From contig JBITNC010000001.1 in NCBI GenBank assembly GCA_050084985.1, positions 169,384,001 to 169,448,000 of the forward strand: 64,000 nt of DNA. Direction: 5' to 3'. Positions 1-64,000 of the stretch are shown in pieces (positions within the stretch are counted from its first letter, which is position 1; each line of letters begins with the position of its first letter). Under the pieces are notes generated by a model. That model was not told where the DNA came from. It saw nothing but the letters and a program-made list of their open reading frames with translations, and searched no databases. This DNA is from Nageia nagi. Its lineage: Eukaryota > Plantae > Pinophyta. The position numbers and the translations under genes were made by a program.

Positions 1-962
1 GGAGTATGATCTTGAACAAATCCTTTTTTATCAAAATATATAACAAGAATGAGCCCTCATCATTCAAAAAAGCTTCAAAGCACGAGAGCTGGATAGAAGC
101 CATGAAAGTGGAGTATGAGGTGCTTATGAAAAATAAAACTTGGGACTTAGTTCCTTATCCTAATGAGAAGAATGTAATTAGTAATAAATGGATCTATAAG
201 GTCAAGTTCAATTCAGTTGGGGATATTAAGAAATACAAGGCAAGGTTAGTGGCCAAAGGTTTTGTTAAAAAATATGGTGTTGATTATGAAGAAACCTTTG
301 CTCTTGTGGAAAAGATGCCTACTATCAAAATTATCCTTGCTCTTTCAGCAGCTCAGGGATGGAAAGTTTTTCAACTTAACGTGAAGAGTGCATTTCTTAA
401 TAGTGATTTAAATATGGAAATCTACATGAATCAATCAGAAGAGTTTATTATGGAAGGAAAAAAGTCATGGGTATGCAAGCTAAAGAAGTCATTGTATGGA
501 CTTAAGTAAGCACCTAGAACTTGGTACAAGAAGATTTTAGGATACTTTGTAGATATTAGATTCTCCAAGTGCTTCTCTAACTTTGATCTATATGTGCTCA
601 ATCATAGAAAAATATGGTCTTGATTCTCTTTTATGTGGATGATCTTATGATAACTGAGAATAATGATGAAATCATTCAAAAGTGCATATCCAAATTTAAG
701 GTAATATTTGAAATGATTGATCTTGATCTCTTGCACTACTACCTTGAAATGGAAGTGTACCAATACAAGGATTGCACTTATCATAGTCAATCTAAGTATA
801 TATCAAACATCTTGCAAAAGTTTGGAATAGAGAAGTGTAGACATGTTGTGATCCCATTCTCTCATAGAATCATTATTTCCCTTAGCTCCAACTCTTAGTT
901 GGCTAATGCTACGACTTATAGGTAATTAATTGGTAGTCTTTTTTATTTGACTATTTCTAAGC
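1..962 (+). mobile_element. Ty1/copia reverse transcriptase remnant (pseudogene)
   Basis: ORFs 6-509 and 614-898 carry copia RT motifs: KNKTWDLV, KARLVAKGF, GVDYEETF, QLNVKSAFLN, LKKSLYGLK, YVDDL. In-frame stops are present. Confidence 0.95.
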
Positions 963-964
963 TT

Positions 965-1312
965 TCATCTTCCAATCGATGAGATTGAAGTAACTTTTGG
1001 AGAATAGTGAACCTTTTTTGAAAATTTAGATCCAAGGTAAATTTTTTTGAGCTTATCCCAAGCTTTCTTTGCTGAGGTTGATGACAAAATTATAAAGAGC
1101 ACTTCATCTGACACTACACGAAAAATCATGGAGGTTGCCAATTCATTCTTCATGTTGTATACCTCAAATACCTTCTCATCTGTAGGAGCAATGAGATTCT
1201 CATTAACTATTTGCCATAACTTCCTTACTTGCAATTCATCTCTCATTCGAGGTTCCCAAATACCAAAGTTGGAATCGTCAAGAATGTGCATGGGTAAGAA
1301 GGTGTCTCCCAT
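965..1312 (-). mobile_element. Ty1/copia gag N-terminal remnant (UBN2-like), fused tail-to-tail to the RT remnant
   Basis: LDDSNFGIWEPRM...LWQIV...SAKKAWDKLKKIY is a typical copia gag N-terminus. Confidence 0.85.
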
Positions 1313-3873
1313 TTGCTACACAAGAATGTGAAAGTGTTAACCTTTGTAAGCATATGGTTTAGAACAACATTTTAATCATCCATACATATTTCAAATAAAT
1401 TAATCATACATGTTAAATTTAATAAAAGAACATGCTTAGTTTGTTAAACAAAGTTCACATGTGAAAATGTTTACAATAGAAACTTATAATACATCCCATG
1501 TATCCAACACTTTTTTCATCAAAATAGATGTAAAGGGATAATGTTGAGGCTTATTTTCTTATCTAAAATTAGACCTTCACTTCGATACCCGCAAGGTGGA
1601 GCCCAGGTACTACCAATCCTCAACCAGTTCGCTTTGAGTAATAATATACTTTCACAAGGAGGAGTACCTACAATTTTCTAAGGTTGTGATGTATGTTGGA
1701 TCTATCAAATTATTAATCTTGATTAAGTTTTAAATTGTCCTCCTAAGTTATCAAGATAATCCCTGAATGGATGTATGGACATGTGGTATCACTACATACA
1801 TGCCTGTCCACCTATTGGAGTTATATCGAGACCAACATAGGACTTAAGAAAAATTAAGAAATACGTACTTTTCACCATTTGGATCGTCAGACTCAAGGCT
1901 TCAGTATGCCTTTTTATCACCTTATGGCTCCCTAAACAAGTCATGTTACAAAATGTATGTGCGAATATGTTCATTTTAGGGGGTTGCACATTCAATGTTT
2001 GCGATTTTTGCATAAGTAAATAAAAAAAGATGTAAAATATAAAGTAAAGTGCGTAAATGAAATATCATCCATTCATAACTTGAAACCTTAAAAGTCCATT
2101 AGGTTTACTAACCCTTAAAGGACATCTTTACACAAGTCCATATTTTACATAAGTTCATTTGTAGCTTTGCATAAAAGATAAATACTTAGATAGGCATAAA
2201 CATGTATCATTTCAATAATTTGCATAAGTCCAACTTTGCATAAATTTTTTTATCAAAATAAACATTTAAAATCTAAGTAATGGTCATGCAATATTTGTAT
2301 AAGGATCTAAAACACTTAAGTAAAAAATCATAAAAATTCCCCTTTTTTTTTACTTAAAAAGTAAGACTTTAAGGCAATATGATCCCTGTAGCATGTTAGT
2401 TTACCTTAGAATTTTAACTAAATAATGCCAAATTTTACCATAAAAAAAATGCGTCAGTAAAATTTACTTTTGGTATATGCAATTGTTACTTCTAAGCAAA
2501 ACAACTTTTCATTTAACTTTAGAGAAAATAATAAAAAATTCTCATTTAACTATAGAGAATTAATACCTAAAAATATTGTCTTATGCTAAAAAATATTTCT
2601 TTATTCAAAGAAAAAAGCATTTAAAAAAAAAGGAAGTAAATGATGAGTATTTAATTTGAGCACTTTATAATAAATTTCTCCATTTTAAACAAGTAAAGTA
2701 ATCATCCTTAAACTTGTGAGAAATTAATGAAAAGTACAAAATTTTGAAGGAGGGAGGCGTGTACTAAAAAGAATTGCATTTAATTGATCTTGGCTAATAA
2801 TACAAAGTTTTATCTAAACACTTTAAGTCAGACATTTTACTGTAATGAGGAATCAAAACGTATAAGTAACCACCAACCAAAAAAATTCCTCATTTAAAGA
2901 AATAAAAGATCCACCAAGTAATCATAATGATAAGGGCTTCGTGGACAGGTGAAAACTATCATAAGAGGTGCAAAAACGACAAGCGCAAGTAGTAAAAAAA
3001 ACTTGTAGAGAGGACTAGCAAAGGCATACGAGAGGAGGATTGAAAGGAGAAGATGAGCTGTGAGAGGGTTGAAAAAAGAAGACTAGAGACGAAGTTTGAG
3101 GTCGCAAGGCTGACAAGGTGAGGCTATTGGCTATCCAAGAGAGATCTGCTAGCGCTGGGCCTTCAGAGGTGAGGCTGTGAAAGGGTTTATACATAATTAG
3201 GTCACTCGCATTGTTGGAAGTCAATAAGACTTGGCATAGAACATGAGGAGAACAGGTGGCCACGCGAGTCAATAAGACTCGCTGCGCAGATAGAAAGGGC
3301 CGGAAAGAATACAGAGAAGGTCGCGTTCAAGGTTGACTCGCGATAGTAGGGCTGAAAGGCCTCGCGCCTAATATAGATCCACTTTAACCTGTTGTACATA
3401 TTTTCTCTTTAATCAATATATATATTAAATCTAAAAATGCCTATTTTTAAAGGCATGCCCCCTTTACTAACATTAATTATAAAAAAAAATAGCATCCCCT
3501 TCTTTTGAGTATAAATATATATACTAAAAAAAGCAATCTTTTTATAATAATATTTCTTCATAAAATTGTGTAAAAAATTGCATTTTTTTTAAAGATAACA
3601 TGTTATAGTTATATCACAAACAAATTTTTTTTTTAAATACAACTATAAAAAATAGTCTTTAGGAAGAAAATTCATAGTAATAACATGTAAATATGTTTTT
3701 TTTTAAGATTAAATCATAACAGAAAATGATGTTAGAATTAGAATGTAATAAAAAAATAACCAAGAAGGAAGGAATTTATACCTTCTCTTAGTTTTACCTC
3801 AACAATAAAGTGTAGGAAGAGAAATGAAAATCACCAAGATCACTACGATGCTAAGGAAGAGCTTCCACACCAA

Positions 3874-4388
3874 GCTATGATACTAAGTGAAGGATTTGAA
3901 CCTTAAATAACTCAATCATAGACTACCAAGATCACATGGAAGTTCACTCAAAATCAATACTCTATGCATAAATCAATCTCACAAAGTGATTTAAGATATA
4001 AAGTGGTTCCTCCAACTAGGGGTACATCCACTACCAACATCTTACTTCATTCACAAAGATAACTCTCTTACAATTCTCCTAACTTCATCTCCTAATCACT
4101 ATCTTAGAGCATAACTTTGCTTCACAAATTGGTGAGTGATCACAAAGAGGGGGCTTTCTATTTATATGCCAAAATCTCCCTTTAGATCACCCTTTTAACC
4201 ATTGTACAAAGGTATGACATGCTACTCCCTTTTACCCAAGGGGCATACTCATGAGATGGAGTGTAGGACAAGTTACATTATCATATTCAATTAAATCCTT
4301 AAGGTATATAGTGATACCATTAAGTATTAATGAATTTACAAAGAATAATATTTCAAAACCTTACAATAATGCATTATACATTCCAACA
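3874..4388 (-). mobile_element. 5' LTR (3888-4388, ~500 bp) with decayed tRNA-Met PBS of a truncated copia-type element
   Basis: TG...CA termini. GCTATGATACTA (3874-3885) approximates the reverse complement of TGGTATCAGAGC. The minus strand has TATAAATAG. Clearly similar to the solo LTR at 21863-22352. Confidence 0.8.
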
Positions 4389-7300
4389 ATTGATAGTAGT
4401 ATTAATCGTGGTTTGAAATAAACAAATCTGAACTACATGTAGGTCTTTTACATTGCTCACTCCATTAATCCTAATAAAGCTAAGAGTAAAGTACACATCG
4501 GAGTTATTCTAGTCTCTTTATGTCAAAGTACCTCGTTACATGCAAGCCACTAAAATAATTTATTATTTGCTAAATGTTCTCTATTTACTTCAAATATTTC
4601 ACATTTTATTTTTGCGATTCACGCGCTTCCTTCTCCAACTCTTTACTCTACAATAGGATATGATTCATAAAAGATGACATCGATAATCAACAACATTGTA
4701 TATTGCTACAAATATTTAAAAATAACACTTTTTTGAAAAATGAAATGATGAAATCAGTTCGTATTAATTTGCATCACTAATAATCCCCATAAGAACATTC
4801 TTTGCATTTGAAATTAAGAAATTGATTTGCATCCCTCGTAGAAATGTTCCTTGAAACAGTCATTGGGATAAACTTGGTGCAAAACTATAGTCATTGCATA
4901 GTAGAAGGTTACTCACAACCTTAGTAACATTTCTAGTGGAATCTTTAATAATCTGAATGCAATTGCTAACTTTTCTAATAATTATTTAACTTCAACTTTC
5001 ATATCATTCAACGCAGGTATTGTATTTGGAAATATAATCCCCTACCTTCATCTTACTCAATTGTTTCTTCAAATCGCCATAGATGTCACGCGTTCAATCT
5101 ATTTCCTATAACAAAAGCATGAATACTTAATCAACTTCAATCTAAATACATCCAAGAGTCTTCTTATTTCCTCTATCTTTCATCAATGTCCTTACTCGAA
5201 ACATCATTCTCGCTGCCCACTTTAGTAGAAATATTTGAAAGGAGAACATATGATATTGTATATTTAGTCTCCAACAAAAATAATTATTGCCACGTAAACC
5301 TTGCTCCTACATTCATAAGTGGTGTACTTGTACCAAGAAGACTTCGTTGCACACCCAATTTGGTGCACCTGCATAGCGAAAGGTGATTAATAATACATGT
5401 ATAATAATCTTCCTAAGAATAATTACAATGAGTCACTATAGCACCCATCTACTAGTCCTGCTTGACTATTTGCGAGTAGAGCACATAAACATGTAATGTT
5501 ATTTGCACGACTATTTGTAACCACTCTTTGAGATATTTCTACACCTTCTTCTAGAATTCCCATCATGGTGCACCCTGGAAGGATATGACAAAGGTGGCAG
5601 GGTTGGGCTTTACTCTTGAAAACTATACCTACCTAAAAGTCTCTCGTGTTATCCATATTTTATGATCGCTATGCATCATGAGGCTATAACTATTACATGC
5701 ATCTCATCAAATGACTCGCATGCATTCTCTATGTTTCACATTTTGTGTACACGTCTACTAGTGTATTCACCATTTCAACATTTAATCTTATTTTAAAAAT
5801 CCTTTAGAGCGGGTGTTGATGGTGCTAGGAAACATGGAAAGGAGATTCTCCAACAACCTGAGCGTAATGCCAATTATCCACATTGTTGGCAGAGTAGCCA
5901 TCCTTAGCTAGCACTTAAAGCTAATAGACAAATGGTGTAATAAATCGATGCTCCAAAGTATTTGCATCCTCAAACATGGTGCAAAAATGGTTGACAATCA
6001 TTGATCCAACATTATGCATTTCCCTCTCAAAAGAAAATGCCTACGATGTAAATATAACTCTTCCAAGTGAGTAACCAACTTTGAATATCAAATACAACTG
6101 ATTTGTATTCCAAAAGAATGCTTACACATATACAAAAGAAACTTAAACATATACCTTGTGTATAGAAAATCAAACATTAATACCCTAAAATTAATTTAAC
6201 AACTTATGCGCATACAAAAAATGTGAACAAGTTAAAAATAAAAAATAAGAGACAACATAATACAAAATTATATTGAAGAAATCTTACGTAAAATTTTTAT
6301 TGAATACAAAACATGGAAAATATAATCCAATGCATGCAAGTGCTTTTGAAGTAAGCACTTGCATACTTTCATTTTGTGTGATAAAAGAACAACCATTTCT
6401 TTTTAGCACAAAATTATTGTGTCTACAACTCAAAAGAAACTTGTGGGCAAGTAACTAGTAGTGAGTTAAAGGAAAATATGAATACATCATGGCAAGAAGA
6501 GCAAGAGGAGAGACAATGGTATCGAGATTTAAGAAGGTTGATGAGGACATATGAAATAAGTACAAACTAATATTTTCCCTTACCTCTCTCATTATTTGAA
6601 AATTTGAGGTTGGTATTCATAGTGTTGGTAGGTTCTCTGCTCCTACTTTGATACAGCTAGTGGTTCCATCACATTTTAGTTAGGGAGTTACATCTATAGA
6701 ATGTTGGTCATTATATTTTAGGAAGAACAACTCTATAAGGTAGAGAAAAGGGGGTTGAATATATATGGCCACACTAAAGTAGCTACTTGTATCAAAGCTG
6801 GAATGTAAGATTAATCACTTAAGAATATACATCATCTGCTTACCAAGAAGAATACAATTTGTATTCAATACCTGAAATCATTCCATTCCCAAACATGACA
6901 TTGAAGTCCTACTATGTGGTCCTCAAATAAATGATATTGATGGGTTACAACAATATTTTTAATAAATAAGAAGCAAATAGAAGACTCACAATGTTGGTGA
7001 TTTAGTACTTGGGCTTGGTGGAGGCTAGGCAGATGTGAGCCCCCTCTTCCACAAATTATGACATGCACTCTCCGCATTGGGAGATGCTATGAAGAGCCCC
7101 CTCCCAAGTGTAATGTAAGTGCCCTCTCTAGGCCATTGGCCTTGCTAATCACCCATTGACCCCGTCCAGGTATGTATACTTTCATGCTTCTCCTCCCCTC
7201 CCATTTATCCTCTTTCCTCTTTCCCTCTCCTTTGACACTTCTGAATGTGGGATCATCATGCAACCTTATGTTCAATGTAAGCATGCACAAATAATTCGTA

Positions 7301-7924
7301 GCTACTCGATGGATTCTTCAATGGTTCACCCCATTTAAGCTCATATTGAGTTTATACATTTTTCTTTCCCATATCAATTATACTTGAAGAAATGTGACAT
7401 TAAATTCTTGCACAATCCTCAAAATTTTGCAACTCATAATGATTGAGGGAGCAATCCATCATATTTTAGAGGCATACAAAGATGATGCAACATATTTATG
7501 ATTTTTAATACATTTCAATAGTTATAATATAATTTATATCCACTATGATGTTATGTGGATTGTCCTTATGCATTATTAGTATGATATATCATATGTGGAT
7601 ACTTTATTTTATTATTATATTTTCTACTAATTTGATTACAAATTACTAAAGTAAAATACCATGCAAATACCATATTATCAAAGTGAATATGTGAAAATTT
7701 CATATTCTAATGTAATAGTTAAAATTCATAATATTATAGTAAACTTTCATTTCATAAATATTTAACTATGCATTCGTTTACTATAAATTTTATGTATGAT
7801 TTAAAAAATAAATACTTATACTTGCAAACTTTAAAAACTAATGAATATAAATTATTTATCAATATTCAAGATCCTATAAATTCTTTTTATGTATAATCTT
7901 AACAATTTACATGATAATAAAATA

Positions 7925-7966
<42 letters not shown>
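7925..7966. repeat. (AAT)n microsatellite
   Basis: About 14 perfect AAT units. Confidence 0.95.
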
Positions 7967-7967
<1 letters not shown>

Positions 7968-9433
7968 TAAGCATAATAATCAAAAACTAATTGAAAAAAA
8001 TTATCTTGATTTGTAGACATTTTGAAAATAAAATAAAAAAGTATATCGTTATGCACATATCAATAATTTTTTACTTTCAAAAGTATTAAAGAATAACGAT
8101 TGTTGTTAAGTTATAAGTTAGTAGTTATAATTGTAAAATATAAGTATGTAGTATTATTAAAAATATTTTATCAGACATAATAATTCTAAATTGACCGAAA
8201 TGATTGTGAAAATAAATATTTATTGTAAATATAATCTTCTTGTAATCATAAAACATTAATTATGTGTTTAAACCTATTGGAATTATAATCTAATGAAATA
8301 CTTTTTTATATTCTTCACAAAAAAAATATTGCATTCAATCAAATAAAAGTTAAAGTAAATAATAAGATAAATGCTTAACTACACTTTTTTAGATATATCA
8401 TTAGAAAACAAAATAACATTCACATAAAAAAGATTAAAATTCAAATGGAAAATGTTATATTCAATCAAATAAAAATTATTATATACAAAATTACAAATGA
8501 AATTAAATAATAATATACTTACTAAAAGTATTCAATAAAAATTAGTTCATATCTATTTCAAAGTATGATATTGAACTATCATTTTTTAAAAGATCGTATT
8601 TATAATTAATAACACATGTTATTAAGGTAAATTTATTTTTAATATTATTTAATTCATTAAACATTTGTTATAATTTTTTTATATTAGATAAGAGGTCTTA
8701 TTTATCAATTAAATGATTAGTTAAAAGATATGGTATGATAATATGCAACATTAGTATAATGACAACACACATGACCATGTTAAAAAAAAAAAATTAAATC
8801 CAAAGGTTAAAAATTATTTCATAGTCGACCTACTCTCTAGCAAATTCTCAATCGTCAAATTGAAAATGAGCTTCCAAAGCTCAAAGGAGAATGCCTACAA
8901 TGTAATTAACAAATATCATCATATTGTGTTTGATTTGATTTTAGATTTTTATTTTAATGAATTATTTTCATTGGATACATGTGAATGATTATAATCAATT
9001 ATGATTAAAAGTATTCTTATTTTTTTAGAATATCTATCCATTATTCAATATTTTTCTTTATACAAAAAACAATTATTCAAATACTTAATTGCTATATATT
9101 TATTTCTAGATAAACTTTAATAAATTCATCAAACCAATGAATTTAAAAAATATTTAAAAACCATCATATACTTCTAATACACATTTAAGTATTTCAAAAC
9201 AGCTTGATTTTAATTCAAACTTGTATAAAGTTTTTTCAGTCCATCAACGTACCTCTTCCGTATTCTGGAAGTATACATGATCTTAATTTCTAAGAGTCCA
9301 TCAAAATCATCGTATAAATACAATTAATCAACAAAAAATGAATCAGACACCTGTTCGAATTCAAGAGCCAACAAATTGCAGATGATCCCAGCCCTCTGCA
9401 ACTCCACCCTTTTTTAGCAAAAGCCTTCGAATC

Positions 9434-9442
9434 AAACCCTAA
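9434..9442 (+). promoter_or_regulatory. telo-box (AAACCCTAA) in the LIG4 5' region
   Basis: Exact motif ~50 bp upstream of the ATG, with variants AAACCCTCT and AAACCCTGA nearby. Confidence 0.5.
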
Positions 9443-9487
9443 AACCCTCTCAAAAAACATACTCAAACCCTGATAAACAGCTTAAAA

Positions 9488-9844
9488 ATGTCAGATTCCA
9501 CGGTGAATTTCAGTGTGCTCTGTGAAATGTTCGAGGCCATATCTCGAAGCAAGAAGCCGGCAATGAAGCGTAAACATGTCAGAACATTTCTTGAGCATGT
9601 TTACAGAAGACGGCAAGGCAGAGGAAAAGAAAGTGAGTATTTTAGCGCAATCAGGCTGATGTTGCCGCAGCTGGACAGAGAAAGGGGAACGTATAAGCTA
9701 AAGGAGGCTCACCTCGCCAAATGTTTGACGGAAGCCTTGGGGCTCTCCAAAGACTCCAAGGACGCGCACAAGCTCTTGAATTGGCGCAAAGGCGGCGTTA
9801 AAGTCGGTGCCAATGCAGGGGATTTCCCCATGGTTGCAACGGAG
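9488..9844 (+). CDS. LIG4: DNA ligase IV, exon 1 (DNA-binding domain)
   Basis: MSDSTVNFSVLC...IRLMLPQLDRERGTYKLKE...LLNWRKGG...AGDFPMVATE matches the plant LIG4 N-terminus. 119 codons, then donor GAG|gtatgg. Confidence 0.95.
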
Positions 9845-11619
9845 GTATGGAATTGAGACTTTGTGATTTTCAGGAAAGGTATTGTGAATTCTCAGCTGGG
9901 TTTGTCCGTTAGCAAATTTTTTAAATGTCTGAGAAAATTATTGAACTGGTCAGAAAGTAGCAGTTTCGTTGCTTTGGGCTATCTTTTGTCAAAAGTCAAG
10001 TTTCCTTTGCTTTTGAAATTCTTCCTGAACAAAATTTAGGGGAATATTCATCCAATTTGACTTTATTGGAGTCCCCAAAAGTCAAAAGTATCAATGGATT
10101 AAATTTAAGGGATTTGTCTGTTGACACTAAAAAGTTTTTAGATTAATTTTTTTTATGTTATACTAGGGCATCCTGTAATTAGTTACATTATTCTTCGTCA
10201 TGAAATCCTGCTCTGCTGCCATTATAAACTATAACCTTGAGGTTGTATTGAAGTAAACTTTTTTTCACTAAATTTTGAAATCAGCGAAGTTTTTAGAATA
10301 AATATTAGTCTATATGGGAAGACACTTTTGTACATATGCCTGTGTCGAATTTATACCATCGTAATTGGCTAGGTTTTCACATTTACAAAAATTAAATAGG
10401 GAAACAACAAAGTTTTAAAAATAAATATCAGCCTATATGCGGAGATACTTCTCTAAAATTATGTACATATACATTTATTGAAATCATATTTTGTGATCCA
10501 TCATCTGAATTGTAAAAATGTAAACAAATGGTAATTAAGAATACTAGAACGGCAAATAATTCTACCTGCACATTGAAACTCTCTCCCTTACTCTTTATCC
10601 TACTCACTCACATGTAACGATGGAGGAAGGCTATATATGTGTTCGGAAAACCAAACTCCATAAACTGGTACGATAGAGATATATATGTCTTTATTTATAA
10701 CCTAAAGGACTCATCCAAAGGGATCACCAACATCCGCTTTACACATCTAACCACTGCCATAAATCAAACATGAATATCAAAGGAATTACAAGTAACAATA
10801 GAAACTCCTATATTAGAGATATGGAAACCCTATAGGAATTATTGATAACATAGCAAGCAGATACAATGAGATGTCATACAATTGATTCTCCTAAAGTGAG
10901 TGTTCTATTTAATAGTTAGCCATATACCCAAATTCATTTAGAAGGTCAGTTTAATAGTATAGGACTGTCATTTAAGTCCATACCCTCACAATAATACAAT
11001 GTCAACCTTTTGCAAATATACAGCCCACTTATCAAAATACTACATGCCAATACTCCTTGCCCACATAAGATTGGCTTTGAGTCTATTGATATTATCTTAA
11101 GGCAGGCTGGCATTAGACCCTTCAATGACATCTTTCAAAGGTGGCATATATGGTCCATTATAGGAGGAATGACACTCATGTTTGGTTCAAAAGCATAGAT
11201 TTTACGGCCTTGAATATTTTCACAAAATCTGTTATGACCCTTGCGTAAGTGTATAATTAGCCTTATTATCATTGTGAGTTGGCTATAGGTCATATAGATT
11301 ATTGTAGTAATCGTATTTATATACAAATAAAAGCATGGGTTAGATTCATAATCATCATATCATCATTTATCTAATGTTGTATCTTTGCATACTTGGGAAT
11401 GGGAGGTCACCCACTCAAAGTGGCAACATCTTTTTGGATCTCTTATTGATTATTTTATTGTGAACTTATATTACTCATTGTTTTTGATTTCGTAATTGCA
11501 TATAGTGTTCTATTGTTAATTGATTTTGTATATTGTTGTCTATTGTGATTGGTTTATTTGGTTATTGGAATTGTGGAATTCACATGTTATTTCTACAAAT
11601 TGTACTTGTTGAATTGTAA

Positions 11620-13100
11620 TAAGTGCTATGAGAGCTTCAATCTTGGTTACTTTTTGGAGTAAAGAAGAGCAAATCTGGAGGGACTACTACGCTACAAACA
11701 TGTTGGACTACAGATCTAATTGGGTACAATTTTTTTGTAATTCTTTACGCTATTAAGTGAATCTTATTCAGGTGATCACGGTAGTGTGTATCTCTGGTAA
11801 CACCTTTGATAGAGTCAATACTAGGAGTTTGCCATTCAAAGATCTACACCAGTAGATTTGTCTCACCAAGATGATCATAATAGTGTGTATTTTTAATAAC
11901 ACCCTTGTCAAATTTGATTTTTGTTAATCCCAAATCAGGTTTCGTAGTGAATCTCCATAGAAAATCATTTTAGATGAGGTCACCATGCCCCACATATTGG
12001 TTTCGAAAGAAGAAGTGATAATGAGAAGAGATAAAACATTGTAGCATACAAAAATCTCACTAGTAGATCAACCTAGAAAACTTTGATGAACCTAAACCAA
12101 CAAGTAACAATGAAACTTGTTCTTGATAGTTGGTGGATGCAAGGAGCATTGAAGAAGCATATGAAGAAAGATATAAGAAAATAACTAAAGAAGGTCACTA
12201 TGCCCCACATATTGGTTTCAAAAGAAGAAGTGATAATGAGAAGAGATAAAACATTGCAGCATACAAAAATCTCACTAGTAGATCAACCCAAAAAACTTTG
12301 ATGAACCTTAACCAACAAGCAACAATGAAACTTGTTCTTGATAGTTGGTGGATGGAAGGAGCACCAAAGAAGCATATGAAGAAAGATATAAGAAAAGAAC
12401 TAAAGAAGAAGACATTGAGTGTACAACACAAAAGCTATAAGCAATGATGGCACATACATTTCATCAAAAATTGTTATAGCAATGAGCCAAATTGCCAATA
12501 TTTTTTTCGAAGGGAAGATCATTAATAGAAAAGAGCATGATCACCTAGAAAAGGAGGAACAACATTCGAAGAAACCTAGTGCCATTGAAAAGAACAGATC
12601 TTTAACACATCAATATCCAAAAAGCACAACTTTTTTGATGATGAATATGACTATGATAATAACAAAGAATTTTGTCTACCATGGTCATATAGTTGTAAAC
12701 CTCCTAAGTTGAATATAGGAAACATTGATAGGATGGATCTAGAAGAATAGTTAGATTTAATGGAGCAAAGCTTTACATTCTTTGGTGTTCAAGTTCCAAG
12801 AAAAGTACCATTAGCAATCACATACTTGAAAAAGGATGCATAACAAGCTATTCATTTGAAATTGAAGCAAAAACAACATCCTCTTGAAAATAATTCCACA
12901 AATGGATCTTACAAAGGTTTGATACTATTAATAATGGAACTCATATGGTATTTCTGAAGAAGCTAAAAACAGGGTTTGAAAGGACCCATACTCTTATACA
13001 ATGCAAAAGAAGGCTTGCTAGGTATTAGTTACTTGGAAACCATCAACCAACTTTACGAAAGAAAAGATAAAACAAGCTGAAAAGTGGGGATTTTAGTTCG
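11620..13100 (+). mobile_element. Internally deleted chromovirus (Reina-like Ty3/gypsy) remnant
   Basis: Decayed PBS-like GTGCTATGAGAGC at ~11623. 12700-12840 reads PKLNIGNIDRMDLEE*LDLMEQSFTFFGVQVPRKVPLAIHILEKDA (one frameshift), resembling chromoviral gag PKLxFPxFDGxDPxxW...KVxLA. Confidence 0.55.
11978..12407. repeat. Tandem duplication, 2 x 215 bp
   Basis: The unit starting GGTCAC(C/T)ATGCCCCACATATTGG recurs at 11978 and 12193 with few substitutions. Confidence 0.92.
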
Positions 13101-13667
13101 TAAATATTATATACATTATTGGAATTTGTTTTGCATCTTACTAGGAAAATGTGGTTGATTATGACAAGAGCTGTTAGCTAGTAAATAATATTTGTATTAT
13201 TGGAAATTTATTATGCAACTTGCCATAGGCAATTGATTGATTAGGGCCACTATATGCACCATTAGTTGGTTGGATTGGTATGTTTCCAACAATCAATTTG
13301 AATTCTTGGAAACAAGTCAAGGTTTATTCAATTACTTCTACATCTAGGTTTTGTGGTCTAACAAGGATAGGAAAAAAATGATGAATTAGCAACTGCTTTA
13401 AGCTTTATGGTGTGTATATGTAAATTGGGGTAGAATGTTGTCCAAGAACAAATACAAATATTTAAAAACAAATTATGGTTAGATTATTAATGTATTTGCC
13501 CATTATTTCCACTTTAAAAAAAATATGTAAACAATTCGTAGCGGTACCTTATATCCTCATAATAATTTGTTGAAGAATAAACAAAGGCACATTCAAGCAT
13601 CCATGAAATATAGAGGCACTTCAAAACATAAAGCACAATAAGTGAGATCGAAAATTAATGGAAAACT

Positions 13668-13707
13668 TCAAAAATGCGTTTTGTGCTCTATGCATTCATC
13701 AATTTGA
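13668..13707 (-). ncRNA. Degenerate minimal type I hammerhead ribozyme motif
   Basis: Minus strand reads TCAAA-TTGATGA-ATGC-ATAGA-GCAC-AAAA-CGCATT-TTTGA. The CUGAUGA and GAAA cores each carry one transition, and stem I TCAAA/TTTGA pairs. Confidence 0.6.
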
Positions 13708-13959
13708 TTGATGACCAAAACATTATAGTCTCACCTGTTATAGAACATTTTCAAACTAGAGGGTGGCAAGTTGGATCGACCATTTGTGGTGAGAAAAATC
13801 TAGAAAAAAGATATGCACAAAAATGATAATGATTGTCAAGGAAAATGGTATAAAGTGCCAAAACAATAGAAAAAAGGCATGTAACCTTGAAATATGCACG
13901 AAAATGGCAGTGATTGTCACGATATACGAGCAATACAAATTCAACAAAAAGATGCAATT

Positions 13960-14400
13960 TTGAATAGGTGTTGGCCTGAAAGTATCAAGGACAAGAGTAG
14001 GTTAGGTAGCATCATGAACAACTGTTGAATCGATATAATTAACAAATGTGTGCCCACTCAATATCATCACAAGCATGCGTTGGCCCGGTGACATCACAAA
14101 TAGGGCACCTGGTAGCATCACAAACATATGTTGACCTAGTAGCATCACGAGCAGGTGTCGACTTGGTGACAACACAAATAGGTACTGACCGAATAGCATT
14201 GTGAATAGGTGCTAGCATGGTAGCATCACTCATAGGTGTCATCCTGGTAGCAACATGAACAAGTGTCAACTTGGTAGCATTCATGAACGATGCTGACTTG
14301 GTAAGTGTCGGCTTGATATCATACACGAAAAGGTGTTAAATCAATATCTTTCACGAATAGGTGCTGACTTGGTAGCATTTATAAATAGTACCGACTTGAT
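13960..14400 (-). repeat. Degenerate 27-bp tandem array in the PLE 3' region
   Basis: Recurring GGTAGCATCA(T/C)GAA(C/T)AGGTGTCGACTT-like unit; 9-aa periodicity in ORF 14039-14326. Confidence 0.85.
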
Positions 14401-14818
14401 TGCAAGGAAGGCTATTGTTGAACCGAATGTAGAGAAACATGTGGTCGACCTAGTTGCTGAAGAGGAGGTAGTTGTCAACTTGGTTTTGCAAAATCTTTAC
14501 TTCGACAAAGAAAGTTCTTAAAAGACTTACCACTTCTCCAACAAATAATACGATCAATGTGTGAGAGTTCTGAATCTTTGCACCACTTTTCATACAAGGG
14601 TCAAAGAACATTTCTACTAAGTTGAAGATCACATGCAAATTGGCAGTTGTTCAACTCCATTAATATTGGAGGAGTCTTTCGATGGGACCTTTTCTGTAAA
14701 GAGATCTTTTGAAAAATATTCTACAAAAGAGTAGGTCGATGTTGAAATTCAACCTATGCAAAGAGAGGAAATAAGAAATGGGATACAAAACCCTGTGCCC
14801 TTAATCTGTTGAAGAATT

Positions 14819-16232
14819 TGTAGTATTCTTAAAATATACTCAAGTGCAAATTAGCAAAATAATTATCAAATTATATCAAAATCTACCCTTAAGCATGCCA
14901 CGTTTGAACTAGGGCATCAAATTCATGCAAAAATAAGCCAGGAATGCCAACGACTCACTTCCGAGGCATTAGTGATACCAAATTGCCCAACGTTATGCAC
15001 TAGGGCCTTATACACAATGCCAAACTAGCTCAAGAATGCCAACGAATCACATATGCAAGCATAAACATACATAGTAGTCCAACATTGCACGCGTAGAAGC
15101 ATACACATCAAATATGGAGACAAATACTGAGTTCCAAGTATGCCATGACAATATTATTGATGAGCAAATGAGTACAATACTGAATTTGCCCAAATGGCTC
15201 AACATTTGCTGCCAAGGAGCCAACTAGGGCATACATTGAGCTGAGATAGACTCTGAAACTGAGGTAGAACAACCACCTTCTACTAGATCTATGGATGCCT
15301 CACTGAAGGGCTCCCTCACAAACTAGCTCCTAATGAAGAGAACAGGTGTGGTTCCGGAATGCCATCGAATGGATATAAAGATGAAGACCGCTTGTGGACA
15401 CCTCAGGGTAGTGCAACCTCACTCGCACGAACAACTCTTCAACCGTGTAAAACAGAAGGTGACCTATGCCTCTTACGCTCTCCTTGTACACTGTGCTCAA
15501 GGTTGCTTGACATCGCCAAGACTTTGGTAGCTTTAAAGAGAAGGGTTTCAATATCGAATTCAGTCTATCTCTGGATTGAGGCTCCTTAGCCTTATGTAGC
15601 TCATCGTTGGATCTGGATCTCACCTAGGAGTCTTTCCCAATCTCTCTAATCTCAATGTTGGCGTCCTAGAGGCCCAAGATATCCAACATGGGTGCGTAGG
15701 GGTCAAGCATGCTGAACGTGGATACCTAGGGGTCATTAATGCCAATGTGGGGATCCAAGGTGCCACGAATGCCTATGTGGGTGTCCAAGGTGCCACGCAT
15801 GCCAACGTGGGTGTCCAAGGTGCCATGCATGCCAACGTCGGAGTCCAAGGTGCCACGTGGGTCTAGGAGTCGTGTGGGTGCAAGGGGGTCATCATGGGCC
15901 AATGTGGGGGTCTAGGAGTCTCCTCATGTGTACAAGTACTTCCAAATCCAACGTTGGGCAAATAGGTGCTTATCCATGTTCTTGGTGCTAAACAGGCCTT
16001 GGGATTCCCACAATCATCTTTGGGATCTCCAAGTATATTAAAAGATAAATAAAATAACATATCCTAGCTTGGGAAGAAAACGTCCCTCATGGGGCTCACA
16101 AGTGGGTCCAATGGACCATTATAATTCTATCCCAAGGAATTAACAATAATTATGTGAGAAAGTAAATATTTACAAAAAGGGACTCCATAGGATTTCAAAA
16201 TTAATTAATTTTTACAAAAAGGGAATGTTACA
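14819..16232. mobile_element. Solo LTR, 1414 bp, with 5-bp TSD GAATT
   Basis: TGTAGT...GTTACA termini. GAATT at 14814-14818 and 16233-16237. Excision restores the PLE sequence. Confidence 0.92.
15650..15860. repeat. 30-bp tandem array inside the solo LTR
   Basis: Unit ATGCCAACGTGGGTGTCCAAGGTGCCACGC, about 7 copies, decaying leftwards. Confidence 0.9.
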
Positions 16233-19200
16233 GAATTCATGCTTCATCAATATGAAACCCTCTTCTTGACCTTCTCTAATCAGATTCCTCTTTATCTCAC
16301 TGACTATGGAGGTCTTTTTCTGATGAGGAGGATGAAAGGTGTTGGTATCTTTTTCTTTTCTCACCCAAAACATGCACAAGACTTGGAGGAAACAACGTTA
16401 CTTGTTTCTGCCTGAAAAGATTGGTGACCCCAAGCGCTCACATGGAATATGGTCTAGGGCATAGTGGATAGAGATGCATGTTGTTAACTGTATACAAGGG
16501 AAATACACACCGTCGGAGTTCTTTTCCACAACGAAGAAAGACTGCAAATGTGAATGAAAGCAAAGAAAGGTCACAAATATAGGGACAAACAGAGGGACAA
16601 GTGCATAGGAATATAAACAAAGATGAGCTTATGAAGACAAGTGTCTTGGTAGGTCATCTTCGGATTCATTAAGGAAAGTATACTCACTATCAAGCCAGGC
16701 AACAAATAGCAATATGTGTTCAAATCACTACCAGACGAGAGCACGAAGCTATAGGGTCTTGGTGGAAGACTCAGTGAAAAAAGGGTAAATGGAGTGAGGG
16801 TGTGAGTACAAAGACCTAACCAAATGGTATAGAGACAAGCTATGAGCCTTAGAATACATTCACTTGTGTGCAAACCATGCAATGACCAGCTTAAACTACT
16901 TTGTCAAATATTCAATAAGGAACTTTAAGAGGAAAACTTATTAAAACCAAATAACATGCATGATCCCACAAATGATAATCTCCATAACATTTGCTTTATA
17001 ATCTTACTCTTGAAAGAAATCCATTCATGATGATATTCAATGACATAATATGCATAGAACCCCTTATGCAATGGGATTTTGAAATCTTTCGAATGCAAAT
17101 TCACAAATATGCAAAACCTTTACAGATAGGTAATAGTACGCAAAAATGGCACATATGTTATGTTCTTCAGCTTTACAAATGTAAAAGTCCTCAATTTTTA
17201 CAAATGCAAAACCTTACATATGCAACAATCCAAACATACGTAAAAATCTTGTTACACGCATCCAAAATGTAGAAATCCTCAATTATAATAGGTGCAATAG
17301 TCTCAAAATTTCTCACATATGCAAAGATTCTATTACGTGCATCCAAATGCAAAAGTCCCAAATGCCAAAATCGCCTTCTACATGGCCTTGATGGGGTATA
17401 AATAGGCCATCAGAAGTGTTGCCCTAAAGGCATCAAATCCAATATGGTGTGCACTTCACATAAAATGATGCAAGTGGCATTTAAAAATTGATAAAATATA
17501 AATGCCACTACCAAAATGCATTTAATCAGATATGCAATAAATGTCTGACATCTAAATCGGTAGGAGCAAAATCTCATCCTTGCATCGATCAGAGTCATAA
17601 ATGAGTCTGATAGATTTGATCTGGTGGGAGCAAAACCTCATCCCTACACCAATCAAATCAAGTAAATAAAGTCTGACAAATAACAACCATAGTCAAATAT
17701 GCATTTAACAAGAGAAAGATTATCGTAGACAGAATCTGCAAATGGATCGGATCTAGGCTAGATCTGATATGGTACCGACGGAGTTCCACTCGTCATTGGT
17801 GAGATCGTACGACTTGATGGTCTCCTCCAAGAACACCACGATTTTTCTTACACCCTTGGAGATCATGCCAACGATGTTATCGTTCTATCAAAAATAGTCC
17901 CTAATCTGTCTGGATGTAGCTTGCATGTGGTATCTCCAAATGACCATTTGTCTCTTATGGACGATGGGATGCCCTGCCTTCAGCAAACTGAGGTCATCGA
18001 TGTCTAGATGCTCCTGGATCAAATTTTGTGCCCCTGCCAATACCGCCTCCTTCCTCACGCTGTTATCCTCCCCCTGGAACCTGAACTGGTAGACATGCGC
18101 TCATTTGCTCCTCGACCTCCTTCCTCAAGGGGATTTTGAGTTTCAAGACTGCATTGCACTTCTCAAGTGCATGCTTCAGCTAGTTGTGATGATATGTAAA
18201 CTCATGGCAGTAGACCAGTTTCTTGGGCTTGTTAGCGAAAACTTGCTGCAGGTGGGAGACGTTGGGGACGTAGCTGTCCAACTTGTCAAGGTGTGTTGTG
18301 ATTTGGGACTTAAGTCCCGAATTTCAATACCTTCGAGGAGGCTGTAAATTTGAGAAGACAACTTCTCAAAGGTCTCCATCATCTCCGTTTTCAACTGCTC
18401 CATCAACTCCCATCCTTTATGGAACGAGGTTTGCTTCCTCAGATCAAGAGGGGTGGTATTGATGTTTTGGAATTCCTTAATGATTTTCTTGTTGGCCATG
18501 AGCTCCTTCTTCAGCCTCTTCACCTCCTTTTTGGCTTCATAGTTCTCTTGTTCCATGATTGTAGCGTTCTGAGTTACTATGTGCTTGCGGGCTATCAATC
18601 CCAACTTTACAAGCATCTTAAACGTCTCAATCACATAGTCTTCTGCCCTCTGAGGATGCTTCTCCTTGGAATAGCAATGACTGATGGAGATCTTCTGGGA
18701 GGTAGAAACAAATGTATCAACTCTTCTAATCTTCTTACCAACGAAGAGCTCTTCTTCATCCTCAAAACGTAGATCCTAATCTATCTCCTCATCATGAGCC
18801 GTACTTGTACTGAGGGCTCTAAGGCAGACATCTAGGTCAAGGTTTGGATGTTCGCTTGCTGGTTGGGGAGGAAGCCTCTTCACCAACAATCGGCCTTTGC
18901 TAACCTTATTGACCTCTTTAGTCAGAGTAGTCTGAACAAGGGCAATTTCCTTACCTTGGTGTTCGTCCTGCTTTCTCTTCTTTTTTTGCTCCTCGGTCTC
19001 CACTTCGTCTTTTTCATCTCCTCCATCAACACCAATGGATATGCCTTTCTTTCGTGGTTGAGGGGATCTCTCATGGTTGGTCCTCTTCACAGAGGGTTTC
19101 TGGAAGACAAAGGCGACCTCTTTCTATGCGTGGCAGGAGAGGGCTTGGAGGCACCCACCTCTTTGGGACACTTTACTCCAACAATCTGGACCTCATCATC

Positions 19201-19939
19201 ATAGGTCCCGACGTCCACAATCTCATCATCATCTGGGAGAGTTTCAATCTTCGTTTCATTAGGTGCGGAAGCACCTACAGTTACATCATCTTGCTTAGGG
19301 TACTGCTCATCAACAACAACATCATCATCATCTTCTTCTTCTTCCTCACCACGACTCTCATCATCACTTTCTTGGCTCTTTGTCTCTTCTTTGGTGCCTT
19401 CTACTGTACGACCGGGTTCCTCATCAGTCTTTTCATCAGAAGAAGTGGAATGCTTGGAAGAACTGGAACTTGGTTGCAGTTGGGTAACCTTTTGTCCACA
19501 TCCAGGAGGACGAATGGGTCTGGAAGGAATCTCTTATGTGGGTGAATCATCGGCACAGGCCTCCTCCAGCATGCTTAAGGGGATAGTGCGATAGCCAGCA
19601 TTTCTCAAATCGGCCATCACTACACTGCGTTTGCTAGGTCCTGTTGTGCCTTACACAACTCGCCCCTTAAATTTTGCAATTTCAGGGACCCTTGACAATT
19701 TGAAGCCTTGAATGTCAAGTCAAAACCATTCCCCCTCATCTCTAGTAAATTTGAAATTAAGCCCATAACCTTGATATTGAAGTGCAATCGCCTATCCAGC
19801 CCTAGCCATCTCAAACCATATAGTAAAACCCTCGTAAATCGACTAAGTCTGGCCTAGTGTAGATTAGGTCTAGGTGGTATACAGAAGTCCAAGTCAAGAT
19901 TCAAGCCGAAATGAACGGACTCAGGCTTCTCCCAGGCTT

Positions 19940-20900
19940 GGCGCATGCTCCAGGAAGACAAGATTGTGTCTTTTTGGGATGTGCACCTAGCCTGGAAGGA
20001 AGCCTGGCTTCGAAATTAAGTCCCAAAATGCAAACTGGGCCACTCCTTGACCCAACACATGCCATGAAAAGACAAAATCTTGTCTTTTTGGGACATGTGC
20101 CAGGACAAGAAGGATCTTAGGACAAATCAAGCCTGGAAAAGGACAAGTTAGTGCTTGAGAAGGCTGGTGCGGGCCTCAAAAAGACAAAATCTTGTCTTTT
20201 TGGAGCATGCGCCCAAGCTCGAAGGTTGCTTGGGAAGATTTGGAGCCCAGAAAGAAGAAATACACTCACCTAAGGGGCTTGCGCATGCCTCGAAAAGACA
20301 CAATCTTGTCTTTTTGGAGCATGCGCCTAGCCTAGGAAGCCCCCCAGATGGGATGAAATGGAGAATTTGGCTAAGGCACGGAGTTTTGAAGCGTGGAACA
20401 CAATCTAGCATGGCTAGAGGGATTGGCGCATGCCTCCAAAAGACAAAAACAAGACTTTTTGGAGCATGCGCGCTTGGGAAAGCACCAGGGCAGAGCAAGT
20501 ATGGGAAAATGACTAAGTCCAAGGATCAGGAGGCCAAAACAAAGCAAATCTGACCATTTTCAACCTAGCGCATGCCACAGGAAGACAAGATTGTGAATTT
20601 TGGGAGTATGCGCCTAGATTGGGGAAGCTGAAGAATTTGGAGGGAGTTTCAAAAAGACAAGATCCTGTCTTTTGAAACCATGCGCCAGGTTTGGGAGGGA
20701 CCCTGGGTCAAGTTAGGAGGTGAAAATGAGCAAGTCGAACCCCAAAGAATTAAGCACCAAGCGAAATCAGGCTCAGGACGGTGCTCTAGGGTCAAGTTGG
20801 ATGAGCAGGAACACTAGGAAGGCCAATGTTGGGAATGCAGCCACCCCAGGGGTTGGCGCATGCCTCAAAAAGACAAAACCTTGTCTTTTGGGAGCATGTG
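19940..20900. repeat. Dispersed array of about 8 palindromes of ~45 bp in the LTR 5' region
   Basis: Consensus GCGCATGCCTC-AAAAGACAA-AATC-TTGTCTTTT-TGGAGCATGCGC near 19941, 20057, 20169, 20281, 20427, 20568, 20650 and 20857. Confidence 0.92.
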
Positions 20901-21056
20901 GTAGGCCAAAAGAACCTCTAAAATCCTGACAATTGGTCCCGGATGGTCAGGAATAGGGTTTCAAAAGGGCACACATCTCGAGGTCAGCCACTTCAATGGT
21001 TGAGATGTCTTCCTCCAAAACCTAGCTGACTAGGGTTTTCAAAATGCCCACATCAG

Positions 21057-21066
21057 CTATAAATAT
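21057..21066 (+). promoter_or_regulatory. TATA box of the long LTR
   Basis: CTATAAATAT lies between the palindrome array and the ATG at 21251. An equivalent TATAAAAAGG is on the minus strand at ~29270 in the host element. Confidence 0.6.
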
Positions 21067-21250
21067 CAACTTGGGGATCTCATTTCCCCAAATTCAAATC
21101 GCACTCCTCTTTTACACTTGCTTGGGAGGCTTGGGAGGCTTGCGCAAGAGATATAGGAGATTAGGAGGAAGACGTGGGGGTTGTAGGCTTTTCCCAAAAA
21201 AAAAAAGCAACACATCACCCTGGAAGATCCCCGTCATTTGTCAGGGCATC

Positions 21251-24200
21251 ATGACTAGTTCCAAAAGCAATTCAGCCAAGGATTATGCACGAGATCTGGA
21301 ATACATCAAGCAAGAATGCCTCATCACCATATGTGAGAGACAAGAACCCTTGCCCCAGGGGGCTAAATTCTCCAAAAACGGGTTGGCCACTATTGGGGAC
21401 ACAGACTGGCAGAAGGTGGATCCGATGCAGATGAGGGAGAAGATCAAGAACAAACCCATCGGTGAGTTGAAACTAGACATTGTCTTCTTCTTCGAGCTCT
21501 TGACTTGTACATTCATCCCATTCACAGCTCCGTTCCCAGAGTTGTGTTTGGAAGTTGGCCAGCATTGGAAGATGGGTGAGAGAGTGCTCCGAGACATCAA
21601 GGGCAACGTCATGATGGACTTCAGCCCTGAAGGCATTAAGAAGGCATTCCAGTGGACGGTGGAAGGCAACTTTGAATACACAGAAGAGGAGTCGTTGGCA
21701 TGCTATCGGGACACCAACAGGGCAGCCGAAGCAATCAAGAGTTGGATGTTCGAGGAGCACCATGGTTTGAAGGGTAATGCACTTATCAATGCCCCTTGCT
21801 CCCACTTCTGCTCTTCTATTGAATTGGTGATCCTCATGTTTTCAAGAGTTCTTGGGAAGGAGTGTTAGAATTTATAATGAAATATTGTGAATATCTAAAC
21901 TCCTTGTAAATTCAATTAATCACTTAAAGGATATGTAGATACCTTAAGGGATTAATTGAATTCTTTATTATGTGTGGACTTTGACCTTACCATGGGGTTA
22001 GTTGGTAGGTTAAAGTTAGGTCATACATTTATTGTAACCCTAACCTTACCCTTGGGTTAAAGGGAGGTTAGGGAGGTGCTCTCAAGCTATAAATAGAAGG
22101 CCTCTCCTCTTGTAACATAACTAAGTTTTTGGAGTAAGATTACTCTACTAGTTTGTGTAGGAGAGGAAGAGAATTGTAGTAAGAGGTGCATAGATTGAGA
22201 ATTGAGAACTAGTTGTGGATGTACTCCCAAGGAGGAAGGAATCACATTATATTTGTGTTATCTTGTGTGAATGGTGTTATTAGTTTGTAGATGTATGATT
22301 GAGTTTCCTATAGTCTTGGACCTTGAGGATTAGAGTAGGTCTAATTCCTTCAAGGAGGATGCATCCAAGCTCCGAAAGGAGTTCTTTGGCTTCATTGTGG
22401 AGATAGCTCGGGGAAAGAAGATCAAGTGGAGCAAAGTGTTAAGTGACAGTATCATGGACCAATTGTCATCATTAGGAACCACACACGAGTTCTACCTCAA
22501 CTCCTACCTAGTATAACTATTACTGCATGGCCAACAGAGGCCCACAACTTGAGGAGAGGCGGACTTGATCACAAAGGGAACATACGCAGTGTGGAATTGC
22601 TATCCTAAATGGAAGATTGAGAGAAGATGGGAAGACTTCATGATGAGGAGTGATGGATGGGAGTACGAAGTTTACAAGGAGCTTAAGGGAGAGATTACTA
22701 TTGCTAGGATCTCCAACGCAGCCCAGGATGCGTTGAGAAGACATGGAGACTTCTTCACCCACCACCAACACTACTCTTACATCCGTCTCTATGGGTCGGC
22801 CGTGGAGCCTTATCAACTGCCTTGGTACGTAAGCAATCAGATGTTTCTGATGGAGATGACGAGGTAGTTAGTCTACTTGCATGAACATGTTTAGCAAAAG
22901 AAGTTGGCCACTTCCGATCTACCGATTATAGTTGGGGAGTATCAGTGTAGAGCTTGGGCGGATGTGACTTCCATGATGGAGGAGTTGGCGAAGTACAACT
23001 TCCCGAAGATACCGATCGCCAATCATTATGACCCTCAACATTGGATTCACGATTTTTACATGAAGGAGAGGAAGAGAGCTTACGAGCATAGACCACTTAG
23101 AGATGAAGAGCCATTCTGGAACATCAATGCCAAAGTGTAAGTGAAGAAGATCTACGCCAAGATGCAAGAAGAGGCTCAGAGGCAACAACTGGAGGTAGAG
23201 GCTTCAATTCACAAGAAGTTGTCTCAATCTCGGGGCAAGAAACCACATGGGTCTACTTCCAGGGTCACTCAGTTTACACCAATGATTGGAGAACTTGTTG
23301 GACAATATGCCTCCATGCATGGGAAGGCCCAAGTTGAGTAGGTAGCACATTAGGTTAGGGAGATGGTTGATGAACATGACGTGAGGGAGTTGGAGCATTT
23401 GGCCATCGATAAGGTGGTGAGATGTGTGAGGAACCAAAGATCGGATCCGACTCCGCCCCAGAGGCCAGCAAGGATAGCAGTAACGCATCCATCCTCAACC
23501 ATTCCATGATCAAGATCAGAATCCTCAGGACCCCAATAGGAAGACCATGGCACCCCTCATGGAGAACAAACAGATAGACAGGAAAATGGTGACTAACAAA
23601 GCATGCTTGAGGAAGGGGAATATGAAAGTATTCCGCAAGACGAGTCAGAGGAAGGGTCAGGAGATGAACACGAAGCCAGTAACGTTCCAGAAAGAGATAT
23701 ACAAGATGCATAGGGTGAGGAAGAACCATCAGTGGAGATCTTGAACGACACCCATAATCATGCCACCTCAGAGCCATCAACCTCCCAAAGGAAGGATAAA
23801 GACCTCGCTCCGTAGTCAATGCTGAGGATAACCCAATTGAAGAGAGGATCCCAGTCCAAGTTGTCGGTAACACCAGGGGAAACTGCAGGGCAAGGTGAGA
23901 GGCCTTTGAAGAAGATTTGGAACAATGCAGACGTTTCAGAAGTAGTTGTTGAGACCCATCAGCCTCCATCCAATGTTGAGTGGGGAGTAGACATAGATGA
24001 GTGTCTTGATGTTTTCAACATGGACGTGGGAGAAGAATTCAGACCTAGAGGGATAGGAGATCAGGTTGGAGAGAGTTCCACTCGCTTGGGGAAGAGTCAG
24101 ACCTACTTACATATGACAAAAAATGCAATGTGCATCAAGACCATAGTGGCAGACAAGGACAACCCCTAGGGTCTTGGAGACTCGAGGCAAATAAATTAGA

Positions 24201-25053
24201 TCATCAACACGAGCCCAATTGGTGTGACTGGCAGAAAGCATGCTATTATTTCGAATACTAAGGCAATAGCCAAGGATGGGTTGTTGAAGGAAAAAGAGAT
24301 AAAGAGCTTGACGAAGGAGTTGGTAGCCCAGAGGAGATTGACTCATGAGTTAGAGTCCACCAAAGAACCCACAAATGAACTCAAGAAGGTAAGACCTCTC
24401 AAAGAAGGAATGATTGTTGTGAAACAAGAGGTGATAGAAGAGGCCTTAGCAGTATTGAGACGATTCATCGATACCCTCCACCAAATCTCGTTCGCAGAGG
24501 AGCAACTGAGGTATATTGTCATCGAAAGGGTCAGGCTACTCAGGATCTTAGACTCCTAGAAACCCATGATACTAAGATACGAGGCAATGCATACTCAGAG
24601 ACTCGAGGACAGTTTTGTGAGGGCTATTGGTTCTATTTGGGTGTAAATAGCCAGGTACATACCCGTTTCCAGGAGACGAATCAAGGGGTGACCGTATTTA
24701 ATGACAAGGTCCATGCATGTATGGAACGGATGGACTTTCAGGTACAATTCTTGGAGGAAGACGCCACCATTCGAGAAGCAGATGAGGTAGTGGCTGAGGT
24801 CAAAAACCTTCTCCTTAGCCTAATGATGACAGAAGATGTGAACTCCTACCAAACAGGGAGTCACTTGAGGAATATGCTGCGGGCCCAAACATGGAAGGAC
24901 GAAATGCAAAGAATGGTGAATGAGGCCAAGCAGAGCATGACTTCCATTAGACCAAAGTTCTCAGAGATGTTGAGTGGGGTGGAGCACATGACAGAGTTCC
25001 TGGTAGTTGGGTTCGAAGACCGAGTTGTGGGCTTGGGCCCACCATTAGCTTAG
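21251..25053 (+). pseudogene. LTR-embedded accessory ORF, ~1100 codons after removing the solo LTR; homologue of the ORF at 17753-29120
   Basis: MTSSKSNS...PFPELCLEV...MDFSPEGIKKAFQW...MFSRVLGKE|DASKLRKEFFGFIVEIARGKKIKWSKVLSDSIMDQL...FYLNSYLV...LPIIVGEYQCRAW...HYDPQH. The frame is restored by excising 21863-22357; scattered stops remain. Confidence 0.8.
21863..22352 (+). mobile_element. Solo LTR, 490 bp, copia-type, TSD AGGAG
   Basis: TGTTAG...CCTTCA termini, AGGAG on both sides, CTATAAATAG inside. Same family as 3888-4388. Confidence 0.95.
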
Positions 25054-26164
25054 TCATTTTTATTTTCAGTTGTCTTAGTTTCGCATCTTCCAGCTGGACA
25101 TTCTAATGTTATTTTATTCCCAAACTCATGAAGGATGAGGATTTGCTCCCACGAGTTTGGAAGAGAATTTGTAATGCCATGTGGCAATTTTTCATTTGAC
25201 CGCCTATTATTTCGTGAATTAGGGTTAGGGCAACATTGTTGGTTGCTCCTAACATTATTTAATACCCCATTTTGACTCATTTAGGGGGATTGGACATTTA
25301 GCATCTTAATACAACTTTGCTGTGCCAAATTGTTCTTAAGTGTTGAAAGTGGTGTATGTGGATGTTATTGTGATGATATACTTGTTCATGTTGCAATAGT
25401 GGATGTGAATGAATGCTAGATAGTGTTATATGTTTTCCTTCTGTCATTACTTGCTGTTAGCTCAATTTACTTGGTGCATTTCATAAACTTCACTGGAGTG
25501 GATGAGAGGTGGTTTGCATATCTTGAGAAGTAATTGACTGATATCTTGTGGGTGGCATTTCACTATTGGTAGTATTGGTTTGATGATCTTGGGATGTGTC
25601 ATTGATGTTATTCGCCGCGGGGACTTCACCCGAGCCCTTTAGTCCCACCTTGGTCCTGTCTTATCTCACCGCCTTAACTTCACGCTTTGTTCACCCAGCT
25701 ATTCGTGTTGTTGGTTGGTGGACTAGATAGTGGGTGCTTGGAACCTGCATTGAACCCAAGTGAGTCGACTTCCAAGAGTCTTTATCAAGCCCATGAATTA
25801 GCGTGTCTACTCTTGCATCCCGTTCCCACACTCTTTCCACCATTTTATCTTTCTTTATTTTCTTCTATTTTTCACTTTCTTTTTGTGACTTTCGCACCCA
25901 ATTTCCCTTTCAACACTCAAGAAGCGGCCTTGGTGAAGCCCAAACACAGAATAATTCGAGTCCCTTGAATCCACACATGATAGTCATGTTGGTGGCAGCT
26001 TTAAACATTTCAACCGTCCCCTGACTTGTTCTTGCATAACCCACGAAGCCAAACCTTTGGGGTAAACAGTCCCCATAGCGGGAGGGAGTAACGGCCCTCC
26101 ACCTGAGATGTTGGCGCTTTTCCCGCTACTTTAGGGTAGGAGAGAAAAACCCCCCAACATTAAT

Positions 26165-26181
26165 TGGTGCTAGAAGGAGGG
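26165..26181 (+). other. Primer-binding site (Tat-type TGGTGCTAGAAGGAGGG)
   Basis: Begins 5 nt after the LTR end CAACA (26159) and starts with TGG. Resembles the TGGCGCTAGAAGGAGG PBS seen in Tat-lineage elements. Confidence 0.75.
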
Positions 26182-29100
26182 CCCACACCTTCCAATCCTG
26201 ATTGTCTTCAAGATTGGGTAGCCACAAACGGATAGGAGTACCATCAACAAGCTAGCAATGGGGTCTTCAAGCTTGGCGTTGCGGAGATAGAGAAGGTGGA
26301 TCAGCAGGAATAGACCCAAGAACCTTCAAGGCGAGATGTTACAAGCGCAACATTTACATTTTTATTTATTGCAATTTTATTTAAAATTTGGATTCCAAAG
26401 ACTTATTAAATTTTGTACAGCCTTGTGATGGATGAGGATTTGCTCCCACAAGTGCTGGAATAAATCTTGTAATGCCATGTGGCACTTTATTATTGAGCTG
26501 CGTTTATTTTTCTTGAAACTTGTGATTAGGGTTAGGGCAACACTGCTGGTTGCTCCTAAACTATTTATACCCCATTTTGATTCATTTGTAAAGGGGGGAT
26601 TGACACTTAAACAATTGAAAGGAACTTTTGCTTGCTAGACCAAAAATTCTTTATGTTGTTAAATGTGGTGTATGTTTGTGTAATCATGATGAAATGCTTC
26701 TCATTTTGCCATGCCAAATTCAAATGAATGATTGACAATGTTGTCTAGTTTGTTCTATTGCTGCTTTGTGTTAATTTACATCACTTGGTGCATCCTGTAA
26801 ATTCCGTGTGGAGTGGACAAGAGAGTGCTTGTATATCTTATGAAGTGGTTGATTAGCACATTGTTGGTGATATTTTGTCATTTGCAATCTTAGGCTTGGA
26901 TACTTCAAGATGTCTTGTGGATGTCGCTCATAGTAAGAACTTCACCCGAATTGTTGAGTGTTACCTTCACCCATCCTACTCCATCCTTGCCACAGCTTGA
27001 CGCTCCTTCCATTAGACCATTTGTGTCGTTGGCTAGCGGAATGGATTGAGGGTGCGTGGAACCTATGCCGAGACCCAACAAGTCAACTTTTGAGGACCTT
27101 ATCCTGAGCCCGTGACTGCATGCCTATAGTTGCATCCTACTACCCACAAGTCTTTCCACCATCTTTTCTTTCTTTATTTTCTTTTATTTTACACTTTCTT
27201 TTCGCGGTTTCCACACCCTATTTCCCTTTCAGCATTTTCTAGAAACAACTCCATCTAGCCACGAAGACAATCTGAGTCCTTGAATCCACACATGATATTC
27301 ATGTTGGTGGTAGCTTTAAACATCTCAGCATTCCTTGAGTTATCTTCACCAAGTCGTGAAGTTAATCTTTGGGGTAACTAGTCCCCATAGCAGGAGGGAG
27401 TAACATCCTTTCATCTGAGGTGTTGGCATTTTTCTCATTGCTCCAAGGTAGGAAAGAAAAACACCCCAACAGGTCCTGGGGCGTGCTCCCTTGGAGCTCC
27501 TTGTCTCTTCCCAGTAGGAAGCAAGGGCGTATTGCCTTGTGGAGGTGCAGCACTGGCAAGAGGAGGAGACATCTTGATCTTGAGTGGGACTTGCTTAGAT
27601 CTTGCTTTGATAGTGTGTGGTCTCTAAGGTGGTCTTTTTGCCTAGAGGGGGGTCTTCTTCTTACTCAAAAGAGCATCTATTCGTGCAATTTCCTCCTCAC
27701 TTTGCACATTTCGATACTTCTCCACATTCCCTAAAGATTTATGCTGAAGAGTGATCGGTTTCTGGAATGCGGTGTTGTAGAAATGAGCAATTACACCTTT
27801 AGGATCATAATTTCTAGCTACTGCCTCCTTGAAGAAGACGTCCTGTTGCAGCTCCTTCTTCATATTGCTGGCCTCAACCCACGTTTGGCAAACGTAACTT
27901 GCGATAGAGATGGGCAAGTTGATGGTTGCATTTTTCTTTCTCCATACTCGTTCCTTCAAAAACAACAATTGTTTAGCAAACTTCATGAGAATGAGCCTAT
28001 CACTGGTGTATTTGGGGAGGAGTAGGGGTTGCTTTTCGGAACCATAGACTTTGATAAATGTATGATCAGTAGACTACAGATAGAAATCTGCATGTGCACT
28101 GTTGGCTTGAATTGTAGCATCAAAAATCCTCTTCACGATTGATTCCCCTTTGATGTCCTTGTAGATGGAGTACTTCCATCAATCATTCCTTTCATAGGAA
28201 TGCTAAAACTTGTTGTGATACCACCACTTCGGGTAAACCCGCCACATAGGAATGCCATTCTGACCCAAGTATCTCTCATTCGTAAGCTCTCTGAATCTGA
28301 GCGTGCCATGCAACAATATATACACAAGATAGAAGTTCATATAGAACCTCTTCAAGGAACCAAAGTAAGCCAGTTGGTGGCATAGGGCATCGCTGATCAC
28401 CCTACTCCATTTGATAGCTCTCCTCGAGTTGATTAATGCAATGAATCCTGTGAACTTCTTCTTGTACTTAGAGTCATTCTCCTGACCCTTGACTCTTGAC
28501 AACAAAGTGATCAACTTGGCCACTGTAGATAGGAATTCCTCCCTACGGGCGCTGACCAGTATTTGGCTCTAGATGTTCTGATAATCTTCATATAGCCATG
28601 ATCTAATGTAGTCCTTAGGTCGGGCAGTGGAATTATGGAACTCTTCTGAATTTGCCAATGTGTAGTCATCCCCATATCTCTTTCAGCCAATGGCTGCTTC
28701 AATTCCTTTAGGGGAGAAGTCCATAAGCACATTCCCCTCTGTGTCTAGGAGGACTCTCTTGTCATATACATCTGTTGGCTACCTCGTAGCACAAGTTAGG
28801 AAATTGAACTGCAAAAGGCATCATGGTGGCATTGAATAATCCACAAGTGTGGATGAGTTCATCTGACAGGTCCGCCTTGTTGATGGAGGCAGTGGAGGCT
28901 ATGGTCTAGATGGGGTCAAGATTTCCCCAGTCTGTCTCCAACGAAGGCATATCTCCCCTTGGATTTGGCTTCAGGGAGCTCTAGTTTTTCTCTTTCATGA
29001 AACTTTATCCAACTCTCTTTCAAGAGCCTTGTCATCTGATCCTTGGTAACATGTCTTTCGAAAAGTTGCCCCTTGAACTTTCTTGGCCTTGAGTGGAGGC

Positions 29101-29389
29101 GTCCTCACTTTTGAAGTCATATTGAATTCTGAAGAAAAAGGATTGGAAATGGCTGGAGTGCCCTCAGAAAAGCTCAAGGATCAATCTGGACACCTTGGAG
29201 GATGCAACAAAAAAGGTCAAATGTATAGGCCTGGGTTGCAGGACATCCAATAAATTGAATAAGGCTTCCCTTTTTATACTCAATGCATGGAGGGTGGATG
29301 TATGGTGGGATGCATTCCTGCCACTTGTCTCTTTCTCTTCTCAATTCCTGGCGTCTCACACTTAGTCAATTTCAGCTTGTAACCCTAGG

Positions 29390-30615
29390 GTGCACGGTTT
29401 GAGATGAGTGCTTTTTCACTGTTTGGAAAACATGCGATTGGGTCTAGGGTCACTTAGTCAAATTTTAGAGCACAATTCATCACTTCACACCTGGGCGCAT
29501 GGATTTGGATGAGTGGAAAAACATGTACTGCAAAACATGTGCCTCAGTTTCTAGGGCTCAAATGAAATGCCTTAGTCAAAAATGACTAACTGATTGCACA
29601 AACAAACCCTAACTCCTTATTCCTCGGCACACCGATTTGGATGAGTGGTTAAGCATGTCTCTGATATGGTGCAACTGGGGTCTTAGTACAAATTTGAAAT
29701 GAAGTAATGAAAATGACTAAGGGGCGACTCAGTATTTATAGTCTTCTCGGTTGCCACGTGTCACCCCCTGGTTGGCTGAAATTGAGTTCAAATGGTGGAG
29801 CTAGGATGGAGGGTGCATGGATTGGGACATGTGGAAAAGCACGCAGTGCTCCAGACTTAACCTTCCAAACTGATTGACTGAGGTTGACCTTCCTTTTATA
29901 GCCTTCTTGGATGGGATAGGTGTCGCCTTGTGATTGGTGCAAGAGGTGGCCAAATGCATGTAGCCACACTTGTCAATGTCTGGGCCCAACACTTAGCCAA
30001 ATTTTGTTGCTTGAAATTGGGTACAGTGTATAGGGCACATGCAAAAGCATGTCCCTCAAAACATGTGCCTAGGCTATTTTAGGGATTTTGTTCAAAAATT
30101 GGTTAAGTATAGAACCTCTTATCCTTGGTTGCACCGTTTTGGGGACTTGCAAAAGCTTGTCCCTTAAAACAGGTGACCAACTCTTTCTCTTTGCAAGCTG
30201 AACGACTTCAAAAAAATATTCTAAGTATGGGATGTCCACCTCCTTGTTCACATCGATTTGGGGACATACAAAAGCATGCCCTTCAAAACATGCGATTGGA
30301 CCTTTTTCATGTTTTTTACGAAAAATATTCTAAGTATTGGAAAACTCACAGCCTTGGTCGCACCGCTTTGAGGACATGCCAAAAGCATGTCTCTCAAAAC
30401 ATGCGACTAGAGGAAAAACATGATTTTCCTTTGAGAACTTGACCATAATGATTTCAAATGCAAATGCAATGAAAGGGAATGAAGTTTGCACGTTGAGGTA
30501 ACCTGAAAATGCAACTCTAATGGCCAAAAATGTAGGTATGAGTACGAAAAATGTACCATGAGGTTGGATGCACCGTTAGGGGACATGCAAAAGCATGTCC
30601 TTCAGAACATGCGCC
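29390..30615. repeat. Dispersed array of about 8 palindromes of ~45 bp in the 5' region of the minus-strand long LTR
   Basis: Consensus GCACCGTTTTGGGGACATGC-AAAA-GCATGTCCCTCAAAACATGCG near 30026, 30130, 30249, 30360 and 30570. More diverged copies near 29392, 29495 and 29627. Confidence 0.85.
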
Positions 30616-30945
30616 TAAGGAAAAATGCAATTTCTTGACTAGACTTGATCATGCATGTACAAATTTAATATGTTTCCTCTTAGCTAAACCATGATGGATG
30701 CATTTCCTTAAACAAAATTTCTTTATGCATCTATGTTTGATTTTTCGAGGGTCCTCAAAATGCAAAATTTTGGGGGTGTTTATGCAGGCCCAACAATAGC
30801 TAAAAACAAAAAATAAGAACAAAATCTAAACATAGAACGAATACTATGACACAACAAGATAATGCAATGCATGTAATGCAGGCACGACACAGACAAAATG
30901 CAGACACGACAACTATGTACAAGACAATGCAAAAAGGTCCCTTCA

Positions 30946-32578
30946 AGCTTGAAAATAATGCTTGAGGTGTTTACCGTTAATAGGCAATGGTAATACCTCG
31001 CCAGTGTGCTGCTTGAGCTTGAAGGAGTTCGGGTCCGCAAGAAACGGTCCTAATCACAATTTGTCGAACTTAGCATGCTTCCCCTTATCTTCATGTGCCT
31101 TATCCTACATCAAGATGAGATCGTCTTATTCAAAATTTGTTACTCGAGTAGTTATGTCAAACCATCGTTTAGTGATTTGTTGATTACAGATCATGCTTTG
31201 AAGAGCTTGTTCTCTTTTCTCTTCCAGCTGGAGCAGGTTTGCCAGCCTTGCCTCAACCAAATTGTTAGTTCCAACGTAATCCCTCATGAATTGGAGGGTT
31301 GCAATCTTCAAATGCGTAGGAACACGGGTTCAGTGTTGTAGACAAGTTGATATGAGCTGGTACTAAGAGACTTCTTTAGCTTGATCCTTTCAGACCATAA
31401 AGCATATTTCAATTTACTGTGCCATTCTCTTGGGTTGTCTGCCAGAAGCTTCTTGGTCACCGTTACCAGATTTTTGTTGGTCGACTCAGCTACTTTATTG
31501 CCTTGTGGATAGTAATTTGAGGAGTAACTTATGCTGATGCCATAGTCATACGCCCATTCTCTCAACTTCGTCGAGGTAAAACCAAGTCCATTATCACACA
31601 CTAGACTCTAGGGAACGCCAAACCTTGTGATAATAAATTCTTCCAGGAAGTCTATGACACCCTCAGAAGTGGCATTTCTGCATGCTTTGGCTCTGGTCCA
31701 CCTAGTGCAATAATCGGTGGCTGTCAGGATGAATCTGTGTCCATTGGAAGAATTGGGATGAATGACCCCAATAAAATCTAACCCCCATTTGGAAAAAGGT
31801 TTGGCTTCAGGCACAGGCTAAAGGGGCAGATTGGAATGCTTCTCTCTTCTAGCCGAAGTTTGGCAAACGTGACATTTCTCTATATAATTGTAGGCATCTT
31901 TGAAAATGGTTAGCCAGTAAAATCTAGCTCTCAAAATTTGATGGGCTAACATAGGGCCTCGGGCATGACCAGTTCCACCATCTTGGTCATGAAAGTGTTT
32001 CAGAACTTCTGCAATTTGGTTCTCTTCAAGGCATCTCAGGAAAATGCCTTCATAATTCTTGCGAAACAGCTTATTGACCTTTATCATGAACCTAGCAGAT
32101 TTGTATCTCAGAGCTCTCCTCTAGGCTTGATTATAATGTTGGGGATATGAGCTAGAAGTAAGGTATATGGTGATGTCCTCATACGAGGAACCTTTTGTAG
32201 GTGTGTATTGGCACACCATAATATCAGCATCTCTCGCCGCCTCTTCATATTTTGAATCAACAACATTTTTGCAGAAGGCACGTGTTTGAGAAATTCCTTG
32301 GCCAAGTACAATGGTCATCAGTTGAATGGTGAGATCATACTCTTGGAGAGCAGTTACCCAATTTCCTCGCTATTCATCTAGCTCATTTTGGACAAGCAAA
32401 TTCTTCACAGCTGCATCAGGCACGATAGCAATGACTTTTGACGGCTCGGACCAAGGCATATGCTTGCTTATCTATTGGAGGGTATCTCAAAGCAACATCC
32501 TTTAGTGGGGCACCCATAATTGCAATGGGCTTCTCATGATTCTCCTTTTCGATCCTCTGAGTGAGAACTCCGACTAAG
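30946..32578 (-). pseudogene. Ty3/gypsy pol remnant: RNase H plus integrase (zinc finger, core, GPF/Y region)
   Basis: GVLTQ..EKPIA..KQAYALVRA; WVTALQEYDL..GQG; FYWLTIFKDA..CHVCQ; PFSKWGLDFIG..TATDYCTRW; YYPQGNKVAESTNK; DKGKHAKF..LGPF..INGKHLKHYF. Confidence 0.95.
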
Positions 32579-32579
32579 G

Positions 32580-33705
32580 ATCGAAGAACCAACGAAGTTT
32601 GAGAAGCCTGAAAAAAGTGATATATTCAATATGAATATCATCTAGAGACATAGGAGGGGGATAGGGATGAATTTCAATCCCAACCCAAGAAGTGCTTTTT
32701 CTGCTATTGAGAGAGATTTTTGAGAAGTTATAACGACATTTGTGATCAAGTCATCCACAATGCTAATTGTATGTTTGCTAAAGCAAAGCAAACAAAGATT
32801 GGAGGGACTGAGGATGACACTCCAATGACATAATTTTGGTTTTCATCATTGTGAGGGAGGCCTTGAGGTTGTTTTCGACTGGATCTAACTGCTTGGTTGC
32901 AGATCTTACACAATTTTGATTCGTTTGAGAACCAAATCTTTGGGAAGTTTTGCCAAAGGCTAGATGCAATTGCTATTGTACATGTTGTATGAATTCCTTT
33001 TTTCGATCTTGCCAACAAATTCTACTTTGTGATCAATTGCATGACCCATTTTTTGGTAGGTTTCGTTGGTTTTGTCTTCCAAGGTGATTATGAGGTTTTT
33101 GTTGTTGACCTAGTTGTATAGGTGGTTGCTGTCAACTCGATTGCATAGGTTGTTGTTGCTAGTTTGATTTCTGTCCTTCGCAACTTCTACTTCTATTTCT
33201 TTGATTATAAGGCGAAGGATGGCTTGAAGCATTAGTGGTGAGGTTGGCAACAATACTTTAAAGATCTTTAATTTAAAAAAAGAATGGTGCTGTTTCTCTT
33301 TTAACAAGAGCAACTACAAAAGTATTGGCTTCTTCCATGACAACATCTTTGAATTCTTTTTCAGTAACAAAGTGTGAGTTAGTAGCTTCTTTTTGAACTT
33401 GTTAATCTACCTAAAACTCCTTTTGAAGTGCATTTTTCTATACTTCAAAATTTTGATGGATATCAATTCCCTAATGATGGGAGATGGTAGGATCGTTGGA
33501 TTGTAGTTGTTTGAAAATATTTTCCATTTGCACATGGAACTCACTTTTTGTAGAGTTCTTATCCTTCAAAAGGGTTTTTAGATACCTTTCTTTTGCAATA
33601 TGGTAAATGTTTGCGCAAGATTTTTGATATTCAAGGGCGGCCTTTCAAAATTTGAGTCCATATGTTCGTGGATTGTAGGCTTTTTGATTGCTAATGATAT
33701 TGTTT
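32580..33705 (-). mobile_element. Penelope-like element, long arm, N-terminal ORF region
   Basis: Minus strand near 32580-32760 reads NVVITSQKSLSIAEKALLGLGLKFIPIP..DDIHIEYITFFRLLKLRWFF (one frameshift). This fits the PLE pre-RT motif VxNLSxxxLxxxExxLLxxGLxFxPxP...FxRxLxLxxFF. Confidence 0.75.
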
Positions 33706-34789
33706 CTATGTAGTTTTCTCTTTAAATCTGATGTTGAAAGCCTCTACCTAAGAATTCCAACAAAAGCCGATTTGATTACTCTTCAATAGTTCATCATTGG
33801 TAAATTCTGCCTAGGTTTGACATTTTTTATTTTGGATTTAGCAAGATTAGTCCTCATTAGGCATTTTTTCGAATTTAATAGAAAAATTTATAGGCAAAAT
33901 TGAGGTACTGCAATGGATAGTAATTTTGTAGTTGTTTATGCCTATCGTTTTCTTTGCTACCTAGAATTACAAGTTTTTAGTCAATTCCCTTACATTTTCG
34001 AGAATTTATGCCTTTTTAAATGTTATATTGATGATGCCTTTGCAGTTTGGAAAGGTTTGAAAGAAAGCCTTAAACGTTTTCTTGATTTCTACAACTCCTT
34101 TCACTCCAGTATCCATATTATTGCCTCCATTTTTGATTCTAAGGTTAAGATTCTTAACATAGTTGTGTTCAAATCTTCAACTATGCCTAATATTGGTTTT
34201 TTTGAATACTAGATTATACCAAAACACATTAATTTTTATCAATACATTCCTTTTTGTTCCTTTCACCCTCCTCATCATAGAAAAGGCTTCATAGTCAGTA
34301 AGCTAAAGAGGATACTAGTTAGAGAAGGAGAAGAAGAAGGTTTCAAATTGATGAAGCATAAATTCTTCTATAGGTTGAGGGCATGGGTTATCTATCCCTT
34401 TTTTTATTTACTCTCTTTGTGTAGGTTGAATTTCAACATCAACCTATTCTTTTGTAGAAGATTTTGCAAAAAAATTCTTTAAGGCAAAGGTCCCATCGGA
34501 AGGCTCCTCCAATACTAATGAAGCTGAGCAATTGCCAATTGGCACGTAATCTTCAACTTAGTAGAAATGTTCTTCGACCCCTGTATGAGAAATGGTGTAA
34601 AGATCCGAAAGTCTCACACATTGGTCACGGCACTATCTGTGAGACTTAAGGACTTTATTTGTTGAAGTAAAGTTTATGCAAAACCAAGTCGATAACTACC
34701 TTCTCTTCAGCAACGTGGTCGACCACATATTTCTCTATAGTTGGATTGACAACAACTTCCTCGCAACTGGGTTGACACCTATTCGTAAA

Positions 34790-35205
34790 TTTCCACAGGC
34801 CAACACTTGTTCGTAAATGCCAATGGGCCAACCCTTGGTCAACACCTTTTCGTGTATGATACTGGGCCAACATCTGCTTGTAGAAACTACCAGGTCAAAT
34901 AGCATTCGTGAATGCTACTAGACCGACATCACCCATGAATGCTACCATGCCAACACTTGTTCATGTTGCTACCAGGTCGACACTTGTTCATGTTGCTACT
35001 AGGTTGACACTTGTTAGTGATGCTTCTGGATCGGCACATGTTCATGATGCTACCAAGCCAACACATGTTGATGATGCTACTGGGCTGATACCTGCTCACG
35101 ATGATACCGGGTGGCACATGTTTGTTAATTCTATTGGGTCAACACTTTTTTCCGATGATCGGATTGACGCTTGTTCGTGATACTACCAAGTTGACACCTA
35201 TTCAA
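34790..35205 (+). repeat. Degenerate 27-bp tandem array in the PLE 3' region
   Basis: Unit CATG(A/T)TGCTACCAGGTCGACACTTGTT, roughly 14-15 copies. Confidence 0.88.
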
Positions 35206-35474
35206 AATTGCATCTTTTTTTCAGAATTTGTAGTGGCCGTTTACATTGACAATTATTTCCATTTTTGTGCATATCTCAAGGTTATGAGCCTTTTTTCTAT
35301 TTTTTGGGCACTTTATACCGTTTTCCTTGACAATCATTGCCATTTTTATGCATATCTCAAAGAAACGATCCATTTTTTCTAAATTTGTCTCACTACAAAT
35401 GGTTGGCGAAAGTTTGCACCCTTTGGTTTGAGAATGCTATATAACAAGTGAGATTGTAATGTTTTGGTCATCAA

Positions 35475-35514
35475 CCAAACTAATGAGTGCACAAAGCACA
35501 TAATGGGTTGTCAG
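35475..35514 (+). ncRNA. Degenerate minimal type I hammerhead ribozyme motif
   Basis: CCAAA-CTAATGA-GTGC-ACAAA-GCAC-ATAA-TGGGTT-GTCAG. Stem II GTGC/GCAC is intact and the cores are mutated. Same position as the motif at 13668-13707. Confidence 0.55.
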
Positions 35515-35850
35515 AGTGTCCCATTCATTTTCGGTCTCACTTATTGTTATTCATGTTTTGAAGTGCATTTCTATTTCATGGATGCTTGATTGTGCTATTA
35601 TTTCTTCTTCGACAAATTATTCTGAGGATATAAGGTACTGCTACGAATTGTCTACTTATTTTTAAAAATTGTTATTGGCAATACCTGGAGAAAAAGTATT
35701 AGTAATATCCTGATAACTAATTGGAAAAATATTGGAATTTTTAGAAATAGATAAAAAAATGTAAAAAGTAGAAAATTAAATTTAACTAGATTTCATATGT
35801 CCTGTTTTTTGGGTCATTTTTTTAGTATTTTCAGTACGATGAATATTTTG

Positions 35851-36540
35851 ACTACTATTGATTTTTTGAATAAACTGGCAATTTATAGTTGATATGGAAA
35901 TTTTTTTGCTGAATTTTTTTGCAGATTTTGACAACTGAGGCATAAATATGGAATTTGATCTTTCAGTTCTTATTTTGTCTCTATTGTATTAGTAGAGTTT
36001 TGGCACTTGGTTGTTTGTTAGTTACAGACAAGTTGATGATGGCGTTGAAACTTACTTTATTCCTCTGGATTTGGAATTTGGAGTTATGGATTCGTAGTAG
36101 ATAAGTAGCATGTTATATTTAAGCTTTTCAAGGATATTCATGATAAGTGTAACAGATACAACAACTAGCTTATGTTGGATGCATCAATTTTTATGATAAT
36201 TTTTTCAACTGCTATTGATTTTTTGAATAGATTGGCAATTTATAGCTGGTATGGATTTGTTTATGAGCTTGTTGGCAACTGAGCCATATATATAGAATTT
36301 GATCTTTCACTTTTTATTTTTTCTCTACTGTATTAGTAGAGTTTTGGCACTTGGTTGTTTCTTAGTTACAGACAAGCTGATGATTGTGTTGAAAACTTAC
36401 TTGATTCCATTGGATTTGGACTTTGGAGTTATGGATTCGTAGATAATTAACATGTTATATGTTGGATTTTCAAGGATGACAAGATCATAATGAAAAGTGT
36501 TACAGATACAACAACTAATTTATGTTGGATGCATCAATTT
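35851..36540. repeat. Tandem duplication, 2 x ~350 bp
   Basis: ACT(A/G)CTATTGATTTTTTGAATA...GTTGGATGCATCAATTT starts at 35851 and at 36208. Confidence 0.9.
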
Positions 36541-37022
36541 GGATAATGTAAATATTACCATACCTTACAAATTAATTGCCAGTTGGTGATGCCATGAAAT
36601 ATGCAATTAAAAGGAAGACGTGCCTCATGCAGCTTGAATCTGAATATTAATTATAAATCGATACAAATACAGAGGGAATATTGTTTAAGACCAAGAATGA
36701 GAGGATTAAACCATGTACTATCCCATGGTCTGTCATTTGAGTTTTACGAATTTTTTTTGTTACTAATGTAATGTCTCAAACTTCATTTTTTGTGAAATTT
36801 GTTGCCATCTACTGTTTGGGCAGTGGATAATTGATATGAATCATGGTAAATCCTCAAATCCCAAATTGTTGATTTTTCAGAAGTCTATGATTCTTTAATT
36901 ATTTGTATATGGGTTTATGGCTTCAGTATATCAGGAGACACACAAAATTACTGTTGTAAACTTTATTGTCATCCATCTATATACTGATAATTTATTTTGT
37001 TTGTATATGACTGATATTTCAG

Positions 37023-37114
37023 GTGTTGCACCAAAGACAAAGGGTTACATCTGGTGGCCTCAAGATTAAAGATGTCAATGATTTACTGGACCGATTGGCA
37101 ACAGTTGAAAGCAG
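37023..37114 (+). CDS. LIG4: DNA ligase IV, exon 2
   Basis: tttcag|VLHQRQRVTSGGLKIKDVNDLLDRLATVES(R)|gttcac. 92 nt, phase-compatible with exons 1 and 3. Absent from the ORF track. Confidence 0.93.
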
Positions 37115-38041
37115 GTTCACTGATAATTATTTGTGTTTGTAACTTGTAATGTGCTTATGTAGTAAATAAGAATTAAATTGATGTTCCAATTTTGAAATGG
37201 ATGGTTTTGTTAACTGGGTGAACAAAGTAACCATTTCTTCTTTAACAGTTAACTTTCAAGTAACCATTATCTAAATACCTTTTTCTACATAAGCAATAAA
37301 GCTTATATAACATGAATACATAACTTGAAAAGAAAGTTTGTCATGTTTAAAAGTATATAAAGCGAATATATATGAACAAAATGCCGAATTGAAGCTAAGC
37401 AAGGGTTATGAAAAAGGAAAAGACCATCATTATCAAATAAAAAGAGGGAGTAAAAAATCATCAGAAGAAAAAGCCAAAGATCTAAAGAACTCTAAGATTT
37501 AGATAGATTCATGCCAAGCAAAGCTTAAGTTTGGATACAAATTTTCACAAGCCAGATGGGAACAAATTTGACATACTGCATACATTTACTTGCAGCAGAA
37601 CATGTGAATCATTTCTGATGAATTTACTCTGTTTAAAGTCCTTCTCTGATAGGTTTGGATTTATGAAAGTATCGAATCATAGTAGTTTGAGAGCTTGATG
37701 CATGATGATCTCCATGATAGAGGTATATTTTTGACCTCTAAAATTAATTTATAAGACCACATAGTAGAGTAGAAGTTTTTTTGTTGAAACCAGACCAATC
37801 ATCAGTAAGTTTTTTGGTGAATATATGACCATCTAAGATATGATTAATGCCAAATGACATGCTTGTTGAGATGACAACATGTGAAAACTGTATTATGTAG
37901 GTGTAGACACAAAATAAAGAGCAATTTATTAAAATGAATACATTTATTTGTCGTCTAAAAAAATAAATTAATAGCTAAATTGGAGCACATCAATCCAACA
38001 ACTAGGATTTTACAAATTGACAAGAAGATATACAAAGAACT

Positions 38042-39892
38042 TGTTGGGGGCTTTTTCTTTCCTACCCCTTGTAGGTTAGCAAATGTTATCGCAAGGCTTG
38101 TAGAAAGAATCTGACACCTGAGTGGTAGGGCGTTACCCCTACCCGCTATGAGGACTTTTACCTCAAAGGTTTCGAAATGGAGGGTGCAAGGGTTCACTCA
38201 GGCGAAAAGGTGGAGATGTTTAAGCTATTGCCAACTCAAAATATAATTTTGTTAATCAAGGACTCAAAGGGTCTCTAATCCAAGTATAATTGTTTCTCAA
38301 AAAAGGGAAAATAAAAAAATAGTTTGTTGCAAAAGCCGCACAAAGTAAATTAAAAGAAAGCAAAAATAAAAGGAGTGAAAAGACAGTGATATATGAGTTG
38401 GGCTCCTAGGCTATGTTTTCAATAATAGATCAAATCGAACTTGTGCGCGCTTGATATAAGTTCCACGCACCCTAATTCCAGCTCGAAAGGCGACAAGATG
38501 AATGTCCTGACGAGAGGAGCTTGGCGCTAAGGCAATGAAAGAAAGGTGAGGCGTGGGTAAGACTCAATCCTGGGGTGAAGTTCTTTTGCTAAACGACATA
38601 CACAAGTCATCTTAGAACACATCAATCCTAAGTGCAAACTATAAAAGATTACTATGAAACACTTCTTGAAATATTTCGAAAAGATATGCAAGCACTCTTT
38701 TATCCACTTATTAGGTTTATAAAATGACTCAAATATTCAAGATAGCATTAACATGTAATACTCATTCACATTCATAGTTCCAAATGAAAGACAAGCTCAC
38801 TTCAATTCCTTGAAAGCATATCACAATTGCGAGTGTGTATGCTTCCAACGTTGGGTCTCATGCCTTCATGCTTGCTTGCCTTGATCACCTAACTCACCCA
38901 GTAACCTGATTTTTCCTGATTTTTGGTCTTCTGGTCGGTTGGACTTGTCAATTTTGATATTTCATTTCAACCTGGGCAACCTGTGGGCTTGGTGCATGCT
39001 TCCAAAAGTCAAGATTTTGTCTTTTTGAAGCATGGGCCAGCCTCCAATTGGCCTATTTTCCGGAATTTGATCTTCAAGCGCTCATGCCTTAGTCAAATTT
39101 TTGCGTTTCTCGAATCTTGGAGGCTTCCTGGGCTTGGTGTATGTCTCAAAAAGTCAAGAATTTGTCTTTTGAGACCATGCACCAACCCCTTTGGGTATGC
39201 TTGAGTTGTTCTTGAGTTTCTTGGGTCTGGGATTTGTCAGATTTTCCGCTTTGCTCGAATTGGCAGCCTTTCTAGGCTTGGCGCATGGTTCAAAAAGACG
39301 ATTTTATCTTTTTGAAGCATGCACCAGCCTCCTGAATGACTCATGATCATTTTCTGACCTTTGAACTTGCTCATCTTGCCCTCTTGGCCAAGTCGCATTG
39401 TTCAAAAAGACAAGATTTTGTCTTTTGAAACCATGCACCAGCCTTGTAGTGCCTTTGCCTTGGGTTTTTCGTGCTTACTTTGGCTCCATTCCGCTCCCTG
39501 TGTTTGGTGCATGTCCAAGAAAGACAAGGTTTTATCTCTTGGAGGCATGCGCTGGGCTTGCAAGTGCACAGATTCCGTTCTCGAGCCTTCCCTCTTGTTT
39601 GGATGACGCCTAGTCCGAGTCTCATGGTTCAAGAAGACAAGATTTTGTCGTTTTGAAGCATGCGCCAACTCTTGGAGATGCCCAGTGTGCTTTGGTTGGG
39701 CTCCGACTCTTCCTAGACTCCCTAGTTCACCTAAGATCGACTTTTACCCTTCCTAGACTTAGCCATTTTTAAGGATCTTGAAATTTTTATCTTGACATGA
39801 TTAACCCTAGACGAAGGAAGAGGCTTGAACTATAAGGAGTTGTTCATGAATCGGGTCTTTGAGACGCAACTTGGGTGGGACTGATGACAACA
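38042..39892 (-). mobile_element. 1.85-kb solo-LTR-like derivative of the long Tat-like LTR, lacking the TATA box and ORF
   Basis: TGTTG...CAACA termini. 38042-38830 matches the LTR end at 25400-26159. Six AAAAGACAA..TTGTCTTTT palindromes at 38990-39665. No clean TSD. Confidence 0.82.
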
Positions 39893-40105
39893 AAAGCCTA
39901 GCTCAACGTTAAAACATAAATTTCCTTTTAATTTTTTTACATTGTTTCATTCCCAAATGCATGACAGAGGAGAGAAAGACAAAAACACTGCTGCAACAAG
40001 ATTTTTCCTTCTTGTGATTGATCTTTTTCAAGTTTGTAGGAATCTTGCACCCACCAAAATCCAAAAATACCCATCCAAAGTTGGATTTTGAGGTACGTAA
40101 AACTG

Positions 40106-40282
40106 TTTTCCAGTTGCAAAACCCTAGGATGAAATGTAATATCCTTTAAAAACAATCAACCCTTTTTCCATTTGCAAAACCCTAGGATGAAATGTAATAT
40201 CCTTTAAAAACATTAAACCTTTTTTTCAGTTGCAAAATCTGAGGATGAAATGTAATATCCTTTAAAAACATTCAACCCTTTT
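40106..40282. repeat. Tandem repeat, 3 x ~58 bp
   Basis: TTGCAAAACCCTAGGATGAAATGTAATATCCTTTAAAAACA occurs three times. Confidence 0.9.
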
Positions 40283-40699
40283 AGCATTTAAACTTGGGAA
40301 TGAATGTGGGCTGCAAGATACCATACCAACTGTAAATATATCTTGTTGGAGCCTTGAGTTACATGGAAAATTTGTGTATGCTAGTTGAAGATTTGAATGG
40401 AATTGAGAGTCTGAGACAAAGTCTTCAGCTATGCATAATGTTAGTGTACAGAAACATTGCCATACAATTACAAAAATATCACCATTTTTAGTTGAAAATT
40501 CAGCTTTATAAAAAATACAACAGATTGCTAAATATGTAATTTGTGCTCTAAGAATAGATGTAAAATAGTTTCCAAAATGATAATTATATTTAACACGTTT
40601 GAGCCCGAAGCTAGTTATGCAAATCATGATCTACTGGTATATAAAAAAAAATACTTTTGCTGTACAAACCTACAAGGATTATAGAGTTAGGAATTTGAT

Positions 40700-43390
40700 T
40701 ACAGTCCTCAAAATTGTTGACAATCCTCTATAGATTAAAGTCTTAGACAGTTGACTGTCCTCAAACAAAATGCATACTTGACAGTTGACAGTCCTCTATT
40801 GTTGACAGTCCTAAAACGCTGACAGTCTTCTATTTTTGACCACTTGACAGTCCTCAAAATCTGACAGCGTTTTATGTATTGACAAAAATTTAAAAGCATT
40901 TTTTTCCAAGTGCTATACTTTGTTCTTGTTGATTATTTCCATGTGCAGCTATAGGAGAATGGCAGGGATTGGAGGAAAATATCCATTGTGGAAATACACA
41001 AAAGAAGGGGGTAAAAATGAGAAAGTATTATGCAATTTCTGTGAACAAAATTTTTATGGAGGCATAAACTACCTCAAACATCATTGGCAAGACAAGAAGG
41101 AAATTATGTTAGACTATGCTTCAAGGTGCCAATGGATGTTGAATGAGAATGCAATGCACTTCTCGTGGACTACTTAAAGAAGAGGGAACTGAATAAAAAA
41201 TTGAGTGAGGCCATGGCAACTTCCCTTCCTAAGCTTAAGCAGAGGCTATTGGTAGCACCTTTAGCCGGCTTTTTCATCAAAGTGTCTCCACTCCATTGGT
41301 TGCACACCCTGGAAGTGGCACATACAATTCATATTTTGCAGAACATTCCATGCTAGGGTCACAACCCTTTTCTAAGGGGTATGACTATTTGCAATGAGGA
41401 GAGGCAAATGGCAACAAAGAAAACCATTGCAAATTTTGGTACTTTTTTTGACCTTTTATTCAATGTGGCAAGGTCTCCATACTTGTGGGCTAACTTACTA
41501 GATTCGCGTTCGAGTTCGAAAAATTCGACATTAAATTCGATAGGGTCCAAAAATTCGGTACGAACTTCGACATTTAATTTGATATAGTAAAAACATGCTA
41601 AAATATTTGTATATACATATTAAAAATTAGAATATTGTACACATCCTTGAGAAAAAAATTCTGCATTAAATTCAACATAGTATAAACATGCTAAAATATT
41701 ATAAAATAATAAATATTCATGTTTATTATCATATTTTATATAAAAAATATTTAATTAAAATTTGTATTTATGTTAAATAATTAATATCTATGAATTTTAT
41801 CAAATTATATATTTAAGTTTAAAATTTTAATATTAAAAAAAATATAACATTAAATTTTTTAAAATTAACAAGTTTTTCAATAGAAATAATAATATTTTAA
41901 TTAAAATTTATCTCTATTTATTATTTAAAAGATTAAATTGATAGTTATAATTTTTTTAAATTGTATATCAATTTTTTTTAAAAATTAATATTTAAAAACA
42001 TTAGACGCTTTAAATTTAATAAATAAATGAAGTTGGAAAAAAAAACCCAAAAAAAAAAACTAAAATGAAATTAATGAAAAGAAACTAAAACGAAACAAAA
42101 AAATTGAAATGAAATTTTAAAAAATAACCTAAAACAAAATAAATAATTAAAAAAATCAAATTATTATAAAAACGAAAAATTTAAATAAATAATGATAATA
42201 GGAAGATTTGGCAATAATATGTAAAATCATCTTTCAAAAAAAATTATTACAGAAAAATTGGATGCTAGTTAGGAGAGGTGCGCTAGCATTTGCCTATATC
42301 AAAATCTGTTGGAAAGGGATTTCTCTAGTTTTGGGGTTGTGTCCAATTGGGGAGGCCGTAGTAGTAATGAATGAGACCGAATGAACACAATATGTGATAA
42401 AGACATGGTAGGATGGCTTAACTAGTCTTCTAGTAGCATTCTCCCCGAAATAAGAGGTTGAAGCAGATCTCGATTGATCGATAGAAAAATTGAAGGGATC
42501 TAGGAAATAAGAAAGACATGAATGGGCCACAAATGTAAGCGGTTAGGGTTTAGGGTGCACGATAAATCCCCCAATGTGGCTGATCAACCACCAGATGAAT
42601 GATCATGCCTGTTGTAAATTGGGACCATGTGCAGTTGCGTCGGCCTGTGCAGCCTTCAATAGTGCTGTTTGGGACAAAAAAAATTACCAATGTAGAAGAA
42701 ATAAATTTTAAAAGCAAATTTTTGAAGAAAATCGGTGAAGAAAATCGTTTGGTTTGAGATTCATCGAATTTTGAATCTTATGGCCAAAATTCCACTAATT
42801 GTGTAACTAAGCTCATAGGGACTTGTGGGGTTGGATTTAGGATGGCTACTCACGATGATCTTAGGGGCCATCTCCTTTGTGAATTTGTGGATGACATTCA
42901 AGTTTTGCTTGATGATCATTGCAAAGAGTGGAGGAAGAGGGGTTGGACTATCATGTTTGATGGGTGGATTGACACCAAAAACAAGACATTAATTAGCTTT
43001 TTGGTTGCTTCTTTAGAAAGAATTGTATTTCTTAAATCAATGGATGCATCAACACAAGATTGGCACTCTTGCATAGTTGTTGGGAGAGGTTGTCTTAGAG
43101 GTGGGAGTGGAGTGTTGTTAAGGTCATCGTGGACAATGTGACAACATATGTAGCAGTAGGGAGGATGTTGGAGGAGAGATTTTCCACCTTATTTTGGACA
43201 CCATATGCAGCCCATTGTCTCGATTTGCTACTCAAAAGACATTGGCAAACTACCTTGGGTAGTGGAGGTTGTGTAGAAGGCCAGGACTATCACAAAATAC
43301 ATTTACAACCATTCTATTGATGAGGCAATTTACTAGCAAGAGGGAGCTAGTGTGGGTTGGAGTGACATGCTTCATCACAAATTTTGTGAC
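40700..43390 (+). mobile_element. hAT transposase pseudogene (BED finger plus DUF659-type core), interrupted at ~41490-42793
   Basis: PLWKY..VLCNFCEQNFYGGINYLKHH; FNVARSPY; GWTIMFDGWID..LISFLV; FWTPYAAHCLDLLL. Short TGACAGTCCTC repeats lie upstream. Confidence 0.88.
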
Positions 43391-46300
43391 ATTAATAGAA
43401 CAATAGTATATCTATTAGTAGAACAATGATACATCTATTAATAGAACACCAATACATCTAATAATAGCCACCATGCATGTATATACACACATACATGCTC
43501 ATATATGAATTCTCATTCATCAAATATGCATCTACATTCATGCATGTTGTAGAAAATTGAAGATTTGGATATTGACTTCACCTCCTAACAGTCTCACACT
43601 TGATGTTGATATAGATGAGTTCCTTGCCTATGTTTTCCCATCCTAGTTCAAATTGTCCAATGCTACTCTCATCACATTTTCAGCAAGCTGTAATAAATAA
43701 CAACATTCAAAGTCCCGGTTGAAAAATGATGCAAAATCTTTTCCAAGATTTAAATGTTGTCCTTAACTCTTTACTCACGCCCATACCCTACTGCAGCTTT
43801 TTGAATGTTGTAGCATGGTGCTTCATTCCTCTTTAAGGCATTTTGATAGGTGGTCAGCCATTTATTATTTTGGTTTCAGGGTCTGTTGTAAAAAAATAGA
43901 TCTAGAGGAGCCTATTTGCAAAGAGAGCCCATTTGGAAGAAGAATCCATTGCATTTTGGTGTGTAGTCTTGTGTATTTTCGTATCCCTCTTTAATCTTGC
44001 TGGTTTGGGATCATTTCAGCTGCAGTCTATTAACTTTTTCTTCAGTTTGCAGGTTGGAAACCAATGAAAAACATAGCTGTTGTGTTTAGCTACTTTGTGG
44101 GCATTTTGTAAAACAAAATAGTGCCTATTTTATGTTGAAATTGAGGGTGATCCTTGGCTACAACCTTGGGGGTGTTTGTTCTTGTGTGCTTTTTTGGATA
44201 GCCTTTGTTATTTATGCTATAATCTTTCCAAGTTGTAATTATACGTATTTTATATATTGTATGTAAGTTTCAGATCCATTGGAATAGAGGAAATCCCTTT
44301 TCCAAGCTTTTTGTCTTCATATCTTTTGGCTTGTCCATTTTTTTTTCCAGTTTTGGGCAAAAAGACTGAGTAGCCTACTTTGGAGTTTAATAAGTGTTAC
44401 TTTGTTTGCAGATCATAATATATGTTTGGAAAGTACTTAGAAAGATCTTTCCATACATATAACACATGCTCTAATTTATGCATGTTTGATGCTTATTTTC
44501 AACCCTAAAAATCACGTTTTAGCCTTTTTTCTGCCTAGACTTTGGTTCTTCCTGTAATGTTCAGAACTCTAGTGCTCCTAAATCTCAAGTTCAATATTTG
44601 ATGTTTTTACCTTTTTGGATACCTATTATTGAGTTCTTTCTAACTATACTTGTTTGCCTCATTCTGAGCTCATTTGGTTTTCTGTTTGTCAACTTTGGTG
44701 CTCAACTCTGTAACTCTAACGCTCTGCTTTGTAACTCTAGCACTCTGCTGAGTGACTCTAGTGCTCTTTGTTTTTGAGTTGTTTTGCTTCCACTATTGTG
44801 GCATAAATTACATTTGGTATCAGAGCAGGTTCAGTTACTTGTTGGGGTTATAATGGCTCTTTACAGTGCATCTATGAACATTCCACTATTCGAAGGAGAG
44901 TACTTTGGATATTGGTTATAATGGCTCTTTATAGTGCATCTATGAACATTCCACTATTCGAAGGAGAAAACTTTGAATATTGGAAAGATCAGTTGACGAG
45001 AATTCTTGTGTGAAAAGGAATAAGAGACAACATTATTGTAGGCTATGTGGCTCCAGTTGATTGGAGTACTTTGACTCAGGATGAGAAGACCAGAAAGAAA
45101 GAAGAAGAGAAGGCAGATGCACAAGCATTCTTATACATCCAAAGTGCTATTGACACTAGCATCTATCCTCGTATTGACAGTTGTAAAAATGCAACAAAAG
45201 CATGGACAAACTTGAAAACTTCTTACCAATGAACAAAGAAGGTAAGGATAGCTAAACTTCAAACATTGAAGATGCAATTTGAAAATATAAGAATGGAGGA
45301 GGGAGAAAGTGTTGGAGTTGATTGTGTCAAGGTAAATGACACGGTGCATAAGATGCAAGTCTACGGTGAAACCATTCAAGAGAGTGTAGTTGTCAAGATG
45401 ATCTTAAGATCCTTGACATCAAGGTGGATGCACATTGATTTCACTTTCTAGGAATGCAAGGATTTAGACACCTTAAAAGTTGAAGAGCTGGTTGGTTCAC
45501 TTTTATCTAGTGAAGATAAAAATGAAAGACTACACCAAGGAGTTAAAAGAAGCTCTTGAGACTAGGATGACGTTAGAAAACAACAACCAAAGAAGTCACC
45601 AAAGCCATGAATTGGTGGAGAAAGAACATCAGAAAATTGCAGTAAATTCAACATGGCAACTAATGACATGTGCTATGCTACGATTGAGGATTCAAGTTGG
45701 TTGTAGCATGAGAGGTACAGTCACCTCAATTTTGGCGGTCTTCACATTCTTCAACAAAAGGCATGGTACATGGACTACCAAAAGTGCAAGTGAAGAGAAA
45801 AGAAGTATGCAAGGGATGCATACTTGGAAAGCATCTTAGGGAAAGGTTTTCTCCTAGCAAGTGGAGAGCAAATCAACCATTGGAGCTGCTCCATTCTGAT
45901 TTATGTGGGCCAATGTCTTGTGCAAGTACTGGTAAAACCTTTACTTAATCACTTTCATTGATGTTTCAACTAGATATGTTTGGGTTTACTGTTTGAAGAG
46001 TAAAGATGAGGCATTTTCAGCCTTCAAGACATTGAAAGCTATGTCTGAGAATGAAAGTGGCAAATCTATCAAGTGTTTGAGGATTGATAGAGGTGGAGAA
46101 TTTTGCTTCAAGGAGTTTCTTGACTACTGTTCTTCTTATGGCATCAAAAGGCAACCAATAGCCCCTTATACACCACAACAAAATTGTATAGCAGAGAGAA
46201 GAAAAAGGACAATAGTTGAACAAGACAGAAGCGTGCTTGAAAGCAAAGGTTTAGGGAGGATGTATTGGGGTGAAGCAATGGTTATAGCTGTTTACATACT

Positions 46301-49300
46301 CAATAGAAGTTATACACTGGCCATAAAGAACAAAACTCCTTACGAAGCTTGGCATGGTAAGAAACCAAGTGTTGCACATTTTAGAATATTTGTTTGTTTA
46401 GTATATGTGGATGTTGATGATGAAAAGAGAAAGAAATTGGATTCCAAAAGTGAACCTCATATATTCATAGGTTATAGTGATCATAGCAAGGCATACAAGT
46501 TCTATAATCCTAAAACTAAATAGACCATTATTTCTCGGGATGTTATGTTTGTTGAGAATGGTGTGTATGATGATAACTATAAAAATAGAAATGAGGATAC
46601 AAATGAAGGGGGGCATTCTATGGCTTAGTATTTGAAGAAAGAGGATGTACAGTCCACTACATCAGCACCTGTTGAAGCAATTCCTACTCCATCATCAAGT
46701 AGCTTACCTTCTACATCCCAAGGAGGAATGTTTAAAAGGTTGTTAGGCTCACAGCCATCTTCATAGATTTTCGATCAGAATTTTGAAAGAAGAATAACAA
46801 GACTTCAAGCAAGGCAAGGTAATGGAAATGAAGTTGTTGATTAAGTAACTTGTTTTGCTCTATCTTGTATTGCAAGTGAGTGTAGAAACTTTAATGAAGC
46901 TACAAAATGCAAAGAATGGGTTGAGGCAACGGAAAAGGAAATATTATTAGTAGAGAAAAATGAAACTTGGAATTTGGTACAACCACCAAAAGACAATGAT
47001 GTGATTGGAATCAAGTGGGTTTATAAAACAAATTCAATAGTGATGGGACTGTTGATAAGCATAAGGCAAGGTTAGTTGCCAAAGGCTTTGCCCCAACGTA
47101 TGGTGTTGTTATGAGGAGACATATGCTCTTGGTGCAAGGCATGACACCATTAGATTACTATTGGCATTAACAGCCCAAATAGGATGGAAAGTACATCAGC
47201 TAGATGTTAAGAGTGCTTTCCTAAATGGCGTCATAGATGAAGAGGTCTATGTGGAACAGCCACAAGGATTTGAAGTTGAAGGCAAAGAAAGTTGGGTGTA
47301 CAAATTGAATAAGGCGCTTTATGGTCTTAAGCAATCTCCTAGAGCTTGGTATTCAAGAATTGTTACATGGTTCTCGGATAATGGTTTTGTAAGAAGCAAA
47401 AATGAGCCTAGTTTGTACATAAAAACAGAGAATGTTAACTCTCTTTATGTTTGTCTACATGCTGATAATTTAATTGTTGTAGGTAGCTCCAAAGATATGT
47501 AAGAAAGCTTCAAGTTAGCTAAGATAGATGAGTTTGAAATGACCGATCTTAGATTGATGAAATACTTCCTTGTAGTGGAGGTTCAACAGTCACAAGGTGA
47601 ACTCTTCATTTGCCAATCCAAATATGTGCTTGAAATGTTGAAGAAATTTGGATTAGGTTACTGCAAATCTGTTGACACACCTATTGCAAGTGGTGAGGAG
47701 CTAGTGAGGGATGATGGAAGTCCCAAAGTTGATGAGAAAAGATATAGAAGCATGGTTAGCAACCTCATGTATTTTACTGCTACTAGACCTGATATCACTT
47801 TTGCAGTATCTCTTGTATCAAGATACATGACCAATCCTATTGAAAGACATCTTCAAGCTATGCAAAGGATTCTTGGGTATGTTAAGGGTACTTTTGATCA
47901 TGGAATCCATTATAGAACAGCTAAGGAGATTAGTTTGATTGGGTTCATAGATTCAGATTGGGGAGGTTGTGTTGACAATAGAAAGTCTACATCCAGCCAT
48001 TGTTTCAGTATTGGTAGTGGATTGGTTTCTTAGAGTTCTAAGAAACAGTCCATGGTTGCATTGTCATCAACTGAAGCTGAATACGTAGCTTTAACTTCAA
48101 TGTGCACTCAAGGAGTGTGGTTGTAACAATTTCTTGAGGATCTTGGAGAGACTCAAGAAGAGCCACTGAAAATGTTTTGTGATAATAGTGGGGCAATCCA
48201 ACTGTCCAAAAATCCTATTTTTCACGCAAGGACCAAACACAAGGAGCTTAAACATCATTTTGTGAGGATTAGTGCAACAGGGCAAAGTGAACGTTGAGTA
48301 TGTCAAGACATAAGATCAAGCAGTTGATATTTTGACCAAGGGATTGCTCAAGCAAGCTCACATCAAGCTAAAGACAAATTTGGACATTTATCCATTTTGC
48401 ATCAAAGGGAAGAATGTTGGAAAATGATGCAAAATTGTTTCTAATTTTTTTTTAAAATTTTGTGGTAGTTGAAGACTTAAATGTTGTCCTCAGCTTTTTA
48501 CTCGTGCCCATACCCTACTGCAACATTCTGAATGTCCTAGTGTGCTGCTCCATTCCTCTTTAAGGCATTCTGACAGGTGGGCAACCATTTATTATTTTGA
48601 TTTTACAGTCTGTTGTAAAAAAATAGAGTTTGATGCATCTATTTGCAAGGAGAGCCCATTTGGAAGAAGAGCCCATTACAGTTTGGTGTGTAGTCTTGTG
48701 TATTTTTGTAGCCCTCTTTGATCTTGCTGGTTTGGGATCATTTCAGCTGTAGTCTATTAGCTTTTGCTTCAGATTGCAGATTGGGAACCAGTGAAAAACT
48801 TAGCTGTTGTGGTTAGCTGCTTTGTGAGTATTTTGTAAGACAAAATAGTCCTGTTTTATGTTGAAATTGAATGTGATCCTTGGTGACAGCCCTAATGGTG
48901 TTTGTTTAACAGTTTGGAAACTTTACAGGCTTACCCAAAAGGCCCAAAAACATGGCTATAGTTTGTGGGTGTTTACTAATGTGTGTTTAACCATTGTTAT
49001 TTATTCTATAATTTTTCTAAGTTGTAGTATTCTGTATCTTTTACATTGTATGTAACTTTCAGATGCATTGGAATAGAGAAAATCCCTTTTCCAAGCTTTT
49101 GTCTTCATATTTTTTGGGATGCCCAATTTTTTCCATTTTTGGGCAAAAAGACTGAGTAGCTTACTTTGGAGTTTAATAACTTTTGTTCTGTTACTTCGTT
49201 TGCAGATCATGATACATGTTTGGAACGTACTTAGAAAGATCTTTCCATTCATATAGCACATGCTCTATTTCATGCATGTTTGATGCTTATTTCTCAGCTC

Positions 49301-50600
49301 TAAAAATCATGTTTTAACTTTATTTTTTTCCTAGACTCTGGTGCTTCCTGTAATGTTTAGAACTCTGGCGCTCCTAAACCTGAACTTCAATATTTAATGT
49401 GTTTACCTTTTTGGATACCCATTATTGAGTTCTTTCTAACCGTTCTTTGTTTGCCTCATTTTGAGCTCATTTGGTCATTTGTTTGTTGACTCTGGCACTC
49501 TGCTCTGTAACTCTGGTGCTCTGATTTGTAACTTTGGCGGTCTAGTTTGTAACTCCAGCGCTCTGCTGAGTGACTCTGGTGTTCATATTTTTTGAGTTAT
49601 TTTGCTTGCACTGTTGTGACATACATTTATAGTGCCCCTTAAGTGTCTGAATATCCACTTCATTGCAATCCAATTCTCTCTACTAAGATTTGCCATGAAC
49701 TGGTTGACAACTCTCACTGCTTGGGCAATGTTCGGTATAGTGTACAGTACAACAAACATGAGGCTTCCTACTGCTGATGAGTACGATATTAAAACATCCT
49801 TTTCTTCTTCTCTTCTGTACTACTTCACTTTTCAAAAGACAATTTGACGTGTGAAAGAAGTGGAGCACAAACTGGTTTTGCATTCTGCATGTTGAAGTGT
49901 TGCAAAATCTTTTCTTCATATGAATTTTGATATAACCAGATCTTCCTTCCTGTTCTATCCCTGTATATCCTCATTCCTAAAATTTGGTTTTTTGCTCTTA
50001 AATCCTTCATTTCAAATGTTCTAGCCATTTGAGCTATAAGTTCAATGATTTTCTTTATGCTAGCTCCTGCAACCAACATATCATCAACATATAATGACAA
50101 AATAATAAAATTACCATCATAAAATGTCTTATAATATGCACAATGGTCAGCTTCTCTTATTCTAAAACTTTGGCTCTCTATGAAGGTGTCAAATTTTCTG
50201 TACCACACCCTTGGCACCTGTTTCAAACCATACAAAGATTTCGTAAGTCTGCAAACTAAATTCTCCTTGCTTTTTCTTCATAACCTTCATGTTGATCCCT
50301 ATAGATCTCCTACTCGAGATCATCGTGCAGGAAAGTAGTTTTCACATTAAGCTGCCCTAACTTTAGATTCTGTGTTGCAAATAAAAGTGTAATAGTAGTT
50401 AGCTTCACAACTGGTGAAAAGATTTCATTAAAGTCTATACCTGACTTTTGCATATAATATTTTCCCACCAAGCAAGTTTTATATTCACTATCATCCTTAT
50501 TCATATCTACTTCAACAGGCGCAACCTTAGGTGTTTGTTGTTCCTCCTTCCTTCGCATGGATTTTTCATTAACAATAACGTCACGATTAATAATTGTAAT
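43390..50600 (-). mobile_element. Old deleted Ty1/copia element (Tnt1/Tork-like RT) hosting a younger copia
   Basis: GIDFNEIFSPVVKLTTI; YGLKQVPRVWY; LYVDDML; YSSAVGSLM..KWIFRHLRGT|LNVVIYY reads across the insertion. A PPT-like AAGTGTGAGAC precedes TGTTAG at 43590. Confidence 0.85.
43717..49631 (+). mobile_element. Near full-length decayed Ty1/copia element (LTRs 43717-44812 and 48415-49631)
   Basis: Paired ~1.1-1.2 kb LTRs. PBS TGGTATCAGAGC at 44815, PPT AAAGGGAAGAA at 48404. gag, integrase (LRIDRGGEF, YTPQQN), RT (QLDVKSAFLNG) and RNase H (DSDWGG, STEAEY) all carry stops. TSD GTCCC/GTGCC. Confidence 0.96.
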
Positions 50601-50825
50601 AATTACTAGTTACATGTTTTTTAAAATTATAGCCACATTTACAATATAAACACATTATTCTCTTAAGTGTAAAGTTTCTTTTCTTGCTGCATACACAGTG
50701 CTTTGCACTTTTTGTCTATAATATATTTTGATCGTCTTCCACAGAAAAGATCTAGCATTTGCTGTTGAAAAATGCAATCATTTTCTTGAGAACAACTTCG
50801 CTTTCTTAATACTTTATTGTGGCAG

Positions 50826-50911
50826 AGAGGAGAAAACTACAGTTCTGCAGGAGCTTATCAGCAAAACCAATGCCATGGAAATGAAGTGGATTTTGATGAT
50901 AATTTTAAAGG
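50826..50911 (+). CDS. LIG4: DNA ligase IV, exon 3
   Basis: ggcag|EEKTTVLQELISKTNAMEMKWILMIILK|gtaagc. 86 nt. Confidence 0.95.
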
Positions 50912-51134
50912 GTAAGCACCAAAGATAAGACATTGGGAGAAGAATTCATTCCATGCAAATAAATATGTTGATGAATATTAGTAATTCTAAATACTAAAAA
51001 CAGGACATAATGTGAAAAGAGTTTGACCTTGTTTACAATTATAGTTGGGAATTGCATAACTGACGATAAAGTTCTTTTATTTCTTATTTTTACATTTTCA
51101 GTTTTAATTCCATTATGACATGTTATCTTTTCAG

Positions 51135-51271
51135 ATATTAAGATGGGACTGAGTGAAAAGACTTTTTTCCATGAGTTTCATCCAGATGCAGAAGATATGT
51201 TCAATGTGACTTGTGACTTGAAGATGGTTTGTGAAAAACTTAAAGATCAAAATGAAAGGTTCAAAAGACAG
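51135..51271 (+). CDS. LIG4: DNA ligase IV, exon 4
   Basis: tttcag|DIKMGLSEKTFFHEFHPDAEDMFNVTCDLKMVCEKLKDQNERFKRQ|gtatgc. 137 nt. Confidence 0.95.
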
Positions 51272-52200
51272 GTATGCAACATATTTAGTTAGAGAGAATG
51301 GTGTCATAGATCTTATGTACAACCCCAAGGTGCATGGGGTTTAGGTAGGGTTGTCATGTTTTTGCATCCCCTGTATACTAAGGGTGTAATTAATAGTAAG
51401 ATGTGAGTCTATTTTTCATATTACGTATAACATGAGGCATTTTTTACAGTTTCAGAAACATTTTGGGAACTGAAACTCCTAGGGAATTTCTGGAAATTTA
51501 TCTGCCACGATTTCCCAAAAATAGATACCGACTGAAACATTTCAAGGCGATTTCCCAACTATTCATGCTCAGAATATGCTCTTTTTGGTTTCATAAAATC
51601 TTGGATTTGCTGAATATCATTTCACATATTTTAGAAACACTTTTTCATCATTTCTGGAAAGAAGCAGATCTAGAAACCCTTATTGCAGAAATATAACACT
51701 TCTGAGTTTATGGAAAAAACTAGAGACATGTGTGCAAGTATTTACTATCTAGCATTCTTCTCCTTAACATCCACCTCCTTCATCCAATGTCAGTTATTGA
51801 CAATTGCTTCCGAAAGTTTCTCAATGGTGTCTGCTTTTCTTTCCTTTGTGCTCTATGTATAAACTTTTAATACATATATGCAAATGTTTCAAATTTTTTA
51901 TTGCATGTAAGTTTAGTCGGAATGTTTACTATATTTAACTTTAGAACTTTTATTATATTTAACATATGAACTCCAAAGTTATATCCTGAAAACCTTGACT
52001 TAGACGTTCCTTGGCTGCACTTGATCTTTAGGATGATGATAATTCTCTTCCTGTGCATTTTGCTGAAGCTATAGGGGTTCAGTTATCTTCAAGTTCTTTT
52101 TGAAGATTAAGATCTAAATTTTTTGTGCTGTCGTATTCTAGTTTCTTTTGCGTGATATACAAGGATTTGCCCATAGAGGCCTGATTTTGACAATATATAT

Positions 52201-52446
52201 CATAGTTGTGAAACTCTCCCCGAGTCCCAAGTACTTTCCGAGTCCGAGTTCTGAGTGGGGTTTGTTGATGCAAATCGACTCTGTCTCCCGAGTTGGGTTT
52301 TATATATAAATTTCAATTAAAATATTTTTAAAATGAATTTAAATATACAATTTTTCCGAGTCCAGCTGAGTTTGTCTTATCGAGTCCTGAGTCTGAGACC
52401 CGAGGGGACCTCACTGAGTCCAAGGCAAGTCCGAATTTTACAACTA

Positions 52447-52448
<2 letters not shown>
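52201..52448. mobile_element. hAT-type MITE, 248 bp
   Basis: TIRs CATAGTTGTGAAACT and AATTTTACAACTATG. Internal CCGAGT repeats. ATATATAT on both flanks, compatible with an 8-bp TSD. Confidence 0.88.

Positions 52449-52477
<29 letters not shown>
52449..52477. repeat. (AT)n microsatellite
   Basis: Perfect AT run abutting the MITE. Confidence 0.95.
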
Positions 52478-52493
<16 letters not shown>

Positions 52494-55400
52494 TTTAGCT
52501 ATTTCATTGCAATTTCTATGTTTTTGATGGGGTTGGGACATTGTGTTTCCATTTGAGAAACAGTATGCATATCCAAGTTTTGTTCAACTTTGAATTCTAT
52601 AATCTTCCATATTGCCTTTGAAATATCATATACTCTTGATGTTCTTTCGCCGTAGGTAGTTTTGTGAGAGTTAATTCTTATATTGCTGCTATTTAATGTA
52701 CAAAGGCAAAATGTTTCTTGCGCAAATTGCTAAGAATATTCTCTACATTCTCCTTATCTTTTGTAGGTTTCCCTTCCGTAGTTTTTCAACTGTAGCTTGA
52801 ATTTAATCTATGTTATTCGAGAAACTACTTGTTTCTTCAATTCAAAGTTGAACAAGCTCCTCTAGATCTTGGCAATACTGTAATCACCTGCAAGTGCGTT
52901 TTCATTCTTCAATCTCTTTCAAAGATTCTTCATGTCTTTTTCCTTGTTAACAATGAATTGGACTTGGGTGCCAAGCTTGCTCTTAATATAACAGATGCCA
53001 TCGTTTTTGCTTCTTGATTAACTAGCTTTTGTCTTTCGCCTTCAACATCTCCCACATGTTTTACATGGTTATGTAAAAACAATATGTAAAGAATTCAGCT
53101 TGTTAGGTAAGATGATTGTTTTCATGGAACTTCTCAAAGCCCTTACAAGAATCCATATTTTCTATTGTCTCTGGTGACAATTGGTTATAAACTATTCTAC
53201 CAATGCATAGTGGATAAAAAAAGTACATAATCTGCAAAAACAACTCCAAATGTCTTGTAGATGAAAAGTCACGGTGTTCTGAAGTTCACCTTCAGTTAAT
53301 GAGAATGCGTAAAAACAAGACTTGAAAAGCTTGGAAAACTCTAAATGAAACATTTCACATCTGTATGAGTGAATATGGTTCTGCTATATTTTGCCATGTT
53401 ATCACCTCCAATCAATTGATGAGGTTCTGCTGAATGTCAGTTTCCATTTTAAAATACGAAGTACTAACTGTCAGTTAGTTTCAATGTACCAAGTGGCACT
53501 TGTGGTAACGTTGTGCTGACATGTTAGTACCTGATTGGTCCATTGTCAAAACTTTACTGGATGCCAACAAGCTGCCATTTGACTCCATACATACATGCAT
53601 ACATGTACATACACACATGTAAATGTATGTATGTATGAAGATATATACTTATGTATGTATTTAGCCAACAGCTTCACTGCTCGAAGTCATTTTCACAAAT
53701 TATATACCAGATTAGTGTTGATCAATCTCAAATCTCTTTTCAATTTTCTCCAAATGTCATTTCTTGATCACAAATTCAAGGCACATGGCTTGGTACGGAT
53801 ACATCATATGTTGATGATAAGGACAAGCCAATGATAATTGACACCCTCAGCAAATGACCACCTTGACCAAGCTGCACTCAAAACATAAATTAGGCACTAG
53901 AATACCACTATGGTATCTGTCAAAAATAGGCTTCTTTCTGAACAAGGAACATGTGTTGAAGCAGGATGGGTGAAAGGTTGAGAGATTGTTGATGATGTCA
54001 GCAAAACTACCTTCAGTTGCTTGAATTCATCATGGAAGCACCTAGACTGCTATTGAAATTCGGTAAACCACTGCTTGGCTTTGAATTCCTGACTAAGGGT
54101 GTGCAATGAAGGCTCCTTAATGGTGCACGAAGTGGCCATTGATTTGCACAACTTTTCTACTTCGTCAAGAGGACAAATATTGGTCAGGCTTCCACATAGG
54201 TATCTATCCTCTCCTTTCCAATTCTTAGATTACAATAGCAGGAAGTAGCTTCAGATTCATATTCAAATTTGGCTTCAGATTTATATGCAAATTTCTATAT
54301 CCAAATCTTCGGAAGGGATATTTGATAATATAAGAAATCTTCTAAATCTGTCCTCGAGAATGTGTAATCTTGAAAATATGCAAAAGTGAACCCCTCCTTA
54401 ACTTTGTGCAAGGAATTGAAAAAAATGCAAGTGTCCTGTGATATTCTGCATGAATTCTCATATGCGGTGCACAAATGAGATTCTCTAACATATCTGCTCC
54501 CATTTGATTTCATTTTTAATGTATATATTTTTTTATTTTTGGTTTTTGTGATGTTCTAGACTTCATTTTTTTAGTGCAAAGTGTGATTTCATTAAATGCA
54601 CTTGTGTGTACCTCATGAAAGCCTTGTGTAAGGCTCACATAAGCCCTAAAACCCCGAATTCGGATTCATATTCATTGAAAACAATGTCAAATGCCTGTAA
54701 ATATCTATCAAATCATTCAAAAATGGGTGTTGAAATTTCTAAATATACACAGTGGCATGTTGACAACGTGTTTTGTGAATTTCTGAGGAATTTCTAGGAT
54801 GCTTGGTTTTGGATTGATCAAGACTCTTACAACGTTTGTGGCTTTACTGCTGAATAGTTATCCAAATTTTGATCGGGCCATTCTATTTCAAGAGAAAGAA
54901 TAGTTATCCACTTCAATTAAGTCAGGTAATTTGAAGAGATGAACAAACCGACTATTATTTTATGGTAGGAAGTTTTGTTAGTATAGCTTGTTTTTTAATC
55001 TCTTTCTCTTACATATATTCTTTTTTTGTAAAATTGCATAAGAGAATCAAAATCTTGAAACCATAGTATTGAGACTTAGATTTGGCTCAGTATAGTAGGC
55101 CTATTTTGCACTTGGATTTAGTGAAATTTTGAGAAGGCTTGGCATACCACACAAAGCTACAGCTTGAAGAAAAAATAAATGTTATTTTTGTACATTTCTC
55201 AACAAATTAACATCCATGACACACAAAACTAACCAAATTAGTAATATAAATGATAACCAAAAAGCCTATAAGAAATGTGTGGAATCTGCTGTTTTTAATA
55301 CTTTTTGTTCTTTAGTTTTTCCCTTTGGACTATGATGAGCTTGCTGACTCCCAAGTCAAATTTTCCAAGAGTGTATGATTCAAAAAAGACTTGAGTCTAG

Positions 55401-56083
55401 GGCAAAGCTCCACAAATTGGCTGGGACTTTGGAGGTTGTTTCCAAGACTTGTAGAGTGTCAATATATGGTTCAAACAGACAAATATTAAGTTTTATTGAT
55501 TTTCTTGTATCCATTGAGTTTTTTTTATTTGATACGATAGATATTGGTGCTAGTAAAATAACTATGCTACTAAAATAACCATTGCAGTTCTGACAATCTA
55601 TGATGATTATTCCTCATGTTTATTTAAGTAGGAGAGGAATGAAATTGAATATAATAATCTTGAGTTAGACTTGTTATGGGGACACTATTCAATCTTGCGT
55701 TTATCTCCACCCAAAGAAGAGTATAGGTTTACACATTTTGATTTGTTGATTGTTTTTGCAGATTCAGAATGAAGACTTATAGGTGTGACATACAAAATAT
55801 ATAGTTGCTAGCTTGCAAAGAATGACTCGCCTAACGCTTTTGTTTAAGGAACAATGGCGAAAGAATTAGAATGCTAATTTTCTTTAAGTATACGATTTTA
55901 GGGCTTTGATTTGTGTTAAATATTCTGTAAGAAAATAATTTCAACATAAATCTGTACTTTTGTTTTGTACAGTAAAATTACCAATTCATGCTATAGATCT
56001 TTATCAGTGTTGTTTTTCATATTTCTTAGCCTTATCATAAATTTATTTCCAAAAACACAACACAAGACTTCCCTACATTGCAG

Positions 56084-56158
56084 GACATTGAGGTAGGAAA
56101 AGCAGTGCGTCCACAGTTAGCATCAAGAGTGCCAGATGTAGAGACTGCATGGAAAAAG
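56084..56158 (+). CDS. LIG4: DNA ligase IV, exon 5
   Basis: tgcag|DIEVGKAVRPQLASRVPDVETAWKK|gtactt. 75 nt. Confidence 0.95.
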
Positions 56159-56422
56159 GTACTTTTCCTTTTTGGGGACATGTATGCAAATCACACTTAT
56201 TAACCATATCTTTTTATTGTGATTATTCTTTGGCATATGCTATATTGTTTATATTACTATATCAGATGACCAATGTGAATAAACATTAAGAAACTGTCTT
56301 GGAACAATTATTTCATATGAAAGTTAAAAGCTAATTCTGCTGCATAACTTGATGAATACAACCGCCTTATTTTGTTGCTGTTATTGAATAGTTAGAACTA
56401 AGTGCTTGATACACTTATCCAG

Positions 56423-56514
56423 ATGCATGGAAAACGAGTGCTGGTTGAGTGCAAATTTGATGGTGACCGCATTCAAGTGCATAAGAATGGAAGTGAATTG
56501 CACTTCTTTTCAAG
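56423..56514 (+). CDS. LIG4: DNA ligase IV, exon 6 (adenylation motif I, catalytic Lys); gene continues downstream
   Basis: ccag|MHGKRVLVECKFDGDRIQVHKNGSELHFFS(R)|gtttta. KxDGxR ligase motif I is intact. Confidence 0.96.
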
Positions 56515-57619
56515 GTTTTATCTCATATCTTGTTCTTATCCATTTTCATTTGCAAGAGTGGTATTTCTACACAGAAAGGGTCAATTACAAAATAGCAGAT
56601 CTGCATATAAATTTGGGAAAGCAGGAGATAAAATAAACTGAGTCTTAAAGAGTCAGAGGGAGACCTAGCTAGGTAGCTGCAAACAAAGTAAACCTCAGTT
56701 AAAGTTTGTACTGCCTTTTTTCCCTTGCTTCCATCGATGCCAACAGCTCTTCTACATGTAGTTATTGCTGTCCAGGTCTGGGCAATCTGAGCCCTGTTGC
56801 CATATGCATGATATTAACCATGCTTGGACATGCCATGGGAACCATCTATGAAAGAGTGGTCTGTCTTTTGTTCATGTTTTTCCTTTCTAGTCAGCAAAAT
56901 TGTTCACAAATTTTGCACATCACCTTTTCTGTGGTTTAGGGGCAGCGTTTATTGATAGGATTGTCCATTATTTGTGGTTTCCCACCCGACATGCATTTCT
57001 CGACACTCTCAGATACTCTTCGGCCTCTCTTTATTTTTCCACTTTGAGCTTTTATAGTTTATAGCATTTTTGTCAGTCCCTAGGGTCTTTGACCCTAATG
57101 CTTTCTTTTTTTGCTGGATTGTACTGTTGAGTCCCATTTACCCATTTTTGGTCACCCGTGGTTATTAATATATATTTCTATTTCTATTTTCTGTGAGAGG
57201 CTGTTCCATCAATGCTTTGCATGGCCTCCTCCTTGCATTCTGGAGTTCATCCTGCACAATCCTTGTTATTTAAGCATAACATGCTGGGTAACATGATCTT
57301 CCAGTAGCTTGTATCTCCATTTCTGCCTGAGTTTATTGTCCTTGAATAGGGAACCTTTGTGATGAGCTTGAGAATTCTGAGGAACTTTTTGGTCACTTAT
57401 TGTTTATCGATTTTTCTCCTTGGTCTGCAATGAGTTTTTTTTTCTTCTACAACTTTCTCTCTTCATGTAGGATCAGTCCATTTCTATTTCTTGCATTGTG
57501 TATCTTAGTTTTCTTGGCAGGGAACTTAAGGTTACACTTTCTCTTAGGTGATTCATTTTCAGGATTCATGTATTATCAGCTCATGGAGAGGATAGGGTAG
57601 ACCATCCATGCTTGGACCT

Positions 57620-58500
57620 TGGTGTCTTTGTTGCTACTAACTGCTTGTTTGATTATGCCATTGGCAAGAGCATCTGCCACTTTGTGGGATGTCTTTTCTA
57701 CTTTTTGGAAGGGAATACTCAGAGAGCTTTATTTTGTTCTCATCATCTCATCATGCTGCTGCTTTGATTTTAATTTTTAAAAATATTATTGCTGAAGCCC
57801 TCAAAGATTATTATGAGTCTCCCTTTGTATGTAGTTTAGGAATTTTTAGTTTTTTTTTGCTTCTTTGAAGCCTATTATAAGAGCCGGTATTTCATCAACA
57901 TTGTTTCTCTTATTGTAAAATTTTTATCTGCCACTAGATTACAGTGCCCAAACTTCTTGAAAATTGCACTTCATCCCCTAGGTCTGGATTATTATCAGCC
58001 TCTCCATCAAAGTTCAGTTTCCATAACATATGTCAATGACATGCTCTATTGAGGCTAAGTTTTTTTTTTATATTTGCTTGTATTAAAACGGAAGTGACTG
58101 CATGCAGTTTCTGTAGTTTAAAGGAGGGAGTTGATAATGCTTCATTTGATTTTTGATCTTGAGTTTTGCCCTTAAGGTATTTGTTCTCTCTCCTAACAAT
58201 CCAAGGGATGAGGGTTCTTAGTAGTTTCTATATTCTTTTGAACAATATCTTGTGATCTTCCATGCTAAGGCAGGCCAAGATAACATCTGGGATAGCCTAT
58301 TGCATCTGGCATAGTCTAATTGCATCGTACCTAACTTTGTTGGCGTATTTGCATCTGAGCAGGATGTGTTGAATATTTTCTTCATTTTTATTGCACAAAA
58401 GACATTTTGAAGGGCTGACAGAAACTCTCTTTTGGATGGCTAGCCATGTGAAAATGTTTTCCTTCAGCCAGCCATACGATTTCCAGATTTCATGAATGAT
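57620..58500 (-). mobile_element. L1-type LINE 3' remnant (zf-RVT and RNase H-like)
   Basis: FTWLAIQKR..CLLCNKNEENIQHILLRCKYA; WKLNFDG..NP at ~57980-58025; VADALAN at ~57660-57680. Confidence 0.75.
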
Positions 58501-59281
58501 GAGGTGTAGACACAAAATAAAGAACAATGTGTCAAGAGAAATACAATCACCTATGTCTACTATGGAAAATAGATTAATGACTAGATTGCAATATAGATAG
58601 CAATTATGATTGTCAAATTGACAATAGGATATAGAGAGAACTTATCTACATTGTGAGGTGTTGTTAGCTTGCTGATAGAAAACTTTTGTTTTTAGATGTT
58701 AACCACCCTAGTTGTGGCCAATCTTTATGATTCTGAAGATGATCTTGCTGAAAATTGATATGTAGATGATTTAAAATAAACAAGTTCAATCGCAAAGGTT
58801 GCTGAGGCTCGAGATTATAATGTTGGTGTTTTAGGTTTGAGGTGCAAGAGCATTGGGCATTTTGGGTATGGGTGCTAAAATGCGAGTGTGCTAGTCTAAA
58901 TGTCATTTCAACCTACACTTTGCTTCTTTTTCCACATTGATAATCAGGATGACGTCATTGTGATGATAGGAGATGAAACTTGCGAAAATAATATTGCTTG
59001 TGATTCTTCTATTTTTGTCTTTTCTCCATCATATTGAGTTCTTTATATGGGATTTGCAAATTTAATTTTTATTTCACCTAGGTGTAGTTGCCTTGGAATA
59101 ATGTGTAAAAAGACAATGATAAAATAGAGGAAATGAGTTCAATTATTTAAAAATAAACTCAATTGGGTTCAAAATTGACACTTTAACTAAATCAAATAAA
59201 GTAATTAAACAAATACATTTGAAATAGACAAAATGCAAATTTAAGTGTCTTCTGAAAAACATGAAATGATCAAACCTGTCA

Positions 59282-61573
59282 TGTTATGGCTGGAGACCTA
59301 TCCTTGGCCCAAAAGTTGAGAAGGACATGTGAAAGCTTGGATGAGCACATTCTTTTCAAGTGATGCAAATGGTATTAATTGACCTTTTGCTTTGGGCTTC
59401 TTATGAAGGCCTTTGCTGAAATATGTGTGAGATATGTTAATACTGTAGTGCTCAATTGTATTGTCACAAATGTATTTATACAAACATTTTACAACCAACT
59501 TGGTGTTTTTTATCCTCAACTAACAATTCACAAGATACTTAACAACCATGTAAAGCATTACATCCATGATGTCATACTATTCCTAGCATCCCCCCTAATT
59601 ACATCAATCTCTACATGGGGATAATGTACTAATAACTACTTGATGAACACATACAATAGTTCATCAAAACATAAGGTATGAATAGGGATACACACATCTG
59701 CTCATGACAAAAAAATATGGAGCTCGCCTCACTACGCTTCTCAATTTGATCATGGACAGGGACACGCTCAACCATCCATGAGTCACTTTTGCAACTGTAT
59801 AGGGACATACACATGGAGCCAAGGATAGGGACAAACACATGGAGCCAAGGATAGGGACAAACACTTCCATCCTAGGTCATACAACAAATGTGATAGGGAT
59901 AAACACATCCATCCAACATCAAAATTATGAACAGGGATACATACATCTGTTCACAATCATTATGATAGGGGACACACATCCAATCATAATCACCATCTAC
60001 CATGATTAGGGACAAACACATCCAATCACATCCATCATCTTGTCAATGGGAATAAACACAACCATTCACATTAAGTGGACAATGGGACTTCTTTTAGCCA
60101 TACAAATCCTTGAGCTTGCCTCTTTGACCAAGAGCATCCTTATGGTAACCTTATCATTTTGCTAGATTGCATGGATCACCAGTTGCTGCAATTGCTAGGT
60201 GTAGTAGATTAGATCACTACTTACAAGGTTTGCTTTTTGGGTTCCAGGTCAAGTCTTCATTTCTTCTGGTCACCTATGACAACTCGAGGCATCCTCAAAA
60301 TTTCATACACATTTTGTAAGGAAAGAATATATTCTCCTCCCCTTGATGTGAACTTCTTTTGAGGAGTGTTGGGTATCATCAACCATGCACTCCAATTTTT
60401 TTTTTTTAAATAGTAAATTACATTTACTATTTATATTTTCTTTTATTTTCCTCAATACTTATTATAAAAACAAACTCAATAAACCACACTAACTATGTAC
60501 AACATAAATACCTAAAAATGTTTGATTCTCTTTCTATTCTAAATAAACTTAGTTATCTCTAATTTGCTATATGCTGTTATTGAACTGTATTTACTTCACT
60601 TCCGCTAGAAACATACGTGCCATGCTGAAAAGAGTTCGCCGCGACCTACCATCATATGTATTGTGTGTAGATCAAGTTGTCCGTTTACTAGTGTTGCATT
60701 CTCATAAGGATACTTGTCCAATCATTGATTATGTTTGACATCTACTTTGAAGGCTCTACCATTTCGTTGACAAGGATGTCAACTAATCCTTGCCCAATGG
60801 TGTTGCCAACCTATGCGATCTGCCAACACATTCACCTTGTGGATTCTTTTCTCCCACCATTTGCATTATGGGCTTCTGTGGTCATGACCATGGATTTGAT
60901 GGCGCTGGAGAATCTGCCTCCGTTGAAGTAGTTCCAATTCCTTTTTTGGTCGTCTGCTATGATGTCAACTCAGAGTTCGCCATACCTTATCAACATGGAG
61001 TCCGCCTATCATCATCTTAAAGTCTGCTAGCTTGTATACGTTTGTCGATAAAACTTGTGGGCTTTACTTGCTCTGTCTTTTGTTGAACTATGCACATGCT
61101 GCCAATTTCATACTCTGCACAGTCTTCCTTCATTTGTGGGCCCTTGACTCATCCTCAACCTAACAATCTGCACTCTCCTAATCGTGATTTGCTAGTCTTT
61201 CAACATCTGCCAACTGAGATTAACATCTCTATTGTTGGAAGGCTTACCACTCATTGTCCGTTTTCCTACACGCACTATTCTACTATACTTTAATCATACC
61301 TATCTATTTATATATCTACATATTGTTACAATAGAGAAATAGAATTGGATTTCTACAAAACTGAATGGGAGGACAACCTCACGGACCCATTGTTTTTCCT
61401 GGTACCTTGTGAGGTTTCTTAATACTACAGTGCTCAATCATATTATCACAAATGAATTTATACAAACATTCTACAACCAACTTGGTTGTCTTTATTCCAA
61501 CTAACAATTCACAAGATACTCAACAACAACCACCTAAAAGCATTACACCCATGACGTAATATTATTCCTAACA
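59282..61573 (-). mobile_element. Non-autonomous or deleted copia-like LTR element
   Basis: ~145-bp direct repeats end at 59588 and 61573. PPT complement TCCCCCCTAATT follows the first. GGGA(C/T)A(C/A)ACACAT repeats lie at 59680-60060. The left boundary is uncertain. Confidence 0.6.
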
Positions 61574-61739
61574 ATATTGAGTTCAAAGCAAAATGTTTGA
61601 AACCTTCAAAACAAAGATAATTGCAAGACCTTGGTTGCTTGTCTTGGATGGCCACAGGGGACATGATAATTCTTGTTAGTGATGAAGCACCTGCTGTCCT
61701 CCACCCCTTTTGTTAGTACATTGCAGTATAAATATGGAT

Positions 61740-61990
61740 AAAACTTGATAATCTTGTAGTGATAATTTAGAAAATGATATATCAGGAATGGTTATTGTAG
61801 AAATTAAAAATTCAGAACATGATAATTGTAGAAATGATAATTTCAGGATAATTGCAGATATGATACTTGCAGGAACATGATAATTATGGAAATGGTAATT
61901 TCAGAATATGACAATTGCAAAAATGATAAGTTCAAAACATGATGATTACATAAATGATAATTCCAGTAATGATATACATATTTATGATAG
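61740..61990. repeat. Degenerate ATGATAATT short-unit repeat region, probably hAT subterminal
   Basis: More than 12 copies of ATGATAATT variants. Confidence 0.7.
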
Positions 61991-62059
61991 ATTCCTAACT
62001 TTTTTAAGATTTTTTTGAAACTTGCAATAGAAAAAGCACTTGTGTCCATAATGTTTGGC

Positions 62060-63200
62060 GTTTTGAGATGCTTGGTCCCAAAATAGACACATTTTGAAAG
62101 TCCTCCTTATCATAGTGCTCCATCAAGCTCATGACTAGTAATGGTTGTAGATGGGCTTGATAAATTTTCTAGCATTGACTACCACTTGCTGCACCCAAGT
62201 CTCCTAATGTCCTCAAGTATTAGGTCAAGATGATGGGCTGAGTAAGGAGACTTGAAAATAGTAGGAAACCTGTCCTTGAGAAATTTCTTTGCTGCCATAG
62301 ATGATGTCACCTTGTGTATGACAGCTTGGACTACATTTTGTAACACCATCTCCACCATTACCTCTAACAACGTAAACACCATCAATGTAGTTTTTATCTT
62401 GTTGGAGGCATCCATTGACTTATAAATATGAGTTGCCTAGGTGAAGCAACCAAAAAATTGATTAATGTTTGACGTCTTCCATTGGACCATCCATTGAACA
62501 TTATTCCACAATGCTTCCTTATCTATACTTTTCTCTTTGACAAAAAGATGAACATCTATGCACCTAAGAAGAAGTGGGCCTTGATGAGATATGTTGGGGG
62601 TTGACTGCATACATGATCAATGCATCGATAATAGCTTGGTAGTATGGTGAACTTGCAATATTGAAAGGAATGCTGGAGAAAAAACTACAAGTTCCCCCTC
62701 AACTTCCTTTCTGTTGCATGTTTTTCCTTGTTCCAATCAATTGCCTTCAAAGATGGTTGGCTACCTGGATTGTTACAAAGTATAAAAAATGGGGTGGTAG
62801 TAAATGGTGAGATAGAATTCGCTCCAAGGGAATTGTAGAAAAACCTAGGCCCAATGTTGCTTTGATTGAAGCCAGGTTTAAGAGGTGGAGTGGGTGCATG
62901 AATATCACCCTTTTCTGCCTTGGCTTTATGCTTTACTCGTCATAGAAGATCTGGATGTGGGCATTCATCTTTCGGGCTACCTTTTGTTCCATAGTGGACA
63001 CCTCGACATCCCTACTTTGAGCATTCCACCCTACTCCTTAACATGCTTCCATTTGGTGTCTCTTTTCTTGGTGTCATTGTCTCCTAAATTTTCCATAGTT
63101 GACAAGCACAAACAAATTAAAATGAATCATAGAAGGAAAAAAATCAGCCCTATATTTTTTTTTACTTGGATGGTGGAAGTTCCTAACACTATGAAACATG
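62060..63200 (-). mobile_element. hAT transposase pseudogene (DUF659-type)
   Basis: IPFNIASSPYYQAIIDA; CGIMFNGWSNGRRQTLINFLVAS; MDASNKIK..PTIFKSPYSAHHLDLILEDI. Confidence 0.85.
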
Positions 63201-64000
63201 CTTCTCATTGTGTAACTTGAGCCGCAAGGGTTTCAGAACATGTATTTGGTGTCTTCATTGGATTAGGGTTTGTTCTCTTTTAGTTCACTTATTCTGCACT
63301 TGAAATGGGCAGGAAAAAATTGATGATTAGGGCCTTTTGACAATGTAATCCAAGTAAACAATGCAGGATCCGTGAGTCAAATATTTGTCTGTGTGAATAA
63401 TCATCAAATAATTGATAGAAGTTGCATATTTGAAACCTTTAGGGTTTTCTTGAGGGGTCATTGGAAAAGTACTTCCTCTTCACCACGTTCTATATATGAT
63501 GGATGGGTCAGTGTGTGGTCAAGCAAAGCAGTCAAGCAGCATATGCATTCCTCTCCCTTGAAGCCAAGCGGATTGTCTTTTCAGGTGTGCTAGGGTTACC
63601 ATTTGTGGGGCATATCAATTGGAAAACTCAACAAAATATTGGTTTGGAAAGGTAGAGTTGGTTTCGCAAAGAATCTATCTATATGTTTGGGTCACCAGCC
63701 AGTTTGTGTTCTATTAAGATCCCAAGTAATATATAATTTTGCTAAATGTTTCAGGGATTATACATTTTGCTCATTGCTGCCAAGAATTGGCTGCCTAAAC
63801 TGATTCTTGGTTGAATTTCTAATTATGGAGTAAGTGGGGTTTTCAGTCTTATTAAGTATTGTAAACTACTTCAAGAAATAGGGTATTTACATTGAAGAAA
63901 GCATCACCATTTTTGTGTGAAAAACAGATTCATTTGCTATACCAATAGTGCATAAAAAACTGAAGAATGCCTATTTTTCAATTAGTCTTGGAGTGTATGG

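Follow-up and report, generated by a model that had tools for sequence, protein, structure and literature searches.

Two related units and their surroundings

The window, a stretch of 64,000 nucleotides from Nageia nagi, contains two large units of similar layout (A on the plus strand, and B, on the minus strand, which is split by the element carrying A), a broken pol fragment behind B and a third relative, unit C. By position, the features are:

16340..19641, minus strand: unit B, second half; ORF to the stop at 17753, 1.4-kb tail, CAACA end
19637..19641, plus strand: GGTCC target-site duplication (TSD), left copy; the empty site is present in B-family contigs
19642..26159, plus strand: unit A, putative 5' LTR; 6,518 bp with a nested insertion, 6,023 bp without; TGTTG...CAACA
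19930..20900, plus strand: hairpin array of ~50-bp palindromes; 6 regex matches, three of them folded (z -3.3 to -6.3)
21058..21063, plus strand: TATA box, the sole sense one in unit A, 193 bp upstream of the ATG
21251..21862, plus strand: ORF A, first 204 codons, stop-free
21863..22352, no strand assigned: nested solo LTR of ~490 bp, belonging to an unrelated family of high copy number; AGGAG duplicated at 21858-62 and 22353-57
22358..25053, plus strand: ORF A, rest; conserved core, acidic/P-S-T-rich middle and C-terminal region; 15 stops, one frameshift
25054..26159, plus strand: tail of A; T-rich 3' UTR, CAACA end, polypurine tract (PPT)-like AGGGGGA at 25283-89
26165..26181, plus strand: primer-binding-site (PBS)-like TGGTGCTAGAAGGAGGG
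26351..27471, plus strand: second tail only, without start, array or ORF; PPT-like AAAGGGGGGA at 26590-99
27472..27476, plus strand: GGTCC target-site duplication, right copy
27477..30795, minus strand: first half of unit B; begins with TGTTG and has a repeat array of its own; TATA boxes at 29900, 29740 and 29278; ORF from the ATG at 29120
30943..32580, minus strand: broken fragment of pol comprising the RNase H end and the integrase; its stop lies 147 bp before unit B's TG
38042..39890, minus strand: unit C; A-like hairpin array fused directly to a distal tail plus CAACA; no ORF; left end uncertain

In each of A and B, an ORF of ~1,100-1,180 codons lies between a TGTTG start and a CAACA end, motifs that are mutual inverted repeats and give both units the TG...CA termini of an LTR. 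Unit B repeats unit A's start, array, TATA box and ORF, as well as three tail motifs (GATGAG..TTTGCTCC, TTAGGGCAACA and TATTTATACCCC); the common layout (TGTTG, palindrome array, TATA, ORF, tail, CAACA) put forward in an earlier, sequence-only reading was thus found in both. The proposed size of ~6-6.6 kb also agreed with the net lengths, 6,023 bp for A (insertion excised) and 6,621 bp for B. ORF A measures 3,308 nt (~1,100 codons) and is followed by a 1,106-bp tail; ORF B measures 3,533 nt, with a 1,413-bp tail and a TATA box 158 bp upstream of its ATG. That the two starts are similar held up as well: aligned over their first 55 bp, A and B scored 42, against 14 for the best of 863 TGTT-started controls from the window.

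The hairpin arrays of A and B differ in sequence, and the best ORF block shares only 58% DNA identity. Homology between the two proteins (tblastn) was confirmed from residue ~50 onward, at 30-37% identity, and in one weak C-terminal patch, but it does not begin at the initial MTS as had been suggested. Similarly, the long ORFs were borne out but their intactness was not: ORF A carries 15 in-frame stops within 22358-24622, a frameshift near 24610 and an insertion totaling 495 bp (AGGAG duplication included), and ORF B carries stops plus several frameshifts. The nested solo LTR showed very high contig depth, with a PBS-like loose end behind 22353. Contig depth was also higher for ORF B than for the pol fragment, a measure that cannot rank the parts. 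A and B are decayed copies that stem from two diverged families and likely represent a 6-6.6 kb LTR of a gymnosperm TatII-type Ty3/gypsy retrotransposon.

Conservation of the ORF and its protein family

An independent contig, L001, was colinear with 22352-26159 (71% over 3,850 columns) and presented the order ORF, tail, CAACA, followed by non-PBS DNA. Given that L001 ends in CAACA before such DNA, the ORF is present on both 5'-type and 3'/solo-type ends. The dN/dS comparison proposed in the sequence-only reading gave values of 0.07-0.14 for A versus L001 (0.07, 0.11, 0.14 and 0.07 in four blocks, with dS near saturation), and mismatches in the ORF core were distributed 45/41/129 over the three codon positions. 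As judged by these substitution patterns, the ORF evolved under purifying selection; it is now broken in both A and B.

Since the apparent TGTTG start of unit C is unlike A's or B's, we did not count C as a third LTR start. Its direct fusion of array to tail could be taken to mean that the normal LTR is an ORF-less form of ~1.9-2.4 kb, and that the ORF-bearing forms are gene-capturing side branches, mobilized as non-autonomous passengers. We regard this as very improbable, as two families whose proteins are 30-37% identical have the layout in common, purifying selection acted on the ORF, and C is without a TSD and without the proximal tail motifs common to A and B, as expected of a deletion product.

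The ORF protein family comprises 93 homologues, one of them from Taxus. A resemblance to PMD/Transposase_32 domains, noted earlier by eye, found no backing: none of the 89 aligned members (0/89) had a Pfam match at E<=0.1, and PMD, Transposase_32 and DUF1985 were absent among the matches for window pieces (E<=1) and for 31 homologues (E<=0.05). No homologues of 855-2,440 aa were found, which is weak evidence against a polyprotein fusion. Foldseek searches of the PDB and of viral libraries with two AlphaFold2 models of the family (mean pLDDT 72) returned nothing at E<=0.001, and the best VIA-align Z scores were 3.1 and 3.4, none reaching 5. A sequence-profile search of the PDB returned nothing below E 0.5, and Atlas held no usable match for two homologues. 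The anti-silencing protein VANC21 (chain 9lnk_A) ranked 41 among the best 50 structures, at Z 2.1 and rmsd 5.1 over 120 aligned residues, which is within noise; the model had a pLDDT of 72. The family has no match to solved folds, but a novel fold cannot be concluded from these negative results.

Termini of the units and placement of the ORF

The left terminus of unit A is the TGTTG at 19642, adjoined by the 5-bp duplication GGTCC, and B-family contigs read straight across the empty target site of the plus-strand element. Among 187 public contigs, 11 depart at exactly 19642 (five in run X1, three in X3 and three in X5); left of this position their flanks showed a column agreement of 0.55-0.61, where simulation of unrelated flanks gave means of 0.51 (5 sequences) and 0.58 (3 sequences). 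As 11 other copies break there into unrelated flanks, 19642 is a real insertion end. No polypurine tract was readable upstream of 19642, and the flanks of the other copies were not resolvable as single sequences. The end of a further contig near 19642 (X2, depth 12.8) was only modestly purine-rich.

At the right terminus, the CAACA at 26159 is followed by TTAAT and then TGGTGCTAGAAGGAGGG, a site that begins with TGG 6 bp past 26159, as a PBS following a 5' LTR would. This site (26165..26181) may correspond to a tRNA-Asn primer; searches for the tRNA itself gave 0 matches and, in a second round, 1 match to something other than a tRNA. In other copies the end of the second tail also precedes the PBS, at the joint 27471-TTA-26162. 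The proposal that A is a 5' LTR was therefore upheld in its TSD-flanked TG and its PBS, but the GGTCC duplication encloses 19642-27471 rather than unit A alone (19642-26159). Downstream of the PBS, the plus-strand element holds just ~190 bp before its second tail, which is 72% identical to A's tail and 82% identical to that of L001. With no more than 72% identity between its two tails and a second end that consists of a tail only, this element is a chimera on which recombination has acted.

All three A-type tails (A's tail, the second tail and L001) contain a PPT-like run plus TG at a distance of ~870 bp from their end. This motif, together with the precedent of MMTV, raises an alternative in which the giant LTR is kept but the ORF lies in U3, like sag: an internal 3' accessory cassette would have been captured as plus-strand priming shifted upstream, and genomic RNA would start at the tail end, within the former LTR of ~870 bp. 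While such an arrangement would spare a 5-kb minus-strand strong-stop DNA, we find it unlikely, since A's tail is without a sense TATA box, and the PPT-like run is absent from unit B's tail and may be a hairpin arm, as it is in L001. An antisense TATA box near 25260 is conserved.

Unit B had been read as a 3' LTR. We found neither a target duplication around it (ATAGC versus AAAGG at its ends) nor a polypurine tract before its TG, where the sequence is T-rich with 4 purines in the last 15 bases; in the absence of both, the label rests on position only, i.e., 147 bp behind the integrase. The same position, without a PPT, would suit a more conventional element, in which the LTR is short (~0.9 kb) and the extra ORF, in sense orientation, follows pol and precedes the 3' LTR; B would then be ordinary internal sequence of the 3' side, and A would be a tandem or deletion chimera. 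The PPT-like motif of the A-type tails, the proven chimerism of the plus-strand element and the frequency of sense 3' extra ORFs are in line with this account. However, B's start is homologous to A's, and A's start is TSD-flanked and common to 11 other contigs, whereas internal sequence should not show varied flanks; we therefore consider it quite improbable.

Searches for further copies with the LTR-end plus PBS pattern yielded 0 loci in viral contigs, and 0 of 6 pattern matches to the ORF were confirmed there. Genome contigs gave 0 of 24 pattern matches in one search and 0 in another, and metagenome contigs gave 1 locus out of 67 pattern matches. An element flanked by two complete LTRs that each hold the ORF did not turn up; both window elements are truncated. 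The central proposal, an ORF inside a ~6-kb LTR, thus gains from the insertion end at 19642, the recurrence in L001, the PBS after the tails and the purifying selection, but lacks an intact two-LTR element. Taken together, we propose that the locus probably represents a TatII-type retrotransposon with an accessory gene inside its LTR.

Relation to known elements and a possible role

The TatII-type affiliation is likely, based on the pol fragment behind unit B and not on unit A. The integrase beside B has its closest matches among proteins of Pinus taeda and among polyproteins that carry an archaeal-type RNase H (aRH) before RT, and in the nearest whole polyproteins the aRH precedes RT, which is the TatII layout. 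It lies upstream of RT in 5/5 chosen aRH-bearing close relatives, a part that is deleted from the window's pol. There, RH runs directly into INT, aRH being absent both from this junction and from the region behind INT, and the INT end is colinear with that of the aRH-bearing relatives. The pol lineage may instead be Athila, which has no aRH and an Asn primer in 12% of cases (PMC6317226).

TatII elements of gymnosperms, which resemble the locus in the B-adjacent integrase and the 5-bp TSD, reach 18.1 kb in a survey whose upper limit for LTRs was 6,000 bp; their primers are Asp or Asn, and extra ORFs in sense orientation occur on either side of pol, preceding the polyprotein in 23% and following it in 26%, which are near-equal shares (Neumann 2019, with 27 TatII elements; PMC6317226). 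A second study observed no extra ORFs in lineage II (Ustyantsev 2015, PMC4408406). ORFs inside both LTRs would reconcile these counts. In the portions consulted, neither source describes an ORF inside the LTR. Extra ORFs of plant retrotransposons are described as internal (PMC7264820, PMC6317226), and the literature searched yielded no account of a plant LTR that encloses a large gene. LTR size alone is already known: Ogre LTRs span 1.9-6.5 kb, with 1-2 extra ORFs per element (PMC6431247). Unlike Ogre, with its internal extra ORFs, aRH between RH and INT and Arg primer, the locus has no aRH at that place, and its ORF lies upstream of the PBS, outside the internal region.

The MMTV LTR and its ORF are far smaller than units A and B and their ORFs. 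The likeness is that of an LTR-internal ORF (sag/naf) with an LTR promoter (PMC9412291); no homology is implied. MMTV is a vertebrate retrovirus with sag in U3; the ORF here may lie in U3 or in R/U5.

Returning to the TatII-type reading, the hairpin array and TATA box would constitute a U3 promoter; this would place the ORF in R/U5, transcribed by the LTR's own promoter. If transcripts terminated within the tail, each LTR copy, even a solo one, would produce ORF mRNA, and transcripts that read through from a 5' LTR would be the genomic RNA. By analogy with VANC of VANDAL transposons, an element-encoded anti-silencing protein found beside family-specific repeat arrays (PMC5735166), the ORF protein could possibly bind DNA and serve the hairpin array of its own family as a trans-activator or an anti-silencing factor, a suggestion we make tentatively. 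PMD-A proteins are likewise retrotransposon-encoded, and PMD-C resembles VANC's DUF1985 (bioRxiv 2024.09.27.615353). The likeness lies in an accessory protein encoded by an element with a family-specific repeat array; the differences are that VANC comes from DNA transposons and that the sequence of the ORF protein matches none of PMD, DUF1985 and Transposase_32. More speculative still is the full scenario, in which the accessory gene has come to lie within the LTR's transcribed portion, reverse transcription passes through a ~5-kb strong-stop DNA, and every solo LTR, as a self-contained gene, encodes an anti-silencing protein of VANC type whose binding site is the hairpin array in its own promoter.

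Such elements would escape a survey that admits LTRs of at most 6,000 bp, creating a detection blind spot, and would extend either strong-stop synthesis or the length of U3 beyond what is known. With an LTR-internal gene of 3.3-3.5 kb, a solo LTR would be a promoter plus gene and not an inert scar: every leftover solo repeat would keep the gene and its predicted promoter, and LTR-LTR recombination would leave the trans-activator behind rather than remove it. This would apply in genomes in which elements of this kind are old and abundant, and an unnamed gymnosperm protein family would gain a candidate target sequence directly beside its gene.

Nested units and their shared layout

Two units of similar build, A and B, lie nested in the window together with smaller elements; copies from outside the window were drawn from public contigs only.

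Features of the nest
30795 to 16340, minus strand: unit B, from TGTTG to CAACA, net 6,621 bp
19642-27471, plus strand: plus-strand element inserted into the unit B ORF, GGTCC duplicated
19642-26159, plus strand: unit A, first part of the plus-strand element, net 6,023 bp
21863-22352: solo LTR inside unit A, 490 bp, with its own AGGAG duplication
26165, plus strand: PBS-like site after unit A, then ~190 bp before the second tail
26351-27471, plus strand: second tail, right part of the plus-strand element
13519-14819, 16232-16339 and 32600-33300, minus strand, and 33300-35663, plus strand: candidate Penelope-like element, inverted copies, 74-83% identical

The reading frame of unit B is the same on either side of the 19642-27471 insertion site, and B-family contigs traverse the empty site. 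Both A and B present a palindromic repeat array and, about 160-190 bp upstream of an ATG, a TATA box; the ORF measures 3.3-3.5 kb and the tail behind it 1.1-1.4 kb. An alignment of the first 55 bp of the two units scores 42 (at most 14 among 863 control sites), the two ORFs are 30-37% identical over the core, beginning at residue ~50, with a weak C-terminal patch besides, and three short tail motifs are present in A, the second tail, B and L001 (an independent public metagenome locus) and absent elsewhere within the window. The sequences of the repeat arrays differ. Judged by these comparisons, A and B are homologous yet far apart, and two accidents would be a hard explanation for one layout in two such distant families.

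An antisense-strand motif, GGGGTATAAATA, occurs at 25256-25268, 26562, 17404 (minus) and L001 2952, ~200-350 bp past the ORF stop. Both families conserve it along with TTAGGGCAACA, and it may serve as a polyadenylation element or as an antisense promoter directed towards the ORF. In the last ~110 bp (26050-26160 and equivalents), a block, CCCCATAGCGGGAGGGAGTAAC, is conserved in A, the second tail, L001 and unit C (38042-~39890, minus, an ORF-less relative), and can be folded into stacked hairpins, a result short of significance (z -1.6). The solo LTR inside unit A belongs to a very high-copy family, other copies of which run on into a TGGTATCAGA-type PBS at a contig loose end.

Termini and copies elsewhere

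We aligned contigs from four runs to 19540-19935 (n=187). Among the loose ends listed (19 of 43), at least 11 contigs, from three runs and three samples, diverge exactly at 19642; one contig leaves at 19641 and another at 19640. Agreement among the 19642 flanks was 0.55-0.61, in line with the 0.51-0.58 expected of unrelated window sequence. Given these unlike flanks, the GGTCC TSD and the TGTTG/CAACA inverted repeat, 19642 is an integration end, as the sequence-only reading had proposed in starting unit A at a TSD-flanked LTR terminus. The flank readout, a majority of unlike sequences, revealed no PPT upstream of 19642; one deeper contig ends there in a modest purine run. In contigs of one run (X4), a tail of the second type is followed by a PBS. 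At unit B, which starts 147 bp past the integrase stop in T-rich DNA, neither PPT nor TSD was found, and the unit may be either a solo LTR nested there or a 3' LTR whose PPT is atypical or has been deleted.

Scanning metagenome contigs yielded one further locus, L001, from 67 pattern matches. It aligns colinearly with 22352-26159 (71% identical), holds a single frame across ~910 codons with six internal stops, and ends in CAACA, with no PBS in the adjoining DNA. Taken together, L001, A and B indicate that the ORF-tail-end series precedes both a PBS (A) and flanking DNA (L001, B); L001 stops short of the left end, and the linkage of start to ORF comes from A and B alone. The source contigs of ORF homologues (P0098, P0004, P0060, P0023) measure 5.2-6.7 kb, two being near LTR length.

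Besides the lack of a PPT and a TSD at unit B, several observations weigh against a giant LTR. The two tails of the plus-strand element are 72% identical, whereas the second tail matches L001 at 82%; this element thus arose by recombination between two subfamilies. In all three A-type tails a PPT-like run and TG stand ~870 bp before the end, and in unit C, which has no ORF, the distal tail is joined to an A-like array. Nor was an intact two-LTR element seen in the window or public contigs. What the sequence-only reading observed holds with corrections.

The ORF protein and the surrounding elements

Between A and L001, dN/dS was 0.07-0.14 in four blocks, and third-position mismatches were about three times as numerous as first- or second-position ones; by this codon-level evidence the ORF was formerly a real gene. 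A phmmer search (E<=0.001) returned 93 representatives, mostly fragments; of ten looked up, one was a Taxus chinensis hypothetical protein, one just a 'hypothetical protein' and the others unnamed. By eye, the block W..IS..I..QL....FYM.SYL resembles Transposase_32/PMD-type domains, a likeness also put forward in the sequence-only reading. It failed the Pfam test, in which no family was common to more than one of 89 members, and fold comparison gave no outstanding match, VANC21 matching at noise level.

The candidate Penelope-like copies had no Pfam match, and their translation has motifs that resemble those of Penelope-like reverse transcriptase. Minus-strand pieces of this candidate lie on both sides of the segment holding pol and B, which suggests that a Tat element inserted into a copy of it. 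At ~14819-16229, a 1.4-kb TG...CA unit with GAATT at either side is probably another solo LTR, and Ty1/copia integrase and RT fragments occupy 45936-50277 on both strands. A first exon at 9488-9844 (+) encodes a DNA-ligase N-terminal domain, with repeat-rich plant DNA behind it; we take the gene to be ligase IV, and the repeat nest may lie within an intron of it.

The nearest named relatives of the window's retrotransposon proteins come from Pinus taeda, Taxus and Cryptomeria, which makes a gymnosperm the most likely host. Next to B, the pol fragment comprises an RNase H end and integrase, the region for an extra RNase H having been lost. Five close whole polyproteins, picked for carrying this extra RNase H, all (5/5) have it before the RT, the TatII layout of Neumann 2019 (PMC6317226). 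TatII membership is therefore likely for the pol beside B, and A's family may use this pol as well.

A probable gene inside the LTR

In other plant LTRs, an array plus TATA constitutes U3. On the simplest reading, the hairpin array and TATA would be U3 here too, so the ORF would lie in R/U5, driven by the LTR's own promoter; any copy would then yield ORF mRNA by termination within the tail, and genomic RNA would arise by read-through past it. Unit A has no second sense TATA box. Alternatively, the ORF would lie in U3, plus-strand priming having shifted upstream. We regard a gene-bearing giant LTR, in either form, as the best explanation and a highly probable one, and the R/U5 arrangement in particular as probable. 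As to function, we weakly favour, by analogy (PMC5735166; bioRxiv 2024.09.27.615353), a protein that may regulate the neighbouring family-specific array much as VANC does.

Vicient and Casacuberta 2020 describe extra ORFs in the internal region only. We found no ORF inside a plant LTR in the searched literature, which took in few subscription papers and not Repbase; these may already record such families. Among the papers listed, the sole one with an ORF contained in an LTR concerns MMTV. Lineage and other background also came from Ustyantsev 2015 (PMC4408406), PMC9412291, PMC3485330 and PMC13477047. In Neumann 2019 (PMC6317226), sense extra ORFs occur in 23% (5') and 26% (3') of 27 TatII elements, rates which hint that gene-bearing LTR families have perhaps already been sampled. 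Since Ogre LTRs of 1.9-6.5 kb are on record (PMC6431247), LTR size by itself is already known, and the interest lies in the gene inside.
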